Source: Candidatus Woesearchaeota archaeon (GTDB lineage Archaea; Nanobdellota; Nanobdellia; SCGC-AAA011-G17; GW2011-AR20). From it: DNA of 56,306 nt. Under the pieces are notes generated by a model that did no database searches, was not told where the DNA came from, and saw only the letters and a list, made by a program, of their open reading frames with translations. Both the position numbers and the translations under genes were made by a program. The stretch covers positions 1 through 56,306 of the forward strand of contig JACQNJ010000022.1 in the NCBI GenBank assembly GCA_016203115.1, read 5' to 3'. Every line of letters starts with the position of its first letter. Within the stretch, counting starts at the first letter, position 1. This document shows, piece by piece, positions 1-56,306 of the stretch.

Positions 1-108
1 TAATAGTATTTAAGATTTTCTGTACTGTGGAAATAAAAAATCTGAGATGTTATTGGTGTTAGAAATAAACAAAAAACGAGATATATAGGATTATACTTTA
101 AACTTTTT

Positions 109-261
109 ATGAAAAAAAGAGATTTGGTGGTTTTTAGTTTACTTGTTGTTTCAATGTTTATAATTGCTGGTTGCAAAGAAGGTGCTGTCGGTAAACCTAA
201 GTCTTCTCAGCAAAAATGTCTACAGGGTAATACTAACTGTGTTGATCCTGACTGCAGGTAG
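109..261 (+). CDS. small secreted / lipoprotein-like Cys-rich protein (50 aa; below ORF-track cutoff)
   Basis: Own translation: MKKRDLVVFSLLVVSMFIIAGCKEGAVGKPKSSQQKCLQGNTNCVDPDCR*. The signal peptide plus IAGC lipobox-like motif is shared with ORFs 34605..35108 and 50830..51291. TATA-like gagatatata lies ~25 nt upstream of the ATG. Confidence 0.45.
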   Translation: MKKRDLVVFSLLVVSMFIIAGCKEGAVGKPKSSQQKCLQGNTNCVDPDCR

Positions 262-348
262 TATGATGCAACCCAACAATGTAGTAAGAAATAGTTTGAT
301 ATATAACCATTTAACAATCTTTAAAAGAGTTCTTTTTATTATTTTTTT

Positions 349-1497
349 ATGAAAATTGCACATATCAATATGTTTTACTTACCTACCTTTGGTGGAGTAG
401 AACAAGTTATGTATGAACTAGCTAAAAGGCAAGTTAATGATGGGCATGAGGTGCATGTTTTCTGCTGTGATTCTGACAAGTATAAGAGATTAAAGGTTAA
501 AGAAGAAACAATTGAAGGTGTGCATGTGCATAGATATCCTTACTGGTTTAGATTGTCTTTATCAACATTTATCTGGCCTTCTTTGCTGTGGAAATTGCCT
601 AAATATAATTTCGATATAATTCATAGCCATGTTTCTGGGCACGCTTACATACTGATAGCTGGAATTGTTGCTAGGAAAAAGAATACAATTCATGTACATA
701 CAACCCATTGTCCTTGGACGGATGCTTTTAGACCCTGGAAAGTTAAGATTCCTTTGTTTTTTGCAAATTTGTTTTTTAATAGGTTGGCATTTAAGTATAC
801 TACCAAGATAGTCGCAATTACACCCTGGGAGCTTGATATTTTGAAAAAATGGACTTTAGATAAAAAGATTATAGTCATAACTAATGGGACAGATGAAATT
901 TTGTTTAGAAAGGTTAGAATTAATAATTTTAAAAAAAATAATAAGATTAAAGGAAAATTAGTTTTGTTTTTTGGAAGATTAAATTATACAAAAGGACCTG
1001 AGAAATTAGCACAAGCTGCTGTTGAGATTTCTAAAGAGAGGAAGAAGGTGAACTTTGCCTGGATTGGGCCTGATGAAGGTGCTGCTGATGAGGTAAAAAG
1101 AATTATTGAAGGACATAAAAATATGATGTATTTAGGACCGATAAGAGGGAAAGATAAAATTGCTGAGATGTATCAAGCTGCGGATGTTTATGTATTACCT
1201 AGTTATAGAGAAGGGATGCCTTTGACACTTTTTGAGGCTTATGCTTCTGGGTTGCCTGTAATTGCTTCTCCTGTGAATGGAATTTCCTATGAGATGGAAG
1301 AGGGAGTAAATGGGTATTTTGTGGATTATGGGGATATTGAGAATTTGAAGAAAAGAATTTTAGAGGTTTTAGATAATAAAAAATTAGCTTTGAAATTTGG
1401 CAAAAATAATATAAAAAAAGCTAAAAGTTATTCTTGGGGTATAATCTATAAAAGATATATGGATTTGTATAATGAGCTTTTGAAAAAAAAGAGCTAA
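349..1497 (+). CDS. GT4-family (GT-B fold) glycosyltransferase
   Basis: 382-aa ORF. C-terminal region REGMPLTLFEAYASGLPVIASPVNG is typical of GT4/GT1 enzymes. TATA-like ctttaaaag lies ~27 nt upstream. Confidence 0.85.
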   Translation: MKIAHINMFYLPTFGGVEQVMYELAKRQVNDGHEVHVFCCDSDKYKRLKVKEETIEGVHVHRYPYWFRLSLSTFIWPSLLWKLPKYNFDIIHSHVSGHAYILIAGIVARKKNTIHVHTTHCPWTDAFRPWKVKIPLFFANLFFNRLAFKYTTKIVAITPWELDILKKWTLDKKIIVITNGTDEILFRKVRINNFKKNNKIKGKLVLFFGRLNYTKGPEKLAQAAVEISKERKKVNFAWIGPDEGAADEVKRIIEGHKNMMYLGPIRGKDKIAEMYQAADVYVLPSYREGMPLTLFEAYASGLPVIASPVNGISYEMEEGVNGYFVDYGDIENLKKRILEVLDNKKLALKFGKNNIKKAKSYSWGIIYKRYMDLYNELLKKKS

Positions 1498-1521
1498 AAG
1501 AAAAGGTATATTAGATATTTA

Positions 1522-2235
1522 TTATTGCTTGTAAAAAGTAGAGTCTTCTACTCCTGCCCAATAAAATCCTTTTTTTCTTAGCATGCAGCTTAAACATTTC
1601 CCACAGTGCATTAAACTGTTATTTTGAAACCTGTTGCCTATATAGCAACTATAAGTTAATCCAAAAGGGACTTTCAATTCCTGGCCTAGCTTTATTACTT
1701 CTGTCTTGTCCATCTTGATTAGAGGAGCTAAAATTTTGAATTCCCCTTTGTCTGTTGATTCTTTTGCAAGATCATTTACTTTTCTTATGAATTTTTCTGT
1801 TGTGTCTTTCATGTGAACCCTACCTTCATTAATTAAACCTATAACAACATCTTGGTTTTCATTTGTTTTGATGAACTCACTTTCTGCATATGCCAGTGCA
1901 TTTATTAGGAATACTGCATTTCTGCAAGGAACCCACCATGGAGTTATATCTTTATGTTCATCTTCTAGGTCTTTTTCTGTTGTTTCCTGGAAGTTTTTTT
2001 CTTGATTGATAACTGAGGCACTAATATCGCCTAACCAGCTTAGTTCAATCTTTTTGAATTCAGCGTTTAGCTTTCTTGCATTTTCTCTACAGCAGAATTC
2101 TTCTTCTTTGAGAGCTCTTTGCCCGTAATCAAATAATAAGAATTTTATGGTATCATACTCTAGCCTACCTTTTAGGTAGTAAGAGGCTACGGTGCTGTCT
2201 ATGCCCCCGCTCATTATTACTACTGCGTTTTTCAT
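1522..2235 (-). CDS. queC: QueC-like PP-loop ATPase (7-cyano-7-deazaguanine synthase family)
   Basis: Track ORF 1522..2424 trimmed to the internal ATG at 2235. MKNAVVIMSGGIDST is a PP-loop (SGGxDS). DYGQR and VPCRN motifs are present, with a C-terminal SCY...CGKCLSC zinc-type Cys cluster. The central 'GYPDC' region is divergent. Confidence 0.7.
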   Translation of the reverse strand: MKNAVVIMSGGIDSTVASYYLKGRLEYDTIKFLLFDYGQRALKEEEFCCRENARKLNAEFKKIELSWLGDISASVINQEKNFQETTEKDLEDEHKDITPWWVPCRNAVFLINALAYAESEFIKTNENQDVVIGLINEGRVHMKDTTEKFIRKVNDLAKESTDKGEFKILAPLIKMDKTEVIKLGQELKVPFGLTYSCYIGNRFQNNSLMHCGKCLSCMLRKKGFYWAGVEDSTFYKQ

Positions 2236-2255
2236 AACTTTATTAATAAAAAGCC

Positions 2256-2263
2256 TTATAAAA
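2256..2263 (+). promoter_or_regulatory. TATA box (ttataaaa) ~25 nt upstream of the 2285 ATG; implies a leaderless mRNA
   Basis: The spacing from TATA centre to ATG matches several other genes here (38863, 43440, 46151, 7731). Confidence 0.45.
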
Positions 2264-2284
2264 TCTTTTTGTAAATAGAAAAAT

Positions 2285-2476
2285 ATGACTTTAGCTAAGA
2301 ATTTGAAGAATGGGGACAAGATTGTTATTAATTTAATGAATCTAACTGTTGAAAATGTAGAGGTTTCTAAGATAGCTAAGCATGGAAAAGCTAAATGCAG
2401 AATTGAGGCTTTAACCAAAAACAATGAGAAAAAGGTTTTAATTGTCTTGGCAGATGATGAAATTGCTTCTCAATAG
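2285..2476 (+). CDS. aIF5A-like protein, N-terminal (hypusine-loop) domain only, 63 aa
   Basis: VEVSKIAKHGKAKCRIEA matches the archaeal aIF5A hypusine loop S-K-x-G-K-H-G-x-A-K-x-R-I/V. The preceding LKNGDKIVIN...L.V.NVEV matches the SH3-like barrel pattern. The ORF stops where the C-terminal OB domain would begin. Confidence 0.6.
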   Translation: MTLAKNLKNGDKIVINLMNLTVENVEVSKIAKHGKAKCRIEALTKNNEKKVLIVLADDEIASQ

Positions 2477-2508
2477 GATTAATAAAATTTTCTCTTTGTA
2501 TATAGGGT

Positions 2509-3435
2509 ATGATACATATTATTATTACAGCCTGCGGAGAGCCTAATACTACTGAAAAAGCGATTAGGGCTTTTTTAGAGCAGGATATTAAAGAAGACTA
2601 TGAAATTATAGTTTCTGATCCTTTTACTGAGACTAAATGGATGATAGAAGAGAAGTTTCCAGATAATCCTAAAATAAGGTTTTTTGAGGACCCTGGAAGA
2701 GGAAAGAGTAATGCACTTAACATATTATTTAAAGAAATTTACCCTAAAGGGAAAAATGATATTTTGATTTTAAGTGATGGGGATGTTTATGTTTCAAGTA
2801 ATGCAATTAATGATATATTAAGGCAGTTTGAAAATCCAGCTATAGGGTGTGTATCTGGAAGGCCTATGTCCTTAAACCCTAGAAATGATAAATATGGATA
2901 TTGGAGCCATTTTTTAGTGGATATTGGCGCTCATGAGATTTCAAGAAGATACAGATATGAAAATGGCAAATTTATTGAAACTACTGGATATTTATTTGCA
3001 TTTAGGAACTTGATTCAGGAAATTCCTGTTGATGTAGCAGAAGATACTATCATTCCTTACTATATCTACAACTTAGGCTATATGATAGGGTATGCTGAGA
3101 ATGCTGAAGTATATGTTAAATGGCCCACTAACATGAAAGACTGGATGAAGCAAAAGAAAAGAGCTGCTGATGCTCATACAAAACTAACAGAGCATGTTAA
3201 AGACTTTCCAAAAGTAAAATCTTTTTCAGGGGAGATCCTTGCAGGATTATTATATTTGCCAAGAATATTTTCTTATCCTAAAAACTTTATTGAACTTATC
3301 TGGACACTAGAATTATTTCCTATAAGGTTTTATATGTGGGTATCTTTGTACTTTGATCTGCATTTTAAAAAGAAGGGATATAAAGACGGCTGGAGAGAGG
3401 ATTTAGAAGTTAAATCCACTAGGATATTAGATTAG
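2509..3435 (+). CDS. GT2-family (GT-A fold) glycosyltransferase
   Basis: N-terminus IIITACGEPNTTEKAIRAFLEQ, with the acidic motif ILSDGDVY. Confidence 0.8.
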   Translation: MIHIIITACGEPNTTEKAIRAFLEQDIKEDYEIIVSDPFTETKWMIEEKFPDNPKIRFFEDPGRGKSNALNILFKEIYPKGKNDILILSDGDVYVSSNAINDILRQFENPAIGCVSGRPMSLNPRNDKYGYWSHFLVDIGAHEISRRYRYENGKFIETTGYLFAFRNLIQEIPVDVAEDTIIPYYIYNLGYMIGYAENAEVYVKWPTNMKDWMKQKKRAADAHTKLTEHVKDFPKVKSFSGEILAGLLYLPRIFSYPKNFIELIWTLELFPIRFYMWVSLYFDLHFKKKGYKDGWREDLEVKSTRILD

Positions 3436-3858
3436 TTTTAACTTCTTAAACCAATAACCCCAAACTGGCTCAATTTTTAATTTCTTTATTTGCTCTTTAG
3501 TATACCAATTCATAGATTTTGTTTCTCTTTCATTTCGTTTTGGAATTCCTGAAATTTCACATTCAAACAAATACCAATGATGAACTCTTATTCCTTTGCT
3601 GCAGAAATTCCAGTTCAGCTCTTCTTCAAAAAGGAGTTTGTAGTCTTTCACTGTGAGATTAGACTCTTCTTTTACTTCCCTTATTAGTGCTTTGAACTTG
3701 TTTTCTCCTTCATCTATATGGTCTGCTATTCCTGCAAAACCGTAAGGAGGGTAAGCTCGGTCTATTAGTAGATATGTACTATCTTTTTTTATTAAAGCGC
3801 CTATAGAATAATGCATGTCTCTTTTATCTTTTGATTTGCCTAGCTTTGGTTCTGGCAT
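3427..3858 (-). CDS. Nudix hydrolase
   Basis: Nudix-box-like EGENKFKALIREVKEESNL (E-x7-REUxEE core). Confidence 0.75.
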   Translation of the reverse strand: MPEPKLGKSKDKRDMHYSIGALIKKDSTYLLIDRAYPPYGFAGIADHIDEGENKFKALIREVKEESNLTVKDYKLLFEEELNWNFCSKGIRVHHWYLFECEISGIPKRNERETKSMNWYTKEQIKKLKIEPVWGYWFKKLKLI

Positions 3859-3861
3859 TTT

Positions 3862-4269
3862 TTAATTCCTTGCTTTTTCTAATTCTTTTTTTAATTCATT
3901 CATTTCTATTAGTTTAACTGAATCATTAAAACACATTACACAAATTCTGTATTTTTTATTTAAATTTTCTTTATCTTCTACAATACCTATTATCGGCTTG
4001 TTTTTTGCGTGGGCATAACCGAGCTCCCATGCTGTTCCAGAAGAGATTCCTTGCCAATCTAACAAAGCTATCATGAAATCGCACCAGTCTATCATGTCTC
4101 TATCTTTCTTGAATATTGGCAAAGGGTCTATGCCTTCTTCATAGATTCCTGCATCTCTATGAGGCAAGAATGTTTCCATTCCTAAAGCCTTGCAAATCTT
4201 ATCTATTTCTTCTACTTTAACCCTGTCTTTAATATCCCAGAGCTTTCCTGCAATATAGACTTTTTTCAT
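3862..4269 (-). CDS. nucleoside 2-deoxyribosyltransferase-like (NDT/Rcl fold) protein
   Basis: MKKVYIAGKLW at the N-terminus and SSGTAWELGYAHAKNKPIIG match the family pattern (YxAGxxF ... D/S-xGTxxExGyAxaxxKP). Confidence 0.6.
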   Translation of the reverse strand: MKKVYIAGKLWDIKDRVKVEEIDKICKALGMETFLPHRDAGIYEEGIDPLPIFKKDRDMIDWCDFMIALLDWQGISSGTAWELGYAHAKNKPIIGIVEDKENLNKKYRICVMCFNDSVKLIEMNELKKELEKARN

Positions 4270-4320
4270 GTTTATAGGTTTAAAAGCTACTTTTAAAAGT
4301 GTTATTATTTATTAAAGAAT

Positions 4321-5424
4321 ATGACAAACAAGTGGAATCGAGATTGCAGGTCATTTAAAGGTGTTTATTCCTGCGACATAATGACTGGAGAGGATTATAG
4401 AGATTGCTCTGAGTGTGGATTTTATGATAAGATAGGTAAAAAGATTTTGATATTGAAGCTAGGAGCTATGGGAGATATTGTTAGAAGCACTACTATATTA
4501 ACTGCTTTAAAGGAAAAATATGGTGCTGATTGCCATATCACATGGATGATTGAGGATAATTCTAAAGAAATTTTGTATAATAATCCTTACGTTGACAGAA
4601 TATTGCCTTATAGTGATGAAACTGCCTTAATACTGCAACAAGAAAAATTTGATGTTTTATTGGGCTTAGAAGTTTCTCCTCCTTCTACCTTAATTGCCAA
4701 TTTAATTGATACTGAAGAAAAATACGGATTTTATTTTGATAAAGATGGCCATCCTTCTGCTTACAACAGCTCAGCAATTCCTTATCTTGAGACTGTGTTC
4801 TCCAATAAGCTAAGCAAGGAATGCAAAAAAACACACCAAGAGATGTTGTTTAATAATATTGAGTTAGATTATAAAAAACAAGAATATGTTTTAAATCTTG
4901 ATGAATATGAAAAAGAGTATGCTTTTCGTATTATTCCGAGCAAGAAAAGAGAACTTATCGGCATCAAGGTGGGTAGCGGTGGAAGATGGGAATCTAAGGC
5001 ATGGCATCCTGACTTGATTGTCGATTTTATCAAAAAAATTTCTAAAGATTATGATGTAATCCTCTTAGGAGGGCCAGGAGAAGCAAAATTATTGCCAGAA
5101 ATTGAGGAAGCTGTTAAAAAAAGAGGGCTATTTGTTTTAAAAAATGATCTTAAAAATTCTGTTAGGGAGTTTATGGCTGTGCTAGATGCTTGTGATTTTA
5201 TTGTCACTGGGGACACTTTAACCTTGCATTTAGCCATCGGGTTAAAGAAGAAAACTGTTGCCCTATTTTTTTGCACCCCCCCTTGGCAGATAGAAAATTA
5301 TCCTTTTTTAAGAAAAATAATTTCGCCTTTGCTTGATAAGTATTATATGGATGACAGGTATATTGAGGAGTTGGTTAAGTCTATTTCAACTGATGAAGTT
5401 TTAGGAGCTGTTAAGTCATTATGA
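4321..5424 (+). CDS. GT9-family glycosyltransferase (heptosyltransferase-like) with Cys-rich N-terminal extension
   Basis: KILILKLGAMGDIVRSTTIL, GGPGE and VTGDTLTLHLAIGLKKKTVALF are GT9 hallmarks. The first ~35 aa carry C9, C18 and C29-x2-C32. Confidence 0.8.
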   Translation: MTNKWNRDCRSFKGVYSCDIMTGEDYRDCSECGFYDKIGKKILILKLGAMGDIVRSTTILTALKEKYGADCHITWMIEDNSKEILYNNPYVDRILPYSDETALILQQEKFDVLLGLEVSPPSTLIANLIDTEEKYGFYFDKDGHPSAYNSSAIPYLETVFSNKLSKECKKTHQEMLFNNIELDYKKQEYVLNLDEYEKEYAFRIIPSKKRELIGIKVGSGGRWESKAWHPDLIVDFIKKISKDYDVILLGGPGEAKLLPEIEEAVKKRGLFVLKNDLKNSVREFMAVLDACDFIVTGDTLTLHLAIGLKKKTVALFFCTPPWQIENYPFLRKIISPLLDKYYMDDRYIEELVKSISTDEVLGAVKSL

Positions 5425-5819
5425 TAAAAGTTGTTACTGCATTGATATTAAACCCCGAGAACAATAAGTTTCTTATTGTCAAGAGGAAACATTCTGAAAG
5501 CATTCATTCTTCTTTATGGGCTTTTCCTGGCGGCAGAGTAGAGAAAGATGAGGATATTATTGAAGCATTAAAAAGGGAGGTTAAGGAAGAGACAAATTTA
5601 GATGTTAAAAATGATTTTAAGCAACTTTCTGGATTTGAGTATGTGAGGCCTGATAAGGAGATCACTGTTGGATTTTGCTTTAGCTGCACATCTTTAAATA
5701 GGGATGTCATTATTTCTGATGAATTAGATGATTTTAAATGGATAAAACCAGGGGAATTTTTAAATTATAAGCACATCCCCGGGTTGGAGAAAGAAGTGAA
5801 AAAAGCATTTTCTGGTTAA
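5421..5819 (+). CDS. Nudix hydrolase
   Basis: Near-canonical Nudix box GGRVEKDEDIIEALKREVKEETNL. ATGA overlap with the GT9 gene. Confidence 0.85.
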   Translation: MIKVVTALILNPENNKFLIVKRKHSESIHSSLWAFPGGRVEKDEDIIEALKREVKEETNLDVKNDFKQLSGFEYVRPDKEITVGFCFSCTSLNRDVIISDELDDFKWIKPGEFLNYKHIPGLEKEVKKAFSG

Positions 5820-5850
5820 TTTTAAATAGATTTCCTATAGAAATATCTTT

Positions 5851-7170
5851 ATGAACTTCTCAGATGTGCTGGAAAGATTTACAGGAAAAAAGATCTTGGT
5901 AGTTGGAGATTTAATGCTAGACAAGCATATCCATGGATATGTTTCAAGAATTTCCCCAGAAGCTCCTGTTCCTGTTCTAAAGGCTGAGAAAGAAACTTTT
6001 AATCCTGGCGGAGCAGCTAATGTAGCAAGCAACTTAGTAACATTGGGCGCTAAAGTATACTTATCTGGAGTAGTTGGAGAGGATGATGCTCAAAAAGTAT
6101 TGTTTAATGAATTTAAAAGACTGAATATTGAGACTAGCTGTATAATAAAAAGTTCCAAACCAACGATACAAAAAGTTAGGGGGATCTCAAAACAGCATAT
6201 ATTCAGGATTGACTATGAAGATTCTTCTAAAATTAATGAAAATGAAGAAAATAGATTAATTAGTTTAATAAAAGAAAAGATTTCAGAAGTTGATGCTGTA
6301 ATACTAAGTGACTATGCTAAAGGTACATTGACTGAGAATCTTGTAAAAAAAATAATTTCTTTAGCTAAAGATAATAAGAAAGTTGTAACTGCAGACTGCA
6401 AACCGATAAATATTGGATTTTATAAGAATGTTAATTTATTGAAACCGAATAAAAAAGAAGCAGTAGAGATGACGTTAAAAGATAATGTTGAAGAAGCAGG
6501 AAAAAAATTACTTGAAATGACTCAATCGAATATATTGATAACTAGAGGTAGTGAGGGAATGAGCTTGTTTTTTGACAAGAAGATATTTAATATCCCTTCT
6601 AAAGCAAAACAAGTATATGATGTTTCTGGTGCTGGAGACACAGTTTTAGCCACCTTAACCTTGGCATTGGTAGCTGGTGCAAACCTAAAAGATGCTTCTG
6701 AATTAGCAAATAAAGCAGCTGCAATAGTAATTGAAAAACCAGGTGTTGTCCCGATTTATTTAGATGATTTAAAGAAGGAACATTCAAGCAATATCAAAGT
6801 TGTAGAGAAGGTATGGGGGGAAGAAGAATGGCTGGTTAATACAGATAAATATTGCGGAAAAAGAATGCTCATAAGAAAAAACTATTATTGTTCATATCAT
6901 AAACATAAGATTAAGGAAGAAACATTTTATGTGCTTAATGGAGAATTAGAAATTATAAAAGGAAAAATTTACTATGTTGTTAAGAAAGGGGAAACTTTCC
7001 ATATTAAACCAGAGGAATATCACAGTTTTAGAGCTTTAGAAGATACAACTTTTTTTGAATTTTCAACACATCACTCAGATGAGGATAATTACAGATTAAC
7101 TAAAAGTGGTAATGGAGAGCATGAGCAATGGAAAAAGGAAATTGAGGAGGCTATTATAAAAAATGAATAG
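5851..7170 (+). CDS. D-glycero-beta-D-manno-heptose-7-phosphate kinase (HldE/RfaE domain I) fused to a C-terminal cupin (PMI type-II-like)
   Basis: KILVVGDLMLDKHIHGYVSRISPEAPVPV, GGAANVASNL and DVSGAGDTVLATLTLALVAG match the HldE kinase domain. Residues ~320-439, VEKVWGEEEWL...CSYHKHKIKEETFYVLNGELEI...EDNYRL, match the cupin pattern of ManC-type isomerase domains. Confidence 0.75.
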   Translation: MNFSDVLERFTGKKILVVGDLMLDKHIHGYVSRISPEAPVPVLKAEKETFNPGGAANVASNLVTLGAKVYLSGVVGEDDAQKVLFNEFKRLNIETSCIIKSSKPTIQKVRGISKQHIFRIDYEDSSKINENEENRLISLIKEKISEVDAVILSDYAKGTLTENLVKKIISLAKDNKKVVTADCKPINIGFYKNVNLLKPNKKEAVEMTLKDNVEEAGKKLLEMTQSNILITRGSEGMSLFFDKKIFNIPSKAKQVYDVSGAGDTVLATLTLALVAGANLKDASELANKAAAIVIEKPGVVPIYLDDLKKEHSSNIKVVEKVWGEEEWLVNTDKYCGKRMLIRKNYYCSYHKHKIKEETFYVLNGELEIIKGKIYYVVKKGETFHIKPEEYHSFRALEDTTFFEFSTHHSDEDNYRLTKSGNGEHEQWKKEIEEAIIKNE

Positions 7171-7726
7171 GGCAATTTTTTTAGACAGGGACGGCACAAT
7201 AAATGTTGATGTCGAATATGTTCATAATATAGAAGATTTAAGATTTGAAGAAGGTGCTATTGAAGGATTAAGACTATTACAAAATCTTCGTGAATATAAA
7301 CTCATTATTATTACAGGGCAATCTGGAATTGGAAGGGGGTATTATACTGAAGATGATTATCACAGGTTTATGGATGAGATGTATAGGCAATTCAGGTTAA
7401 ACGGAATTGTAATAGACGGAGAATATTTCTGCCCCCATCATCCTGAAAAAGGTAAAGGAATATACAGAATTGATTGTGAATGCAGAAAACCAAAAATAGG
7501 AATGTTAGAGCAAGCTGCCAGAGAGTTTGGAATAGATTTATCGAAAAGCTGGGTTATTGGAGATAAAACAGATGATATTGAAATGGGAAGGATAGCTGGA
7601 TGCAGAACAGTGTTAGTTAGAACTGGAAAAGGTGGAAAAGATGGTAATTTTAGTATTACTCCAAATTATACTGCAGATAATTTATTAGATGCAGCAAGAT
7701 ACATTTTTGAGAATAGCCAGAGATAG
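7163..7726 (+). CDS. gmhB: D,D-heptose 1,7-bisphosphate phosphatase (HAD-IIIA)
   Basis: FLDRDGTIN (HAD motif I), the Zn-loop CPHHP...C-E-CRKPKIGML, and GDKTDDIEMG. Confidence 0.85.
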   Translation: MNRAIFLDRDGTINVDVEYVHNIEDLRFEEGAIEGLRLLQNLREYKLIIITGQSGIGRGYYTEDDYHRFMDEMYRQFRLNGIVIDGEYFCPHHPEKGKGIYRIDCECRKPKIGMLEQAAREFGIDLSKSWVIGDKTDDIEMGRIAGCRTVLVRTGKGGKDGNFSITPNYTADNLLDAARYIFENSQR

Positions 7727-7730
7727 AAAT

Positions 7731-7762
7731 ATTTATATATGGGTACATAGTATGAGTACATA
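7731..7762 (+). promoter_or_regulatory. vapBC promoter: TATA (atttatatat) followed by a direct repeat GTACATA-N6-GTACATA overlapping the predicted start
   Basis: TATA centre is ~26 nt from the ATG at 7762. The 7-mer occurs at 7743-7749 and 7756-7762, making it a candidate antitoxin operator. Confidence 0.35.
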
Positions 7763-8025
7763 TGACAAGCATAAATATTTCAATTAAAAAGGAAGCTTAT
7801 GACTTCTTGAGCAAATTCAAAATAGAGAATAAAAGTTTTTCAGATGTTATTTTAGAATTTAAAAGAGAAAGGGGAAATAAAAATGATGTTATGAGGTTTT
7901 TTGGAGCTCTCAAGGATGCGAATATTGATTGGGAAGCAAAGGAAAAGAGAATGAAAGAGTTTAGGAACTCTTTTGAAAAAAGGATAAAAGAAACTACTGA
8001 ATATATGGAGAGATCTAGGAAATGA
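7762..8025 (+). CDS. vapB: antitoxin (VapB-type, archaeal small antitoxin)
   Basis: 87-aa ORF with a 4-nt ATGA overlap onto a PIN-domain gene. The N-terminus INISIKKEAYDFLSK..KSFSDVI resembles archaeal antitoxins paired with VapC. Confidence 0.55.
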   Translation: MTSINISIKKEAYDFLSKFKIENKSFSDVILEFKRERGNKNDVMRFFGALKDANIDWEAKEKRMKEFRNSFEKRIKETTEYMERSRK

Positions 8026-8414
8026 TTGGGCTTGATAGTTCGTCCGTTATTGATTTCTTTAAGGGAGACAATTCTCTTAAAACTGCTTTAGAAAAGATAA
8101 ATGAACCATTAGCTCTTAATATTATAATTTACTCAGAAATAATGTTCGGTTTAGACCTGTCTAATGTTTCCTATAAAAAAGAAGAAATTTTTTATGATGG
8201 ATTTTTTGATTCTTTTTTAATTTTTGAATTAGACAGGAATTCTAGTAAAAAATCTTCTGAGGTTTTATGGCACCTGAAGAAAACAGGTAAAATTATTGGA
8301 CTATTTGACTGCACTATTGCAGGAATTTATTTAGCTAATGGTATCAATAAAATTCTAACTAAAAATAAAAAACACTTTGAAAAGATAAAAGGAATTCAAG
8401 TAATAAGCTATTAA
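8022..8414 (+). CDS. vapC: PIN-domain toxin
   Basis: 130 aa. N-terminus MIGLDSSSVIDF carries the first acidic residue of the PIN fold. Size and pairing with the upstream small ORF fit VapC. Confidence 0.7.
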   Translation: MIGLDSSSVIDFFKGDNSLKTALEKINEPLALNIIIYSEIMFGLDLSNVSYKKEEIFYDGFFDSFLIFELDRNSSKKSSEVLWHLKKTGKIIGLFDCTIAGIYLANGINKILTKNKKHFEKIKGIQVISY

Positions 8415-8453
8415 ATAGCAAATCCTTTTAAAATCTATTTTCTTAAAACTTTT

Positions 8454-10004
8454 ATGCTGTCCTTTGAAGAAAGAAAAAAAATAATTAGTGACTGGTTTAA
8501 AGATAAGTACAATATATTATTTGCAGTTATTTTACTTTTTGCTTTTATTTTGAGAATAAAGTATTTTGATATTAATGCATTATCTTTATGGTGGGATGAG
8601 GCTACATATTTGGCTTCTGGAAGATACTGGGCTTTTGGAGAGACATTATGGGCTGTTGAGGCTGCTAGACCCCCATTTTTTATGGTGTTAATAGCTTTGT
8701 TCTTCAAGCTTGGATTTAATGAGTTAATGGTAAGATTCTTCACTGTTGTTGTTCCTTCGCTGTTTATTGTTTTTTTTACTTATTTATTGGGAAAAGAACT
8801 TTATGACAAAAAAGTTGGGTTGATTGCTGCCTTATTAGCCAGCGTTTCATGGATGTTTTTGGTTAATATTGCAAGGGCGCATTCTGATTTATTGGCTGGT
8901 GCTTTAGGATTGGCTGCCATTTACTTTTTCTGGAAAGGATATGTAACTGAGGAAAAGAAAAATACTTTTTATTTATTTTTAACTGGAATATTTTTAGGTT
9001 TAGGATTTATGACTAGACTGTCAAATCTACTTATTATAGGGATTATAGGGATTTATTTAATTATTACAGAGCAGTATAGATTTCTTAAACACAAGCAAAT
9101 CGGGTATGCTGGGCTATTTACTTTTTTAGCTGTTCTGCCTTATCTTATCTGGAGCAAGTTTCATTATGGAAATTTTCTGGCTTGGCTAGGACAATATGGA
9201 GCGGGAGCAGAGGCAGCGGCTGCTAAACCTCTAGCATGGAATGTTTTTTCTGTGATTAAAATCTACCTATCCCCTTCGCTATTTTTTACTTCTGGACAAG
9301 ACTACATATTTTATATTTTATTTTTTGTTGGATTGGTTATTAGCTTGAAGTTTCTTTTAGGTATTGATATAGTTGTCAAAAATAAAAGCAAAGAATTGAA
9401 CGCTGATTTGATGACTATTTTAATGATTCTTGTCACCATTCTGTTTTTTGTGGTTATACAAAGGGATATAGGAGATCCGAGGTGGCAGATGTTTGCTGCT
9501 CCTGCGATATTTTTAGTTGTTGCCAGAGGGATAGTTTGGATATATGAAACTTTCAAAAAGCATTCTTCAATAGCTGTTGTTACAATTTTAGGAATTTTAT
9601 TGTTTATTGGGTCTGTCTCTCAGATTGCACAGGCTAGTGCTATTTTAAATGGTCAGAAAAATGATCAAGCAGGTATTAAAAGCGCTGCGGAATGGATTAA
9701 AGCTAATAGCCAAAAAGGACAATGGGTTTTAAGCAATAATATTCATGCTGAGATGACTTATTGGGCTGATAGACCTACGAGAAGTTTTGGTCTTTATGAT
9801 AATGGAACATTTGAAGTTATTAATGAGCTGAAACCTGCTTATTTAGTTGTTACTGGGTACTTTCAATCTTTACCTTGGACTTATGAATATCCTGGAAAAT
9901 ATCCTGAAAGATTTGAGCCTGTTGCTGCATTTGATGCTGAAGGAAAACCTATTACAAACCAAGAACAGAGACCTATTATTATGGTTTATAAGATTAAATA
10001 TTAA
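8454..10004 (+). CDS. GT-C fold membrane glycosyltransferase (GT39/GT83, ArnT/PMT-like)
   Basis: 516 aa with >10 predicted TM segments. The first-loop motif LWWDEATYL is typical of the PMT_2/ArnT family. A soluble C-terminal domain follows. Confidence 0.75.
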   Translation: MLSFEERKKIISDWFKDKYNILFAVILLFAFILRIKYFDINALSLWWDEATYLASGRYWAFGETLWAVEAARPPFFMVLIALFFKLGFNELMVRFFTVVVPSLFIVFFTYLLGKELYDKKVGLIAALLASVSWMFLVNIARAHSDLLAGALGLAAIYFFWKGYVTEEKKNTFYLFLTGIFLGLGFMTRLSNLLIIGIIGIYLIITEQYRFLKHKQIGYAGLFTFLAVLPYLIWSKFHYGNFLAWLGQYGAGAEAAAAKPLAWNVFSVIKIYLSPSLFFTSGQDYIFYILFFVGLVISLKFLLGIDIVVKNKSKELNADLMTILMILVTILFFVVIQRDIGDPRWQMFAAPAIFLVVARGIVWIYETFKKHSSIAVVTILGILLFIGSVSQIAQASAILNGQKNDQAGIKSAAEWIKANSQKGQWVLSNNIHAEMTYWADRPTRSFGLYDNGTFEVINELKPAYLVVTGYFQSLPWTYEYPGKYPERFEPVAAFDAEGKPITNQEQRPIIMVYKIKY

Positions 10005-10106
10005 AGAAGGGGGATTATCCCATAATGAATTTTCCAGTCTCTAAGTGTTGTTTAAACAATTCTACTGGATATCTATGCATCTCTACGAAATGTTCTGGCA
10101 AATGAT

Positions 10107-10697
10107 CTATATTAAAGAATTTAATTCCAACCCTTCTTGTTCTGTGTCCCTTGTTAGATTTGGGTTTCCTTCGTATGATATAACTCTGTAAAGATTATCC
10201 CTTCCTATTATCCTATCTCCGTTAGGGTATGTGTGAGTACATCTAGCCAAATTACTCGTTCTCGCTATCATTTCTATCCCAGTTATAGTTATTCCCAATT
10301 CTTCTCTCGCTTCTCTTATAAAAGCTGAGGCTTCATCAGTGTCATCTGCATTTACAAATCCCGAAGGTATCCCCCATTCTCCACCGTCTCCTCTGCGTTG
10401 TAATAATATCCAGTGCGGCTCGTAATCAGGCCCATGAGTATTATCAACCCCCATAGGGACCATCCCTCTAACACCACTATTCGGCATTAAATTGCCAGGA
10501 CCATATCCTTTGAACCTCATAATATTTTGTGTAGCTAAGTTAGCTGAGTCTACACCTAATTGCGGAAGAACTAACCTATCCAGTTCATCCCTTAATTCAA
10601 AAACCGATTCTAAGTATTGTCTTACACTTAGCTTATCCCCCCTAGCTAAGGCTTCTTGAAATTCAGCGTATAATATACCTATTTGTTTTTCAAACAT
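10107..10697 (-). CDS. Nudix-like hydrolase with N-terminal helical extension; compositionally atypical
   Basis: FIREAREELGI matches REUxEExGU, but the upstream half of the box is imperfect. Local GC is clearly higher than the surroundings (31/60 G+C counted at 10381-10440). Confidence 0.55.
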   Translation of the reverse strand: MFEKQIGILYAEFQEALARGDKLSVRQYLESVFELRDELDRLVLPQLGVDSANLATQNIMRFKGYGPGNLMPNSGVRGMVPMGVDNTHGPDYEPHWILLQRRGDGGEWGIPSGFVNADDTDEASAFIREAREELGITITGIEMIARTSNLARCTHTYPNGDRIIGRDNLYRVISYEGNPNLTRDTEQEGLELNSLI

Positions 10698-10787
10698 TTT
10701 AATTTCTACTAAATTATTCCTCTTTTTTCTCTCTTATAAGTAGTATAAATAGAAAACCTTAAAAAGTTGTTTATTCTATTAACTAAA

Positions 10788-11111
10788 ATGAATGAACTAA
10801 ATGATGGAAGAAGAGATGAACCTCGTGTTGAAGATACTGTGAGGAATGATTTTCCAAGGGATGCAACTGTTGAAGAGAGAAAAGGAGTTATACATGCTAC
10901 TGATGGTTCTTTTAAAATTCTTTATCCTAACAAGAGAGAAAATCCAGATGGGTCTGTTACTGTAGATGGAACTGTCAAATGGGGAGATAGTAGTGGATGC
11001 ACAGCAAGAGCAAGCTTTCATGGAACTATTCCAAGAGATGCTAGAAAGGAATGGATTGGAGATAGGAATGAAGGATACTGGGCCCCTAGAAGAGAAAAAC
11101 AATATCCTTAA
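10788..11111 (+). CDS. hypothetical protein (107 aa from the first ATG)
   Basis: The track ORF begins at a TTG (10767); the first ATG is at 10788. Charged, Asp/Arg/Gly-rich, with no motif recognised. Divergent from the atypical Nudix gene and shares its elevated GC. Confidence 0.35.
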   Translation: MNELNDGRRDEPRVEDTVRNDFPRDATVEERKGVIHATDGSFKILYPNKRENPDGSVTVDGTVKWGDSSGCTARASFHGTIPRDARKEWIGDRNEGYWAPRREKQYP

Positions 11112-12635
11112 CTAAGCTAAATCATCCTCATCTTTAATGAATACAGAACTAACTTTTTGATTGACTAAATTTTTAACAATTTTAGCACTATACCTAATTT
11201 CTTCAAGAGACCTATTTTTTGTTAAAACATTATCCATAATAAATCTCGGGCTTGTCAAGGATTTCATTTTGTGGCTCATAAATTCTGCATAAGCCTGCCT
11301 TTGTATCTCTTGTAATTGGCTTCCAGTAAAGTAATGTGTTCTGTATTGAGATGCACCTAAGCTACTTGACCCTTTTATTCCTTCGTCAAGCAAGCCTTCT
11401 TTTTCAAACCTCTCATAAAGAGGAGTTCCAGCATAAGGCTGAGCTACATAAAATTGTGCAAAATCTAATCCTGAACTTTTAGCAAATTCAATTGTATCTC
11501 TAATGTGTTTTTTAGTTTCATGTGGAAATCCAATAAGAAAAGTTGAGCAAGTCCAGATACCAAGTTTATGACAAGTTTTTATTATTTTTTTAGCATACTT
11601 TAAGTTTATAGGCTTGTCAATATATTTCAGAGTTTCTTCATTTCCTGATTCAATCCCAAAAATGGCCAAGTAATAACCAGCTTTCTTCATTAAAGTTAAT
11701 ATTTCCTCATTTAGAGTCCAAATAGCAATACCATTAGGTGTATACCACTTAATGTCCAGCTTTCTTTTTATTATTTCTTCACAGATTTCCTTTATTCTTT
11801 TAGAAGAAACAGCTAGATTGTCATCTTGAATTCTGAATTGCCTTACATTATAATTTTTAACTATATGCTCTATTTCATCTACTACATTCTTAGGGGATCT
11901 ACTTCTCCAAACCCTTCCCCATACTGTAAAAATTGAGCAGAAGGAGCAGTGTTGAGGACAACCCCTGCTTGTGATAATATCCGTGCTTCTTTCTCTCATT
12001 GCCCATAAAATGCTATCAGGATGTTTAATATAACGCTCCATAGGCAATAGATGGCGAGCTGGAAATGGAAGTTCATCTAAATTTTTTATGAATTCTCTGG
12101 GCTTGTTTTTTATTGGACCTTCTTTACCTCTAATTATTGTTCCTTCTATTTCTGTTAAAGATTCTTTATTTTCATATTTTGAAACTACTTCATTAAATGT
12201 AAATTCACCTTCTCCATAAACGATAAGATCAACATTTGGATTTTTTAATACTGATGAAGGATTTGCTGAGGAATGAGCCCCCCCAAAAACAACTAAGCAA
12301 TTTGGATTGAGTTTTTTAGCCAAATCTGCTATTTCAAAAGCATCCTGCTCATAAGCTGTGTAACCACAGTTAATACCCACAACATCAGGCATAATTTCTT
12401 TCATTCTTTTTTCTATTTCTGGATAGTCTAAACCAACATGATACATGTTTTTTCCTATTTTTTTAACTTGATCATAATATGCCAGAGCATCTATAATCCT
12501 GACAAAGAAGCCTTGTTTTTCTAGGTATGCTGCCAAGTAAGCTGCACCTAAAGGAATTTTTACATTTCTGATTCCTGCTCTTAAATCACCTCTTAATGGA
12601 GGAATTACAAAAAGAACTCTTGTCTTTTTATTCAT
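11112..12635 (-). CDS. B12-binding-domain radical SAM enzyme (class B)
   Basis: N-terminal Rossmann-like B12-binding region (VLFVIPP...VVGINCGYT...VVFGGAHSS...VYGEGE), followed by the CxxxCxxC motif SRGCPQHCSFCS. Confidence 0.85.
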   Translation of the reverse strand: MNKKTRVLFVIPPLRGDLRAGIRNVKIPLGAAYLAAYLEKQGFFVRIIDALAYYDQVKKIGKNMYHVGLDYPEIEKRMKEIMPDVVGINCGYTAYEQDAFEIADLAKKLNPNCLVVFGGAHSSANPSSVLKNPNVDLIVYGEGEFTFNEVVSKYENKESLTEIEGTIIRGKEGPIKNKPREFIKNLDELPFPARHLLPMERYIKHPDSILWAMRERSTDIITSRGCPQHCSFCSIFTVWGRVWRSRSPKNVVDEIEHIVKNYNVRQFRIQDDNLAVSSKRIKEICEEIIKRKLDIKWYTPNGIAIWTLNEEILTLMKKAGYYLAIFGIESGNEETLKYIDKPINLKYAKKIIKTCHKLGIWTCSTFLIGFPHETKKHIRDTIEFAKSSGLDFAQFYVAQPYAGTPLYERFEKEGLLDEGIKGSSSLGASQYRTHYFTGSQLQEIQRQAYAEFMSHKMKSLTSPRFIMDNVLTKNRSLEEIRYSAKIVKNLVNQKVSSVFIKDEDDLA

Positions 12636-12656
12636 TTTATTCTATAAACATTAGTC

Positions 12657-13631
12657 CTATATAAGTTTTCTGAATTTATCTTGAATCCATACCTTTCCAT
12701 AAATTAATGTTATTAGGAAAACAGATGGAGCATGCAATAGCCATGCTTTTTCTTTTGTTTTTAAATAATTATTAACAGAAACGATAAAATTCGGCAATAT
12801 TGTTAATGATTTTATCAGGAACAGAATAAATATTCTGTATTCATTAAATGTTCTTGGCTCCCATGAATAATTTCTGTTTTCAATGTTCTTAGACCTCTGA
12901 TGCGCTGCCCAGTAATGCCTTTTTCTTAAAAATTGGGAAAATGAAGTTACTGTTGCATGGTGTGTATAAGCATGTTTTGGTATTGCCAACTTGTTTTTTT
13001 CTTTTTCTGCTAATCTGTAAATCATTTCTACATCCTGAGTATAGCCCCCAATGTCATCTAAAAGTTTTTTTCTTACTATGAAACAATTGCCTCCAGTACA
13101 TAAGCAATTTTCAGTTTTTATTTTGTAGGTATAGTATTTTTCTTCATCCTTTAATTTGATTTTATTTAAAGCCATTCTTCCTTCTATAGATCTATAAACT
13201 GCAAAAGGATCTGTACCGACCAAACTTAAGTATCTATTAGTGATATTATCCTCTTTTTTTACTTTTAATTTGCAAGCTACACCAAAAATTTCTTTGTCTT
13301 TCGTTAAAGGCTCAACCATGTTTAAAAGCCAAGAAACGCCTTGAACTTCATTGTCCTGGTCTACAAATGCTATTAATTCATTTTTTGCTTTTTGAACTGC
13401 CTGATCTTTTCCCATGCCCTTGCCCTCAGGGAATCTTTTTTTATTATGCAAAAGTTTAACAGGATATTTTTTTAGTAATTCCAAAGTTCCATCTGTGCTT
13501 CCACCATCTATTGTGATAATTTCAATCTTGTTTTTCGGGTATTTTTGAGAGAGAATTGAGTCTAAACAGCGTTTTACAAGAACCTTATCATTATAAGTTG
13601 GGATAATAAAACTAATTGTTGGCAATTTCAT
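12657..13631 (-). CDS. GT2-family glycosyltransferase
   Basis: SFIIPTYNDKVLVKRCLDSILSQ, DGGSTDGT and AFVDQDN. Confidence 0.8.
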   Translation of the reverse strand: MKLPTISFIIPTYNDKVLVKRCLDSILSQKYPKNKIEIITIDGGSTDGTLELLKKYPVKLLHNKKRFPEGKGMGKDQAVQKAKNELIAFVDQDNEVQGVSWLLNMVEPLTKDKEIFGVACKLKVKKEDNITNRYLSLVGTDPFAVYRSIEGRMALNKIKLKDEEKYYTYKIKTENCLCTGGNCFIVRKKLLDDIGGYTQDVEMIYRLAEKEKNKLAIPKHAYTHHATVTSFSQFLRKRHYWAAHQRSKNIENRNYSWEPRTFNEYRIFILFLIKSLTILPNFIVSVNNYLKTKEKAWLLHAPSVFLITLIYGKVWIQDKFRKLI

Positions 13632-13655
13632 ATGAATAATAGAAAAATAAGAATT

Positions 13656-14786
13656 TTAATGCTTTCTATGGGTTAATTTCTGCACTATTGGTATTTTGTT
13701 GATGAATTTGTATTTCTCATAAAGAACGCTTTCATTTACACCACAGGATGCGCAAATGCCCACTCTTTTTTTGATTAATTGCTTTCTGAATGCTTGAGCT
13801 TTTTCATTGTTCCATATTTTCATGAAAGGCTCCTCAAAAACATTGCCAAAGACTATTTCATTTTCAGCGTAAAAATCACATGGGCATACATTGCCATCCC
13901 AGGTAATATAAGGGGTATACCAAGGCAAGAAGCATGCTGACATCATATTATGGCCTTTATTTACACTTTCCCCTTTAATATTTTCAAAGTTATAGAGGAA
14001 GTTAACTAAGTTTCCTATTCTCACCTCAGTCTTTATTTCCTTCAATGCCTCTATAGTTTCTTTCCTTACTTTTTTAACATCTTCTGGAGAGCAAGAATCC
14101 AAGCCAATCTCTTTATTTTCATTCATGCCTAAACGAATAACGAAAGTTCCATTTATTGAATCAACCCCAATCTTGTCTGCCCATCTTAGATATTCTGGAA
14201 GCTGCATTAAGTTTTCCTGCTGGACAACCATGAAAGTATGGATTTTCGTGTCTTCTTTTTTCAATTCTTTCTTTAATTTGACAAAGTCTTCTGTATTTTT
14301 AATAACTGTTTCAAAATTTGCCCTTACTCTTATTTTTTCAAATGTTTCTTTTTTCATGCCATCAATTGAAATTGATAATATGCTAGGAGAAGCATTTAAC
14401 ATCTTTATTCCATTTTCCCTGTTCAATAAAGTAGCATTTGTATCAATCTTTACAAATGTTCTTTTTGATCTTGCATGCGTGATTATTTTAAAGATGTCTT
14501 TATTAAGGAAAGGTTCTCCTATTCCTGTTAAGTTTAAGTAACAGGGATAAATCTGGTCAAAAATATGCCTGTAGTTTTCATAGGATAAAGACCCTATTGG
14601 CCTCTTCAAACCAACTCCATGTGGGCACATGTTACATCTTAAATTGCAAACAGTTGTGTTTTCTAGTTTCAACTTAAATGGTGTTGGAGCTGTTGGAGCG
14701 GAGCGCATTGCATACCATGCATTTTCTAGGACTCTCTGTGGATACCTCCATGAAATACTTCTCCTAAGAATATGAGTATATAGCAT
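13656..14786 (-). CDS. radical SAM enzyme with C-terminal SPASM/twitch-type Cys-rich domain
   Basis: TTVCNLRCNMCPHG (CxxxCxxC) and GIGEPFL. The C-terminal Cys cluster is CFLPW...GNVCPCDF...GICASCG. Confidence 0.8.
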   Translation of the reverse strand: MLYTHILRRSISWRYPQRVLENAWYAMRSAPTAPTPFKLKLENTTVCNLRCNMCPHGVGLKRPIGSLSYENYRHIFDQIYPCYLNLTGIGEPFLNKDIFKIITHARSKRTFVKIDTNATLLNRENGIKMLNASPSILSISIDGMKKETFEKIRVRANFETVIKNTEDFVKLKKELKKEDTKIHTFMVVQQENLMQLPEYLRWADKIGVDSINGTFVIRLGMNENKEIGLDSCSPEDVKKVRKETIEALKEIKTEVRIGNLVNFLYNFENIKGESVNKGHNMMSACFLPWYTPYITWDGNVCPCDFYAENEIVFGNVFEEPFMKIWNNEKAQAFRKQLIKKRVGICASCGVNESVLYEKYKFINKIPIVQKLTHRKH

Positions 14787-15640
14787 TATTTATTTAACCC
14801 CTTTATAAAACTCATAGGTTTATAATTTAAATCTCTTTCTGCAGGCTTTATACTTCCTGTTGTGCCAGATTTAACGCTTAATACAAAGGTTCTCTTTAAT
14901 GGAAAATTTTTAGTTACTAGAGAACCTATTGAGCTTATAGGCAAGCAGATGGACAAAGGTATATGAACTTTTCGCTTTCTAATGTTATATTTTTTACAAA
15001 CTGTATCTATAAACTCATTAAAGGTTAATTCTGTTTTTCCTAGGATATCATATGCTTTATTTATGGATTTCTTGTTGTTAATGCATGAGAGAATAGCGTT
15101 TACTACATCGTCTACATGAACCGGCCTGAATTTGTATTCTCCATCCCCCACAATAGGGATTACTTTAAACTTGTGGAGAAAACTCAACAATTTTTCCATG
15201 CTGTTGCTGTCTTTCCCATAAATGAAAGATGGCCTTAAAATTGTGAGCTCCAAACCAGAGTTTAGCAGTAATCTTTCTGCTTCTGATTTGCTTTTACCAT
15301 AATCATCCAGATGTGTTTTTGTGGATGCCATAGAACTTACAAAAATTATCCTTCTTACTTTATTTTTTTTGCAGGCTTCTATAAGATTCCTTGTTCCTTC
15401 TACGTTGACTTTTTGATATTCTTCCTTGTCCTTAGGGTCTATCGCAGCTGCTAAATGGATAACAACTTTTGCATTTTTAGTAAATGATTCTAATGCCTTT
15501 TTATCTGCAAGATCTCCTTTAGTAATATTTACTTTAAATCTAGGATATTCTTTTCTAATCAGGCATTTTACTGGTTTTCCTTTTAACTTTGCTATCAAAT
15601 GCCTTCCCAGAAACCCTGTTGCCCCTGTTATGGCGATCAT
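14786..15640 (-). CDS. NAD-dependent sugar epimerase/dehydratase (extended SDR)
   Basis: MIAITGATGFLGRHL (GxxGxxG) and YGKSK (YxxxK). Confidence 0.8.
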   Translation of the reverse strand: MIAITGATGFLGRHLIAKLKGKPVKCLIRKEYPRFKVNITKGDLADKKALESFTKNAKVVIHLAAAIDPKDKEEYQKVNVEGTRNLIEACKKNKVRRIIFVSSMASTKTHLDDYGKSKSEAERLLLNSGLELTILRPSFIYGKDSNSMEKLLSFLHKFKVIPIVGDGEYKFRPVHVDDVVNAILSCINNKKSINKAYDILGKTELTFNEFIDTVCKKYNIRKRKVHIPLSICLPISSIGSLVTKNFPLKRTFVLSVKSGTTGSIKPAERDLNYKPMSFIKGLNK

Positions 15641-17043
15641 CTTGCAGATACAGTTAAAAATTCTTTTAATTTGAAAGTAAATTTATTATTTTTGAAATGG
15701 TCGAAAAATTGATCGTACATTTGCCTTCTTAAGAAGAATCTTTGCTGATTGATGAAGTATCTTGTCTGCTCATATGCATTTTCTTTGTAGAATTCACTCC
15801 ACAAAACTGAGATAGGAACTTTTGAAATATTTGCATGATGGCCTAGAACTCCAAAAGTGACATATTCTTTTAATGATTTTGGCATTTCCAATTTGTGCTC
15901 CCTCAAGCATAAATCAAAATAAGGTGTGCCGGGAAAAGGCCTGTAAATTTGCAATAAATTCTGATCTGCTGAAATCCCTTTCATGAATTTTTTTGTTAAG
16001 TTTATTTCTCCTAAAGTTTCATCTGGGTGCCCCATCATGTAGGTAACTGTAACCATAACTCCACTGTCTCTAAGTTTTTTAGTGATTTTTTTTGCCTTTT
16101 CTAAGTTTATGGTTTTGCCGAGCATTTTCTGGATTCTTGGGCTTCCTGACTCGCAGCCAAGCATTATTCCTTCACAGCCTGCATCTGCGATTAAATCCAC
16201 CATTTTTTCTGTCATGACGTCAAACCTGCTTACTGTGTGCCATCCAACTTTTCTTCCTGATTCTTTTATCTCTTTTACAAACTGCTCTGTAAATGACTGA
16301 TTAGTTAAATGCATGTCCCCTCCAACATCCATTCTTGAAATATGCTTTTTCGTCAAGCTTTTTACATAATCAAACTGCTCTAGAATCCTTTTAGCACTTA
16401 TATTCCTGAATTTTCCACCGTAACTTTTTACATCTTCATTTGCATGATGACAGAAGCCGCATTTGTAAGGACAACCACGATTTGATTCTAGCAAAACGTA
16501 ATTGTGCTTAGAATAAGGAAAATATTTGTCTATATCTTTGATTAAATCCCATGCAGGCATAGGCTTTGATTCTATGTCTATAAATTTGTCCTGTGGGGGA
16601 GTTATTTTTACTTTTCCATTTATTTTTAATCCCATTCCTTTTGGTTCTTGAGCATTTCCATTAAGATAAGCTAAATATTCTTCTAATGCATATTCTCCTT
16701 CCCCTATTATTACTGCGTCTATTGTTGGGTGGCTTAATGTTAAATGAGGCAAGATAGTTGAGTGAGGACCTCCCCATACAACTTTTTTACCAAGCTCCTT
16801 AGCAATGTCACTTACCATTATTGCTCTTGTTAATCCTGGACCCGTTAGAACCCCTACAGCTACTAAGTCTGGATTGAATTTAGAAATATCTTTTTTTACC
16901 TTATCTTTTGTTATTTTCAATCCAGAATAGTCTATTACAGATACATCAAACCCCTTTTCCCTTATATAAGAGGCTACGCTGATTATACCTAATGGAGGGT
17001 AAGCTCCAAATTCAGTTGCAGGAGCAATAAAGAGAATTTTCAT
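15637..17043 (-). CDS. B12-binding-domain radical SAM enzyme (class B), second copy
   Basis: KILFIAP...LVAVGVLTGPG...VVWGGPHST...IIGEGE, followed by SNRGCPYKCGFCHH. Confidence 0.85.
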   Translation of the reverse strand: MKILFIAPATEFGAYPPLGIISVASYIREKGFDVSVIDYSGLKITKDKVKKDISKFNPDLVAVGVLTGPGLTRAIMVSDIAKELGKKVVWGGPHSTILPHLTLSHPTIDAVIIGEGEYALEEYLAYLNGNAQEPKGMGLKINGKVKITPPQDKFIDIESKPMPAWDLIKDIDKYFPYSKHNYVLLESNRGCPYKCGFCHHANEDVKSYGGKFRNISAKRILEQFDYVKSLTKKHISRMDVGGDMHLTNQSFTEQFVKEIKESGRKVGWHTVSRFDVMTEKMVDLIADAGCEGIMLGCESGSPRIQKMLGKTINLEKAKKITKKLRDSGVMVTVTYMMGHPDETLGEINLTKKFMKGISADQNLLQIYRPFPGTPYFDLCLREHKLEMPKSLKEYVTFGVLGHHANISKVPISVLWSEFYKENAYEQTRYFINQQRFFLRRQMYDQFFDHFKNNKFTFKLKEFLTVSAR

Positions 17044-17073
17044 GAAGATATCAGCATTAAAAGCTATTTAAAT

Positions 17074-17970
17074 CTATTTCTTTAGCATTGAATAGAGTAT
17101 GCCTAATCCGTAAGAAAGGTGGATGGAGAGGAAAATAAAGGGGAGTATTGGGAAGTAGAGAATATTTTTTCTTAAAGAAATTGATAATGAAAATATAATG
17201 GCTATGAGTGTATAAAGAGCAAGAGGAAATAAAAATATTTTGTGGATTAAACCCAAAGGGATTACTAAGAGGAAGTATATAGTAAACAAAGGCGGGATGA
17301 GAAAAACTATGCCTATCTTCTTTTTGTTTATTCTTTCTTTTAATACTCTTACTTGGCCATACCGAAAGATTTGCTTGCAGAAAAGGTAATAATCACTTCT
17401 TCTTCTGTGATATATTATAAGAGAAGGAGAGAAGGCCACTTTTATCCCATTTTGCTTCATTCTAGTTATTAATTCCGGATCTTCTCCTGGAAACAACAGA
17501 GGATCAAAACCTTTTATTCTTTTGAACACTTTTCTTCTCACAAAAAAGTTTGCTGAAGTTAAGCTGTCTTCATCTGCATCAAGATTTAACTCTCCTGTTT
17601 TGTACCTGTTTCTCATTGTATACGCACCGAAAAATGAAGAAAGGGCATGCCCTGTAGCTTTGGCAAAGAACCCATCATTTTGAGGCGTTAATTGCGGACC
17701 ACCAACTACATCTATTTCTTTGTGATTATTAAAAAATTCCTCTGCATTTTTAAGAATATTTTTATCAACTATAGCGTCATCATCAATGAAAGCTATTATC
17801 TCCCCTTTTGCTTTTTGTATCCCCTTATTGCGGTTTTCAGATGGATTTTTTCCTGTTTCAACTATGATCTCATATTTTTTAGGGTCATAGCCTGTTGATT
17901 TTAAAGAATCTAGAACTTCTATTTTCCTCTCTGGCGCCAAAGCTATGACTATTGAAAATTTATATGACAT
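17074..17970 (-). CDS. GT2-family glycosyltransferase with C-terminal TM segments
   Basis: FSIVIALAPE..., AFIDDDA, and a hydrophobic C-terminal ~90 aa. Confidence 0.8.
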   Translation of the reverse strand: MSYKFSIVIALAPERKIEVLDSLKSTGYDPKKYEIIVETGKNPSENRNKGIQKAKGEIIAFIDDDAIVDKNILKNAEEFFNNHKEIDVVGGPQLTPQNDGFFAKATGHALSSFFGAYTMRNRYKTGELNLDADEDSLTSANFFVRRKVFKRIKGFDPLLFPGEDPELITRMKQNGIKVAFSPSLIIYHRRRSDYYLFCKQIFRYGQVRVLKERINKKKIGIVFLIPPLFTIYFLLVIPLGLIHKIFLFPLALYTLIAIIFSLSISLRKNILYFPILPFIFLSIHLSYGLGILYSMLKK

Positions 17971-18712
17971 TTTTTACCTTGTTGTATAGTGTTACGATAA
18001 ACTTGAATCGAGAATAGATCAGTCTTAACCTGATAATTGCGAGAAACATTTCAAAGATTGTTTTGAGATTTAAATGGGAGCCTCCTGGCTCGTTCCAGAC
18101 AGTGGGAATCTCTTTTGTCTTGAAATGATTTCTTTTTATTGCATACAGCAAGTTTACGTCAAACGCCCATCCTGTTGTTTTGCCCATGCTTGGCAATATT
18201 GCTTTTACCACATGCTTTTTAAATAACTTTGCACCACATTGTGTATCCTTAATCTTTAAATTGAAAAATACATTCACTAAAATGTTAAATGCCCTGCCTG
18301 CAATTATTCTTGTGAGAGGCTGGCGATGATCCATTTTTGCGCCTTTTATCCATCTAGATGCTATGATTGCGTCATAATCCTTAATATTTTTCACTAGATC
18401 GTAGAATGCACCTGGTTTTGTAGCCAAATCCGCATCTACAAACCCAATTAAATCTGATTCTACTCTTTTAAATCCTTCAAGAACTGCTGCCCCCTTGCTT
18501 GCAACTTTTCCTACATCAATATATTTTATTTCTTTGTTTTTCCTTGCTATCTGAGAAACAACACTTAGTGTATTGTCTGTACATCCGTTAATAACAACCA
18601 GGATTTCAAAATTTATTTTTCCTCTTAAATAGTTTATATACTCTTGCAAGGTCTTTAGAATTCTTTTTTCTTCATTGTATGCAGGTATAATTATTGATAG
18701 ATTAGTATTCAT
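17960..18712 (-). CDS. GT2 dolichyl-phosphate hexosyltransferase-like (DPM1/Alg5-like)
   Basis: LSIIIPAYNEEKRI, NGCTDNT and GFVDADLATKP. Confidence 0.8.
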   Translation of the reverse strand: MNTNLSIIIPAYNEEKRILKTLQEYINYLRGKINFEILVVINGCTDNTLSVVSQIARKNKEIKYIDVGKVASKGAAVLEGFKRVESDLIGFVDADLATKPGAFYDLVKNIKDYDAIIASRWIKGAKMDHRQPLTRIIAGRAFNILVNVFFNLKIKDTQCGAKLFKKHVVKAILPSMGKTTGWAFDVNLLYAIKRNHFKTKEIPTVWNEPGGSHLNLKTIFEMFLAIIRLRLIYSRFKFIVTLYNKVKNVI

Positions 18713-19967
18713 TCTTTCTCAAGATTGTTGTGATGAACATTGTGAGTGACATTGCAAATCCTATACCTATTAACAAATTTACTATTTGCAATAAGCTTGC
18801 GTGATAAAACCATATTAATACAGCTTCTGATAAACTGAAAAATCCTAAGATAAAAAGGAATTTAAGCCTATTTATAGAGAGATTGTACATTGATATAGCA
18901 TAGGTAAATGAAAATAAAAGCATAAAAACTGCGAATTTCCAGAGAATGTTTGCTGCATCAAGATAATCGCTTCCAAAGAAGATTTTTACTGCTATTTCCG
19001 GAATAAGGAAGTAAACTATGCACATTGGTACTCCTATAAGAGAAATCAGCAACAAGGATTTTGTTAGAAACTTTTTATAGGGCTTTTTTTGCTTATACAT
19101 TTCTGAAACTTTTGGGAACATTACCTGGGTTATTGCAATAGTTGCGAAGAATACAGTTTTGCCGATCAGAGAAACTGCTGCATAGTGGCCTGCAGAAGCT
19201 GAGTCAAAAAAATGCTTGACTAATAATATGTCAATGCTGTAAAAAGAGGTAAGAAGCAATAATGTCAGAGTTACAGGCAAAAGATATGCATAAACTGGTT
19301 TTAAAGAATATTTTTCTGCCTTATGAATCAAAATCTTTTTTAAAGGAAAGTATGTTATAAAAAAAGAGAACATAAATGCCAAGAATATCGCTAAAGCTGC
19401 TCCATTAACCCCTAACCCTATTATCACTAAGACTATACCTATTACTACTTTTGAAATTCCTTCAAATGTCATGTTTATTCCTAAATTCTTAAACCACTGC
19501 ATACCTTGCATTACCCCTCTTGATACTGGAAGAAGCAATGCGAAAACGAGAAATCCTCCTAAAATAATAACTGGTGTTACAGAAATATGAAGGAATGAAG
19601 CTATTGCCCTGCTAAGCAGAAGGTATATCACAAGCCCTATAACTGAGACAAGAAAAAAAGCTTTCATTGCGTTTACCAGTAAATATTTTACCTTTGGATA
19701 TTGCTTTTCTGCATTTAACTCTGAGACAAATTTTGTTAATGTTGTCTGGATTGTAACTGTTGGAACAACTAACAAGAATAGTAAAGACAATAGTGCACCT
19801 AAGACCCCGTAACTGCTTGGGCCTAATGCCCTGCCCATGTAAAAATGGAATACAAACCCCATTAGATTTAAAATCATTGTAGCTGTTAGCAGTATGATAC
19901 TGTCCCTTACTAAACTCTTGTCTTTTGAATATCCTTTTAATAAAATAGACTTAACTTTAGCTATCAC
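18702..19967 (-). CDS. MOP-superfamily oligosaccharide flippase (Wzx-like)
   Basis: 421 aa with ~12 TM segments. Sits between the initiating phosphotransferase and the GT genes. Call is based on composition and topology only. Confidence 0.65.
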   Translation of the reverse strand: MIAKVKSILLKGYSKDKSLVRDSIILLTATMILNLMGFVFHFYMGRALGPSSYGVLGALLSLLFLLVVPTVTIQTTLTKFVSELNAEKQYPKVKYLLVNAMKAFFLVSVIGLVIYLLLSRAIASFLHISVTPVIILGGFLVFALLLPVSRGVMQGMQWFKNLGINMTFEGISKVVIGIVLVIIGLGVNGAALAIFLAFMFSFFITYFPLKKILIHKAEKYSLKPVYAYLLPVTLTLLLLTSFYSIDILLVKHFFDSASAGHYAAVSLIGKTVFFATIAITQVMFPKVSEMYKQKKPYKKFLTKSLLLISLIGVPMCIVYFLIPEIAVKIFFGSDYLDAANILWKFAVFMLLFSFTYAISMYNLSINRLKFLFILGFFSLSEAVLIWFYHASLLQIVNLLIGIGFAMSLTMFITTILRKNEY

Positions 19968-20951
19968 TTAGATCACCCACACCAAACCTGCAAAAGCTAA
20001 TTCTATAAGCATGATAAGATAGACTACCTGCTTTTCTGTAAACTTTCCTTTTATTGTAAAAAAATGAGGGATTGAATAAATTTTGTCATAGAGAGACTTT
20101 ACTTTTCCGTTTTCATAAAATCCATAACTCTGTTTTTTGAACCTGCCCCTAGATTTCAAGAAAAACTCTATGAAGAAAGGTATTGAAACTATTAATGCTG
20201 CTTTTTCTATGTTACCTACAATTGCTATTGTTGCAAGTGCTGCACCTAAGAAATAAGTTAATGAATCTCCAGGAAAGATTTTCGCAGGATACTTGTTGTA
20301 ATAATAGAATGCCAGCAAAGCTGCGAATGTTACTGCTGCAATTAATGCTGCTAAATGCCTGGTGTTAATATATGCATATAAACCCAGATTTCCTATGTAA
20401 ATCAGGCCTAAACCTGCTTCTAAACCGTTAAATCCTGCTAACAGATTCACCATATTTGAAGAGCCTATGAATATTAAAGGAATTAAAATTAAAGGATAAA
20501 TCAAACCAAAATCAACTTCACCTATAAATGGAAACCACATTATGGAAGTACCGGCATTAACGACCATTAAAGGAAGCGCTCCTGCCGCCGTCAATAAAGG
20601 CTTCTGCCATTGTTTTAACCCAGAAGACCTGTCTTTTGATCTATTAATTAACAAATCGTCAATAAAACCTACTAGAGTAACAAGCAAAAGAGAGGTTACT
20701 GATGCAAAAGTTAAAAGCAATGGAGAAGTATCTTTGTAGAAAAATGTTTGAATAAAAATATAACTCATTAACCCTCCTATGGCTCCTCCTACAACAACTA
20801 GGCCTGCTGAAACCGGGACAAGGGGCTTGTCTTGCTTATTCTGGTCTTTTACTACTAAGCCAATATTCTTCAGATATTTTATTAATCTTGGAATAAAGAA
20901 CAACACTATAGCAAATGCAATTAATGCCCCTATTATAGGTATTATTCTCAT
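19968..20951 (-). CDS. UDP-HexNAc:polyprenyl-phosphate HexNAc-1-phosphate transferase (GPT/WecA/MraY superfamily, AglH-like)
   Basis: LVGFIDDL and NMVNLLAGFNGLEAG motifs in a polytopic membrane protein. Confidence 0.8.
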   Translation of the reverse strand: MRIIPIIGALIAFAIVLFFIPRLIKYLKNIGLVVKDQNKQDKPLVPVSAGLVVVGGAIGGLMSYIFIQTFFYKDTSPLLLTFASVTSLLLVTLVGFIDDLLINRSKDRSSGLKQWQKPLLTAAGALPLMVVNAGTSIMWFPFIGEVDFGLIYPLILIPLIFIGSSNMVNLLAGFNGLEAGLGLIYIGNLGLYAYINTRHLAALIAAVTFAALLAFYYYNKYPAKIFPGDSLTYFLGAALATIAIVGNIEKAALIVSIPFFIEFFLKSRGRFKKQSYGFYENGKVKSLYDKIYSIPHFFTIKGKFTEKQVVYLIMLIELAFAGLVWVI

Positions 20952-21012
20952 GAAGAAAGACCTTAGAAGTAGTTATAAAAACATTTCGAAAAGCGTTTAG
21001 AATTATCTAGTC

Positions 21013-22443
21013 TTACTTTATTGGTTCTGGCTCGTATCTTGCTGCTTCTGTGTATTCATTAATAAATAATTCTCTTGCTCTTGATTCTATACTAGCTATT
21101 TGTCTTCTTGCGCTTCCTATGAAATGCTCCTTGTCTTGAAGTACTACATTAATCATCTTTTCAGTAATACCTACTTGTCTAAATTCTGGATCTTCAGCCA
21201 AAGCTCTTGCAAGAGAAGGAGGTCTTCCTTGTTCTCTCATGCTTAATGCTTCTGCGACAGAATGTTTTTTTATTACTGCGTGAGATCTTTCCCTTCCTAT
21301 TCCTCTAGTTGTAGCCATAGTTAAAAGTTCAGTTGTAGCTAAGAAAGGCAAATATCTGTCAACTTCTGCGCTTATCACCAAAGGATATACTCCCATTTCA
21401 TTTAATACTGTTAGTGTTGTTTCACATAATCCATCTGAAGCATAGAATGGATCTGGAAGGATTACCCTTCTTACAACAGATTCTGAAACATCCCCTTCTT
21501 CCCATTGATCTCCAGATATTCTTGATGCGCCATCAGAGTACATCTTTAGCAAGGTTGAAAATCCGCACATTCTTTCTGAACTTCTTGTGTTCATCTTATG
21601 AGGCATTGCGCTTGAGCCCACTTGTCCTTCTTTAAACCCTTCTGTGACTAATTCATATCCTGACATTAACCTCATACTTATAGCAAAATTCCCACATGGG
21701 GCGCCTAGTGAAGCAAGCTTTGATAACAGGCTAAAATCCAAGGATCTTGGATATATCTGACCAGGTGAATCTAATGTTATGCTAAACCCCAAATGGTGCG
21801 CTACTCTCTGTTCAAGAGTCTCTACTTTTTCCATGCTTCCCAAAAGAGTAAGCATATCGAACTGCGTTCCCACTGGACCTTTTATACCTCTTAAAGGATA
21901 ATTGTCTACAAATGATCTAAACTCCCCTAATAGTATAATTAATTCTTCAGCCCACATCGAGAACCTCCTGCCTAGCAGTGTTGGTTGTGCTGCCTGATGA
22001 TGTGTTCTAGCTACAAGTATAATGTCTTTGTATTCATCAGCTTTATCAACCATGTGCCTTAATATTGATACATATTTTCCAAACACAATCTCTGAAGCTC
22101 TCTTTACCTGCATTTGTTCAACATTGTCTGTTAAGTCTCTGCTCGTCATACCTCTATGGATATGCTCTTCTGTACCTGCTGCTATAATGAAAGCCTCTAT
22201 TCTTGCTTTGACGTCATGCCTTGTCTCTTTTTCCCTTCTTTCAATAAACTCCAGATCAATGTCTCCTTTTGCCGCTTCACATTGTTCTATAACCTCAGAA
22301 GGAATGTTTAAACCTAACTCTCTTTGAGATTTCATTACTGCAATCCACAAGTCTCTTTCACAGAGGATCCTGCCTCTTTCTGAAAAAATATCATTTATCG
22401 CATACGCTGCATATCTATCTGACAATACATTTAAATTAGCCAT
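21013..22443 (-). CDS. purB: adenylosuccinate lyase
   Basis: Fumarate-lyase signature GSSAMPHKMNTRSSE, with TSRDLTDN and HHQAAQPT regions. Confidence 0.9.
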   Translation of the reverse strand: MANLNVLSDRYAAYAINDIFSERGRILCERDLWIAVMKSQRELGLNIPSEVIEQCEAAKGDIDLEFIERREKETRHDVKARIEAFIIAAGTEEHIHRGMTSRDLTDNVEQMQVKRASEIVFGKYVSILRHMVDKADEYKDIILVARTHHQAAQPTLLGRRFSMWAEELIILLGEFRSFVDNYPLRGIKGPVGTQFDMLTLLGSMEKVETLEQRVAHHLGFSITLDSPGQIYPRSLDFSLLSKLASLGAPCGNFAISMRLMSGYELVTEGFKEGQVGSSAMPHKMNTRSSERMCGFSTLLKMYSDGASRISGDQWEEGDVSESVVRRVILPDPFYASDGLCETTLTVLNEMGVYPLVISAEVDRYLPFLATTELLTMATTRGIGRERSHAVIKKHSVAEALSMREQGRPPSLARALAEDPEFRQVGITEKMINVVLQDKEHFIGSARRQIASIESRARELFINEYTEAARYEPEPIK

Positions 22444-22511
22444 GCAGAATTTATTTTAGGTTTATATAAAAGTATTATTGTCTATAAACAGAGGCATTAC
22501 AATAGGCATAA

Positions 22512-23609
22512 TTAATCAATAAAATCTTTATTTTTTATTTTCTGCGGCAAATAAATCTCGCTTATAAAGCTTACACCCTTTGTCGCCAAAGCCTGAATTT
22601 CTACTTTGCCATTAAACTCTTTCATCATTTTAAACTGCTTCTGCCACTCTTTATTATCCTTAAACCATTCATATTGCGAGACCTGTTTTATTCTTGCTAA
22701 ATCTTTTTCATCCAATTTAATTAACTGTTTTTTTAGATCGTACTTAACTATATCGTCCATAGTAATGCCAATGTATTTGACTGAAGGAATTGTCAATCTT
22801 TCAGATGCATGCGCCAAAGCGATAGAACCATATTTTACTACAGAGTAGATATATGCACCATAAACATCTCCATCACAGAGAACATAAATTGGCAAATTTC
22901 CTTCTTCTGCGAGCCTTTGCAATAACCTCCTGATTCCCCGGGTAGTTTGACCCTGGCTTGTTATTAAGATGCAACCATTTTTCTGCCAGAACTTGTCTTC
23001 ATTCAATCTTTCAAATATTGCTGCTTTCTCCATGTATAACACAAATTTAGCATTTATCTTTTTAAACTGCAATTCATCTGTGATAGAAGGGATAGAATAA
23101 CCTCCTCGACCAAGCTTAGAGCAGTCTATTGTATCTCCGCTGTCTATTAAACTGACATTTCCAACCATGCTGCCCATCTTATTTGCTGACACATGCAATT
23201 GTTCTCTTGATAAACCGGTTATAACCTCAAGGTCTTCAATTACTTTGTCAGATTCAACTTGCTCGTCTACAATATTAATATTAGTTCCAGGGATTGTTCT
23301 CTTTGTTATGTAAAAAACTCCTCTAAGATGCTCATGCTTCCCAGTATCTAATAATTCTTTTTTTAGGATGCTTGCTACTTCAACTGTTTGCAGGAATTTT
23401 TTTGCATGACCAAGATTGAAGAAACTTCTTTTCCCCTCTTTGCTTCCAAGCTGCAATGTTCCAGTTTTTTTATTGTATTCTATGTTTGATAGGGCTCTAA
23501 TCGGCAGGGTAATCTCTGGATTTTTCATTGATTTTACCTGCTGTACAAGATTTTTGCCCAGTTGCTCGAGTGTAAGTTTTGGATTATTCTTTGTCTGTGT
23601 TTTTTTCAT
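22512..23609 (-). CDS. top6A: DNA topoisomerase VI subunit A (Spo11-like)
   Basis: Toprim region YVLCDGDVYGAYIYSVVKYGS, a 5Y-CAP region (RGVFYITKRT), and a 26-nt overlap with the upstream top6B. Confidence 0.9.
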   Translation of the reverse strand: MKKTQTKNNPKLTLEQLGKNLVQQVKSMKNPEITLPIRALSNIEYNKKTGTLQLGSKEGKRSFFNLGHAKKFLQTVEVASILKKELLDTGKHEHLRGVFYITKRTIPGTNINIVDEQVESDKVIEDLEVITGLSREQLHVSANKMGSMVGNVSLIDSGDTIDCSKLGRGGYSIPSITDELQFKKINAKFVLYMEKAAIFERLNEDKFWQKNGCILITSQGQTTRGIRRLLQRLAEEGNLPIYVLCDGDVYGAYIYSVVKYGSIALAHASERLTIPSVKYIGITMDDIVKYDLKKQLIKLDEKDLARIKQVSQYEWFKDNKEWQKQFKMMKEFNGKVEIQALATKGVSFISEIYLPQKIKNKDFID

Positions 23610-26600
23610 TTTTTACTTGTTTAACCTCTCCTAGCAATAATGGAAGCTCCTTCTTTAATTTCTTTTCCAGATGCTCTTTAATAACCTCTTTCTTTTCACC
23701 AGACAGTATACTTAATGAAGATGCTAACTCAGGAATGTATTTCTCGAATAAATTTGCACGCTCTCTTTGCTCTTTTGCCCTCACATTCTTTCTTATGTAT
23801 GTTGCTAATTTCCTTCCTACTTCTTGCAGAGCTAATTTCAATTCCTTGAGTATTTCTGGATAATGGGCTATTGCTTCCTTGCTTTCTGATGTAAAAGGAA
23901 CCCATACTGAAGCTACATGAATTAAAATTACTACTGGACCAACAGGCAATGCGCCTTTGCTTTGAGATAAACCGTAATTCCTCCAAACAGTTGATACAAC
24001 AGATTTAGTTGTTGCACATGCACTTAACTGGTAGAGTAAAGGAACTCTGTTTGCAAATCTGTAGAGCTTTACCAATTCGTTTGAGTCTAATGACCCTCCA
24101 TACGCTAGACCCAATTCTACAACAAAAGGATTACCACGATAAACATTCGGGGGTCTTGATACTGCAGTGTAAAATTCAGCATCTACTTCTTTTTTCAAAC
24201 CTTTAATTATTAATTCTTCCCCTATTGGCGTGACACAGTCTGTTGGAGGAGACATTATTTTTGTAGCGTTTAAAGATTTGTAAAGTATTTCAGCTTCCTG
24301 CATTGCAATTCGCTCAGGTCTTGCGCCGCAATCTAGACTTGATTTTTCGCATACTTCTTTAGCAACTTTTGCACTAATTCTACAGAAATCATTTTGTAAG
24401 AAACTTTGTAAAGTCTTGGCTTCTGTATCGTGAAGCATTTTTATTAAAATGCCAAGCTCAATACCATGAGGATGAGGCTTTATTTCTTTGGGCTCTTTAG
24501 GCAATTGATTTGTTGCTCTTGGAAATTCTATTTTTTCTCCCTCTGGATTAATGTAAGTTAGAGATAGATGAGGATTGACAATTGCTGTCTGCTTTAAGTA
24601 TTGGTCCACACTTTGATTTCCTTTTTGATATTTTGCAATTAGCTCTATTTCAACTTTTGTTCCTGTTTTTTTCTCTGACCATTCAAAATCATTTTCATGA
24701 ACTATTTTTGGCTCATTTGTTTTTGTATCAATTATTAATTCAAAATAATGAGCTAATTTTTTTGAATTTATTTTAGAAGTTATTTTTGCTGGCTTTCCTG
24801 TAGTTAATTGACCGTACATGGAAGATGCCGATATCCCCAATCCTTGCTGACCACGACTGCAGCGCAATCTGTGAAATTTTGAACCATATAATAATTTAGC
24901 AAAAATATTCGGAATTTGCTCCCTCACAATGCCAGGACCATTATCTTCTACTATTACTATAAAACGGTCTTCAGAAATAGGTTTTATTTCTACATTTATC
25001 TCTGGGACAATTCTCGCTTCCTCGCATGCATCTAATGAATTATGACAAAGGATTGCTCCCGCACCCGCAACAAAATTCTCGCAATTTGGAACAGAAACAT
25101 CATATACCCATTCGCGATCGTATTGAATTTCTTCTATACTTTTAATTCTTAAAACACCAAGATCACCTTCTAAAAGTGTTTTAACATTTTTATAAATACT
25201 TATGTTTTTGGCGGACAATCCTGTTTTTAAAACTTTAAATGAGAGATTAATCTGGTTATCTCGGTTTATAGAATACCTAAGTTTTGAATCTGTTGTGCCG
25301 ATTATTGTATCTTTAATCGGGAGGAGGTTTAAATGGCTGTCCTTGCCGCTTGTGTATACGTAAATTTGGTAACTTTTTCCATACTTTGTTTTAATATTAT
25401 TAATAATCCGTTCTGATTCATTTGTCATGCCGGTGCTGTAACTTAAACCTAAAGAAGATAGCAAATATTGTAAACCTATAAAAAGTTCTGAACTTGCTGT
25501 GGCGCAAGTTATTTTTTCTATACTTAGTTCAGGCAATACTCCTTTATGTTTTAGTAGACTGAATAATTCTTTACTTGGATAGCCATCACCTGAAAGATAT
25601 GCTAGTAAAAATAAATATTTTAAATCATAACTAAAACTGTGCACAATCTCTGGTATTCTTTTTGAATTTGCATAATCCCCCACCTTAAAAATATGCTTAA
25701 ATACAAAACAGATCATGCTTGAATTAGAGATGACGTTATATGCTGTATTGTGGGCTTTTTTTATTTTAGGGTGGATTTTAAAAACCTTTTCAAACAAATC
25801 AGCTAGATAATTCACCATTTCTTTCTCATGTGTGCCAAAAGAGAAATGAATTCTGTTTAATGAGCTTAGCATAGAACCCTCAGAGGTGTAGAATCCGAGT
25901 AATTCTGCTAACTTATTATCCGCATTTATGATCACAGGCATCTTATGTTGACTATACAAATATCCTAAACGGGAATCTGAAAGTCTGTTGATATCTATCT
26001 TGAGCTTCCTAAGAATGTTAAATGGTAAATAGTTGAATCTCCTGAAGTCATTAATCCTATATTTTTTAGATTCTGGGAAAATTTCCCTAAGTTGGTTAAT
26101 AATATTATCTGTAAGTATATTATTAATTCCGTGAAGATATATTTTTTTAGTAAGTTCTGGATCAAGCATTAAAAGCTCTTCAATGAGGTTTATCTCGTTT
26201 ATTGCGTAATCGCTATTCCAGCTTGATCTAGGAACAATGAGTGGTGTTCCAATTTTAAGAGCCTCTGTAGGAACTGATATTACTTCTCCTTTGTCTATAG
26301 TAAAAACTGAATGATAAGCTGTGAGGTCTACATATCTCCCTGATGTAAGCGTTACCCTGTAAATTTTACTATTTACCTTATGCCTAAATAATGTTGAAAT
26401 CGGATGGAAAGATAATTTTAATGTTTTTTTGTCAAAGGCGAGAGCCTCTATGCTTTCTTGCGCAGGAATCTTTTCTAGGCTACCATCTCGCAAAATGCAA
26501 ATTTTTGTTTTGTTCTTTTCTAACTCTGCATCAACTAACTCTCCTATCTTAGTTAAAGAAATTTTTCCTTTTTTTCTGATAATGAGGGGCATATCATAAG

Positions 26601-26760
26601 TTAGACTGTTATCTACTGCTTCTTTTATTGTTGTTAAAAGAGCTTTTCTTGGATTGTCAAAACCCAGTAAATGCTTATTTTTAACGAAGAACTCTGATAT
26701 TGAGATTTCCCTCTGTCCTTTTGCTAATTCTTCTGCAGTTATTGTTTTTTCTACGGGCAT
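23584..26760 (-). CDS. top6B: DNA topoisomerase VI subunit B, interrupted by an in-frame intein (extein 535 aa)
   Basis: The GHKL/Bergerat motif EAVDN|...|SLDACEEA is split by the insert. VEDNGPGI and GQQGLGIS lie downstream. The C-terminal transducer region is intact. Confidence 0.9.
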   Translation of the reverse strand: MPVEKTITAEELAKGQREISISEFFVKNKHLLGFDNPRKALLTTIKEAVDNSLTYDMPLIIRKKGKISLTKIGELVDAELEKNKTKICILRDGSLEKIPAQESIEALAFDKKTLKLSFHPISTLFRHKVNSKIYRVTLTSGRYVDLTAYHSVFTIDKGEVISVPTEALKIGTPLIVPRSSWNSDYAINEINLIEELLMLDPELTKKIYLHGINNILTDNIINQLREIFPESKKYRINDFRRFNYLPFNILRKLKIDINRLSDSRLGYLYSQHKMPVIINADNKLAELLGFYTSEGSMLSSLNRIHFSFGTHEKEMVNYLADLFEKVFKIHPKIKKAHNTAYNVISNSSMICFVFKHIFKVGDYANSKRIPEIVHSFSYDLKYLFLLAYLSGDGYPSKELFSLLKHKGVLPELSIEKITCATASSELFIGLQYLLSSLGLSYSTGMTNESERIINNIKTKYGKSYQIYVYTSGKDSHLNLLPIKDTIIGTTDSKLRYSINRDNQINLSFKVLKTGLSAKNISIYKNVKTLLEGDLGVLRIKSIEEIQYDREWVYDVSVPNCENFVAGAGAILCHNSLDACEEARIVPEINVEIKPISEDRFIVIVEDNGPGIVREQIPNIFAKLLYGSKFHRLRCSRGQQGLGISASSMYGQLTTGKPAKITSKINSKKLAHYFELIIDTKTNEPKIVHENDFEWSEKKTGTKVEIELIAKYQKGNQSVDQYLKQTAIVNPHLSLTYINPEGEKIEFPRATNQLPKEPKEIKPHPHGIELGILIKMLHDTEAKTLQSFLQNDFCRISAKVAKEVCEKSSLDCGARPERIAMQEAEILYKSLNATKIMSPPTDCVTPIGEELIIKGLKKEVDAEFYTAVSRPPNVYRGNPFVVELGLAYGGSLDSNELVKLYRFANRVPLLYQLSACATTKSVVSTVWRNYGLSQSKGALPVGPVVILIHVASVWVPFTSESKEAIAHYPEILKELKLALQEVGRKLATYIRKNVRAKEQRERANLFEKYIPELASSLSILSGEKKEVIKEHLEKKLKKELPLLLGEVKQVKNEKNTDKE
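25039..26607 (-). mobile_element. Top6B intein with LAGLIDADG homing-endonuclease domain (523 aa, residues 52-574)
   Basis: The N-extein ends ...EAVDN. The intein starts SLTYDMPLII (Ser1). Block B is LTAYHSVF (TxxH). LAGLIDADG motifs are LAELLGFYTSEGS and FLLAYLSGDGY. The C-terminal block is VYDVSVP..NFVAG...ILCHN followed by +1 Ser (SLDAC). Joining the exteins restores DNSLDA. Confidence 0.88.
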
Positions 26761-26782
26761 ATTGTTGGGGTGAAGAACTTGT

Positions 26783-27310
26783 TTATAAATGTTTATCTAA
26801 TTTACTTTTGTTTCTTTCTATAAAACCGTAGACATTTCCATGTTTTGAACCCTGCAAGAGATTTTGAATCGCTCTTTTTGCCAAATAAGTATTTTCTTGC
26901 TCTCCTATTATTGAAACTGTTTTGCCATATACTGATATTTCTGTATGAGTCAGCATTTCTATCATTTTTCGGGCTTTTCCATTTGTTCCAATTAATCTCG
27001 CTTTTAATCTTATCAAATCTCTTTTAGATTTTTTTGAGAAGTTTGTTATATCTATTATTTCCAACATATTCTCTTCCTCTGCCAACCTTAGTGCTATGCT
27101 TGGATTAAAACCACGACCTATAGACTGGATTATTGGCTTTGCATTGAAAATGTTTAAGCTTTCTTCTGATTCTATTATTACATCTCCTTCCTCTGAGTTT
27201 ACTATTATTCTTGTTGACGTTGCTCTCTCTATTTTTTTCTTTGTTTTTCCTTTTTCTCCTATCAAAACAGCGATTCGTTTTTTTGGAATCTTTAAACCTT
27301 CTTGTAACAT
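26783..27310 (-). CDS. KH-domain RNA-binding protein (archaeal Dim2/Pno1-like)
   Basis: Two KH-like modules (RIAVLIGEKGKTKKKIE; RLIGTNGKARKMIE). Adjacent to aIF1A, as in many archaea. Confidence 0.75.
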   Translation of the reverse strand: MLQEGLKIPKKRIAVLIGEKGKTKKKIERATSTRIIVNSEEGDVIIESEESLNIFNAKPIIQSIGRGFNPSIALRLAEEENMLEIIDITNFSKKSKRDLIRLKARLIGTNGKARKMIEMLTHTEISVYGKTVSIIGEQENTYLAKRAIQNLLQGSKHGNVYGFIERNKSKLDKHL

Positions 27311-27311
27311 T

Positions 27312-27638
27312 TTAGAATTCTTCTACGTTTTCTAGACCTTTGAGATATCCATTCTTTTTTAACCAATCAACTTGGTTCGGTCTGTATTTTAATAGAATAT
27401 CTCCTTTTGTTTCTTTATCAAACTCCCATGGCTCAACCATAACTATGTCATTTTCTCTTATCCATAACTTTCTTTTTAATCTTCCTGGAATTCTGCAGTT
27501 TCTTTGCTTGCCATCTAGGCATTTTACTATCATCCTTGAGCCACCGACTCTTTGCTCTACTACACCTAAGACCTGTATTCCTCTTGGTGTTGGAACTCTT
27601 AACACTTCCTCTTGTGGCTCTTGTTCTTTTTGCTTCAT
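27312..27638 (-). CDS. eif1a: translation initiation factor aIF-1A
   Basis: S1-like OB core VKCLDGKQRNCRIPGRLKRKLWIRENDIVMVEPWEF. Confidence 0.9.
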   Translation of the reverse strand: MKQKEQEPQEEVLRVPTPRGIQVLGVVEQRVGGSRMIVKCLDGKQRNCRIPGRLKRKLWIRENDIVMVEPWEFDKETKGDILLKYRPNQVDWLKKNGYLKGLENVEEF

Positions 27639-27677
27639 AATAGAAAATTAGAAAATTAGGTTTTTAAAGGTTTTTGA

Positions 27678-28571
27678 TTAAGATTTTTTACAGATTGTTA
27701 ATCTACATGCTCTATCATTGAATAAGTCATCTCCAAATGATACTAACTTCCAGTCATTATTACCAAATTCTTCTCTAAATGTGCATCCATTTGTAGCAAG
27801 AAGATTTGTAGACTCCTGGTCATAAGGATCCCACGCAGGTAAAGGATTTCCATTTCCTGCATCAACAAATTGTGCAAGTTGCCCATCTCCGTCAAATGAA
27901 CCTGTAGAAGTACTTGCAGAGATATACAAATCATAGTGATCAACTTCTCCTGCTCCTCCACTAGTATATACCCCCGATATAGCATCATCTATATATGAGA
28001 GACCATAAACATCTACATCGTAGGTCTGACCTAGTTCTACTAAGCAACCAGCACCTGTTCTAGCATTACACCAAGTCAGGACAACATCTCTAAAAGTGGT
28101 TGTTGAAGGAGGGAATACATCTGAAGGGATAACACAAAAATTAGTTATATCTCCAAAACCAGGATCAGTAACTAGATTAGGTGTTGGGTTACACACTGTA
28201 TCGGTATCAGTAGTTATAGCAGCTGATTTACTGAAAGATGTCACTATACACCTAGATGATGGCAGTGGACTTCCTCCAGTTGGCCAACTTGTTTGCTTAA
28301 CGCCACCCAATGTAATTCCACTTCCACTTGTTATCTCTAAATCTCCCTCTACTTTCACGATTCTAGGTGTTGCTGCCTTAGAGGTGATTATATTTGTATA
28401 AAGAACATTGTGACTCTGCTTTGATGTATCCCATGCAGGGCTTGTAAATGTTTGAGCGATTACATATAAAGAACTGAATAGCAAAATAGTGATCGATAAG
28501 AATATGTATAGATGTTTTTTTTCTATATGAATTTGCATACTTGCACCTCTTTTCAAAAAAGATAAATTCAT
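27678..28571 (-). CDS. secreted/membrane-anchored Cys-containing protein of unknown function
   Basis: N-terminal hydrophobic segment LYIFLSITILLFSSLYVIAQ. The mature part is rich in Thr/Ser/Gly/Asp and has 10 Cys. It lies 21 nt downstream of the SLT gene on the same strand. GC is ~42-43% in two 60-nt samples. Confidence 0.5.
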   Translation of the reverse strand: MNLSFLKRGASMQIHIEKKHLYIFLSITILLFSSLYVIAQTFTSPAWDTSKQSHNVLYTNIITSKAATPRIVKVEGDLEITSGSGITLGGVKQTSWPTGGSPLPSSRCIVTSFSKSAAITTDTDTVCNPTPNLVTDPGFGDITNFCVIPSDVFPPSTTTFRDVVLTWCNARTGAGCLVELGQTYDVDVYGLSYIDDAISGVYTSGGAGEVDHYDLYISASTSTGSFDGDGQLAQFVDAGNGNPLPAWDPYDQESTNLLATNGCTFREEFGNNDWKLVSFGDDLFNDRACRLTICKKS

Positions 28572-28592
28572 TTTTCTTTAAATATCTTTCTT

Positions 28593-29432
28593 TTATAGAT
28601 TATTTGGTGTATTGCTTGAAGAGTAAGCTAATTCTTGCAATGTTCTATTTCTTTTATTCCAATATTCTTGATACTTTTTCACTATTTGAGGATATCTTGA
28701 TTTTATTCTGTGAAATTCTCTGTGGTTTGGTCCTACATTATACGCTTTTAGAGCTAAATCCCAATCTCTAAATCGGTTATATAACTGCCTGAGATATCTG
28801 GCACCATTATCTATACTTTTTGAATCATTAAATCTTTCATCCATTTTGGCCAATTCGTGCAGATTAGTTCTATGGTTTGTTACTAAAAAGTCTAGAGCCC
28901 TGCCATATACTTTGCTTTTTACAGGCATTTCATCTGTTTGATACCACACTTTTAAACCCAGTTCATGTGCTGTCGATGGCATTAATTGACTTAATCCAGC
29001 CGCTCCTACAGGCGAAACTGCGTATGTGTTTCCTTTACTTTCATGCATAATCAATCCAGCAAATAATCCAGGAGGGATACTATATCTTTTTTCTGCTGCT
29101 TCTATGGCTGTAACATATTCTAAAGTTGGTGCATATCTCCTTTCTATTAATGGGTTTATTTGTATTAAATCTTGTAAAATTAGTTGCCGTATTTGCGGCC
29201 TTCTTTCTTCTGCAGGCTTTTCTTCCTGCACTAAAACTGTTTCTTCTAGAGGCAATATTGGCTCTTTTACACTTGACTGATATGCACAACTCAAATTATT
29301 ACACAGCCATATAGACCCGATTACTGGTATTGCATGCTTTGCAATATTCAGGATATAACTTGAAACGCCCCTATTTGAGATAGTTGTTCCTAGATCCTTT
29401 TGGATGTAACTGGTGAATTGTATTTCTCTCAT
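28593..29432 (-). CDS. lytic transglycosylase (SLT domain, family 1-like)
   Basis: GLIMHESKGNTYAVSPVGAAGLSQLMPSTA contains the catalytic E-S motif and the GLxQ motif. Downstream are NGARYLRQL and LKAYNVGPN (AYNxG). A hydrophobic N-terminal segment is also present. Confidence 0.85.
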   Translation of the reverse strand: MREIQFTSYIQKDLGTTISNRGVSSYILNIAKHAIPVIGSIWLCNNLSCAYQSSVKEPILPLEETVLVQEEKPAEERRPQIRQLILQDLIQINPLIERRYAPTLEYVTAIEAAEKRYSIPPGLFAGLIMHESKGNTYAVSPVGAAGLSQLMPSTAHELGLKVWYQTDEMPVKSKVYGRALDFLVTNHRTNLHELAKMDERFNDSKSIDNGARYLRQLYNRFRDWDLALKAYNVGPNHREFHRIKSRYPQIVKKYQEYWNKRNRTLQELAYSSSNTPNNL

Positions 29433-29632
29433 TTTAATTGCTTAAGAACGGAGTTCCGAACGAATAGGAACCTATTTATAAAGTTTACTGCTGGGCTGAT
29501 ACATATAAATTTTGAACAATGAAAGAACTGATTGCCCTTTATTCTCAGATATACCACCGTTTTGCTTGTTTTTTGATGAATTTTTTTATTTATAAATCTT
29601 TCTATTTGTTACCACTTTTAAGTTTATATAAA

Positions 29633-29965
29633 CTAAGAACTATTAGCTTGTGCAGGCTTCTCTTCCAGCCTAAACAAAATTGTTACTCGATAAACTTTTT
29701 TAGAAGTCATGTGATTGATGCCAAATAAACTTCTTGAGATAACTACTTTTCCTTTGAACTTTGACTTTAACCTTCTGCCTAATATTTGAGCGAATTTTTG
29801 AGATGTCAAGTAAAGATCAATGCCTGTCTTTAATTCTTCTTCTTTTGAAATCAAACAATCATCTCTTTTGTCTATTTGCGCATAGACAAAATCCAAGATT
29901 TCTTTTTTATAAGGTCTTAACTGCAGCTTTGCTTGATAGTACTGATCTTTAGAGTAGATTGTCAT
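29633..29965 (-). CDS. small protein resembling the central domain of NMD3-family ribosome-biogenesis proteins
   Basis: AKLQLRP...TGIDLYLTS...ISRSLFGINHMTSKKVYRVTILFRL loosely matches the NMD3 pattern (iQlR...GiDlYl...L.G.d..tgk..yR.t). No N-terminal Zn-binding Cys motifs. Confidence 0.3.
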   Translation of the reverse strand: MTIYSKDQYYQAKLQLRPYKKEILDFVYAQIDKRDDCLISKEEELKTGIDLYLTSQKFAQILGRRLKSKFKGKVVISRSLFGINHMTSKKVYRVTILFRLEEKPAQANSS

Positions 29966-30255
29966 GTTCTTATCATATATGAAATTGGAATTTTTCTTAT
30001 TTTAATAATAGAATTCTTTTCTATAATGTTATTATCTAATGCTAGTTTTATTGATTCTTTTCCTACGATGTTGGCATTATTGCAGTTTTTGAGAACCAAA
30101 ATTATTTTTTCTTTTGGCAGTTCCTCTCCCTTGTAGAATCTTTCTGATATTTCAATATGTAATTTTCCCTCCTCAAAAATTTTGCCTATTAAATCATCGT
30201 CGCAAAGCGAAACTATCTCGCTATTTTCGCTTTTATGTACTTTTAATAACATCAT
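29962..30255 (-). CDS. DUF424-family protein
   Basis: Trimmed to the ATG at 30255, just after the aIF2-beta stop. MMLLKVHKSENSEIVSLCDDDLIGK...FYKGEEL...NIVGKESI matches the DUF424 pattern, which is commonly linked to aIF2-beta. Confidence 0.5.
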   Translation of the reverse strand: MMLLKVHKSENSEIVSLCDDDLIGKIFEEGKLHIEISERFYKGEELPKEKIILVLKNCNNANIVGKESIKLALDNNIIEKNSIIKIRKIPISYMIRT

Positions 30256-30659
30256 ATTTTTGCTTTTACAGGATGCTTTGCGCCGCATGCTGTGCATTTA
30301 ATTGTTGTAACTCGATCTTCTTTTTTTAACTGAGTATCTGGCTTTTTGCATTCCGGGCAAAGAACAAACAGTTCTGTATACTGCTTTATTCTTTCATTTA
30401 TTAAAGAAGAGGCAATTTTTCTTCCTAAAACTAAACGAGGGCCATCAATAGAGGCAGGAGTTGCTAATTCCCTCTGCAGGAATTTTAGCAAATGTTCAGG
30501 CGCCCTTCTTAAAGTTGAGCATATGCCTGCAAAATTTGAAATAACTGTCTTACTTCCTTGAATATGCCCTTGAGCCTTTGGAATATCAAAACGCTCTGTT
30601 GATTCTGCTGACTGAGGCATCTCCTTGTATGCTTTTTTTAATAATTGCTCATACTCCAT
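30252..30659 (-). CDS. eif2b: translation initiation factor aIF-2 beta subunit
   Basis: Central helical region LLKFLQRELATPASIDG and C-terminal zinc ribbon CPECKKPDT...CTACGA. Confidence 0.9.
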   Translation of the reverse strand: MEYEQLLKKAYKEMPQSAESTERFDIPKAQGHIQGSKTVISNFAGICSTLRRAPEHLLKFLQRELATPASIDGPRLVLGRKIASSLINERIKQYTELFVLCPECKKPDTQLKKEDRVTTIKCTACGAKHPVKAKI

Positions 30660-30691
30660 GCAATAACTCTAGAAAAATAGGTTTTTAAGGA

Positions 30692-31366
30692 TTATGTTAG
30701 CTTTACTTTAGATGAAGAGATATTAAAAACTTCCCCTTCTAATAACAAGCTTTGCAAGATTTTTTCTGCTTCTTTCAATCCTGAATTTGATATGACTGCT
30801 GAAATTTCTGCACCGCTTCCGTCATCTAATTCCTCAATCTTGCTCAGGATATTTTGCCTTTTTTGCTCCTGATTATCACTTATCTTTTCTTCCTCGACAT
30901 TGAAATTTTTTTCCTCTGAAATTGGATCCTGCTTTCTAAGGGTTATTGAGAGTGGCTTGGGTTTTCCATATTCATTGTATAATTCTAAGCTCCTTAGTAT
31001 CTGCCATTTTGGCTGGACTCTTTTAACTATTTCCGGAGTAACATAAATTTCATCCTGGTATTCCCTTATTTTCCCAATAATGAGAACGATATCAGAAACA
31101 TTTATTGACCCCAGTAATTTTATGTCTTCCCTCCAAGTTTTGACTCTTATCTGGGCAGAACCATCATCAATCGTTAAAGAAGCATAGTTCTTATCTTCTG
31201 TTTCTGTTTTTTGAACTACTGTTGCTATAAGGTTTATTCTGGATACTTTTTTGCCTTCTACATCAATATAATGCGGCTTAAATTCTCCTGTCTGCTTTAC
31301 ATAACTCCCATTGTTAATGCTTGATAACCATATTCTATAAGCTGGAAGCCTTTCTATTTGTTCCAT
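30692..31366 (-). CDS. OB-fold plus C-terminal winged-helix protein (RPA32/Stn1-like)
   Basis: OB segment INLIATVVQK...LTIDDGSAQIRVKTW...VLIIGKIREYQDEIYV. C-terminal wH-like GAEISAVISNSGL...LLLEGEVFNISSSKVKL. Located 1 nt downstream of mcm. Confidence 0.5.
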   Translation of the reverse strand: MEQIERLPAYRIWLSSINNGSYVKQTGEFKPHYIDVEGKKVSRINLIATVVQKTETEDKNYASLTIDDGSAQIRVKTWREDIKLLGSINVSDIVLIIGKIREYQDEIYVTPEIVKRVQPKWQILRSLELYNEYGKPKPLSITLRKQDPISEEKNFNVEEEKISDNQEQKRQNILSKIEELDDGSGAEISAVISNSGLKEAEKILQSLLLEGEVFNISSSKVKLT

Positions 31367-31367
31367 G

Positions 31368-34300
31368 TTACATCTTTCCTATTACCCCGACTTTTGGTTC
31401 AAAAATTTCCCCTTCTCTTTTTAACTTTTCTATTGATTCTTGAACATGAGACTCATCGATTCCTTTTTCTGCTGCCTCTGCAATAATCTCTTCTATAGGG
31501 ATATTTTTTCCTAGTTTTTTATCCAGCTCTGAAATAATCTCACGAATAACTACTATTCTTGATCTTTGTGAGGAAGATATTCCGGTGCTCATTCTGTCAA
31601 TATCAAATTGGCCTGTTTCGGGGTCAATGCCAACTTGCATTAAACAATGCCTTAATAATCTTATTGCTCTTTTTGCATCTACTCTTGTTACTTTTTTTGA
31701 TAATCTTACACGTGCTGAGCCTTCTGATAATCTTACCAAGGCTTCTAATTGACGCGCTGAAATAGGGATAGGCTTTATTTCCTGTTCACTTCCGGAAGTA
31801 TTGGTATTTCTCAAGTTTATATAGAAATCCAGAATTTCATCTATTGCTGCATCTGTTAGGACTGGCTCTATCTTCCTTTTTGCATATGTTAAATATTTTC
31901 TAAACAGCTCTGTTTCTATTTCTGATTTTAATTCAGAAGGCTTTTGCTGCAGTTTTAATACATGAGAGGCTATCAGCCTGTCTTTTTCTCTGTTGGGAAT
32001 ATCTCTTATCGGAAATATTAAATCAAATCTGTTTATTAATGCAGGAGGCAGATTTATTTGAGATGCTATTGGAGCATAAGGATCAAATCTCCCTAGTTTA
32101 GGATTTGCTGCTGCTAATACTGTAGTTCTCGTTGTTAATGTTGCCTGAATATTAGCTTTGCTTATACTAATCCTTTGCTGCTCCATTGCTTCATGCAGAG
32201 CAGAAGTATCTTCCACTGACATCTTGTCTAATTCATCAATCATGCAATAGCCATCATTTGCTAATACCATTGCTCCTGCTTCTAGAGCCCAACCTTTTAG
32301 AAATTCATCTTTGACAACTGCAGCAGTTAATCCTGCGGATGAAGCGCCTTTTCCAGAGACAAATCTTGCTTTAGGTGCTATTTTTGCTACAAAACTTAAA
32401 ATTTGAGATTTACCGGAGTTATGACAAACTATTCCATTTGCTATGAATCTCTTGCTTATTGGTACTTCAAAATCGTATACATCCATAACTCCAGAAGGTA
32501 CGATGTCAATAATTTTTTCCCATCTCTGGAATTTTTTTCTTTTACTCATTTCATCTTTGTTTTTTATTACATCTAGCGTATTAAGCAAAGCTTTTTTCTT
32601 TTTTTCAGAGTTAAAACCTATATATTTGGCAAATTTTTCCATATCGTGAGATCTTCTAATGCAAAGATTATCGCCTACTATTCTGGAATGTATTCCGAAA
32701 TAAAGAAGCAAAAGCTGGACATCTTTTAATAGATCACTAGTTTTTGATTTCAGTTGAATTGCCGTTCTTCCTCTGCCCTTACCAAATGTACATCCATCTG
32801 CTTCAAATAGCCAACTAACAAATTTTGAAACTACATTTATTGGACTTCTAAATATTTGCTGAGGAACTCTCTTGCTTGATAAAAATGAAAGTGAATGAGC
32901 AATTTGTTTGCTGTTGAGTTCTAAAATGTGCATATTTTGCTTTGATATAAATTTTCTTAATAGCCCATTTCCGTCATCGATTGTTTTTACCTTATTATTT
33001 GTTCTAGTGAATATAGAAGGATTTATGTTAAATGATTCTTTACAAAACATAGAAAGAGGTTCTAGTATGTCTTTTTCTTCTTCATTAATATAACAAGTAA
33101 CCCTATATCCTTTCGGGTGTATGTTTCCATCGCCAATAATATAACCACATAAAGAAGCTAGTTCTGGTGTGAATTTTTCTGGGATTGCTACATCTTTTAA
33201 TTTTCCATATGTTTTTTCTACTTTTTTGAATTCCGTTGGCGCAAGGGATTTTGTCATGTTAGGGATTTTAGGCATTACCCTTATTTTAGTGCCTAGTGTG
33301 ATCTCATCTGCTCTTGCCCATCCTTTTTTTGTTAGGAATGGTTGGTTAAAAGTGCAAATAACTTCTTTTCCTGTTTCTGTAATTATTTTAAGTACAGGTT
33401 GACATGGGTAATGCTGGAATAAAGTAGCATAATCATAATATTTATCCTTACTATTTTTTCTTATTTTTGTAACAGCTTCTTTTATTGGTTGTAGGTGTTT
33501 TTGGCCTAAATTTTGTATTTTCTCCATTCCTTTGTAGATTAAAGCCACTTGAGAATTTCCGGCAATACAACCAGGATCACCACATAAAAGTATATGCATG
33601 TCTCCCCTTGTAACTGTACCGTCTTCTTTTTTCTTCCTAACACCACCCATTAATTGAATGACAATTGCTTCCTTGACATCATCATGACCGAATATAGAGG
33701 GCGCTATTGACTGAATGAATTTTTCATATACTCTTTCATCTTTTGATAATTCTTTTATTTGCTTTTCCTCTTCTGGATCTATCTCAATGTCCTGATAGGT
33801 TTCATCAATTGGCTCTATGAAGTTAGAGTCCATCATTAAATCATACCTAATAGATTGAGCTCCTGTTCTAAGCATGATTGGAACTTCTTTAACAATGCCA
33901 TATACCCTTACTTTAGTGCCTGGTGTTGTTTTTCTTTCCATTTTTGGCTCTACAAGATCTTCTTTTAGAAAAACAGATAGTCTTTTGGGCTGCTCTCCTC
34001 CCTCTAAAGCTTCTGGAGCTTCTTCTAAAACTAGCCTCTGCGCATCTACTAAATTCTTTGAGATTAACCTAAATTTACCTCTTCTTCCACATGTACATCT
34101 TGATGGCTCTTTAAACCTTGTCTCTAACTGCAATATTGAGATAGTGTTACCGCATGAGGGACATTCAAACTTTGCAGAAGTTACCTGAGGCCTTACATCA
34201 GAAGATTGCCTTACAATACCTTCAATATACATTAATCTGTTTATGTTAGCGCTTCTGATATTCCTTATTGCGATGTGCTGGTTTTCCCTAAGATTTTTGA

Positions 34301-34532
34301 ATCTTACCCTGCACTCATCTATTTCATAGCCCTCTAAGGCAAGCTCAAACCCTCTTATTACATCTTCTGGGTGCTCTAACAGGTAATCTGCCATTTCTGG
34401 ATCGTGCTTGACTAAATCAGCAAAATCTACTACTAATGTTGTAATTCCCTGGCTAATCAAATTGTGAATCTTTTTCTCATAGAATGTATCCAAGAAATCT
34501 TTTGCCCTTTGAATTTGCTCGTGAGAATCCAT
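31368..34532 (-). CDS. mcm: MCM replicative helicase, interrupted by an in-frame intein in the Walker A loop (extein 670 aa)
   Basis: Zn motif CPSCGN...CTCG. The Walker A motif is split as LLCGDPG|...|SGKSQ. Walker B is CMIDELDKM, the arginine finger is INRFDLIF, and a C-terminal wH is present. Confidence 0.95.
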   Translation of the reverse strand: MDSHEQIQRAKDFLDTFYEKKIHNLISQGITTLVVDFADLVKHDPEMADYLLEHPEDVIRGFELALEGYEIDECRVRFKNLRENQHIAIRNIRSANINRLMYIEGIVRQSSDVRPQVTSAKFECPSCGNTISILQLETRFKEPSRCTCGRRGKFRLISKNLVDAQRLVLEEAPEALEGGEQPKRLSVFLKEDLVEPKMERKTTPGTKVRVYGIVKEVPIMLRTGAQSIRYDLMMDSNFIEPIDETYQDIEIDPEEEKQIKELSKDERVYEKFIQSIAPSIFGHDDVKEAIVIQLMGGVRKKKEDGTVTRGDMHILLCGDPGCIAGNSQVALIYKGMEKIQNLGQKHLQPIKEAVTKIRKNSKDKYYDYATLFQHYPCQPVLKIITETGKEVICTFNQPFLTKKGWARADEITLGTKIRVMPKIPNMTKSLAPTEFKKVEKTYGKLKDVAIPEKFTPELASLCGYIIGDGNIHPKGYRVTCYINEEEKDILEPLSMFCKESFNINPSIFTRTNNKVKTIDDGNGLLRKFISKQNMHILELNSKQIAHSLSFLSSKRVPQQIFRSPINVVSKFVSWLFEADGCTFGKGRGRTAIQLKSKTSDLLKDVQLLLLYFGIHSRIVGDNLCIRRSHDMEKFAKYIGFNSEKKKKALLNTLDVIKNKDEMSKRKKFQRWEKIIDIVPSGVMDVYDFEVPISKRFIANGIVCHNSGKSQILSFVAKIAPKARFVSGKGASSAGLTAAVVKDEFLKGWALEAGAMVLANDGYCMIDELDKMSVEDTSALHEAMEQQRISISKANIQATLTTRTTVLAAANPKLGRFDPYAPIASQINLPPALINRFDLIFPIRDIPNREKDRLIASHVLKLQQKPSELKSEIETELFRKYLTYAKRKIEPVLTDAAIDEILDFYINLRNTNTSGSEQEIKPIPISARQLEALVRLSEGSARVRLSKKVTRVDAKRAIRLLRHCLMQVGIDPETGQFDIDRMSTGISSSQRSRIVVIREIISELDKKLGKNIPIEEIIAEAAEKGIDESHVQESIEKLKREGEIFEPKVGVIGKM
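32418..33569 (-). mobile_element. MCM P-loop intein with LAGLIDADG homing-endonuclease domain (384 aa, residues 322-705)
   Basis: Starts CIAGNSQVAL (Cys1). LAGLIDADG motifs are LASLCGYIIGDGN and FVSWLFEADGC. Ends VYDFEVP...FIANGIVCHN, followed by +1 Ser. Block B reads CTFNQPFLT, with Gln where TxxH normally has His. Confidence 0.9.
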
Positions 34533-34604
34533 AATTGAGAGTATAGCTTAATTTATTTAAATGGTTTATTGTGGTGGGGAGAATATTATAAAGAAAATTA
34601 AATG

Positions 34605-35108
34605 TTAGAATCCTGTATAAATATATCCGTTAACGAATATTGGATTCATATTTGCAGTATGAAAGCTTGGTGTATTTACATTACAAAATCCTGGCTGATC
34701 ATATGCCATTAGTAATACTCCGTTTGATCCCCCTGATATAATGGGCCCATTAAAAGCTCTACTAGAACCACGTGGTATTACTCTTTGATTGTCTAATCTT
34801 CCAGAGACCTCTACTGCAATACATCCTATAACTTTGTAGCATGTATCTCCATATTCTTCCAATCTTATATCTTGCCCTATTTTAATATATTCACCCGTCG
34901 TAGCTCTACACTCGCCTGGTTGATCCTCATGTGCGTATGGATTCCCAATAAATGCCTTTACGTTTAAAGAGTCAGATCCAATTTTATAAGTATAGCTAAC
35001 CTCGTTTACAGTGGAACTTGCTCTTTTCCCCACTGTTTGTTGACAACCCGCAATAAATAAAACAGAAATTACAATTAAAGAAAAAATCACTAAATTCCTC
35101 TTTTGCAT
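34605..35108 (-). CDS. secreted lipoprotein-like protein, paralogue of 50830..51291
   Basis: MQKRNLVIFSLIVISVLFIAGCQQ signal/lipobox. Shares GDTCYKVIGC with the paralogue's AGCYQIVDC. A 45-nt block spanning the promoter and the first 5 codons is identical to the paralogue. Confidence 0.55.
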   Translation of the reverse strand: MQKRNLVIFSLIVISVLFIAGCQQTVGKRASSTVNEVSYTYKIGSDSLNVKAFIGNPYAHEDQPGECRATTGEYIKIGQDIRLEEYGDTCYKVIGCIAVEVSGRLDNQRVIPRGSSRAFNGPIISGGSNGVLLMAYDQPGFCNVNTPSFHTANMNPIFVNGYIYTGF

Positions 35109-35146
35109 GAAAAGTAGAAAGTAATTTGAGATATATCTACATTTCG

Positions 35147-35213
35147 GCTACATGGAACTTAAGAGGACTAAATAATTTTAGCATACTAAGGCAAATGCTT
35201 AGCAGCTAAACGG
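35147..35213. repeat. 67-nt repeat, copy A (inverted partner at 56197..56263)
   Basis: Ungapped alignment to the reverse complement of 56197-56263 gives 60/67 identities. Contains nested stems (uuuagc/gcuaaa around cuaag/cuuag). Confidence 0.8.
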
Positions 35214-35235
35214 ACACGGTTTATTTTTTAAAATT

Positions 35236-35787
35236 TTACTTTACTTTTTTTAGAACAACCACTAATTTCTTTACAGCTTCCTTGAGTTTTGTTTCTGACT
35301 TGGTTCCTGTGCAGACTATTTTTCCATTGCTGAATAACAAAAATGTAGCTCTTGTACCTGATAATTTGTAGACTAGACCTGGAAACTGCTCTGGTTCATA
35401 TTCTGTGTTATCTAGTTTCATTGCTAAAGAATTCAAGTTTAAATCCATGAAAATAGAACCTGAAGCTACCATGTTTTGCACGTTGATTTTAGGCTTTACT
35501 TTTATTCTTATCTTTATTTTAGCTAAGTTTTTTATAATTTTTTGTAAGGATTCTTTTACTTTAACTAATGATTTTGCGCCTGTTAAGACTATTTTGCCTG
35601 AGCTGAATATTAAAGCCGAGGTTTTAGGATCCTTTATCCTCATAACCAAGCCAGGGAATTGTTCAGGATTATATTCGGTGTTTGGCAGAATTTCTGCGAG
35701 TTTGATTAAAGGAATGTCATGTTCAAGGGAAGTAGAAACAACAATATTTTGGATGGTGATCTCGTAAGTTTTTGTTTGTGTGGACAT
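35236..35787 (-). CDS. tbp: TATA-box binding protein
   Basis: Two direct TBP repeats (NIVVSTSL...EQFPGLVMRI...SGKIVLTGAKS and NMVASGSI...EQFPGLVYKL...NGKIVCTGTKS). GGAGGG SD-like sequence 8-9 nt upstream of the ATG. Confidence 0.95.
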   Translation of the reverse strand: MSTQTKTYEITIQNIVVSTSLEHDIPLIKLAEILPNTEYNPEQFPGLVMRIKDPKTSALIFSSGKIVLTGAKSLVKVKESLQKIIKNLAKIKIRIKVKPKINVQNMVASGSIFMDLNLNSLAMKLDNTEYEPEQFPGLVYKLSGTRATFLLFSNGKIVCTGTKSETKLKEAVKKLVVVLKKVK

Positions 35788-35838
35788 TAAAAAATCCCTC
35801 CAGTTTAGATTATTTATAAGATATATATAAGTTTTTGC

Positions 35839-35872
35839 AAAAGTATTTAAATCCTTCTTAAAAGTATTTAAA
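35839..35872 (-). promoter_or_regulatory. two identical 13-nt TATA-like direct repeats (aaaagtatttaaa) upstream of tbp
   Basis: Copies at 35839-35851 and 35860-35872 (21-nt period), 52-85 nt upstream of the tbp ATG. A further TATA-like tatttataa lies at 35811-35819. Confidence 0.3.
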
Positions 35873-35906
35873 AGGTTTTTGGAATGTTTTTATGATATAG
35901 TGGTGG

Positions 35907-38702
35907 TTAATTCTGTTGAATTTTTATTTCGATGTCTTTTTCTTTTACCTTGAATTTATCTGAGAATTTGGGGTCTACTTTCTTTATTGAAGATGCACCC
36001 ACTGCTTCTTTTATTGCTTTTTCATCTAATTCAACTTGAGATTTTATTTCTAAAATGATTTTATCTTCTTTCTTTAATTCTGCTTTCTTTCTTAAGGCCT
36101 GGATTCTTCTAATAACTTCCCTTGTGAATCCTTCTTTTTCCAGTTCGGGTGATAGACTTGTATCTATTTCTATTTCATATTTTTCTACATCTTTTTGATC
36201 CACTATTAGTTCTTTTATGTTTGTTTGCTTTTTTATTACGGATTCAAGCATTTTTATTGAGTCTCTCATATTTTTATTCTTTGTAAAAACAGTTATAGAT
36301 TTCAATGGCCATCTGATCCCTATTTGCGCTTTGTCCCTTTGTGCTAAAACTGCTTGTATTATTTCCTTAGCAAATATCATATTCCATTCTAAATTCTTAT
36401 CGATTAATTTTGTATTAGCTTCTGGCCATTTTTCTAAGAAAATTGAGATTTCTTTTTTTGAAATATCTTGGTAAATTTTCTCTGCTATAAACGGAGTAAA
36501 AGGAGCTAGCATTTTTATTGAATCTAAGTAGGTGTTATATAGCACTCTTTGCACTGAACTTTGTTCTAATGTTTCCCTGATAAATTGACCATAAGATCTT
36601 GATAAATCTTCTAAGATAAAATTTTGTAAAGAACGCATTGCCTGATGGGGCTGTAGTAATTCTAAGTATTCTTTTACTTCTTTCTTTGTTGATTCTCTTC
36701 TTGAGATAATCCATTTATCTACTGGATCTAAATTATTTTCTTTTGTTCCTTTATCCTGGCAGTATATATTAGTGTAATTTCCTAAATTCCAAATCACATC
36801 TAATTGTTTCTTTACTTCTTTTGCAGGAGTATAGCCAAAGTTTAGATTATAACTTGGATTTTGAGTTGAGTACATCCAACGCATGATATCTGCACCAATT
36901 TTTTCTACTGCATCATCAAACCATATTGCATTTCCTGCGCTTTTATGCATTGGACTTCCTTTTTCATCCTGCAGTTTTTCATAAACTAATACTGATTGAT
37001 AAGGAGATTTATTTTCTAAAGTTACAGACATGAATAACATTGAATAAAACCATAGTCTGATTTGTTCACGCATTTCTGTTATGAATTCTGCTGGGAACCA
37101 TTTTTTCCAATAAGGTTTATCTTTTAAGTAGTTTAATGTAGAGAAAGGCACAATACCTGCATCTAGCCAACAGTCCCCTACATCTGGAACTCTTGATACT
37201 GCTTTTCCACATTTTGAGCATCTTATTTTTATCTTATCTATCCAAGGTTTATGCAGCTCTGGCAAAGAGTCTACTGATTTTGGATCAACTGCCTTTTCTT
37301 TTAATTCTTTTAATGATCCAATTATTTCGAGATGGCTGCAAGAGCATTCATAAAACATTAGAGGCAATCCCCAGAATCTTTTCCTGGAGATGCACCAATC
37401 CCCCATATTGTTAAGCCAGTCCTGCATTAACTTTCCTGCGTGTTCTGGATACCAGGTCACTTTAGCTGCTTCTTTTTTCATTAATGGTCTTATTTCATTA
37501 CATGTAATAAACCACTCAGAAACTAACCTAAAAACTAATTCTTCTTTACATCGCCAGCATACAGGGTAACGATGCTTATATTTTTCCTCATGGTGAAGCT
37601 TTCTTTTTTTCGTTAAATCTGCAACAATATCTTTTGTTATTCCTTTAACATTTTTTCCAGTTAGCCAACCAAATTCTTCTTTGTAAAAACCTGACTCATC
37701 TAAAGGCGAAATTTCTTTTAGCTTTTCTTTTTTACCTAGTTCATTATCTTCCTGGCCGCATCCTGGAGCTATGTGAACAATACCTGTTCCTTCTTCTTCG
37801 CCTACATCATTCCATGCGATCACCTTATGGATAATATTTTTTTGTGATTCTAGTTCGTCAAAAGGACCTTCATATTCTAAACCCACTAATTGCTTTCCTT
37901 TGAATTTTTCTAGAATATCAAAATGTTCTTTTAATTTTGAAGATGTCTTTTCAGAAAGGTAATAAATTTCATACCCTTGCTTTATTTTTACATAGTCTAA
38001 GTCTGGATTAACTGCAGCTGCTACATTTGATGAAAGTGTCCACGCCGTGGTTGTCCAGATTAGCAGAAATTCATTTCTTTTATCTTTTATTGGAAACTTG
38101 ACATATACTGCTGTATGCTCCATTTCTTTGTAAGAGTCTATTAATTCATGCTGAGATAAGGAAGTTCCACATCTGTAACACCATGGCATGACTCTTGTGT
38201 TTTTTACCAACCATTTTTTTTCATGACATTTTTTTAAGAAATGCCAAATGTGCTCTATGTTATTGTCTGCTAAAGTGTAATAAGAATTTTCCCAATCCAT
38301 CCATTGACCTAATCTAATTGATTGTTCTGTTTGGATTTTTGAGAATTTTTCAACTCTTTTTCTGCATTCTTTTGAGAATTTATCCAAGCCGAAATTTTCA
38401 ATATCTTTTTTTGAGTTAAAACCTAGGTCTTTTTCAACCTCAACTTCGACCCATAAACCCTGGCAGTCAAATCCGTTTTGGTATCTCTCATCATAGCCCT
38501 GCATTGCTTTGAATCTTTGGAATAAATCCTTGTAAGTCCTGCCCCAGGCATGATGAACACCCATGGGATTATTTGCGGTTATTGGGCCATCAAAAAATGA
38601 AAACTTCTTGTTTTTCTGATTCTGCTTTCTTAATTTTTCAAATACCTTGTTTTTTCCCCAAAATTCTAAGATTTCCTTTTCTACTTCAGACGGACTGTAC
38701 AT
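35907..38702 (-). CDS. ileS: isoleucyl-tRNA synthetase
   Basis: HIGH-variant PMGVHHAWG, CWRCKEELVFRLVSEWFI, WCISRKRFWGLP and KMSKS-variant PMHKSAGN. 931 aa. Confidence 0.9.
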   Translation of the reverse strand: MYSPSEVEKEILEFWGKNKVFEKLRKQNQKNKKFSFFDGPITANNPMGVHHAWGRTYKDLFQRFKAMQGYDERYQNGFDCQGLWVEVEVEKDLGFNSKKDIENFGLDKFSKECRKRVEKFSKIQTEQSIRLGQWMDWENSYYTLADNNIEHIWHFLKKCHEKKWLVKNTRVMPWCYRCGTSLSQHELIDSYKEMEHTAVYVKFPIKDKRNEFLLIWTTTAWTLSSNVAAAVNPDLDYVKIKQGYEIYYLSEKTSSKLKEHFDILEKFKGKQLVGLEYEGPFDELESQKNIIHKVIAWNDVGEEEGTGIVHIAPGCGQEDNELGKKEKLKEISPLDESGFYKEEFGWLTGKNVKGITKDIVADLTKKRKLHHEEKYKHRYPVCWRCKEELVFRLVSEWFITCNEIRPLMKKEAAKVTWYPEHAGKLMQDWLNNMGDWCISRKRFWGLPLMFYECSCSHLEIIGSLKELKEKAVDPKSVDSLPELHKPWIDKIKIRCSKCGKAVSRVPDVGDCWLDAGIVPFSTLNYLKDKPYWKKWFPAEFITEMREQIRLWFYSMLFMSVTLENKSPYQSVLVYEKLQDEKGSPMHKSAGNAIWFDDAVEKIGADIMRWMYSTQNPSYNLNFGYTPAKEVKKQLDVIWNLGNYTNIYCQDKGTKENNLDPVDKWIISRRESTKKEVKEYLELLQPHQAMRSLQNFILEDLSRSYGQFIRETLEQSSVQRVLYNTYLDSIKMLAPFTPFIAEKIYQDISKKEISIFLEKWPEANTKLIDKNLEWNMIFAKEIIQAVLAQRDKAQIGIRWPLKSITVFTKNKNMRDSIKMLESVIKKQTNIKELIVDQKDVEKYEIEIDTSLSPELEKEGFTREVIRRIQALRKKAELKKEDKIILEIKSQVELDEKAIKEAVGASSIKKVDPKFSDKFKVKEKDIEIKIQQN

Positions 38703-38862
38703 TTTATACTTCCTTTAGTGTTGGTTTTTATAAGGTTTATCATATAGGCTCCTAAATAATTAGATGATAATAGAAGTAATATCTTGTGAGAGTGATTTCA
38801 TATTTTTTAAATAGGACTTGTTCTTATAAAGCTTTTGCCAGTCTTTTCTTTTTTAACAAATC

Positions 38863-38871
38863 TTTATAAAA
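38863..38871 (+). promoter_or_regulatory. TATA box (tttataaaa) ~25 nt upstream of the rfcS ATG
   Basis: The spacing implies a leaderless transcript starting at or near 38892. Confidence 0.45.
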
Positions 38872-38891
38872 TTTGGGCTATTCCAAATATT

Positions 38892-39839
38892 ATGGACAGC
38901 TCCATTTGGGTGGAAAGGCATAGACCTAAGACTTTTGATGAGATGGTAGGACAAAAAGAGATTGTAAAAAGAATAAAGGCTTTTGTCGGACATAAAAACG
39001 TGCCTAATATGCTTTTTGCTGGACCTGCAGGGGTTGGAAAGACCACAATTGCTTTAGTTATTGCTAGAGAGCTTTATGGAGATAGCTGGAGAGAAAATTT
39101 TTTAGAATTAAATGCATCAGACGACAGAGGGATTGATGTTGTTAGGAATACAATAAAAGATTTTGCCAGGACTAAATCTATAGGGGATGCTCCTTTCAAG
39201 ATCATTTTATTGGATGAGAGTGATTCCTTAACTAGAGATGCACAACAAGCCTTGAGAAGAACAATGGAGCAATATTCTAACAGTTGCAGGTTTATTTTTT
39301 CAGTGAATTATAGTTCAAAAATTATTGACCCTATACAGAGCAGATGCAGTGTTTTTAGATTTAGACCTTTAGAAAAAAATGACGTTAGAGAGATTATTAC
39401 AAACATAGCAAAACATGAAAAACTAAGAGTAGAAGAAAAATCTGTTTATGCTCTTTTTGAGCTTTGTGGAGGGGATGTAAGAAGACTTGGAAACATTTTA
39501 CAAAGCTGTGCTTCTGTTGACAAGCATATCACTTCAGAATTAATCTATAAAGTTGCGAGCTATGCTGACCCTAAAGAGGTTAGAGATATTTTAAGTTTGG
39601 CTATAAAAGGAGAATTTATTAAGTCTAGGGATTTGTTGTTGAATGTTATGTTGAGAGATGGTTTAAGTGGTATTGACATGATCAAGCAAATTCAAAAAGA
39701 GATCTGGAATTTGCAGATTGATGACATAAAAAAATTGTCTATGACTGAGAGATGTGGGGAAATAGAATTCAGGATGGTTGAGGGAAGCGATGAGTTTTTA
39801 CAGATGGAGGGTTTAATAGCAAGTTTTTGCAAAAAATGA
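38892..39839 (+). CDS. rfcS: replication factor C small subunit
   Basis: The track ORF starts at a TTG (38835); trimmed to ATG 38892 (MDSSIWVERHRPKTFDEMVGQ). Walker A GPAGVGKTT, DEAD-like LLDESD, and the SRC motif (IQSRCSVFRF). Confidence 0.95.
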   Translation: MDSSIWVERHRPKTFDEMVGQKEIVKRIKAFVGHKNVPNMLFAGPAGVGKTTIALVIARELYGDSWRENFLELNASDDRGIDVVRNTIKDFARTKSIGDAPFKIILLDESDSLTRDAQQALRRTMEQYSNSCRFIFSVNYSSKIIDPIQSRCSVFRFRPLEKNDVREIITNIAKHEKLRVEEKSVYALFELCGGDVRRLGNILQSCASVDKHITSELIYKVASYADPKEVRDILSLAIKGEFIKSRDLLLNVMLRDGLSGIDMIKQIQKEIWNLQIDDIKKLSMTERCGEIEFRMVEGSDEFLQMEGLIASFCKK

Positions 39840-40402
39840 AAATAAATTTTGAATATTCCTCTGTATATGATATGATGCTAAATGAAATAGCGGGTAATTT
39901 TGATGAGAGTAGCATAAAAAAATCTCACGACTTTCTTAATTCTACAAAATTATTTTGGAGTTTAAATGGTAATAAAATTGTGAAAGAAATAGAAAAGGTC
40001 TCTAGGTTAAGGTTTAAGAAAAATATTGATTGCTTTGTTGTGAGCTCTATGCCTTATGAGTCCATTTCACATCCCTTTACTATAAAAGCTGAGAAGAATA
40101 AAGACAAGCTTCTCGCTATATTTGTTCATGAGTTAACACATGTTTTAATGTCGCAGAATTTTAAAGATGTGCACCACTTGCTTAGCTTTATGGATAAAGA
40201 TCATAATTACAGAGTACATTTTCCTGTTTTACTTATTGAGAGAAGAGTTTTAGAAAGATTAAATAAGGATTACAAGAAACAAAAGAGAATTGAAGGCTTA
40301 GATTATGTTTGGAAAGATGTGAATAAAGTTTACCCCGTGTTTTGTAATTCCAAGGGTATTGTAAATTTCCTAAAAGAAAATGCTGCTAATAGACAAGTAT
40401 AA
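39836..40402 (+). CDS. hypothetical protein with HExxH motif (putative metallopeptidase-like)
   Basis: Trimmed to ATG 39836, which overlaps the rfcS stop as ATGA. FVHELTHVL is the only motif recognised. Its 3' end overlaps the rfcL start by 23 nt. Confidence 0.35.
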   Translation: MKINFEYSSVYDMMLNEIAGNFDESSIKKSHDFLNSTKLFWSLNGNKIVKEIEKVSRLRFKKNIDCFVVSSMPYESISHPFTIKAEKNKDKLLAIFVHELTHVLMSQNFKDVHHLLSFMDKDHNYRVHFPVLLIERRVLERLNKDYKKQKRIEGLDYVWKDVNKVYPVFCNSKGIVNFLKENAANRQV

Positions 40403-41537
40403 ACCTACAAGTACTAAAGAGATATTTGGGCAAGATAGAGCTATAGATGAATTAAAAAAATGCATCAAAAGTAAAAAAACCGCTATTCTTTTAGGGAAAA
40501 GTGGAATTGGAAAAACTGCCAGTATATATGCTCTTGCAAATGAGTTTAACTATGAGATTGTTGAAAGCAATTCAAGTGACATTAGAAATAAAGAAGGAGT
40601 TATTAACTTTTTAGGATCTGCCTCTTCTCAAGGGAGCTTGTTTTATGATGGGAAGTTAATCCTTATTGATGAAATTGAGGGGATGGCGGGAAATGCAGAC
40701 AAGGGAGGTTTGAATGCAGTTACGGAGATTATTAAAAAAAGCAACTTTCCTGTAATTTTAACCTGTAATGATGTTCAGTCAAAAAATTTTTCTTCTTTGA
40801 AGAAGATCTGCAAAGTCATTTCTTTTGAACCTTTATCTTATTCTATTGTATTTGAACTTTTGAAAAATGTCTCTAAGAAAGAAGGACTGGGAATCCAGGA
40901 TGATTTATTGAAAAGCTTGGCTATCAAAAGCAATGGGGATGCAAGAGCTGCATTGATTGATTTAGAATTTTTTAGGTATAATGACTTTAGCGATGTTAAT
41001 TTTCTTTCCAGAGATATGAGCCAGGATGTTAGCCAAGCATTGAGAGTTCTTTTTAAAAGCAAGAATCCTAAATCAATTTCTGAAGTTTTTGACTCTCTGC
41101 ATGAAGATTTAGATGAAATAACATTATGGATTGAAGAAAATTGTCCTAAAGAGTATAGCGGAGAAGATCTTGCTTCTTGCTTTGATTCTTTAAGTAAAGC
41201 AGATGTGTTTAATGGCAGAATAATTAAGAGACAGTATTATCGATTCTTGGTTTATAGGAGAATCCTCATGTCTTTGGGAGTAGGTTTAGCTAAAAAAGAG
41301 AAGAAACTTGGACAAGTTAATTACACAAGAAGTTCCAGAATTCTTAAAATGTGGATTTGGAACAACAAGAACTTAAGAAAGAAATCAATATCTGGAAAAA
41401 TTGGGGGTATTACTCATGCTTCCCTTAAAAAATCCTTTAAAGAATTTATTTTTTACAAACATTTATTAAATGATAAGACTTTCATTAGTGAGCTTGAGCT
41501 TAATGAAGATGAAATTGAGTGGATTAATAAAAATTAG
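40380..41537 (+). CDS. rfcL: replication factor C large subunit
   Basis: LIDKYKPTSTKEIFGQ, Walker A LLGKSGIGKTA, LILIDEIEG, and NDVQSK... Confidence 0.8.
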   Translation: MLLIDKYKPTSTKEIFGQDRAIDELKKCIKSKKTAILLGKSGIGKTASIYALANEFNYEIVESNSSDIRNKEGVINFLGSASSQGSLFYDGKLILIDEIEGMAGNADKGGLNAVTEIIKKSNFPVILTCNDVQSKNFSSLKKICKVISFEPLSYSIVFELLKNVSKKEGLGIQDDLLKSLAIKSNGDARAALIDLEFFRYNDFSDVNFLSRDMSQDVSQALRVLFKSKNPKSISEVFDSLHEDLDEITLWIEENCPKEYSGEDLASCFDSLSKADVFNGRIIKRQYYRFLVYRRILMSLGVGLAKKEKKLGQVNYTRSSRILKMWIWNNKNLRKKSISGKIGGITHASLKKSFKEFIFYKHLLNDKTFISELELNEDEIEWINKN

Positions 41538-42153
41538 TTTTATTATCTTATTATTCTTTTTAGTCGGATGTAATAAAGATGAAAATTTAACTTCTAAGGC
41601 TGTTTTAGAAGGTGAAGAGAGTTTAGTTGTTGAAGTTATTGATGGGGATACTTTTGAGCTAGATAATGGAATTCATGTTAGAATGCTGGGGATTAATACT
41701 CCTGAAGTTAATGAAGATTATTATCAAGAGGCCAAGGATGAATTAAAAAAATTAATTTTAAATAAAACAGTTTTGCTTGTTAGAGACAAACAGGACAAGG
41801 ACAAGTATGGGAGGGATTTGAGATATGTCTACGTTGATAATTTATTTGCCAATTCTTACCTAGTTGAAAATGGATATGCCAAAACTTTGAGCATTGAGCC
41901 AAATACTAAATACACTGAGGAATTTGCATTTTTAGAAAGAGAAGCTATTGATAATTCTAAAGGATTGTGGGGAATTGAGCAAAGAAATGTTTGTATTGTT
42001 TTGGGATGTGAAGAAGGAACTAAATATGTTGCAAGCAAAAGTTCTAAGGTATATTACGATTGCGATTGCAAGAAAACTGCAAGATTGAGGGTTAAGGAAG
42101 TGAAATGTTTTAGTGAAATTCCTGAAGGTTACACTAAGTCAAAAAGCTGTTAG
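41509..42153 (+). CDS. secreted staphylococcal-nuclease (SNase/thermonuclease) homologue with lipobox-like signal
   Basis: Trimmed to MKLSGLIKISFIILLFFLVGC. The SNase core is VIDGDTFEL...VRMLGINTPE...YGRDLRYVY...LVENGYA. Confidence 0.8.
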   Translation: MKLSGLIKISFIILLFFLVGCNKDENLTSKAVLEGEESLVVEVIDGDTFELDNGIHVRMLGINTPEVNEDYYQEAKDELKKLILNKTVLLVRDKQDKDKYGRDLRYVYVDNLFANSYLVENGYAKTLSIEPNTKYTEEFAFLEREAIDNSKGLWGIEQRNVCIVLGCEEGTKYVASKSSKVYYDCDCKKTARLRVKEVKCFSEIPEGYTKSKSC

Positions 42154-42191
42154 CAAAAGTTTTATAAAGTACTTATTAGAGCAGAGTAAAT

Positions 42192-42521
42192 ATGGATAAA
42201 ATTTCAGAGATTAAACCTAGACAAGGAAAAATAGAAGTTGAAGGGAAGATAATTTCTAAGGAAGAGCCAAGAACTTTCCAAAAATTTGGTCAAACTGGAA
42301 GAGTTTGTAATGCTGAATTAGAAGATGATTCTGGAAAGATTAAACTGACTTTATGGAATGATGAAGTAGATGCAGTTAAAGTTGATGACAATGTAAAGAT
42401 TACTAATGGATATTGCAATGAGTTTCAAGGCGAGAAGCAGTTAACTGCTGGCAGATTTGGAAAGCTAGAAGTTCTAAATGGCGAAACTGTAGAGAAGAAG
42501 AGCAGTAAAAAGAAAGAATAA
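42192..42521 (+). CDS. single-OB-fold ssDNA-binding protein (short RPA/SSB-like)
   Basis: GRVCNAELEDDSGKIKLTLWNDEVD...VKITNGYCNEFQGEKQLTAGRFGKLEV is a typical archaeal RPA-type OB pattern. Lys-rich tail. Confidence 0.6.
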   Translation: MDKISEIKPRQGKIEVEGKIISKEEPRTFQKFGQTGRVCNAELEDDSGKIKLTLWNDEVDAVKVDDNVKITNGYCNEFQGEKQLTAGRFGKLEVLNGETVEKKSSKKKE

Positions 42522-42522
42522 T

Positions 42523-43371
42523 CTAAAACCTTAATGCATTAAGTCTTTTAATTCTCTCGTTAACATCTGGATGTGTGCTAAATAAATTAGTTAAAGCATT
42601 TCCTCTAAATGGATTTGCTATAAATAAACTAGATGCTGCTTCTGAGCCGAAATTTAATGGGGAATCTTTTACAGAGGCATGAATTTTCTCTAATGCTTTT
42701 GATAGAGATTTGCTATTTTTTATTAATTTAGCACCTGTTTCATCTGCTAAATATTCTCTGCTTCTTGAGATAGCCATTTGGATTATTAAAGCGATAATTG
42801 GGGTTAATATCGCTAATGCTATTAAACCTATAATGTTTCCTGTGCTTTGCCCTTCATCATCTCCACCACCAAAGATTAATCCAAATTGAAGCATATGGGC
42901 TAAGTAAGAGATTACTCCGGCTATAGTTGCTGCTACTGTTGCAATCAGAACATCCCTGTTTTTTGAATGGGCAACTTCATGGGCTAAAACACCCTTGAGC
43001 TCTTCCTTTGTCAAAATGTCTATTATTCCTTGAGTACAAGCTAAGACATAACGACTAGGGCCAATTCCAGCGCAAAAAGCATTACCCTGTTTTGTGGGTA
43101 TTAAGTATATTCCTTTTGGCATTGGAATTCCTGCTTCTGTGGTTATTTCTTTCACCATATCATGAAGCCAGGGTAAGTCTGATTTCTTAAGCTCTTTAGC
43201 CTTATACATCATTAAAGCTATTTTATCTGAAAAGAAGTATATTACAGCATTCATTAATACAACGAATATAATTGCTACTGTCAATCCTGTTTGACCGAAA
43301 AAGCTTCCTATGAATAGCAGTAAGCCTGTTAATACTCCGATGAGTAATACTGTCTTTATTTGGTTTATCAT
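42523..43371 (-). CDS. htpX: HtpX-family M48 zinc metalloprotease
   Basis: TM-TM-HEVAHSKNRD (HExxH)-TM-TM topology, with REYLADETGA downstream. Confidence 0.9.
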   Translation of the reverse strand: MINQIKTVLLIGVLTGLLLFIGSFFGQTGLTVAIIFVVLMNAVIYFFSDKIALMMYKAKELKKSDLPWLHDMVKEITTEAGIPMPKGIYLIPTKQGNAFCAGIGPSRYVLACTQGIIDILTKEELKGVLAHEVAHSKNRDVLIATVAATIAGVISYLAHMLQFGLIFGGGDDEGQSTGNIIGLIALAILTPIIALIIQMAISRSREYLADETGAKLIKNSKSLSKALEKIHASVKDSPLNFGSEAASSLFIANPFRGNALTNLFSTHPDVNERIKRLNALRF

Positions 43372-43468
43372 GATAATATTATTAAAATGAAGACTTAAAA
43401 GTTTTACGTTTTAAGGGTGCAATAGCTTAAATAAAAAGGTTTATATCAAATTTATTCTTTAAAATTTT

Positions 43469-44761
43469 ATGGCTTATGATGTTCTTATAGGAAGGGATGA
43501 AAAAGATAGAGAAAGTTTCGGTAAAAAAGGGCTGCTCTATCTAGGAAAAAGCTATGTTAAGATGGAGAATGAAAGTGCTTTGAGCAATAATGTATATTTG
43601 GATGTTAATAAAAGCCATGTTATACTTGTAAGTGGGAAGAGAGGATCTGGAAAATCTTACGGCTTGAGCGTTATGGCAGAAGAAATGTCTCTTTTAGATG
43701 AAGAAGTGAGGAATAAAATTGCAGTCATCATGATAGATACAATGGGCATTTTCTGGAGCATGAAATACCCTAATGAAAAGCAGAAAGATGAATTGCATGA
43801 ATGGAGATTAAAGGAAAGGGGATTTGATGTGCAGGTTTTTGTTCCTTCTGGAAAAGTTTCTAGTTACCAGGAAAAGGAGATTCCTTTTGATTTTTCTTTT
43901 TCTTTTAAGCCTAAAGAGCTTAGAGCTGAAGATTGGTGTAAGGTTTTTAATGTTGATTTTAACAGTCCTATAGGAATTCTTATAGAAAGGACCTTGAATA
44001 ATTTAAATGGAGAGTATAGCATTGAAGATATTGTGAAACTTGTTACAGAGGATAAAAAAGCTGAGGCTCATGTAAGATTAGCTTTGCAAGGCAGATTTGA
44101 AGCTGCTCAAGGTTTAGGTATTTTTGATGTTAAAGGCATAGAACTTAAGGATCTTATTCAGCCTGGAAAAACTGTTATTTTGGATGTAAGCTGCTATGAA
44201 GACTGGAATGTTAAAAGTTTAGTTGTTGGACTGCTAGGGAAGAAATTATTGAGTGAAATGGTTGATGTGAGGAAAAAAGAAGAAATGAATATTATTAGAG
44301 AACATCAGAGCATTTTTGAAGAAAATAAAAGTGAAAATCCCTTGGTATGGTTAATGATTGATGAAGCACAAGATTTTCTGCCGAGGGCTGAAGAAACTCC
44401 TGCTTCAAGAGCTTTGATAAGATTATTGAGGGAAGGAAGACAACCTGGGATAAGTATGGTCTTGGCGACCCAGCAGCCTGGAGAGATTCATAGAGATGTG
44501 ATGACTCAGGCAGATATTGTTATTAGCCATAGGATTACTGCACAATTTGACATTGAAGCTTTAAACATGATTATGCAGACTTATTTAGCTGAAGATATTC
44601 TTGGCTACTTGAATGATCTGCCTAATGTTAGAGGAAGCGGGATTATTTTGGATGATAATAGCGAGAGAATTTATTCCTTTAAGGTAAGGCCTAAAATGAG
44701 CTGGCACGGGGGAGATGCTCCTTCCGCTGTTAAAGTTAAGAAAAAATTATTTGAATCATGA
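43469..44761 (+). CDS. HerA/FtsK-like P-loop ATPase (DUF87-type)
   Basis: Walker A VSGKRGSGKSY, Walker B WLMIDEAQDF, and GRQPGISMVLATQQP. TATA tttatatc lies ~25 nt upstream. Confidence 0.7.
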   Translation: MAYDVLIGRDEKDRESFGKKGLLYLGKSYVKMENESALSNNVYLDVNKSHVILVSGKRGSGKSYGLSVMAEEMSLLDEEVRNKIAVIMIDTMGIFWSMKYPNEKQKDELHEWRLKERGFDVQVFVPSGKVSSYQEKEIPFDFSFSFKPKELRAEDWCKVFNVDFNSPIGILIERTLNNLNGEYSIEDIVKLVTEDKKAEAHVRLALQGRFEAAQGLGIFDVKGIELKDLIQPGKTVILDVSCYEDWNVKSLVVGLLGKKLLSEMVDVRKKEEMNIIREHQSIFEENKSENPLVWLMIDEAQDFLPRAEETPASRALIRLLREGRQPGISMVLATQQPGEIHRDVMTQADIVISHRITAQFDIEALNMIMQTYLAEDILGYLNDLPNVRGSGIILDDNSERIYSFKVRPKMSWHGGDAPSAVKVKKKLFES

Positions 44762-45324
44762 AAAAAGACAAGATTACTATTAAAGCAAAAAGTGAGGGAT
44801 ATAGGGCTAGAAGCGTTTACAAATTATTTTCTATAAACAAAAGGTATGGTATAATAAAAGAGGGAATTATAGTCCTTGATTTAGGATGCTGGCCTGGAAG
44901 CTGGCTGCAAGTATGCAAGGAGATTAAGTGCAGAAAGATAATTGGAGTTGATGTTAAAAGGATAAATCCTATAAAAAATGTTGAATTTGTCAATAAAGAT
45001 GTGCTCAGCGAGGACTTATTATCCATTTTACAAAGATATGGCAAGTTTGATACAGTGCTGAGTGATTTGGCACCTAATACTTCTGGAAAACAGGAGATTG
45101 ATAATTTCAAGTCTTTTCAGCTTTCTGAGAGAGCTTTTTTAATTGCCTGTGATGTGCTAAAATTGCATGGAAATTTTCTTGTTAAAATATTTCAGAGTGA
45201 GGATTCTCAGGGATTGCTTGGAGATATTAGAAAAAGATTTTCTTTCGTTAAGGTGTTTAAGCCTGAAAATTCCAAAAAAAGAAGCAATGAGATTTATATT
45301 ATTGCTAAGAATTATGTTGGCTGA
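44758..45324 (+). CDS. rlmE: FtsJ/RlmE-type rRNA 2'-O-methyltransferase
   Basis: YRARSVYKL, SAM motif VLDLGCWPGSWLQV, VLSDLAPNTSG and FLVKIFQ. Confidence 0.85.
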   Translation: MKKDKITIKAKSEGYRARSVYKLFSINKRYGIIKEGIIVLDLGCWPGSWLQVCKEIKCRKIIGVDVKRINPIKNVEFVNKDVLSEDLLSILQRYGKFDTVLSDLAPNTSGKQEIDNFKSFQLSERAFLIACDVLKLHGNFLVKIFQSEDSQGLLGDIRKRFSFVKVFKPENSKKRSNEIYIIAKNYVG

Positions 45325-46130
45325 AAGTCTATACAAACTCTGTAAACTCTTGGTGCATATTGGCCGCATTTTACCGTGTTTATGATTTTAAATTTTTTAC
45401 AATGCTCTTTTATTTTATTTATAGAAGATTTTGGAAATTCTTCTTCTTTTGAAAAATCGTAAAAGTGGATTATTCCTTTTTTATTCAAATGCTTTAAAGC
45501 TAAATCCAGAAAAGTTTCTGCATCTTTTGGCAGAGGCATAATTATCCTATCAAATTTCTTATTTATTTTTGGAAGAATTTTTTTTACGTCTCCCTTAAAT
45601 GCTTTAATTATACTTATCTTGTTTAGATTTATGTTTTCCAAGGAATATTTATGGGCTATTGGATTTATTTCTACTGCATAAATTTCCTTTGGCTTTGAAT
45701 TTTTAGCTATGACTATTGGGAATACTGAAACTCCAGAAAACATCACTAAAACTGTTTCATTAGGTTTTACTAAAGAAGAAATTCTTAATCTTTCTGTTGA
45801 CAATCTTGGAGTGAAATAAACCTTTTCTATATCTAATTTTAATTGAATATTATTCTCTTTATGAGTAGTTTCTTTTGTTTTTTTTCCTGCTATAATCCTT
45901 ATTTTTTGCAGTCTGAATTTTCCTGAAAATTTTTCTTTTTTTATTGCTACAGTTTTTATGCTTTTGTTTATTCTTAATAAAGCATCTGCTATAATCTTTT
46001 CTTCTTTTTTTAATTCCTTAGGAAATTCATTGAATAAGGCTATAGAACCAATTTGATCGAAAGATTTTGGTACCAAATTTAATTTATTTTCTGAGAGTTT
46101 ATTTTTTAAATATTCTTTTAATGAAGCCAT
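45312..46130 (-). CDS. trm5: Trm5/Taw22-type tRNA (m1G37) methyltransferase (Met-10+ like)
   Basis: FDQIGSIAL, VYFTPRLSTERLRI, VLVMFSGVSVFPI, AVEINPIA and RIIMPLP. Confidence 0.75.
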   Translation of the reverse strand: MASLKEYLKNKLSENKLNLVPKSFDQIGSIALFNEFPKELKKEEKIIADALLRINKSIKTVAIKKEKFSGKFRLQKIRIIAGKKTKETTHKENNIQLKLDIEKVYFTPRLSTERLRISSLVKPNETVLVMFSGVSVFPIVIAKNSKPKEIYAVEINPIAHKYSLENINLNKISIIKAFKGDVKKILPKINKKFDRIIMPLPKDAETFLDLALKHLNKKGIIHFYDFSKEEEFPKSSINKIKEHCKKFKIINTVKCGQYAPRVYRVCIDFQPT

Positions 46131-46181
46131 TCTCTTAATATTCCGTAAAGTTTATATATGCTTTATGGTTTAGAACTGTTA

Positions 46182-47414
46182 ATGAAAAAGAGGATTGTTA
46201 GAAGAAGTAAAAGAAGAGTTTCTTCTAGAAAACCAGTTTCTAAAACTGGAAGTTCATTGTTTGATAATTTGAGAGAGAGTATTGGGAGAAGAAGAGAGTT
46301 TGTTTTTCTTTTATTAATTTTGGTTGTTGGAATGCTTGTCTTTGACATTATCGGATATGATTATACAGGGCTGGTTATTGAAAATAATGCGATTAGTGGA
46401 GCGCAAACAGCAGGTATTCCTGATACAGCTATATCATCGATAGCAAGTACATTTCAAAGTATTTTTAAGCTACTTTTTGGTGGTTTTTTAAGCCCTATCC
46501 TTAACGCTTTTGAAAATAATGAGATTATAGCAACTAGATTAACTTTGTTTTTCATTTTATTATTTTTGATTCTTCCTATAGCAAAAGGAATATTCAAAGT
46601 TAAGGAAGGGGGCAATAAAGTTGCTGCAAATATCGTTTCTGTTTTGATCTCTTTGCTTGCTATAGGTCTTTTACCTAATGAATTTGTGAAGAGATTGTCT
46701 GTTTCAATTCCTGCTATATTGGTGATTTTGTTTATACTTGCTGTAATTTATGGAATGTTTAAGTGGAAGGCTAAAAGCAAAGGAGAGTCTGTTATTAAGG
46801 GGATAATGGCCCTAGTAGCATTACTTGTTCTTTCTTATATAATGCAGGGATTAAGTATAGGTGTATCTGAACTTAGCGGAGCTATATGGCTAGCTTCGGG
46901 TATTGCATTTGCTATTTTAGCTTTCTTGTTCTTTTATGGAGTATTCTACAAGCCGCTTATGGGCATTGGTGGAGAAACTACTTCTTTTAAGAAAAAAGCG
47001 CAAGATGTTGCAGATGTTAAGATGGATGTTAGAGGGGGGAGAGAAGTATTAGCAAAAAGCAAAGAAGAAGGTGTTGCTAGTGGAGTAAGAAGAAAAGCTC
47101 AGAAGACAATCAGAACTGCTGAAACTGAAGTTTTTAATTTTATTCAGAGATATGGAAACCAGCTTGGTGAAAATAGAAGGACAAGAGGAGTTATAGCTAG
47201 AGTTAACGAGGTCATAAGTTTATTGAGAAATGTAAATAATCCTCAAATAGTTGCAGAAGTTAATAGACTAAGCCAAGAGTTGGGAGGATTTAATCAGCTT
47301 TGTAGTGCAGTTGGTGCAGCCCCTGAAGTTGCTGAAATCAATCAGGGGATAAGCTTTTTGAATAGAATGAGACAATCCTTAAATACACTTTATCCACTAG
47401 CTCAGAATCTATAA
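46182..47414 (+). CDS. polytopic membrane protein with basic N-terminal tail and ~140-aa soluble helical C-terminus, unknown function
   Basis: Trimmed to ATG 46182, which is 27 nt from the TATA tttatatat. MKKRIVRRSKRRVSSRK is followed by ~7 hydrophobic segments. No motif recognised. Confidence 0.4.
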   Translation: MKKRIVRRSKRRVSSRKPVSKTGSSLFDNLRESIGRRREFVFLLLILVVGMLVFDIIGYDYTGLVIENNAISGAQTAGIPDTAISSIASTFQSIFKLLFGGFLSPILNAFENNEIIATRLTLFFILLFLILPIAKGIFKVKEGGNKVAANIVSVLISLLAIGLLPNEFVKRLSVSIPAILVILFILAVIYGMFKWKAKSKGESVIKGIMALVALLVLSYIMQGLSIGVSELSGAIWLASGIAFAILAFLFFYGVFYKPLMGIGGETTSFKKKAQDVADVKMDVRGGREVLAKSKEEGVASGVRRKAQKTIRTAETEVFNFIQRYGNQLGENRRTRGVIARVNEVISLLRNVNNPQIVAEVNRLSQELGGFNQLCSAVGAAPEVAEINQGISFLNRMRQSLNTLYPLAQNL

Positions 47415-47415
47415 G

Positions 47416-47688
47416 ATGTCATTCTTAAACAAAATATTCCACAGAAAAGAAGAATATGATGAGCAAGAGAGTTCTGAAACTAATTTTAATGAAGAGCATG
47501 ATATTCCTGATTTTAATTTGAACAGAGAGATGCTGGAACCTAATCCTAATTTTCAACAACCTAAAGGAAGTGATGATTTATTAATGAGCAGATTAGAGAC
47601 TATTAATGTTAAGTTGGATAATATAATTCATAGACTTGAGAAACTGGAGAGAATTGCTGAGAAAGAATCAGGTCCTGAGAGGTGGTAG
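47416..47688 (+). CDS. small acidic protein with C-terminal coiled-coil, unknown function
   Basis: 90-aa ORF starting 1 nt after the upstream stop. LMSRLETINVKLDNIIHRLEKLERIAEKE has a heptad pattern. Confidence 0.3.
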   Translation: MSFLNKIFHRKEEYDEQESSETNFNEEHDIPDFNLNREMLEPNPNFQQPKGSDDLLMSRLETINVKLDNIIHRLEKLERIAEKESGPERW

Positions 47689-47961
47689 TTTTCTTATATG
47701 ATCTCTAAATTGTTTGTTTAGAGCAGATAAAAGATTTGTTTTATTGGAATCTATCTCTCCTGTTAATGCACTTATCATTTTGTGCATTATACCTTTAATT
47801 GTTTCGTCACGACTATATATTTCCATTATTATTCTGGCTATACTTTGCAGATTTCTTGCAGCATCATCGGAAAATGCCTGTGCTTTTATAGTAACGATTG
47901 CATCTTCTATAAGATCTGCAAAATCAAATAATCTTGCTTTATATGCTTGAGGTTTGTCCAT
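47668..47961 (-). CDS. hypothetical helical protein (97 aa)
   Basis: ORF only. Starts 1 nt after the stop of the upstream minus-strand gene (47963..48568). Confidence 0.3.
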   Translation of the reverse strand: MDKPQAYKARLFDFADLIEDAIVTIKAQAFSDDAARNLQSIARIIMEIYSRDETIKGIMHKMISALTGEIDSNKTNLLSALNKQFRDHIRKLPPLRT

Positions 47962-47962
47962 C

Positions 47963-48568
47963 TTAGTCTTTTCCTATTAAATCTGCTGCGCTTGCGCCTA
48001 TGATTGCAGGCAAAGACAATACACCCACCTGTCGATACAGCTCTCCAAAAGTATTGAACTGCCCAAATAATGCTAATACTAGGATTATTGTTGTCAATGC
48101 GACAATGTAAATTACTAAAACTCTTAAGGGCAAAAATTTTAAGATTTTGATCTGCTTTACCTTCCTAAACCCTGTTGCATAAAGGAATATTGCACCTATG
48201 ACAAATGATACTAGGTACATTAAACCGATTCTTACTGGGGAAAATTCTTCTGCTATTTCCACCCCTTTGATAAATGCGAAATGAGAGATAATGCCGACAA
48301 ATGCGCCTATCACTCCTTTACTGATATCTTTTTGAGTTATTTTTCTTAATGGATGCTCGCCTATTTCTTTTCTTAGTTCTGATTCTAACTGCTCTAACTC
48401 TTCTATTTGTCTTTTTTCTAGCCTCTTGATAGCTTCTTCATCTTTTTCAATAGCAGATTCCTCCTTTAGGGATTTGCTTTCTTTTCTTAGAATCTTGTCT
48501 AATTTTTCATTAATTAAACTCAATTTAGGAATTTTTTTAGAAGATTTCTTTACACTCTTTTTTGGCAT
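47963..48568 (-). CDS. membrane protein: Lys/Glu-rich coiled-coil N-terminus plus 4 TM segments
   Basis: Composition and topology only. Confidence 0.4.
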   Translation of the reverse strand: MPKKSVKKSSKKIPKLSLINEKLDKILRKESKSLKEESAIEKDEEAIKRLEKRQIEELEQLESELRKEIGEHPLRKITQKDISKGVIGAFVGIISHFAFIKGVEIAEEFSPVRIGLMYLVSFVIGAIFLYATGFRKVKQIKILKFLPLRVLVIYIVALTTIILVLALFGQFNTFGELYRQVGVLSLPAIIGASAADLIGKD

Positions 48569-48602
48569 GATTAACTTAAAGAGAATTTATTTAAGAAAGT
48601 TT

Positions 48603-49022
48603 CTATAGGTAAGAAGAAACTAAGGGCTCTATTAAACTCCATATTTCTGGAGAGAAATAAATTAATAACACTACAATTAAAGAATGCGCCCAGGTCTCTT
48701 TAAGTCCTTTAGAAGAGCCTACTGTTGTTTTTACAACTGCTGAGGCTGAGTGAATTTTTATCAGAGTTATTAAGCCTATTGCACCTCTAAAAATCCATTG
48801 GTTATCTAAATATTTAACAGTTTGTAAAAAGATTAAATTTTCATAGACGAATTCTACATTCATGACTGCGAATGTCGCTATTATTGCCCATATTGCTGCA
48901 TGTAGGCCATGAGTTAACCAGTGGCTTCCCTGGAAATTTTCATCTTTGTGGATTAAGATTAATTCATATAATCCTATTATTGCTCCTAGAATTACTGCTG
49001 GTAAAATTATTAATTCTGCCAT
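48603..49022 (-). CDS. small integral membrane protein (4 TM)
   Basis: Composition and topology only. Confidence 0.4.
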   Translation of the reverse strand: MAELIILPAVILGAIIGLYELILIHKDENFQGSHWLTHGLHAAIWAIIATFAVMNVEFVYENLIFLQTVKYLDNQWIFRGAIGLITLIKIHSASAVVKTTVGSSKGLKETWAHSLIVVLLIYFSPEIWSLIEPLVSSYL

Positions 49023-49074
49023 AAATAAAAATTAGATTAGAGATATTTAAAGTTTGTTATTTAGATTAAAAATA

Positions 49075-50091
49075 TCAGCCCCACTTATTCAAACTTGACT
49101 GCTCCTGCACTTTTTTATAATTTAATAATTTATCAATATTATTTTCAACTCTTTCCTGATTAAATTCATGTTTATCGACAAGTATTTTCATGATTTTTTC
49201 TCTATCTGGCTTATTCCATTTTAACTGGTAATTCTTCATGATAGGCATTGATTTGAACACTGCATAAACCTGCTTCCAATCAAAATCTGCTTTTACCTCT
49301 TTAAAGAGTTTGTCAAAGCTTTTGTATTGCTTTACTAACTTTATCGCTGTTTTGGGACCTATGCCTTTAACCCCTCCAGAATTATAATCTGTACCTACCA
49401 ATATTGATACAGCTATGAGTTGATCCTGGGTGATGTCTAGAGACTTTAAAACTTCTTTTAATTCTATCACTTCTGGATGTATATTTACGTAAATACCAGA
49501 GGGCAATCTTCTTCTTGAGGATAAAGTTAAGTTTCTTATTATTCTTGGGGCATTATAGACAAAAGAATCATAATCAGAACTTCCTACATAATCTACATCT
49601 TTTTGTTCACACATAAAAGAGCATTGCGCCTCAGCCTCGCTTGGAGATTGGATTACTGGAATTCCATAAGCTTGAATTAATTCTTTTGCTTCTGAAGACA
49701 TTTCCCTTGTTAATCTTGTTGTTTGCTTTGCATATTTAAGCATTAATTCCTCATCTTCTTCCTTTTCAGCTTCTTTGAATTTTTTCTCTGCCAATTTTTT
49801 TCTTGATTCCCTTTGCTCTTGCTCATGAACTTTTAATACAGGAGGCTTACCATCAAACACAAAGCATATTTTCAGCCCTTTTTCTATTAAATTAGGAAGT
49901 CTTGTTGAAATTCCCATTAAGTGGGAGGTTATGTTGTTATTAGAATCTTTTAAAGGTGCACCATCTGACTGCCTTATTGAAGATAAAAACTGGTATAATG
50001 TTTGAGATGCATCTATTGCTATTTTCTTATTTTTTAGAGCTTCCAAAGAAATCTCCCTTTTTGGAATAATATCCCCTAGGTTAATTCCCAT
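49075..50091 (-). CDS. fen: flap endonuclease 1
   Basis: N-terminus MGINLGDII...IAIDASQTLYQFLS, internal domain SPSEAEAQC, H3TH GTDYN.GGVKGIGPKTA, and C-terminal PIP-like QSSLNKWG. Confidence 0.95.
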   Translation of the reverse strand: MGINLGDIIPKREISLEALKNKKIAIDASQTLYQFLSSIRQSDGAPLKDSNNNITSHLMGISTRLPNLIEKGLKICFVFDGKPPVLKVHEQEQRESRKKLAEKKFKEAEKEEDEELMLKYAKQTTRLTREMSSEAKELIQAYGIPVIQSPSEAEAQCSFMCEQKDVDYVGSSDYDSFVYNAPRIIRNLTLSSRRRLPSGIYVNIHPEVIELKEVLKSLDITQDQLIAVSILVGTDYNSGGVKGIGPKTAIKLVKQYKSFDKLFKEVKADFDWKQVYAVFKSMPIMKNYQLKWNKPDREKIMKILVDKHEFNQERVENNIDKLLNYKKVQEQSSLNKWG

Positions 50092-50160
50092 GAATAAAAT
50101 AGAAATTCCATTTTTAAAAATGTTTTTATATGAATTAGGATTTTAAAATTTGAAAAGAGG

Positions 50161-50805
50161 ATGATAAAAAAATTAAGTTTAGACCATAAAGGTGGATTTT
50201 ATCTTTACAGGGCTCATCAGCCCAAGGTTGACAGGCTTTGTGTAAATGGATTTGATAAATTAAAGAAGTATATAGAGGAAATGTTCTGGAGCTGCCCTAA
50301 TGAACATTTTCAAGGAGAGCATAGAAGCTCAAAATTGAAGTTTTCTTTAGGCAATTTTCAGTTAAAACAGCTTAATGGTCATGAAATGAGCATGCTTGCT
50401 TCTCTAGGTCTGCAAAACAATAAAGATGTTTTTAAGACAAATCACTCTAAAGTGCAGGTTTTTATGCTAGAGCATGATGATAATACTGTGGCCATTGAAG
50501 TTCCTGTATGGCTTCATAAGAATGAATTTAATTTTAATAAATTTATTGAGAATGAAAAGCCCCTGACAGGTCATATTGACGTTTTAAGAGTTGAAGGAAA
50601 TTATATATGGATTTGGGATTACAAGCCCAGGGCGATAGAAGAAAAATTTGCTTCTACACAAATTTATTTTTACTGTTTAATGCTGAGCAATAGAACGGGA
50701 ATCCCTTTAGAAAAGTTTAGGTGCGGGTATTTTGACGATAGAACTGCTTTTGTTTTTGATCCAAATTTTGTTAATTTAGATGTAAGAAAACTTGATGAAT
50801 TTTGA
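50161..50805 (+). CDS. PD-(D/E)XK-fold nuclease-like protein
   Basis: AIEVP...GHIDVLRVEGNYIWIWDYKP...QIYFY fits the E...D...(D/E)xK...QxxxY arrangement of RecB/Cas4-like nucleases. No Cys cluster. Confidence 0.45.
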   Translation: MIKKLSLDHKGGFYLYRAHQPKVDRLCVNGFDKLKKYIEEMFWSCPNEHFQGEHRSSKLKFSLGNFQLKQLNGHEMSMLASLGLQNNKDVFKTNHSKVQVFMLEHDDNTVAIEVPVWLHKNEFNFNKFIENEKPLTGHIDVLRVEGNYIWIWDYKPRAIEEKFASTQIYFYCLMLSNRTGIPLEKFRCGYFDDRTAFVFDPNFVNLDVRKLDEF

Positions 50806-50829
50806 ATACATGCCCTTTATTTATCTGAA

Positions 50830-51291
50830 CTAATTGGTAATTATAACCCAATCTGTGGACATTCTCTGGGCTCCTTGACAGAATTGGCTTGCCATCTCTA
50901 TATATTTTACAACTGGAAGGTAAACCGGGACTGTATAATCATACACTCTTTCAGACTTGTAAGGATTAGAATTATAAGTTCCACCGGCACAATCTACAAT
51001 TTGATAGCAACCAGCATTAGTCCCATCACCATATCTAAGTTCGACAGGGCTACCTATATTTATTCCGGGGCATGTAGTAACAACAGTTCCAGGGGCATAT
51101 TCCTTAGAGTTAACGACGGAATTTGGAACTGCAGCCCTTACATTATCATTAACTCGTACACTATCAGTATAAGTTGGAAATGTTTGAACATTCCTCCTTG
51201 AGCGAACCCCTCCAACAGCTTCCTGACAGCCTGCAATGAATAGTATGGAAACAACAAGAAAACTAAAAATTATCAAATTCCTCTTTTGCAT
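50830..51291 (-). CDS. secreted lipoprotein-like protein, paralogue of 34605..35108
   Basis: MQKRNLIIFSFLVVSILFIAGCQE. Shares the 45-nt identical promoter/5' block (51275-51319 = 35092-35136). Confidence 0.55.
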   Translation of the reverse strand: MQKRNLIIFSFLVVSILFIAGCQEAVGGVRSRRNVQTFPTYTDSVRVNDNVRAAVPNSVVNSKEYAPGTVVTTCPGINIGSPVELRYGDGTNAGCYQIVDCAGGTYNSNPYKSERVYDYTVPVYLPVVKYIEMASQFCQGAQRMSTDWVIITN

Positions 51292-51327
51292 GAAAAGTAG
51301 AAAGTAATTTGAGATATATATACCTTT

Positions 51328-51335
51328 TGGTTTTT
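51328..51335 (+). repeat. 8-bp target-site duplication TGGTTTTT (left copy)
   Basis: Identical 8-mer abuts the outer edge of both terminal inverted repeats (partner 56184-56191). Confidence 0.75.
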
Positions 51336-51349
51336 CTTAATGTCGTAAA

Positions 51350-52600
51350 TTAGGGTGTTTTCTTTAAAATCTCTTTTTTTGTCGTATTCGGGTGTTTTGC
51401 CAATTCTTCATCATAATCTAAGGCTTGGCTTAACAACCCTAACCATCTATTCTTTCCAAGAGCTAATTCTATGTTTGCTATTTGAGAAGGTGTTAATCCG
51501 TTTAAAGACATGTGCTTTTTAATGAAGTTATGATATAACTTAAATCCTTGATTTATGTCTTCCATAGTTTCTTCATTGCCAAATCCTCTTCTTACTTTGT
51601 CAAACTCTCTAAACTCTCCGTGATACCTTTCTATCAAGTTATTATTTTCTATTTTGGCTACTCCAACATTCCTAATATGCTTAGTCCTGTTAGTTCTTCT
51701 TTTATGCACATTAAACTCTTTCTTAACTGCTTTATCGTAAGTATGGCTACCATCTGTGTAAATCTCTTCTGGTAAATTAACGCTTTGCTCTTTAGCTTGT
51801 TTATACATCTTTATTGTATCCTTGATAGTTCTGGTTTTAGATAAGTGAGTGGAAAGTAAAAACCTTGTTTCTTTGTCAATAACATTATTATTCCATTTCC
51901 ATTTATCCCCCACCTTAACCATCTGCTCATCATTATGCCATCTTGAAGATGTTTCTGCTTTCTGCTCTTTTACATAGTTATTCATTAACTTAGTGTATTT
52001 TCTAATCCATCTTCTTATGGTATCAAAATGGATATTCTTGTTTTGAAACTGCTGAAAATGGTCTCTGATGTCCCTTAAGGAAAATCCCTTAAAATACAAG
52101 TCCATAGTCAAGGCTAAGGTCTTTCCATCTGCTTTGATATATTTTAACTGCTCTAAGACAAATCTCTTACTGCAATCTGCACAACTGTATCTCTGCTTAA
52201 CTCCTGATTTATTCTTTCTTATTCCATCTCTCTTGATGTTAAAACTCTCACAATGAGGACAGGCTTCTTCTTTAGTATCTATGTTATCTAAGTCCAAAGA
52301 ATTTCTTAATTTAAGCCATACCTGAATGCTTTGAATATGTTTGCATGGAACTCCTGTATTTTTTCCTATCTCTTGAAAATCTGGACAATTGCAAGTCCAT
52401 AAATCCTTGAATTTAACATTATACTTCTTTTCTGCATTGAATTGAGAAGGGACTAAAAACTCTTCTTCTGATATTATTACAGGGGTTTTCCCAGAATTAA
52501 TAAGAGCATAGGCTCTCTTTCTTCTTTCTATTTTTGCATTAGAAAGGTTTAAATTAATGCTTTCTTCTTTACTCTTGGGGTTTAATTTGTTTTGCGACAT
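51350..52600 (-). CDS. DDE transposase, IS6/IS240-like, with N-terminal SWIM-like and Zn-ribbon fingers
   Basis: CNCPDF...CKHI (SWIM-like) and CPHC...CADC. DDE contexts are WHNDEQMV, IYTDGSHTYDKA and NNLIERYHGEFREFDKVRRGF. Confidence 0.8.
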   Translation of the reverse strand: MSQNKLNPKSKEESINLNLSNAKIERRKRAYALINSGKTPVIISEEEFLVPSQFNAEKKYNVKFKDLWTCNCPDFQEIGKNTGVPCKHIQSIQVWLKLRNSLDLDNIDTKEEACPHCESFNIKRDGIRKNKSGVKQRYSCADCSKRFVLEQLKYIKADGKTLALTMDLYFKGFSLRDIRDHFQQFQNKNIHFDTIRRWIRKYTKLMNNYVKEQKAETSSRWHNDEQMVKVGDKWKWNNNVIDKETRFLLSTHLSKTRTIKDTIKMYKQAKEQSVNLPEEIYTDGSHTYDKAVKKEFNVHKRRTNRTKHIRNVGVAKIENNNLIERYHGEFREFDKVRRGFGNEETMEDINQGFKLYHNFIKKHMSLNGLTPSQIANIELALGKNRWLGLLSQALDYDEELAKHPNTTKKEILKKTP

Positions 52601-52611
52601 GTTGGACTCCT

Positions 52612-52628
52612 GCGGGATTTATTCCCGC
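52612..52628 (-). promoter_or_regulatory. GC-rich hairpin (GCGGGA-5 nt-TCCCGC) between the RHH stop and the transposase start
   Basis: 6-bp stem (5 G:C) in an AT-rich context. On the coding strand it is followed by aGGAGtccaacATG. Confidence 0.35.
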
Positions 52629-52634
52629 TAATCT

Positions 52635-52757
52635 TTATTTTATACATTTTTTAATTGCATCCAAGATAATTTCCTGAATGTCTTTTTTATCATCTATGCT
52701 TTTATGCCTTAACTTATCATGCATCTCTTCTGGTAAGTCAAGCAGAAACTTTCCCAT
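52635..52757 (-). CDS. ribbon-helix-helix (CopG/Arc-like) small protein, 40 aa (below ORF-track cutoff)
   Basis: Own translation: MGKFLLDLPEEMHDKLRHKSIDDKKDIQEIILDAIKKCIK*. Shows the beta-strand/helix/helix pattern of RHH proteins. SD-like GGGGTGA lies 6 nt upstream. Confidence 0.5.
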   Translation of the reverse strand: MGKFLLDLPEEMHDKLRHKSIDDKKDIQEIILDAIKKCIK

Positions 52758-52919
52758 CACTTATCACCCCTTATCTTATGTGTATTATTCATATAATATA
52801 GATAGTATAGCTTATATATAAAGGTTTCGGTAGGAAAATATATTGGCAGTAAAATTGCTATAATTCAGTAGTAATGAAAAACAGTAAAGTTGATAAATAG
52901 AAAGGTTTTGTTATTTTGC

Positions 52920-55622
52920 ATGAGAAATCTGTTTTGTGATGAAAAAAACTTAATTAATGAGGCTACTGTTGAGAGTTTATTTGTAGATAGATTACTTACT
53001 TTTTTAATTTTTAAAGACGAAAATATTAAAAGAAAAAATAGTATACAAATACTAACCATAGGCAAGGGCTCTAAGAAAGAGCAACATAAACCCGATTATG
53101 TGTGTTTTGTTAAGAGCAAACCAAAAATAGTTATTGATGCTAAAGACCCAAAAGAAGATGTAGATGATTACATCTACCAAACCTCTGGATATTCTCTTTC
53201 ATTAAACCAAAAATTTGATAATGAAAATCCTGTTGAATATTTTATTTTAACAAATGGTTTTATATTAAAATTATTTAAGTGGGATAATGAAAGACCGATA
53301 TTAACATTAAAATTTAAAGATTTTGAGAAAAATAATCCTAAACTTGAAAAATTACAGAACATAATATCTTTTAAAATATTAAGTAAAAGAAAGCCACAAG
53401 AAATACAAGATTTAGTTAAAGGGTTTGAATTTAGAAAGCCAAAATCAAATAATGAGATTGAAGCAATATTTAGGGCGTGTCATCAAATAATTTGGAGAAA
53501 AGACAATATAAAACCTTCAGAAGCTTTCCCAGAATTTGCTAAATTATCTTTTATAAAAATACATTATGATAGAAAAATTCATGATATGATGAGAAGGGGG
53601 GAAAAACCAAAAAAGGAAGATTATACCTTTAGTGTTGATTGGATTGAAAAGCAAGAAAAAGAGTTAAATGAAGATAATCCTGTATCTAATATTTTATTCA
53701 AAAAACTAAGAGAAGATTTAGAAGATGAAATAAAAAAAGGAATAAAAAAAAGAATTTTTAATTCCAATGAAGAATTAAATATAAACGCTTCAACAATAAA
53801 AGAAGTAGTTAGGTTATTAGAACATTACAACTTATTTGGGATTGATGAAGATTTAAATGGTAGGATGTTTGAAGCTTTTTTGAGTGCTACTGTTAGAGGA
53901 GAAGCTCTTGGTCAATTCTTTACTCCAAGAACTGTTGTTAAATGTATGACACAGATGGCTAAAATAAAATCAGGTAAGAACAAAATAGATGTTGTTCTTG
54001 ATGGTTTTTGTGGTAGCGGTGGTTTTCTAATAGAAGCTATGACTATAATGAGGGAAAAGATTGAAAAAAATAAGTCATTAACAGACAAAGAAATAGAAAA
54101 TTTAAAAGACAAAATTGTTCAGGAATGCTTATATGGAATAGATGCAGATAAAAGCCCATATTTTAAGATTTCAAGAATAGCAAGGATGAATATGGTAATG
54201 CACGGAGATGGGAATAATCGTATTTATTGGTTACCAGATACATTAGACAAAAATATAGAAATTGAAAAGAGTGTTAATAAAGAATTAAGACAAGAAGCGG
54301 AAGAATTAAAGGCAAAAATTAAAGAAAATGATTTAAAATTTGATATTGTCTTAACCAATCCCCCATTTAGTAGGGGGTATAACAAAAATAAAAAAGATGA
54401 AGCTAAAATATTAGATAAATATGATATTGCCCATAAAGAAGATACTAATAAACTAAAGTCTATTAGGTCTAATGTTCTTTCTTTAGAAGTTTATAGAGAT
54501 TTATTAAAACCACACGGAAAACTTATTACTGTAATGGACGAGAGTGTTCTTAATTCTTATTCTGGAAGAGAATACAGAAAATTTATTAAAAAATATTTTA
54601 TAGTTAAAGCAGTAATATCCCTTCCTCAAAACGCTTTTTTTAATGCAGATGCCAATGTAAAAACGTCTATACTTTATTTAGTGAAAAAAGACAATGAAGA
54701 TGAAGAGCAAGGTGATGTTTTTATGGCTGTAAGCAATAATATAGGTCATAGTGATTCTGGAAAATCCGATTTAGAAAGCTGTGACCTCTTGAAAGTTTAT
54801 GATTATTCACATAAAGTTGTTAATGAAAAGATTGACAAAAGCATATTAGAAAAGTTTTTAGAATATGAAGAAAATGGGTATTTAGAGAAGGAAGACGATA
54901 CAGCATTTATAATAAAAAAGGAAGAGATTGCTACAGCAAATTCAGAAAAAGAAGATGAATTGAAAGGAAGATTAGATTGTTATTCTCATATGCCATCTTA
55001 TAAAAAACTTTTGAAAGAATTGAAAAATCTGGAAAAAGACGGAAAAGTAGAACTTCTTAAAGGAGAAGATTTAGATGTTATAGACCAAATGTCAAAAGAA
55101 GAATATGACAAATTAAAGACTAAAACATTTAAATATATTGACATAGGAAATACAGAAAAAGATTTAGGTATGATTAGAGGTTCTGAAGAAGATTTGCTTA
55201 TTGCGTTACCAACAAGAGCAAGAATGCTAATAAAAGAAAATGACATTTTAATTCCCGCACCTGTTCATTCTGCTTCTGGAATAATTATAATTCCTAAAGA
55301 ATATGAGGGTCAATTATGCTCAAATGGATTTATAGTTATTAGACCTAAAGATTATAGCGAAGCAGTTTTAATTTATACTATTTTAAAAAGCGAATTTCTC
55401 CAAAAGCAATTCTTTCATCTTCAAAGTGGTATAAATCAACAAATGATAACAGATAGAAATTTTAAGAACTTTGTTTATATACCAATTCCAAAAAAAGTAT
55501 ATGATAAAGAGAAGATGATAAAAAATATAAAGAGTTTAATAGGCGAAGCTAAAAAGTTAAAAGAAAATTATAGTGAAAAATTAGTTAAAATCCAAGATGA
55601 ATTTTTAGAGGTTATATCGTAA
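52920..55622 (+). CDS. single-chain restriction-modification enzyme (type IIG-like): HsdR-N PD-(D/E)XK nuclease + gamma-class N6-adenine methyltransferase + one HsdS-like target-recognition domain
   Basis: The track ORF starts at a TTG (52890); the first ATG is 52920. Nuclease KPDYVCF...IVIDAKDP. MTase motifs GQFFTPR, VLDGFCGSGGFLIEA and IVLTNPPFS. The C-terminal ~200 aa (YIDIGNTEK...NDILIPAPV...SNGFIVIRPK...ILKSEF) are TRD-like. Confidence 0.8.
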   Translation: MRNLFCDEKNLINEATVESLFVDRLLTFLIFKDENIKRKNSIQILTIGKGSKKEQHKPDYVCFVKSKPKIVIDAKDPKEDVDDYIYQTSGYSLSLNQKFDNENPVEYFILTNGFILKLFKWDNERPILTLKFKDFEKNNPKLEKLQNIISFKILSKRKPQEIQDLVKGFEFRKPKSNNEIEAIFRACHQIIWRKDNIKPSEAFPEFAKLSFIKIHYDRKIHDMMRRGEKPKKEDYTFSVDWIEKQEKELNEDNPVSNILFKKLREDLEDEIKKGIKKRIFNSNEELNINASTIKEVVRLLEHYNLFGIDEDLNGRMFEAFLSATVRGEALGQFFTPRTVVKCMTQMAKIKSGKNKIDVVLDGFCGSGGFLIEAMTIMREKIEKNKSLTDKEIENLKDKIVQECLYGIDADKSPYFKISRIARMNMVMHGDGNNRIYWLPDTLDKNIEIEKSVNKELRQEAEELKAKIKENDLKFDIVLTNPPFSRGYNKNKKDEAKILDKYDIAHKEDTNKLKSIRSNVLSLEVYRDLLKPHGKLITVMDESVLNSYSGREYRKFIKKYFIVKAVISLPQNAFFNADANVKTSILYLVKKDNEDEEQGDVFMAVSNNIGHSDSGKSDLESCDLLKVYDYSHKVVNEKIDKSILEKFLEYEENGYLEKEDDTAFIIKKEEIATANSEKEDELKGRLDCYSHMPSYKKLLKELKNLEKDGKVELLKGEDLDVIDQMSKEEYDKLKTKTFKYIDIGNTEKDLGMIRGSEEDLLIALPTRARMLIKENDILIPAPVHSASGIIIIPKEYEGQLCSNGFIVIRPKDYSEAVLIYTILKSEFLQKQFFHLQSGINQQMITDRNFKNFVYIPIPKKVYDKEKMIKNIKSLIGEAKKLKENYSEKLVKIQDEFLEVIS

Positions 55623-55777
55623 TGGCAAGACCGACTAGAACAGATAATTTAGTTAAGCATCTTATGATAAATAGAAGGGGCAAGACTAAAGAAATTAAGG
55701 ATGTAGAAAAGAAGCCAAAAGACCCAGAAGATGTTAAGAGATTATTAGAGATGTGGCAAAAGAATAAGAAAAAATGA
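55622..55777 (+). CDS. small basic protein, 51 aa (below ORF-track cutoff)
   Basis: Own translation: MARPTRTDNLVKHLMINRRGKTKEIKDVEKKPKDPEDVKRLLEMWQKNKKK*. Its start overlaps the R-M stop (TAATG) and its stop overlaps the next start (ATGA). Confidence 0.3.
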   Translation: MARPTRTDNLVKHLMINRRGKTKEIKDVEKKPKDPEDVKRLLEMWQKNKKK

Positions 55778-56124
55778 GCATAGACCCACAGCTAACAGCT
55801 TTACAAGTCTATTCATCTTATGTTTTGATTAAATTAAAAATGATTGATTGGAAATGGTGGATACTTGCAGGTATTGGTTTAGGTGGGCTTATTTATGCTA
55901 TTAAAACTTATAATTTAAAGAAAAATAAAGAAAATTTAGAATCAGATAAAAAAGTCTGGATAGCCATATTACAACCAAATTGCACACATAAGGAGGGGAT
56001 TACTCATAGTCCATTCAATTACCAAATAGGCGAAGAGACTTTTATTACAGAGAAAGAAAAGCAATTTTTAGAGGAATGTTATAAAAATAATGGATACGAT
56101 TGGTTTGAATTTAAGAAAAGATAA
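55774..56124 (+). CDS. single-pass membrane protein, 116 aa, unknown function
   Basis: TM segment WWILAGIGLGGLIYAI. The C-terminal ~70 aa are soluble with 2 Cys. It is the last ORF before the right inverted repeat. Confidence 0.35.
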   Translation: MSIDPQLTALQVYSSYVLIKLKMIDWKWWILAGIGLGGLIYAIKTYNLKKNKENLESDKKVWIAILQPNCTHKEGITHSPFNYQIGEETFITEKEKQFLEECYKNNGYDWFEFKKR

Positions 56125-56183
56125 GAGCCTCCCACCACCCGAATACGACACCTTTAATTAACCCCCGACTTTACGACACTAAG

Positions 56184-56191
56184 TGGTTTTT
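56184..56191 (+). repeat. 8-bp target-site duplication TGGTTTTT (right copy)
   Basis: See 51328-51335. Confidence 0.75.
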
Positions 56192-56196
56192 AGTAA

Positions 56197-56263
56197 CCGT
56201 TTAGCTGCTAAGGGTTTGCCTTAGCATGCTATAAGTATTAAGCCCTCTTAAGTTCCATGTAGC
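56197..56263. repeat. 67-nt repeat, copy B (inverted relative to 35147..35213)
   Basis: 60/67 identity to the reverse complement of copy A. Lies 5 nt beyond the transposon's right TSD. Confidence 0.8.
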
Positions 56264-56306
56264 TAATACTGACATTATTGTTTCTTTAATCATTATTCCT
56301 TTCTCA

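What the first reader, a model, noticed from the sequence alone, without database searches (positions are those of the whole stretch)
11112..20951. Nine-gene lipid-linked glycan operon with two B12-radical-SAM enzymes and a SPASM radical-SAM enzyme
All nine ORFs are co-directional on the minus strand, and most are joined by overlaps or gaps of 30 nt or less. The junctions are 19967/19968, 18702-18712, 17960-17970, ATGA at 15637-15640 and TAATG at 14784-14788. The gene order is GPT/AglH-like initiating phosphotransferase, MOP flippase, DPM1/Alg5-like GT2, GT2, B12-rSAM, SDR epimerase/dehydratase, rSAM-SPASM, GT2, B12-rSAM. Three radical SAM enzymes embedded in a self-contained glycan-assembly operon is not a described archaeal N-glycosylation (agl) layout. 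There are precedents for radical SAM chemistry on sugars. Class B enzymes C-methylate aminoglycoside sugars (for example GenK), and BtrN-type enzymes with auxiliary clusters oxidise aminocyclitols. These make unusual C-methylated or otherwise radical-modified sugars on the cell surface a reasonable hypothesis.
Basis: partly seen in the sequence, partly recalled or inferred. Interest (0 to 1): 0.65.

Follow-up and report, generated by a model that had tools for sequence, protein, structure and literature searches.

The report
Archaeal glycan operon with radical enzymes
A tiny groundwater archaeon carries a gene cluster, conserved in its relatives, that builds sugar chains on a membrane lipid carrier and includes three radical-chemistry enzymes, which probably make unusual modified sugars for the cell surface by reactions nobody has yet characterised.

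Summary
Nine minus-strand genes lie at exactly the stated coordinates, every junction is 30 nt or less, and all nine domain calls hold.

The cluster is not a chance juxtaposition. The order g9-g8-g7-g6-g5-g4-g3-g2 recurs in at least eight other DPANN contigs (Woesearchaeota, Pacearchaeota, Nanoarchaeia) at 30-83% protein identity. In seven related loci the oligosaccharyltransferase AglB/STT3 lies beside or inside the cluster. The window itself has no AglB.

The conserved unit is larger than reported. It also includes a PMT_2 GT-C transferase (8454-10004) and a heptose/glycosyltransferase block (349-7726).

None of the three radical SAM proteins reaches the cut-off of any curated family:
- g5 and g3 form tight, DPANN-restricted subfamilies.
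- g3 is a four-cysteine BtrN-type "twitch" enzyme, not a full SPASM.
- Fold searches cannot separate methylase from non-methylase for g1 and g5.

My best reading is that the three enzymes and the coupled SDR tailor sugars, most likely while the sugars are lipid-linked, before a GT-C enzyme or AglB transfers them. This is inference. The main rivals are tailoring of nucleotide sugars and Gms/Gmm/Grs-like lipid modification.

I found no literature describing this layout. I rate it a new variant of a known kind, of moderate to high interest.

The parts
19968..20951 (-). g9: initiating polyprenyl-phosphate sugar-1-phosphate transferase (AglH/Alg7/DPAGT1-like), about 9-10 TM segments
   Evidence: Pfam Glycos_transf_4 at 7.8e-33. 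The best solved relative is human DPAGT1 at 2.6e-16, ahead of MraY. A TATA-like TTTTTATAA lies about 25 nt upstream of the ATG.
18702..19967 (-). g8: MOP/Wzx-type flippase candidate, about 10-12 TM segments
   Evidence: Pfam Polysacc_synt_3 at 4.5e-19, plus Polysacc_synt and MatE. It has a GTG start 3 nt after a GGTGATC Shine-Dalgarno-like motif and abuts the g9 stop.
17960..18712 (-). g7: polyprenyl-phosphate monosaccharide synthase (DPM1/GtrB/ArnC-like GT2), soluble
   Evidence: Pfam GT2 at 8e-27. The best solved relatives are Pyrococcus Dol-P-Man synthase 5mlz at 1.4e-17, GtrB and ArnC.
17074..17970 (-). g6: GT2 with about three C-terminal TM segments
   Evidence: Pfam Glyco_tranf_2_3 at 4.8e-16. 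It always sits directly upstream of g5 in relatives.
15637..17043 (-). g5: B12-binding-domain radical SAM enzyme from a DPANN-restricted subfamily
   Evidence: Pfam B12-binding at 6.5e-20 and Radical_SAM at 6.8e-21. The CX3CX2C motif is C191/C195/C198 and WGGPH is invariant. No NCBIfam cut-off is reached. Orthologues are 42-89% identical, then identity drops sharply to 30% or less. The AF2 model has pLDDT 88.8 and its fold lies equally far from MgmA, AprD4 and TsrM.
14786..15640 (-). g4: NAD(P)-dependent SDR, translationally coupled to g5 (ATGA) and to g3 (TAATG)
   Evidence: Pfam Epimerase at 1.2e-29 and 3Beta_HSD at 5e-28. It carries TGATGFLG and Y114-x3-K118. The best NCBIfam matches are HpnA and OleD. 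The best solved relatives are NDUFA9 at 2.6e-17 and NSDHL, well ahead of GalE and MoeE5 at about 7e-9.
13656..14786 (-). g3: radical SAM enzyme with a BtrN-type twitch domain carrying one auxiliary 4Fe-4S cluster
   Evidence: The CX3CX2C motif is C47/C51/C54. Only C285, C303, C345 and C348 are invariant in the C-terminal domain. They align to BtrN C169/C187/C232/C235 with a profile E-value of 7e-15. None of 96 family members has the full SPASM CX2CX5CX3C motif.
12657..13631 (-). g2: GT2 with a C-terminal TM segment
   Evidence: Pfam GT2 at 9e-26. It follows g3 in the window and in L002-L006 and L164.
11112..12635 (-). g1: B12-binding-domain radical SAM enzyme, a neighbour of the HpnJ/SD1168/BchE group
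   Evidence: Pfam Radical_SAM at 2e-24 and B12-binding at 2.6e-19. NCBIfam scores are Sden_1168 227/575, HpnJ 201/578 and BchE 184/481, none passing. The CX3CX2C motif is C226/C230/C233. The AF2 model has pLDDT 90.8 and the top fold hit is MgmA at 6e-25. Orthologues lie next to PMT_2 in 7 of 8 loci. Some are fused to a class I methyltransferase.
8454..10004 (+). PMT_2-family GT-C glycosyltransferase (AglS/ArnT/Pmt-like), about 10 TM segments. It is a conserved partner outside the reported coordinates.
   Evidence: Pfam PMT_2 at 3.9e-18. A PMT_2 gene lies convergent to the end of the g5-g2 block in L003, L004, L005, L006, L163 and L164, and next to g1 in L001, L002, L083 and L084.
5851..7726 (+). 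Heptose activation genes: heptose-7-phosphate kinase fused to a cupin (5851-7170) and GmhB phosphatase (7163-7726)
   Evidence: NCBIfam rfaE_dom_I scores 346.2 against a cut-off of 345. GmhB scores 178.9/178 and 165.8/149.6. The same genes flank the cluster in L003.
349..5424 (.). Syntenic accessory block: GT1-family GT (349-1497, +), QueC-like (1522-2424, -), GT2 (2509-3435, +), NUDIX (3427-3858, -), Nuc_deoxyrib_tr-like (3862-4269, -) and GT9 heptosyltransferase-like (4321-5424, +)
   Evidence: Pfam results are. The same genes, in similar order, adjoin the cluster in L002, L006 and L165.
20952..21012 (-). 61-nt spacer upstream of g9 containing a TATA-like box. It is a candidate promoter and operon start.
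   Evidence: Read directly from the sequence. This is weak evidence in a 33% GC genome.

Best explanation
The nine genes are the core of a conserved DPANN locus that assembles a polyprenyl(dolichyl)-phosphate-linked glycan for cell-surface protein glycosylation.

**Assembly steps (homology-supported).**
- g9 (DPAGT1/AglH-like) starts a lipid-PP-linked chain.
- The GT2 enzymes g6 and g2 extend the chain.
- g8 is the flippase.
- g7 (Dol-P-Man-synthase-like) makes a lipid-P-monosaccharide donor.
- The adjacent PMT_2 GT-C enzyme uses that donor on the outer face. This parallels AglD/AglR/AglS, GtrB/GtrA/GtrC and ArnC/ArnT.
- AglB is encoded next to the cluster in most relatives and elsewhere in this genome. 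It transfers the finished glycan to protein.

**Tailoring steps (inferred).** The soluble trio g5 (B12-domain rSAM), g4 (SDR) and g3 (BtrN-type twitch rSAM), together with g1 (B12-domain rSAM), are oxygen-independent sugar-tailoring enzymes. They act on the cytoplasmic face, most likely on sugars already attached to the lipid carrier.
- g3 abstracts a sugar hydrogen and oxidises or epimerises a secondary alcohol, as BtrN and HygY do.
- g5 with its coupled reductase g4 performs a radical dehydration followed by keto-reduction (AprD4/AprD3-like deoxygenation), or alternatively a cobalamin-dependent C-methylation.
- g1 is paired with PMT_2. It C-methylates or rearranges the lipid-P-sugar that PMT_2 transfers, as MoeK5 or HpnJ would.

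The exact reactions are unknown.
For: **Shown.**
- The ORFs and tight junctions are confirmed.
- All domains are confirmed.
- g9 is nearest to DPAGT1. g7 is nearest to Dol-P-Man synthase, GtrB and ArnC.
- By hydropathy, g9, g8, g6, g2 and PMT_2 are membrane proteins, and g1, g3, g4, g5 and g7 are soluble.

**Synteny.**
- The order g9-g8-g7-g6-g5-g4-g3-g2 followed by a convergent PMT_2 is kept in L003 (63-83% identity), L004, L005, L006, L163 and L164. It is partly kept in L002 and L165, down to 30-48% identity.
- STT3/AglB is adjacent to or inside the cluster in L002, L004, L005, L006, L164, L165 and the 388-kb contig of P0004.
- L165 also carries Alg13/Alg14.

**Evidence that the rSAMs act on sugars.**
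- The g3 twitch cysteines align one-to-one with BtrN.
- Distant bacterial g3-like genes (25-31% identity) lie next to GT-like genes in 37 of 65 loci of at least 8 kb.
- Of all 76 bacterial g3-like loci, GmhB-like genes are nearby in 12 and GT9 genes in 7.
- One example is HldE-GT9-GT2-carbamoyltransferase-GT2-rSAM-MTase-GT2-GT9 in L016.
- g1 paralogues lie next to GT-like genes in 26 of 45 loci. L146 carries GT2, GT1 and two NDP-sugar 4,6-dehydratases.

**Evidence for a lipid-linked stage.**
- The SDR is closest to membrane- or lipid-facing SDRs (NDUFA9, NSDHL, HpnA, OleD) rather than GalE-type enzymes.
- The nine genes include no nucleotidyltransferase and no NDP-sugar dehydratase.
- In L164 the g7 orthologue is fused to a methyltransferase. 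The same locus has a GT2 / Polysacc_deac_1 / rSAM-SPASM / PMT_2 set that mirrors ArnC/ArnD/ArnT.
- g1 orthologues neighbour PMT_2 in 7 of 8 loci.

**Published precedents.**
- rSAMs act on lipid-linked sugars in HpnJ and Cds (PMC13459092, PMC9204698).
- AprD4 works with an NADPH reductase partner, AprD3 (PMC5461906).
Against: - There is no AglB in this 56-kb window. Its closest relative L003 also has Top6A rather than STT3 upstream.
- No rSAM here passes any curated family threshold. The best named matches for g5 are protein or peptide modifiers: ApyD at 121 bits and the MgmA family at 108 bits.
- Foldseek ranks MgmA, AprD4, TsrM, OxsB and TokK almost equally for both g1 and g5, so the chemistry is unresolved.
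- The g5-AprD4 sequence match covers only the rSAM core. AprD4 lacks cobalamin (PMC12931638), whereas g5 has a significant B12-binding-domain match.
- The same enzyme mix (twitch/SPASM rSAM plus B12-rSAMs) modifies archaeal membrane lipids in the Gms/Gmm/Grs system (PMC11214058).
- The GT-neighbourhood frequencies have no matched background control.
- No transcript, glycan or lipid data exist; only DNA runs from groundwater were found.
Confidence: 0.42

Rival explanations
1. The pathway is the same, but the radical SAM enzymes and the SDR act on soluble nucleotide-activated (or phosphorylated) sugars before glycosyl transfer. DesII, GenK-type enzymes and classical NDP-sugar tailoring work this way. 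One candidate substrate is the heptose made by the neighbouring HldE-kinase and GmhB genes.
For: - g1, g3, g4 and g5 are all soluble.
- Heptose-7-P kinase and GmhB pass curated cut-offs 4-6 kb away.
- Bacterial g3-like genes repeatedly sit beside GmhB, HldE and GT9 genes.
- A g1 paralogue in L146 sits beside two NDP-sugar 4,6-dehydratases.
- The g3 profile also hits DesII and BlsE, which act on nucleotide-linked sugars.
Against: - The nine-gene unit contains no nucleotidyltransferase and no NDP-sugar enzyme.
- The SDR is only 284 aa and is much closer to NDUFA9, NSDHL, HpnA and OleD than to GalE-type enzymes.
- The tailoring genes are wedged between membrane-anchored GT2s, next to PMT_2.
- L164 shows a Dol-P-sugar-synthase-methyltransferase fusion and an ArnC/ArnD/ArnT-like set.
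Confidence: 0.2
2. The radical SAM enzymes and the SDR modify lipid rather than sugar. The target would be the isoprenoid carrier or scavenged membrane lipids, through methylation, cross-linking, cyclisation or saturation. This is analogous to the archaeal Gms (SPASM/twitch), Gmm (B12-rSAM) and Grs (B12-rSAM) cluster or to HpnP/HpnR. They would sit in the glycan locus because the lipid carrier is its substrate.
For: - Gms/Gmm/Grs have the same enzyme-class mix and cluster together in archaea, with some DPANN homologues reported (PMC11214058).
- The SDR is nearest to lipid-facing SDRs: NDUFA9, NSDHL, OleD and HpnA.
- g1 scores against HpnR and the ladderane lipid B12-rSAM at about 133 bits.
- The g3 profile weakly hits GDGT-MAS 7tol at 6e-7.
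Against: - g3 fails the published Gms criteria. It is 376 aa against a minimum of 400 aa and has no roughly 100-aa N-terminal extension.
- g3 scores only 79.5 bits against an AhbD cut-off of 500, whereas Gms is 36% identical to AhbD.
- g3 has a four-cysteine twitch rather than a full SPASM (PMC11214058).
- None of nine loci carries Tes, Grs or any lipid-synthesis gene in the cluster. The rSAM genes are interleaved and translationally coupled with GTs.
- Bacterial relatives of g3 and g1 sit in glycan, heptose and NDP-sugar clusters.
- The complement of extra rSAMs varies between genomes together with GTs and PMT_2 copies, as expected for glycan tailoring.
Confidence: 0.18
3. The radical SAM enzymes modify a peptide or protein rather than the glycan. 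Candidates are RiPP-like maturation or side-chain methylation or cross-linking of the surface glycoprotein.
For: - The best named NCBIfam matches for g5 are the RiPP enzyme ApyD and the MCR glutamine C-methyltransferase family.
- The top fold hit for g1 and g5 is MgmA.
- SPASM/twitch enzymes are commonly peptide maturases; CteB and SkfB are among the g3 profile hits.
Against: - All these scores are far below cut-off.
- There is no conserved precursor-peptide gene, leader-binding (RRE) domain, protease or exporter in nine loci.
- The only orphan ORF (10767-11111) has no family and is absent from the closest relative L003.
- The strongest specific match for g3 is the sugar/cyclitol enzyme BtrN.
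Confidence: 0.07
4. Chance juxtaposition: the radical SAM genes are functionally unrelated passengers in a long co-directional gene run.
For: The minus-strand run extends well beyond the cluster into housekeeping genes.
Against: - All eight junctions are 30 nt or less, and two are coupled start/stop overlaps.
- The same order is kept in at least eight other contigs, down to 30-48% identity, across three DPANN lineages.
Confidence: 0.03

Closest known systems
Archaeal N-glycosylation (agl) clusters, for example Haloferax volcanii AglJ/G/I/E plus AglD (Dol-P-Man synthase), AglR (flippase), AglS (Dol-P-Man mannosyltransferase) and AglB (my knowledge of the published pathway)
   Same: Both have lipid-phosphate-linked assembly, GT2 enzymes, a MOP-type flippase, a DPM1-like Dol-P-sugar synthase, a PMT-like GT-C enzyme that adds a sugar from Dol-P-sugar, and AglB adjacent to the cluster. 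AglB adjacency is seen in seven related loci.
   Different: Known agl clusters tailor sugars with class I methyltransferases, dehydrogenases and epimerases. No described cluster contains radical SAM enzymes, and none was found in the literature searches. This cluster uses a DPAGT1-like initiating enzyme. AglB is absent from this window.
Tailoring of lipid-linked monosaccharides before GT-C transfer: ArnC/ArnD/ArnT (lipid A Ara4N) and DprE1/DprE2 with Emb/Aft (decaprenyl-P-arabinose) (my knowledge)
   Same: A GT2 makes a polyprenyl-P-sugar, the sugar is modified while on the lipid (deformylation, or oxidation plus SDR reduction giving epimerisation), and a GT-C enzyme then transfers it. g7 is nearest to ArnC, GtrB and DPMS. 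L164 has a GT2 / Polysacc_deac_1 / PMT_2 set.
   Different: Here the proposed tailoring catalysts are radical SAM enzymes rather than a deacetylase or a flavoenzyme. The substrate stage has not been shown.
AprD4/AprD3 (apramycin C3'-deoxygenation)
   Same: A radical SAM enzyme with an N-terminal Rossmann-like domain is paired with an NAD(P)H reductase (PMC5461906). AprD4 is the best sequence hit for g5 in the PDB at 8e-21 and has the highest TM-score, 0.70/0.72. g5 and g4 are coupled by an ATGA overlap.
   Different: The NCBIfam AprD4 model gives 87 bits against a cut-off of 500, and the match covers only the rSAM core. AprD4 does not bind cobalamin (PMC12931638), whereas g5 has a clear PF02310 match. 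I did not compare AprD3 with g4.
BtrN (2-deoxy-scyllo-inosamine dehydrogenase) and other carbohydrate twitch rSAMs such as HygY (my knowledge)
   Same: Both have CX3CX2C plus a single auxiliary cluster. The four g3 cysteines align to BtrN C169/C187/C232/C235, and both have the CX12GX4C...CX2C pattern.
   Different: Overall similarity is low (E 7e-15, mostly in the twitch domain). g3 is about 100 aa longer and has an extra 80-residue linker region. Its substrate and reaction are unknown.
HpnJ, calditol synthase Cds and MoeK5: radical SAM enzymes acting on sugars that are already lipid-linked
   Same: HpnJ contracts the glucosamine ring of a hopanoid-linked sugar, and Cds makes calditol on GDGT (PMC13459092, PMC9204698). 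MoeK5 C-methylates in moenomycin biosynthesis (PMC9204698); that its substrate is a lipid-linked sugar is from my own memory. The second-best named family for g1 is HpnJ at 201 bits, and the best for the SDR is HpnA.
   Different: All scores are well below equivalog cut-offs. The carrier here would be a glycosylation carrier lipid, not a membrane lipid or antibiotic.
Gms/Gmm/Grs archaeal GDGT-modifying radical SAM cluster (PMC11214058)
   Same: Both combine one SPASM/twitch rSAM with B12-binding rSAMs, clustered in archaea.
   Different: g3 lacks the COG4001-type N-terminal extension, is shorter than 400 aa, is only distantly AhbD-like and has a four-cysteine twitch. The context here is GTs, AglB and PMT_2, not lipid genes.

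Membership tests
Archaeal N-glycosylation (agl) locus | Oligosaccharyltransferase AglB/STT3 present | tested here: not met
   No STT3 homologue is found anywhere in the 56-kb window (Pfam; blastp with the L006 STT3). The feature is met in seven related loci: L002, L004, L005, L006, L164, L165 and the contig of P0004.
Archaeal N-glycosylation (agl) locus | Initiating polyprenyl-P sugar-1-P transferase, a flippase candidate and glycosyltransferases in one cluster | tested here: met
   PF00953 at 7.8e-33, with DPAGT1 as the best PDB hit. Polysacc_synt_3 at 4.5e-19. Three GT2 proteins.
Archaeal N-glycosylation (agl) locus | The product is an N-linked glycan on surface proteins | not testable with these tools
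   This requires glycoproteomics. Only groundwater DNA runs hold the sequence.
Cobalamin-dependent (class B) radical SAM enzymes | N-terminal B12-binding Rossmann domain plus a CX3CX2C radical SAM core | tested here: met
   g1: PF02310 at 2.6e-19, PF04055 at 2e-24, cysteines C226/C230/C233. g5: PF02310 at 6.5e-20, PF04055 at 6.8e-21, cysteines C191/C195/C198. The folds match MgmA, TsrM, OxsB and TokK.
Cobalamin-dependent (class B) radical SAM enzymes | Actual cobalamin binding and methyl transfer | not testable with these tools
   AprD4 has a related fold without cobalamin (PMC12931638). Foldseek does not separate it from true B12 enzymes.
Named B12-rSAM equivalogs (HpnJ, BchE, SD1168/PhpK P-methylases, HpnR, MgmA, ApyD, BzaD, KedN5) | Score above the curated NCBIfam cut-off | tested here: not met
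   g1: 227/575, 201/578, 184/481. g5: 121/750, 108/360, 108/578.
AprD4 family radical SAM diol dehydratase | NF033070 score of at least 500 over the full length | tested here: not met
   g5 scores 87 bits, covering residues 151-380 only. g1 scores 74 bits.
BtrN-type twitch radical SAM enzymes | A single auxiliary 4Fe-4S cluster ligated by four cysteines in a truncated SPASM (CX9-15GX4C ... CX2C) | tested here: met
   C285-x12-G298-x4-C303 ... C345-x2-C348 are invariant in 25 sequences and align to the BtrN ligands. Of 96 family members, 91 keep CX9-16GX4C.
BtrN-type twitch radical SAM enzymes | Overall orthology to BtrN and dehydrogenase activity | tested here: inconclusive
   The profile E-value is 7e-15, driven by the twitch domain; the core domain contributes only about 16 bits. 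The NCBIfam N_Twi_rSAM score is 91/170. Activity was not tested.
Full SPASM radical SAM enzymes (two auxiliary clusters) | Seven-cysteine motif including CX2CX5CX3C | tested here: not met
   The motif is absent in all 96 g3-like proteins. The Pfam SPASM hit covers only the shared first half of the motif.
GMGT synthase Gms (PMC11214058) | AhbD-like, at least 400 aa, with a roughly 100-aa COG4001 N-terminal lipid-binding extension | tested here: not met
   g3 is 376 aa and its rSAM core starts at residue 44. It scores 79.5/500 against AhbD. No extra Pfam domain is detected. COG4001 itself was not searched.
Polyprenyl-phosphate glycosyltransferase plus GT-C pair (DPMS/AglD-AglS, GtrB-GtrC, ArnC-ArnT) | A DPM1-like GT2 and a PMT_2/ArnT-like multi-TM GT-C enzyme in one locus | tested here: met
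   g7 is nearest to 5mlz DPMS at 1.4e-17, GtrB and ArnC. The PMT_2 match is 3.9e-18, with about 10 TM segments. The pairing is conserved across loci.

The most novel reading that the evidence does not exclude
DPANN archaea use a dedicated set of oxygen-independent radical SAM enzymes to remodel sugars while they are attached to the dolichyl-phosphate carrier. The set comprises two B12-domain enzymes, one BtrN-type twitch enzyme and a coupled SDR. The reactions could be C-methylation, deoxygenation, epimerisation or even carbocycle formation. This would give N- or O-linked surface glycans containing sugar types not yet seen in any protein glycosylation system. It would also make surface glycosylation in these host-dependent cells depend on scavenged cobalamin.
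Probability: 0.3. Interest if true: 0.8.

Novelty: new variant of a known kind. Interest (0 to 1): 0.6.

Why it matters
- Protein glycosylation pathways in all three domains are thought to tailor sugars with polar (two-electron) enzymes. Radical SAM chemistry on sugars is known almost only from antibiotic and lipid head-group pathways.
- A conserved, AglB-linked cluster with three radical SAM enzymes would extend that chemistry to a core cell-surface process.
- It would define two new radical SAM subfamilies (g5-type and g3-type) with a clear genomic handle for substrate discovery.
- It would predict novel sugars on the surfaces through which DPANN archaea contact their hosts.
- It would link surface biogenesis in these reduced-genome organisms to cobalamin and iron-sulfur supply.
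- The wider bacterial relatives, in heptose/GT clusters and in arrays of B12-rSAMs beside GTs, suggest the phenomenon is not confined to DPANN.

Tried and rejected
1. **Curated family assignment (NCBIfam).** No rSAM, SDR or GT in the nine genes reaches an equivalog cut-off, so no function can be transferred.
2. **Structure prediction plus Foldseek for g5 and g1.** The models are confident, but the top hits (MgmA, AprD4, TsrM, OxsB, TokK) are equidistant at 15-20% identity and TM 0.6-0.7. This cannot discriminate methylase, dehydratase or rearrangement chemistry, or cobalamin binding.
3. **'g5 is an AprD4 orthologue'.** Rejected. The match covers only the rSAM core, the score is 87/500, and g5 has a genuine PF02310 match.
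4. **'g3 is a two-cluster SPASM peptide maturase'.** Rejected on the cysteine pattern.
5. **'g3 is Gms'.** Rejected on the published criteria (PMC11214058).
6. **Metagenome scan with the g1 alignment.** It was useful for context, not for a census.
7. **PMT_2 and g6 against solved structures.** There were no or negligible sequence hits.
8. **RNA evidence.** Only DNA runs from groundwater hold the sequence, so co-transcription could not be tested.
9. **Sigma-70 promoter and terminator scan.** Not used, because the organism is an archaeon. TATA-like and oligo-T tracts seen by eye are weak evidence at 33% GC.
10. **Direct comparison with GrsA, Gmm, Cds, MoeK5 or AprD3.** Their sequences could not be obtained with the tools available, so no comparison was made.

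Full report
**Observation.** One search lists nine minus-strand ORFs at exactly the reported coordinates. I number them g9 (19968-20951) down to g1 (11112-12635).

In gene order, the junctions are 0 nt, an 11-nt overlap, an 11-nt overlap, a 30-nt gap, a 4-nt overlap (ATGA), a 1-nt overlap (TAATG), a 24-nt gap and a 21-nt gap. I verified these on the sequence. The flanking gaps are larger, at 61 nt upstream and 414 nt downstream. The GTG start of g8 follows a GGTGATC Shine-Dalgarno-like motif. A TATA-like TTTTTATAA lies about 25 nt upstream of the g9 ATG, but this is weak evidence at 33% GC.

Co-directionality by itself means little. The minus-strand run continues through adenylosuccinate lyase, topoisomerase VI A and B, MCM and a class I tRNA synthetase up to 38702. 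Those genes identify the organism as an archaeon. The nearest relatives of the cluster proteins are labelled Woesearchaeota, and the sequence occurs in groundwater metagenomes.

**Gene content.**
- g9 is closest to human DPAGT1 among solved structures (2.6e-16, ahead of MraY).
- g7 is closest to Pyrococcus Dol-P-Man synthase, GtrB and ArnC. It is therefore a polyprenyl-phosphate monosaccharide synthase.
- g6 and g2 are generic GT2 enzymes with C-terminal membrane segments.
- g1, g3, g4, g5 and g7 have no TM-like segments, so the radical enzymes work in the cytoplasm.
- g4 has the TGxxGxxG and YxxxK motifs. It is much closer to NDUFA9, NSDHL, HpnA and OleD than to GalE-type nucleotide-sugar enzymes.

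**The three radical SAM proteins.** All three have CX3CX2C. None reaches any curated NCBIfam cut-off.

| Protein | Best NCBIfam scores (bits / cut-off) |
|---|---|
| g1 | Sden_1168 227/575; HpnJ 201/578; BchE 184/481 |
| g5 | ApyD 121/750; MgmA family 108/360; HpnJ 108; AprD4 87/500 (core only) |
| g3 | Metalloenzyme-maturase family 124/400; N_Twi_rSAM 91/170; AhbD 79.5/500 |

g5 and g3 each form a tight orthologous group. g5 orthologues are 42-89% identical and g3 orthologues 40-93%. Nearly all named members are Woesearchaeota, Pacearchaeota or Nanoarchaeota. Beyond each group, identity drops abruptly to about 30-34%. g1 belongs to a much larger family.

In g3 only four C-terminal cysteines are invariant: C285, C303, C345 and C348. 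They align one-to-one with the auxiliary-cluster ligands of BtrN. None of 96 family members has the full SPASM CX2CX5CX3C motif. So g3 is a twitch enzyme with one auxiliary cluster.

AlphaFold models of g5 and g1 are confident, with pLDDT 88.8 and 90.8. Foldseek, however, places them about equally far from MgmA/QCMT, AprD4, TsrM, OxsB and TokK. The chemistry, and even cobalamin use, therefore cannot be read from the fold. AprD4 has a related fold without cobalamin (PMC12931638).

**Conservation.** I ran blastp of the window proteins against ORFs of fetched loci and used Pfam-annotated neighbourhoods. The block g9-g8-g7-g6-g5-g4-g3-g2 followed by a convergent PMT_2 GT-C gene recurs in the following loci.
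- L003: Woesearchaeota, 63-83% identity, with g1 also directly after g2.
- L004, L005 and L006 (Pacearchaeota).
- L163 and L164 (Nanoarchaeia).
- L002 (no flippase) and L165 (rearranged, no g4), with variations.

STT3/AglB lies directly upstream of g9 in L002, L005, L006, L164, L165 and the 388-kb contig of P0004. In L004 it lies at the other end of the cluster. L165 also has Alg13 and Alg14. The window has no STT3, and neither does L003.

g1 orthologues neighbour a PMT_2 gene in 7 of 8 loci. One of these, L001, lacks g5, g4 and g3, so g1-PMT_2 looks like a separate module. Further B12-rSAM and SPASM paralogues, methyltransferases and extra PMT_2 copies come and go between genomes. This is the pattern expected for glycan-tailoring genes.

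The conserved island also extends left of the reported region. GT1, a QueC-like gene, GT2, a Nuc_deoxyrib_tr-like gene, GT9, heptose-7-P kinase and GmhB are syntenic in L002, L003, L006 and L165.

**Evidence bearing on substrate.** Distant bacterial relatives of g3 (25-31% identity) lie beside GT-like genes in 37 of 65 loci of at least 8 kb. Among all 76 bacterial g3-like loci, 12 have a GmhB-like gene nearby and 7 a GT9 gene. L016 reads HldE-GT9-GT2-carbamoyltransferase-GT2-rSAM-methyltransferase-GT2-GT9.

g1 paralogues lie beside GT-like genes in 26 of 45 loci and often form arrays of two to four B12-rSAMs. L146 has GT2 and GT1 genes, a GT-C-like protein and two NDP-sugar 4,6-dehydratases. 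There is no matched background for these frequencies.

Four observations favour a lipid-linked stage.
- The SDR has lipid-type affinities.
- The nine genes contain no NDP-sugar enzymes.
- In L164 the g7 orthologue is fused to a methyltransferase.
- L164 also has an ArnC/ArnD/ArnT-like set with an rSAM inside it.

Published precedents exist for rSAMs acting on lipid-linked sugars, namely HpnJ and Cds (PMC13459092, PMC9204698). There is also a precedent for an rSAM dehydratase working with an NADPH reductase, AprD4/AprD3 (PMC5461906).

**Best explanation and rivals.** I commit to a model in which this is the core of a DPANN protein-glycosylation locus. The rSAM-SDR-rSAM trio and g1 tailor sugars in the cytoplasm, most likely on the lipid carrier, before flipping and transfer by PMT_2 and/or AglB (confidence 0.42). 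The assembly roles rest on homology and synteny. The tailoring reactions are inferred.

The rivals are:
- The same tailoring on nucleotide sugars, possibly heptose (0.20).
- Lipid or carrier modification like Gms/Gmm/Grs (0.18). g3 fails the published Gms criteria, but g1 and g5 could not be compared with Gmm or Grs.
- Peptide or protein modification (0.07).
- Chance juxtaposition (0.03).

**Comparison and novelty.** The locus works like an agl cluster with an AglD/AglR/AglS-type branch. Full-text searches found no paper combining radical SAM with AglB, archaeal N-glycosylation or DPANN glycosyltransferases in this sense. I therefore rate it a new variant of a known kind. The layout and the g5 and g3 subfamilies are undescribed, the biochemical class is known, and the reactions remain to be found.

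Noticed in passing
window 5851-7726 and 4321-5424: A DPANN archaeon encodes a bacterial-type heptose pathway. The heptose-7-phosphate kinase domain passes the rfaE_dom_I cut-off (346.2/345) but is fused to a cupin instead of the usual adenylyltransferase. GmhB passes its cut-offs. A GT9 heptosyltransferase-like gene lies nearby. No nucleotidyltransferase for heptose-1-P was seen in the window.
   Followed up: partly
window 1522-2424 (-): A QueC-like PP-loop ATPase has two N-terminal TM-like segments. It scores below the QueC cut-off (134.7/150.3). It is syntenic with the glycan locus in L002, L006 and L165, so it may amidate or otherwise modify a sugar rather than make preQ0.
   Followed up: partly
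window 23584-26760 and 31368-34532: Topoisomerase VI subunit B and MCM each carry an intein with a LAGLIDADG homing-endonuclease domain.
   Followed up: no
window 28593-29432 (-): An SLT-domain lytic transglycosylase (2.6e-24) is encoded in an archaeon. This may be relevant to interaction with peptidoglycan-bearing neighbours or hosts.
   Followed up: no
window 3427-3858, 5421-5819, 10107-10697; 3862-4269: Three NUDIX hydrolase genes and a nucleoside 2-deoxyribosyltransferase-like gene are scattered through the glycan island. The latter sits beside GT9 in L002, L006 and L165 as well.
   Followed up: partly
window 10767-11111 (+): An orphan ORF of about 100-114 aa lies convergent to g1 in the 414-nt spacer. 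Its composition is non-repetitive and it has no Pfam match. It is absent at the equivalent place in the closest relative L003.
   Followed up: partly
window 8022-8414 (+): A PIN-domain gene (a possible toxin of a toxin-antitoxin pair) is inserted between GmhB and the PMT_2 gene.
   Followed up: no
L164 3204-9055 and 11403-11981 (Nanoarchaeia GCA_028711165.1): The g7 orthologue is fused to a class I methyltransferase. A PMT_2 / Polysacc_deac_1 / rSAM-SPASM / GT2 set resembles ArnT/ArnD/ArnC with an added radical enzyme. A small methyltransferase is inserted between g5 and g4.
   Followed up: partly
P0022, P0036, P0037, P0040 (about 705 aa): g1 orthologues (51-53% identity) carry a C-terminal class I SAM methyltransferase domain at residues ~560-690. 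This is a Rosetta-stone link between the B12-rSAM and conventional methylation.
   Followed up: partly
L002 (JGI Ga0209202_1000025); P0089, P0305: Proteins of this locus are labelled 'Candidatus Paceibacterota bacterium' by one source. However, the locus has STT3, a DPAGT1-like gene and Pacearchaeota-like synteny. This is probably a taxonomic mislabel, so the cluster should not be claimed for CPR bacteria on this basis.
   Followed up: partly
L085-L162 (metagenome contigs): Many contigs carry arrays of two to four paralogous B12-binding radical SAM genes (27-40% identical to g1) next to GT2 and GT1 genes, SDRs and SPASM/twitch genes. Of 45 loci of at least 8 kb, 22 have two or more. This is a wider, uncharacterised pattern.
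   Followed up: partly
window 52890-55622 (+): A large fused N6-adenine methyltransferase / HSDR_N protein of 910 aa, of the type IIG/Eco57I-like restriction-modification kind, lies at the low-GC end of the window (28-29% GC).
   Followed up: no

Follow-up and report, generated by a model that had tools for sequence, protein, structure and literature searches.

A probable IS6-related unit transposon with restriction-modification cargo in a Woesearchaeota archaeon

Positions 51336–56183 of a contig from Candidatus Woesearchaeota archaeon, a DPANN-type genome, are very likely one unit transposon (a 'transporter IS') that probably still functions, that represents an archaeal lineage related to IS6 and that belongs to a large family with exchangeable cargo. 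The whole contig, JACQNJ010000022.1 (GCA_016203115.1; 56,306 nt), was analyzed and is referred to below as the window. Direct reading together with the ORF list gives an element of 4,848 bp with five ORFs, in which a single inverted-repeat pair and one target duplication enclose a transposase together with passenger genes, the arrangement that defines a transporter IS (tIS) or unit transposon. Its features are as follows.

51328–51335, no strand: left copy of the 8-bp target-site duplication TGGTTTTT (direct reading)
51336–51359, plus strand: transposase-proximal terminal inverted repeat CTTAATGTCGTAAATTAGGGTGTT, with the motif TGTCGTA-N-GGG (repeat search)
51350–52600, minus strand: transposase, 416 aa (Pfam, NCBIfam, alignment, AF2 model)
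51380–51394, plus strand: proximal subterminal repeat TGTCGTATTCGGGTG, beginning at nt 45 from the tip (direct reading)
52635–52760, minus strand: 41-aa small ORF, putative RHH-type regulator, directly upstream of the transposase and on the same strand
52761–52919, no strand: divergent intergenic control region between the RHH/transposase unit and the restriction-modification (R-M) operon (six-locus alignment)
52920–55622, plus strand: R-M enzyme, 900 aa, single chain (Pfam HSDR_N, N6_Mtase and Eco57I; PDB; PADLOC)
55622–55777, plus strand: 51-aa cargo ORF whose start overlaps the R-M stop codon (TAATG)
55774–56124, plus strand: 116-aa cargo ORF with one hydrophobic segment, whose start overlaps the stop of the 51-aa ORF (ATGA)
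56136–56150, minus strand: distal subterminal repeat, an exact inverted copy of TGTCGTATTCGGGTG, beginning at nt 34 from the tip (direct reading)
56160–56183, minus strand: cargo-distal terminal inverted repeat, reverse complement CTTAGTGTCGTAAAGTCGGGGGTT (repeat search)
56184–56191, no strand: right copy of the duplication TGGTTTTT, a perfect match to the left copy (direct reading)

Ends of the element

An initial annotation of this DNA had proposed that the mobile unit is the whole 4,848 bp, and the end features on which it drew (the perfect 8-bp duplication, the 14-nt terminal match and the exactly inverted subterminal 15-mer) were all recovered when the sequence was read again. The outermost 14 nt, CTTAATGTCGTAAA (51336–51349) at the transposase side and CTTAGTGTCGTAAA (reverse complement of 56170–56183) at the cargo side, agree at 13 of 14 positions, and the terminal repeat was found to extend further, to 24 nt at 83% identity (51336–51359 and 56160–56183), with the arms differing at 4 of 24 positions. 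The proximal copy of TGTCGTATTCGGGTG falls within the transposase gene and specifies the C-terminal HPNTT, and a PNTT motif is seen in the transposase protein alignment. The motif TGTCGTA-N-GGG in the proximal terminal repeat is putatively a first transposase-binding-type motif, with TGTCGTATTCGGGTG as a putative second site. The flank reads ...ATACCTTT/TGGTTTTT/AGTAACC..., and a search for a tRNA or known RNA at the insertion site found none in the window. The likelihood of such an arrangement arising by chance was assessed by counting perfect 8-bp direct repeats that abut 14-nt inverted repeats with at most one mismatch, 0.7–8 kb apart; one such configuration, this element, occurs in the 56-kb window, compared to 0.015 per Markov-shuffled window. 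Elsewhere in the window there is no further copy or solo end (neither arm has another match of 15/20 or better).

The proposal that all 4,848 bp move together is borne out by nucleotide homology with two independent related loci, L001 and L002, which breaks exactly at both element ends. Homology with L001 begins exactly at 51336; that with L002 covers 51336–52533 and 56138–56183, stopping exactly at the tips of the L002 element, and at the distal end it amounts to 83% over 48 nt. Between the ends, neither locus has cargo related to that of the window. Two further relatives (L009 and L012) share only a 49-nt distal end and the transposase module, and here too homology stops exactly at the tips of their elements.

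The transposase and its relation to IS6

The IS6/IS26 elements are the textbook 'minimal' insertion sequences, rarely up to 1.5 kb long, with a transposase of ~230–250 aa that comprises an H-HTH and a DDE core; they move only via cointegrates (by replicative copy-in, or by a conservative reaction targeted at another copy) and mobilize other genes solely when two copies flank them. Typical members are 0.7–0.9 kb long with a single gene, and the hallmarks of the family are 8-bp direct repeats and inverted repeats with a cTGTt motif (PMC7986276); the terminal-repeat consensus is GGTTCTGTTGCAAA, in which the GG tip is typical (PMC6807381).

The transposase ORF of the window element is full-length and encodes, in order, an N-terminal SWIM zinc finger (C70, C72, C86, H88), a C4 zinc ribbon (C114, C117, C140, C143), an HTH region and a DDE core (D224, D283, E324, followed by R331); all of these residues are invariant in 23 homologues. 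The zinc fingers and the HTH region together probably read the end motifs. The earlier assignment to an IS6/IS240-like family that generates 8-bp duplications is supported by Pfam (PF13610 DDE_Tnp_IS240, 63.1 bits vs. a cut-off of 27, 3.9e-17; SWIM, 21.3 bits vs. 19.6, 1.9e-4), by NCBIfam, in which NF033587 transpos_IS6 is the top model (112.8 bits, 1.7e-32, with the equivalog cut-off of 125 not reached), and by the perfect duplications of 12 relatives described below. As in IS26, IS257/IS431 and IS6100, an IS240/IS6-profile DDE transposase has its HTH ahead of the core and a K/R seven residues after the E, the duplication is 8 bp, and the terminal repeats have a TGT core at positions 6–8. Unlike these compact elements, the window element is about six times longer and has five ORFs instead of one; its transposase has 416 aa rather than ~235 aa, with the SWIM finger and C4 zinc ribbon added, and is only 24–31% identical to bacterial IS6 transposases; its tips are CT and not GG (the window arm matches GGTTCTGTTGCAAA at 8/14); each end has a second, subterminal site, with asymmetric spacing; and its cargo lies within a single element, not between two directly repeated copies (a pseudo-compound transposon).

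Strict membership of this transposase lineage in IS6/IS26 is debatable, because the NCBIfam equivalog cut-off is unmet and because of the extra domains and the cargo. A less likely reading is that the element is a genuine cargo transposon of a separate family related to IS6, IS1 and IS256 that moves in some other way, e.g., by cut-and-paste, in which case inferences from IS26 would be void. The SWIM finger is otherwise typical of Mutator-like transposases. Models for IS1 (53.6 bits), IS256 (27.9 bits) and IS481 also match the protein, as do NF050000 and NF048018 (IS1/IS1595/IS256 zinc-ribbon domains) N-terminal to the IS6-like part; the best PDB sequence match and the best fold match are both ISCth4 of IS256/Mutator; neither the paired binding sites at each end nor the non-GG tips are an IS6 trait (PMC6807381); and, according to Harmer & Hall, archaeal and long-transposase 'IS6' elements may fall outside the IS6/IS26 family and should be left out of it (PMC6807381). 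However, the IS6 model is best by a wide margin; among the matches listed from a plasmid tblastn search, every annotated one is an IS6 family transposase (24–31% identity, residues ~114/150–387); and the 8-bp duplication and the position of the TGT core fit the IS6 consensus (PMC6807381). The AF2 model (pLDDT 76.5) has a fold resembling the RNase-H cores of ISCth4, TnsB and integrases, but the structural ranking cannot discriminate between families because a PDB sequence-profile search with the transposase detects no IS6-family entry.

An IS6-related placement also allows comparison with elements that depart from the minimal type. ISDsp3 of Dehalococcoides is the sole IS6-family tIS with a passenger gene in a 2021 review (one hypothetical gene, single copy; PMC7986276); compared by description, it likewise has IS6-type inverted repeats enclosing a non-transposase gene, whereas here a whole archaeal clade carries variable cargo of 0.7–8 kb that includes complete defence systems. 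The initial judgement that a defence-cargo IS6 derivative is unusual thus holds against the ISfinder picture of one member with a passenger (PMC7986276) and fails within the archaeal clade, in which cargo is the norm. The long clostridial IS6-like elements (clades VII/VIII of PMC6807381, clades h/i of PMC7986276) resemble the window element in an N-terminal zinc finger or extra domain, a longer repeat consensus and outermost bases that are often non-GG, and the match to a C. botulinum plasmid (hit H1, tblastn) begins at residue 114 and includes the zinc ribbon; unlike the window element they are 1.2–1.5 kb long and have no cargo, identity is ~26%, and no SWIM match was seen in the tblastn alignment, which covers residues 114–387 only. 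With Tn7-like elements (PMC8649781) and Tn3-family unit transposons the element shares multiple (here putative) binding sites, asymmetric ends, a conserved transposition module and exchangeable cargo enriched in defence and addiction functions, but it has a single small DDE transposase with no TnsABC/D-type machinery, resolvase or target selector, a duplication of 8 bp rather than 5 bp, and archaeal hosts.

Related elements and mobility

The transposase family comprises 632 clusters (50% identity) at E ≤ 1e-30. Perfect 8-bp duplications delimit 12 related elements in archaeal MAGs, for the most part DPANN; they measure 2,219–9,733 bp, and every one carries cargo. For about two thirds of the surveyed loci that had enough flank, no boundaries could be set; a wider delimitation using relaxed repeat criteria added a sole element, L069, and an attempt to delimit relatives that have no duplication via exact inverted 11-mers gave mostly noise. 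The 13 delimited elements and L002 all have the tip/TGT/GGG arm and a second subterminal site. TGT occupies positions 6–8 from the tip in 26/26 family arms and A occupies position 12 in 23/26; the second site is offset from the tip by 33–34 nt at the distal end and by 45 nt at the proximal end throughout the family, and a TGTCGTATTCGGGTG-type motif is found at the same place in L001–L006, L009–L015 and others. The tips themselves vary, some relatives having GG tips and some starting GGTTCTGT; the L035 arm matches the IS6 consensus at 12/14, and L069 starts GGTTCTGTC. Cargo includes Type III R-M (L009, L012) and an AbiEi/AbiEii-like pair (L038). A conserved resolvase or helper gene was sought by all-against-all BLASTP of the cargo, in which no accessory gene was conserved except RHH in L034 and L038, and the idea is rejected. 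A second metagenome scan, with an alignment of the close transposases, returned at least nine loci, all distant, and a literature search, the scope of which did not extend to ISfinder, found no published description of this archaeal transposon clade.

For a unit transposon of this lineage, the DDE transposase would recognize two copies of TGTC(G)TA-N-GGG(TG) per end, a terminal and a subterminal one; the spacing between them is ~28 nt at the cargo end and ~39 nt at the transposase end. It inserts the whole 4,848-bp unit via staggered cuts 8 bp apart, giving rise to the observed duplication. By analogy with IS26/IS6, movement would most likely be by replicative 'copy-in', and the cointegrate may then be resolved by host homologous recombination; the extrapolation to cointegrates is uncertain because Harmer & Hall question the membership of archaeal and long 'IS6' elements (PMC6807381). 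The two element copies in direct orientation at L035 are compatible with cointegrate movement, though not diagnostic of it.

The empty site predicted from the flanks is GAGATATATATACCTTTTGGTTTTTAGTAACCGTTTAGC, correcting the string first proposed, which was one T short of the real flank. An exact scan of JGI metagenome contigs for the 24-nt junction returned 0 matches, exact-protein look-ups of the flanking 153-aa and 214-aa genes returned no record, and a look-up with FEN1 found two contigs of the same organism that both end ~900 bp short of the insertion site; the same FEN1 gene is present in SRR12113383 and SRR12113424. Because no empty site was found and these look-ups stop short of the site, actual mobility of the window copy is unproven, as is its suggested recent insertion, for which the perfect duplication is the one argument. 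Among the relatives, L002 has perfect ends and no target duplication, and L002–L005, considered as candidate independent insertions, have identical flanks in all four contigs; they therefore represent one insertion in four samples and are uninformative on mobility.

It is improbable that the window copy is an immobile fossil, i.e., a domesticated defence locus with decaying or co-opted transposase and ends. Such a state would fit the single copy in the window, the lack of a detected empty site or second copy, the 4/24 arm differences and the clear decay of some relatives (a truncated transposase in L017, a solo end in L084). It would not fit a full-length transposase with all invariant catalytic and zinc-binding residues, a perfect duplication and identical subterminal 15-mers, and the asymmetry of the arms (AAATTAGGG vs. 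AAAGTCGGG) also occurs in the L002 element and is therefore a family feature rather than decay.

Cargo genes

The R-M ORF noted at the outset is present, but its start, first read at TTG 52890, is most likely ATG 52920, which gives 900 aa as in homologues. The enzyme has an N-terminal PD-(D/E)XK nuclease, a gamma-type N6-adenine methyltransferase and one C-terminal target-recognition domain (TRD). Pfam matches HSDR_N (25.9 bits, cut-off 25.1) and N6_Mtase (114 bits), and the motifs PD...IDAK, FCGSGGF and NPPF can be read in the translation, so that nuclease and methyltransferase occupy one polypeptide, as is characteristic of single-chain Type IIB/IIG enzymes. The best PDB sequence match is RM.BsaXI (8w0p, E 2.6e-29, residues 14–598); residues 733–882 match the TRDs of Type I S subunits (5ybb_D and 3okg, E ~2e-14), and PADLOC returns MTase_I/II and REase_MTase_IIG. 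Enzymes of Type IIB/IIG carry a TRD of their own and cut at a set distance from their site, those of Type IIB to either side of it. Judged by sequence, the protein resembles a BsaXI-like Type IIB/IIG enzyme, sharing with BsaXI the fusion of nuclease to gamma-class methyltransferase. Unlike BsaXI, which has a separate S subunit, it has one Type I-S-like TRD fused C-terminally, and it therefore probably works as a homodimer that recognizes a symmetric, bipartite site. Membership in MADS was considered and rejected, as NF047738 (MAD2) scores 175 bits vs. a cut-off of 720 and there are no other mad genes in the element.

In an alignment of six R-M loci, AAATTGCTAT..AGTAGT..AAAAACAGTAA..TTGATAAA is conserved ahead of the ATG, suggesting that the region from ~52860 is a conserved promoter-like leader of an R-M cassette that ends at 55622. 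The 51-aa ORF lies outside this conserved cassette and has no Pfam, NCBIfam or PADLOC match; the 116-aa ORF likewise has none in these three, nor a homologue in any fetched locus. On the other side of the control region, the small ORF initially called an RHH protein is confirmed as an ORF, while its RHH identity is weakly supported (Arc profile, E 0.065). A 75%-identical homologue occupies the same position upstream of the L019 transposase, and the equivalent position in relatives is held by RHH_5, AbrB/MazE/DUF2080, wHTH or Zn-ribbon proteins. The 41-aa protein would probably repress the divergent promoter region, and the R-M cargo may confer a defence and post-segregational 'addiction' benefit that favors persistence in small DPANN genomes.

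Nearly the same R-M gene (81–88% identity) also occurs inside L086, L087 and L088, IS6/IS1-like transposons with other transposases (two lineages: L086; L087/L088), which supports its status as cargo, and the initial annotation's refuting case, an R-M gene that occupies this locus in the absence of the transposase, was not found. The idea that an ordinary ~1.5-kb IS (transposase plus small ORF) sits beside an independent chromosomal R-M operon, the distal repeat being a chance match or another copy's solo end, agrees with the 0.7–0.9 kb, single-gene size of typical IS6 members (PMC7986276) and with R-M genes that lack this transposase in L084/L085 and L089, a solo end remnant lying beside the gene in L084, but is already largely refuted and very improbable, given that no inner inverted repeat (≥15/20 to either arm, repeat search) was found anywhere in 52601–56135, that the 8-bp duplication brackets the 4.85-kb unit and no sub-unit, that the distal end has terminal and subterminal motifs at family-typical spacing, that L002 homology ends exactly at 56183, and that no relative below 2.2 kb, the length of the shortest delimited one, was found.

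In the unit transposon favored here, and throughout its archaeal clade, an IS6-related transposase would mobilize cargo enclosed by one pair of ends. There is about an even chance that the wider picture is correct, in which archaea, mainly DPANN, harbor a large, apparently undescribed IS6-related unit-transposon lineage (SWIM and zinc-ribbon DDE transposase, two-site asymmetric ends, 8-bp duplication, always cargo) that acts as a main shuttle of R-M and other defence or addiction modules between reduced genomes, with one R-M cassette captured independently by at least three transposase lineages. Elements of this kind are now labelled only 'IS1/IS6 family transposase', and their cargo is taken to be chromosomal. 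They offer a natural comparison of extra DNA-binding domains and bipartite ends with cargo capacity in DDE transposons and, with an R-M cassette seen hopping between transposon lineages, a concrete vehicle for the horizontal spread of R-M and abortive-infection genes in DPANN archaea, a group with a poorly known mobilome.

Boundaries and gene layout of the element

The 4.85-kb transposon (51336-56183) is bounded where the initial annotation had placed its ends, the proximal end lying on the transposase side and the distal end on the cargo side. Its features are:

51328-51335 and 56184-56191, direct: target duplication TGGTTTTT
From 51336, plus: proximal tip CTTAATGTCGTAAA, matching the reverse complement of 56170-56183 at 13/14
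51380-51394: subterminal repeat TGTCGTATTCGGGTG, with an exact inverted copy at 56136-56150
51350-52600, minus: transposase, 416 aa, its 3' end running into the proximal end
52635-52760, minus: 41-aa ORF preceding the transposase
52920-55622, plus: restriction-modification (R-M) gene, 900 aa, divergent from the transposase
55622-55777, plus: 51-aa ORF, cargo
55774-56124, plus: 116-aa ORF, cargo

Direct reading bears out the duplication, the 13/14 tips and the inverted 15-mer reported earlier, and by repeat search the terminal repeat is 24 nt long, with 83% identity. When the whole 56-kb window was scanned for a 14-nt inverted repeat (at most one mismatch, 0.7-8 kb apart) directly bordered by a perfect 8-bp direct repeat, the one case found was this element, against 0.015 expected per Markov-shuffled window; the window contains no second match to either arm (terminal inverted repeat) at 15/20 or better, and the stretch from the transposase start to the R-M gene holds no arm-like sequence. 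This lack of an inner arm supports the proposal that the whole unit is mobile, as does homology to two related loci, which ends at the tips: that with L001 has its first base exactly at 51336, and that with L002 comprises 51336-52533 and 56138-56183, ends precisely where the L002 element has its tips and encloses an unrelated interior. Between two further relatives, L009 and L012, homology is limited to the transposase module (85% identity) and 49 nt of the distal end (100%), and it also breaks off exactly at the element tips. From these limits it follows that the conserved unit consists of the ends and the transposase, and that the cargo is exchangeable. The empty-site string predicted earlier is one T short; no empty site was found in a 24-nt junction scan of JGI metagenome contigs or in look-ups of the flanking genes.

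Both proximal repeats lie within or beside the transposase 3' end. The subterminal repeat at 51380-51394 is inside the ORF and encodes the conserved C-terminal HPNTT (residues ~403-407), so that the same DNA is constrained both as a putative binding site and as coding sequence. The three plus-strand ORFs overlap at their stop and start codons, and the R-M gene, previously assigned a TTG start at 52890, most likely begins at ATG 52920 (900 aa, as in its homologues). GC content is 0.24-0.30 in the cargo, 0.31-0.33 in the transposase part and 0.32-0.38 in the upstream host flank.

The start codon of a 153-aa gene (50830-51291, minus strand) is 45 bp from the element, which lies upstream of it (intervening sequence 51292-51335); the N-terminus of the gene product resembles a signal peptide or lipobox. 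The insertion point is immediately outside the TATATATA box of this gene, and the insertion may therefore affect its promoter context. The contig ends 115 bp beyond the element, a break that could be an assembly-graph branch caused by insertion polymorphism; the remaining flank (56192-56306) holds a perfect 7-bp-stem hairpin, GCTAAGG-GTTTG-CCTTAGC.

The transposase and its family

The transposase matches Pfam DDE_Tnp_IS240 above the cut-off (3.9e-17) as well as a SWIM zinc finger, and NCBIfam detects a four-cysteine ribbon of the IS1/IS1595/IS256 type at residues 113-149. Residues D224, D283, E324 and R331 (E+7), the SWIM residues C70, C72, C86 and H88, and the ribbon residues C114, C117, C140 and C143 are invariant in an alignment of 23 homologues; at the sequence level the catalytic triad is intact. 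A tblastn search of 72,556 plasmids matched 1,688 records, and among the 25 matches listed all annotated ones are 'IS6 family transposase' (24-31% identity, residues ~114/150-387). The AlphaFold model (pLDDT 76.5, pTM 0.76) matches the RNase-H-fold proteins ISCth4, TnsB, retroviral integrases and MuA; sequence search with the transposase found no IS6-family entry in the PDB.

Protein search returned ~190 homologues of 370-425 aa, mostly from MAGs of Woesearchaeota, Nanoarchaeota and other DPANN, and an exhaustive profile search returned 632 clusters at 50% identity (E<=1e-30). The single relative among the 2.9 million viral contigs of IMG/VR (L090, IMGVR_UViG_3300023257_000175; 38% identity) indicates that the family is not obviously virus-borne. 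In a survey of 66 loci from GTDB genomes and the contexts of the closest homologues, the criterion for an element was an inverted repeat anchored close to the stop codon of the transposase, with perfect 8-bp repeats at its flanks. This yielded twelve further elements, roughly two thirds of the surveyed loci with enough flank remaining undelimited, and the 8-bp staggered-cut signature is present across the clade.

Further delimited elements: locus, length, target duplication
L006, 2313 bp, AAAAACAA
L009, 7743 bp, TGGCTTTA
L012, 9733 bp, CTTGTGCT
L015, 3487 bp, CTATTTGG
L017, 3274 bp, TCTATAAT
L018, 3867 bp, AGGAATAG
L022, 2269 bp, TGATTTGG
L034, 2578 bp, CGAATTCA
L035, 2219 bp, AAAATTCT
L038, 3784 bp, TTATTCAA
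L051, 3401 bp, GTATATCG
L069, 5047 bp, CAAAAACG

Every delimited element goes beyond a bare IS, with extra genes of at least ~0.7 kb. All have a common end architecture, in which five variable tip bases are followed by TGT at positions 6-8 (invariant in 26/26 arms), with GGG near arm positions 18-20 and a second, subterminal copy of the motif whose start is typically nt 33-34 at the cargo-side end and nt 45 at the transposase-side end, an offset of 11 nt or approximately one helical turn. The L002 element (2,771 bp) has the same tips as the window (CTTAATGTCGTAAA...), nearly identical ends overall and no target duplication, with GAAATGTT at 2937-2944 versus CTATATTT at 5716-5723; L002-L005 are one insertion in four Hainich groundwater samples. 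The L017 element (7893-11166) has a perfect duplication, yet no transposase ORF in it exceeds 243 aa, and it appears to be a decaying copy. In transposase-plus orientation the window duplication, AAAAACCA, is almost the same as that of L006 (AAAAACAA, 2997-3004), and CCA/TGG is present in several other duplications; a weak target preference is possible.

Cargo and the R-M cassette

The 900-aa protein is predicted to be a Type IIB/IIG-like enzyme in which nuclease, methylase and specificity parts are fused, because residues 14-598 align to RM.BsaXI (8w0p; E 2.6e-29), the C-terminal residues 733-882 align with target-recognition domains of Type I S subunits, Pfam (HSDR_N, N6_Mtase, Eco57I) and PADLOC (MTase and Type IIG models) give matches, and the PD...IDAK, FCGSGGF and NPPF motifs are intact. 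A MADS identity was rejected (175 bits versus a cut-off of 720). The 41-aa product has a weak Arc match (E 0.065) and a homologue, 75% identical, at the equivalent position in the related locus L019.

The R-M enzyme and its homologues (81-88% aa and about 82% nt identity) occur in several contexts:

Window ~52860-55622: cassette in the element described here
L086:1453-4155: divergently arranged as in the window, adjoining a transposase with only 36% identity to the window's, with an end-like double motif directly after the R-M stop
L087:5713-8480 and L088:1336-4123: downstream of short IS6-like transposases
L084:7955-10701: island without a transposase (L084/85)
L089:300-3002: beside a GmrSD/HNH gene

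The short transposases of L087 and L088 (297-302 aa, ~30% identical to the window's) are without the SWIM domain, and their elements have perfect 20-24-nt repeats at the ends. Their perfect flanking direct repeats, TCTTGTTTC and CCATTTACT (in L087:4454-4486 and 8496-8528; L088:139-170 and 4104-4135), are 9 bp rather than the 8 bp of the window family, which suggests a distinct, possibly IS1-like, lineage. In L084 a solo L087-type end, TGTATTGTTAAGTTTGGGTTGCCAG (10711-10735, minus strand; first 14 nt identical to the L087 inverted repeat), stands right after the R-M stop; neither a partner nor, within 18.7 kb, a transposase accompanies it, and so it resembles the relic of a transposon-borne arrival. 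At L086:1252-1386 and L089:~104-238 the R-M gene is immediately preceded, in the same orientation, by the gene for a 44-aa, C-protein-like ribbon-helix-helix (RHH) protein; the window has no such gene, and has instead the 41-aa ORF on the transposase strand.

Nucleotide homology of these loci is confined to ~52860-55622 (window numbering), which comprises the ORF and a promoter-like leader, and the cassette is found inside transposons of three different IS6/IS1-like transposase lineages and in transposase-less defence islands. These homology limits and varied contexts identify the R-M gene as recurrent transposon cargo, not a resident of the window's chromosomal locus.

Among the relatives, L009 and L012 carry Type III R-M genes (ResIII, N6_N4_Mtase), L012 also DUF2779, L038 an AbiEi/AbiEii-like pair and L015 a PRC-barrel protein; the cargo otherwise comprises many ORFs without assigned function, often membrane-type. 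All-against-all comparison of cargo ORFs found no gene conserved between elements apart from RHH proteins. The short ORF that immediately precedes the transposase varies between elements in the small DNA-binding fold that it encodes: RHH_5 in L034 and L038, DUF2080 ('putative transposon-encoded protein') in L002, MazE/AbrB in L051, wHTH in L022 and a zinc ribbon in L012.

Affiliation and mechanism

By analogy with IS6/IS26 (PMC7986276), transposition would proceed by replicative copy-in to a cointegrate that is resolved by host recombination. Two family transposases lie close together in direct orientation at L035 (6813-9031 and 10001-11122), and likewise L017 and L071 on contig JAFCDX010000003.1, an arrangement that would be expected from IS6-type cointegrate events or pseudo-compound transposon formation. 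The anatomy further suggests that recognition of the two sites per end falls to the SWIM, ribbon and HTH domains, that the small upstream protein may regulate the divergent promoters, and that the R-M cargo would give defence and addiction benefits.

A less likely alternative is that the window lineage is a sister family of IS6 with another mechanism. NCBIfam ranks IS6 first (112.8 bits), with IS1 (53.6 bits), IS481 and IS256 far below; this top score falls just below the equivalog cut-off of 125. In addition, the window tips lack GG, each end is bipartite, and the inclusion of archaeal and long forms in IS6/IS26 has already been questioned by Harmer & Hall (PMC6807381).

Elements of this general type, IS6-like with a DDE transposase and an 8-bp duplication, are already known. 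Most IS6 members are 700-890 bp, unlike the 4.85-kb element with its cargo; seven are 1,230-1,460 bp, and ISDsp3 is the single member with one passenger gene (2021 review, PMC7986276). No description of the window clade, or of IS6-like defence-cargo transposons in DPANN, was found in the literature searched, ISfinder being outside the comparison. Apparent novelties relative to that literature are the unit architecture with cargo, the additional domains, the paired sites at each end, the clade-wide pattern and an R-M cassette common to several transposon lineages.
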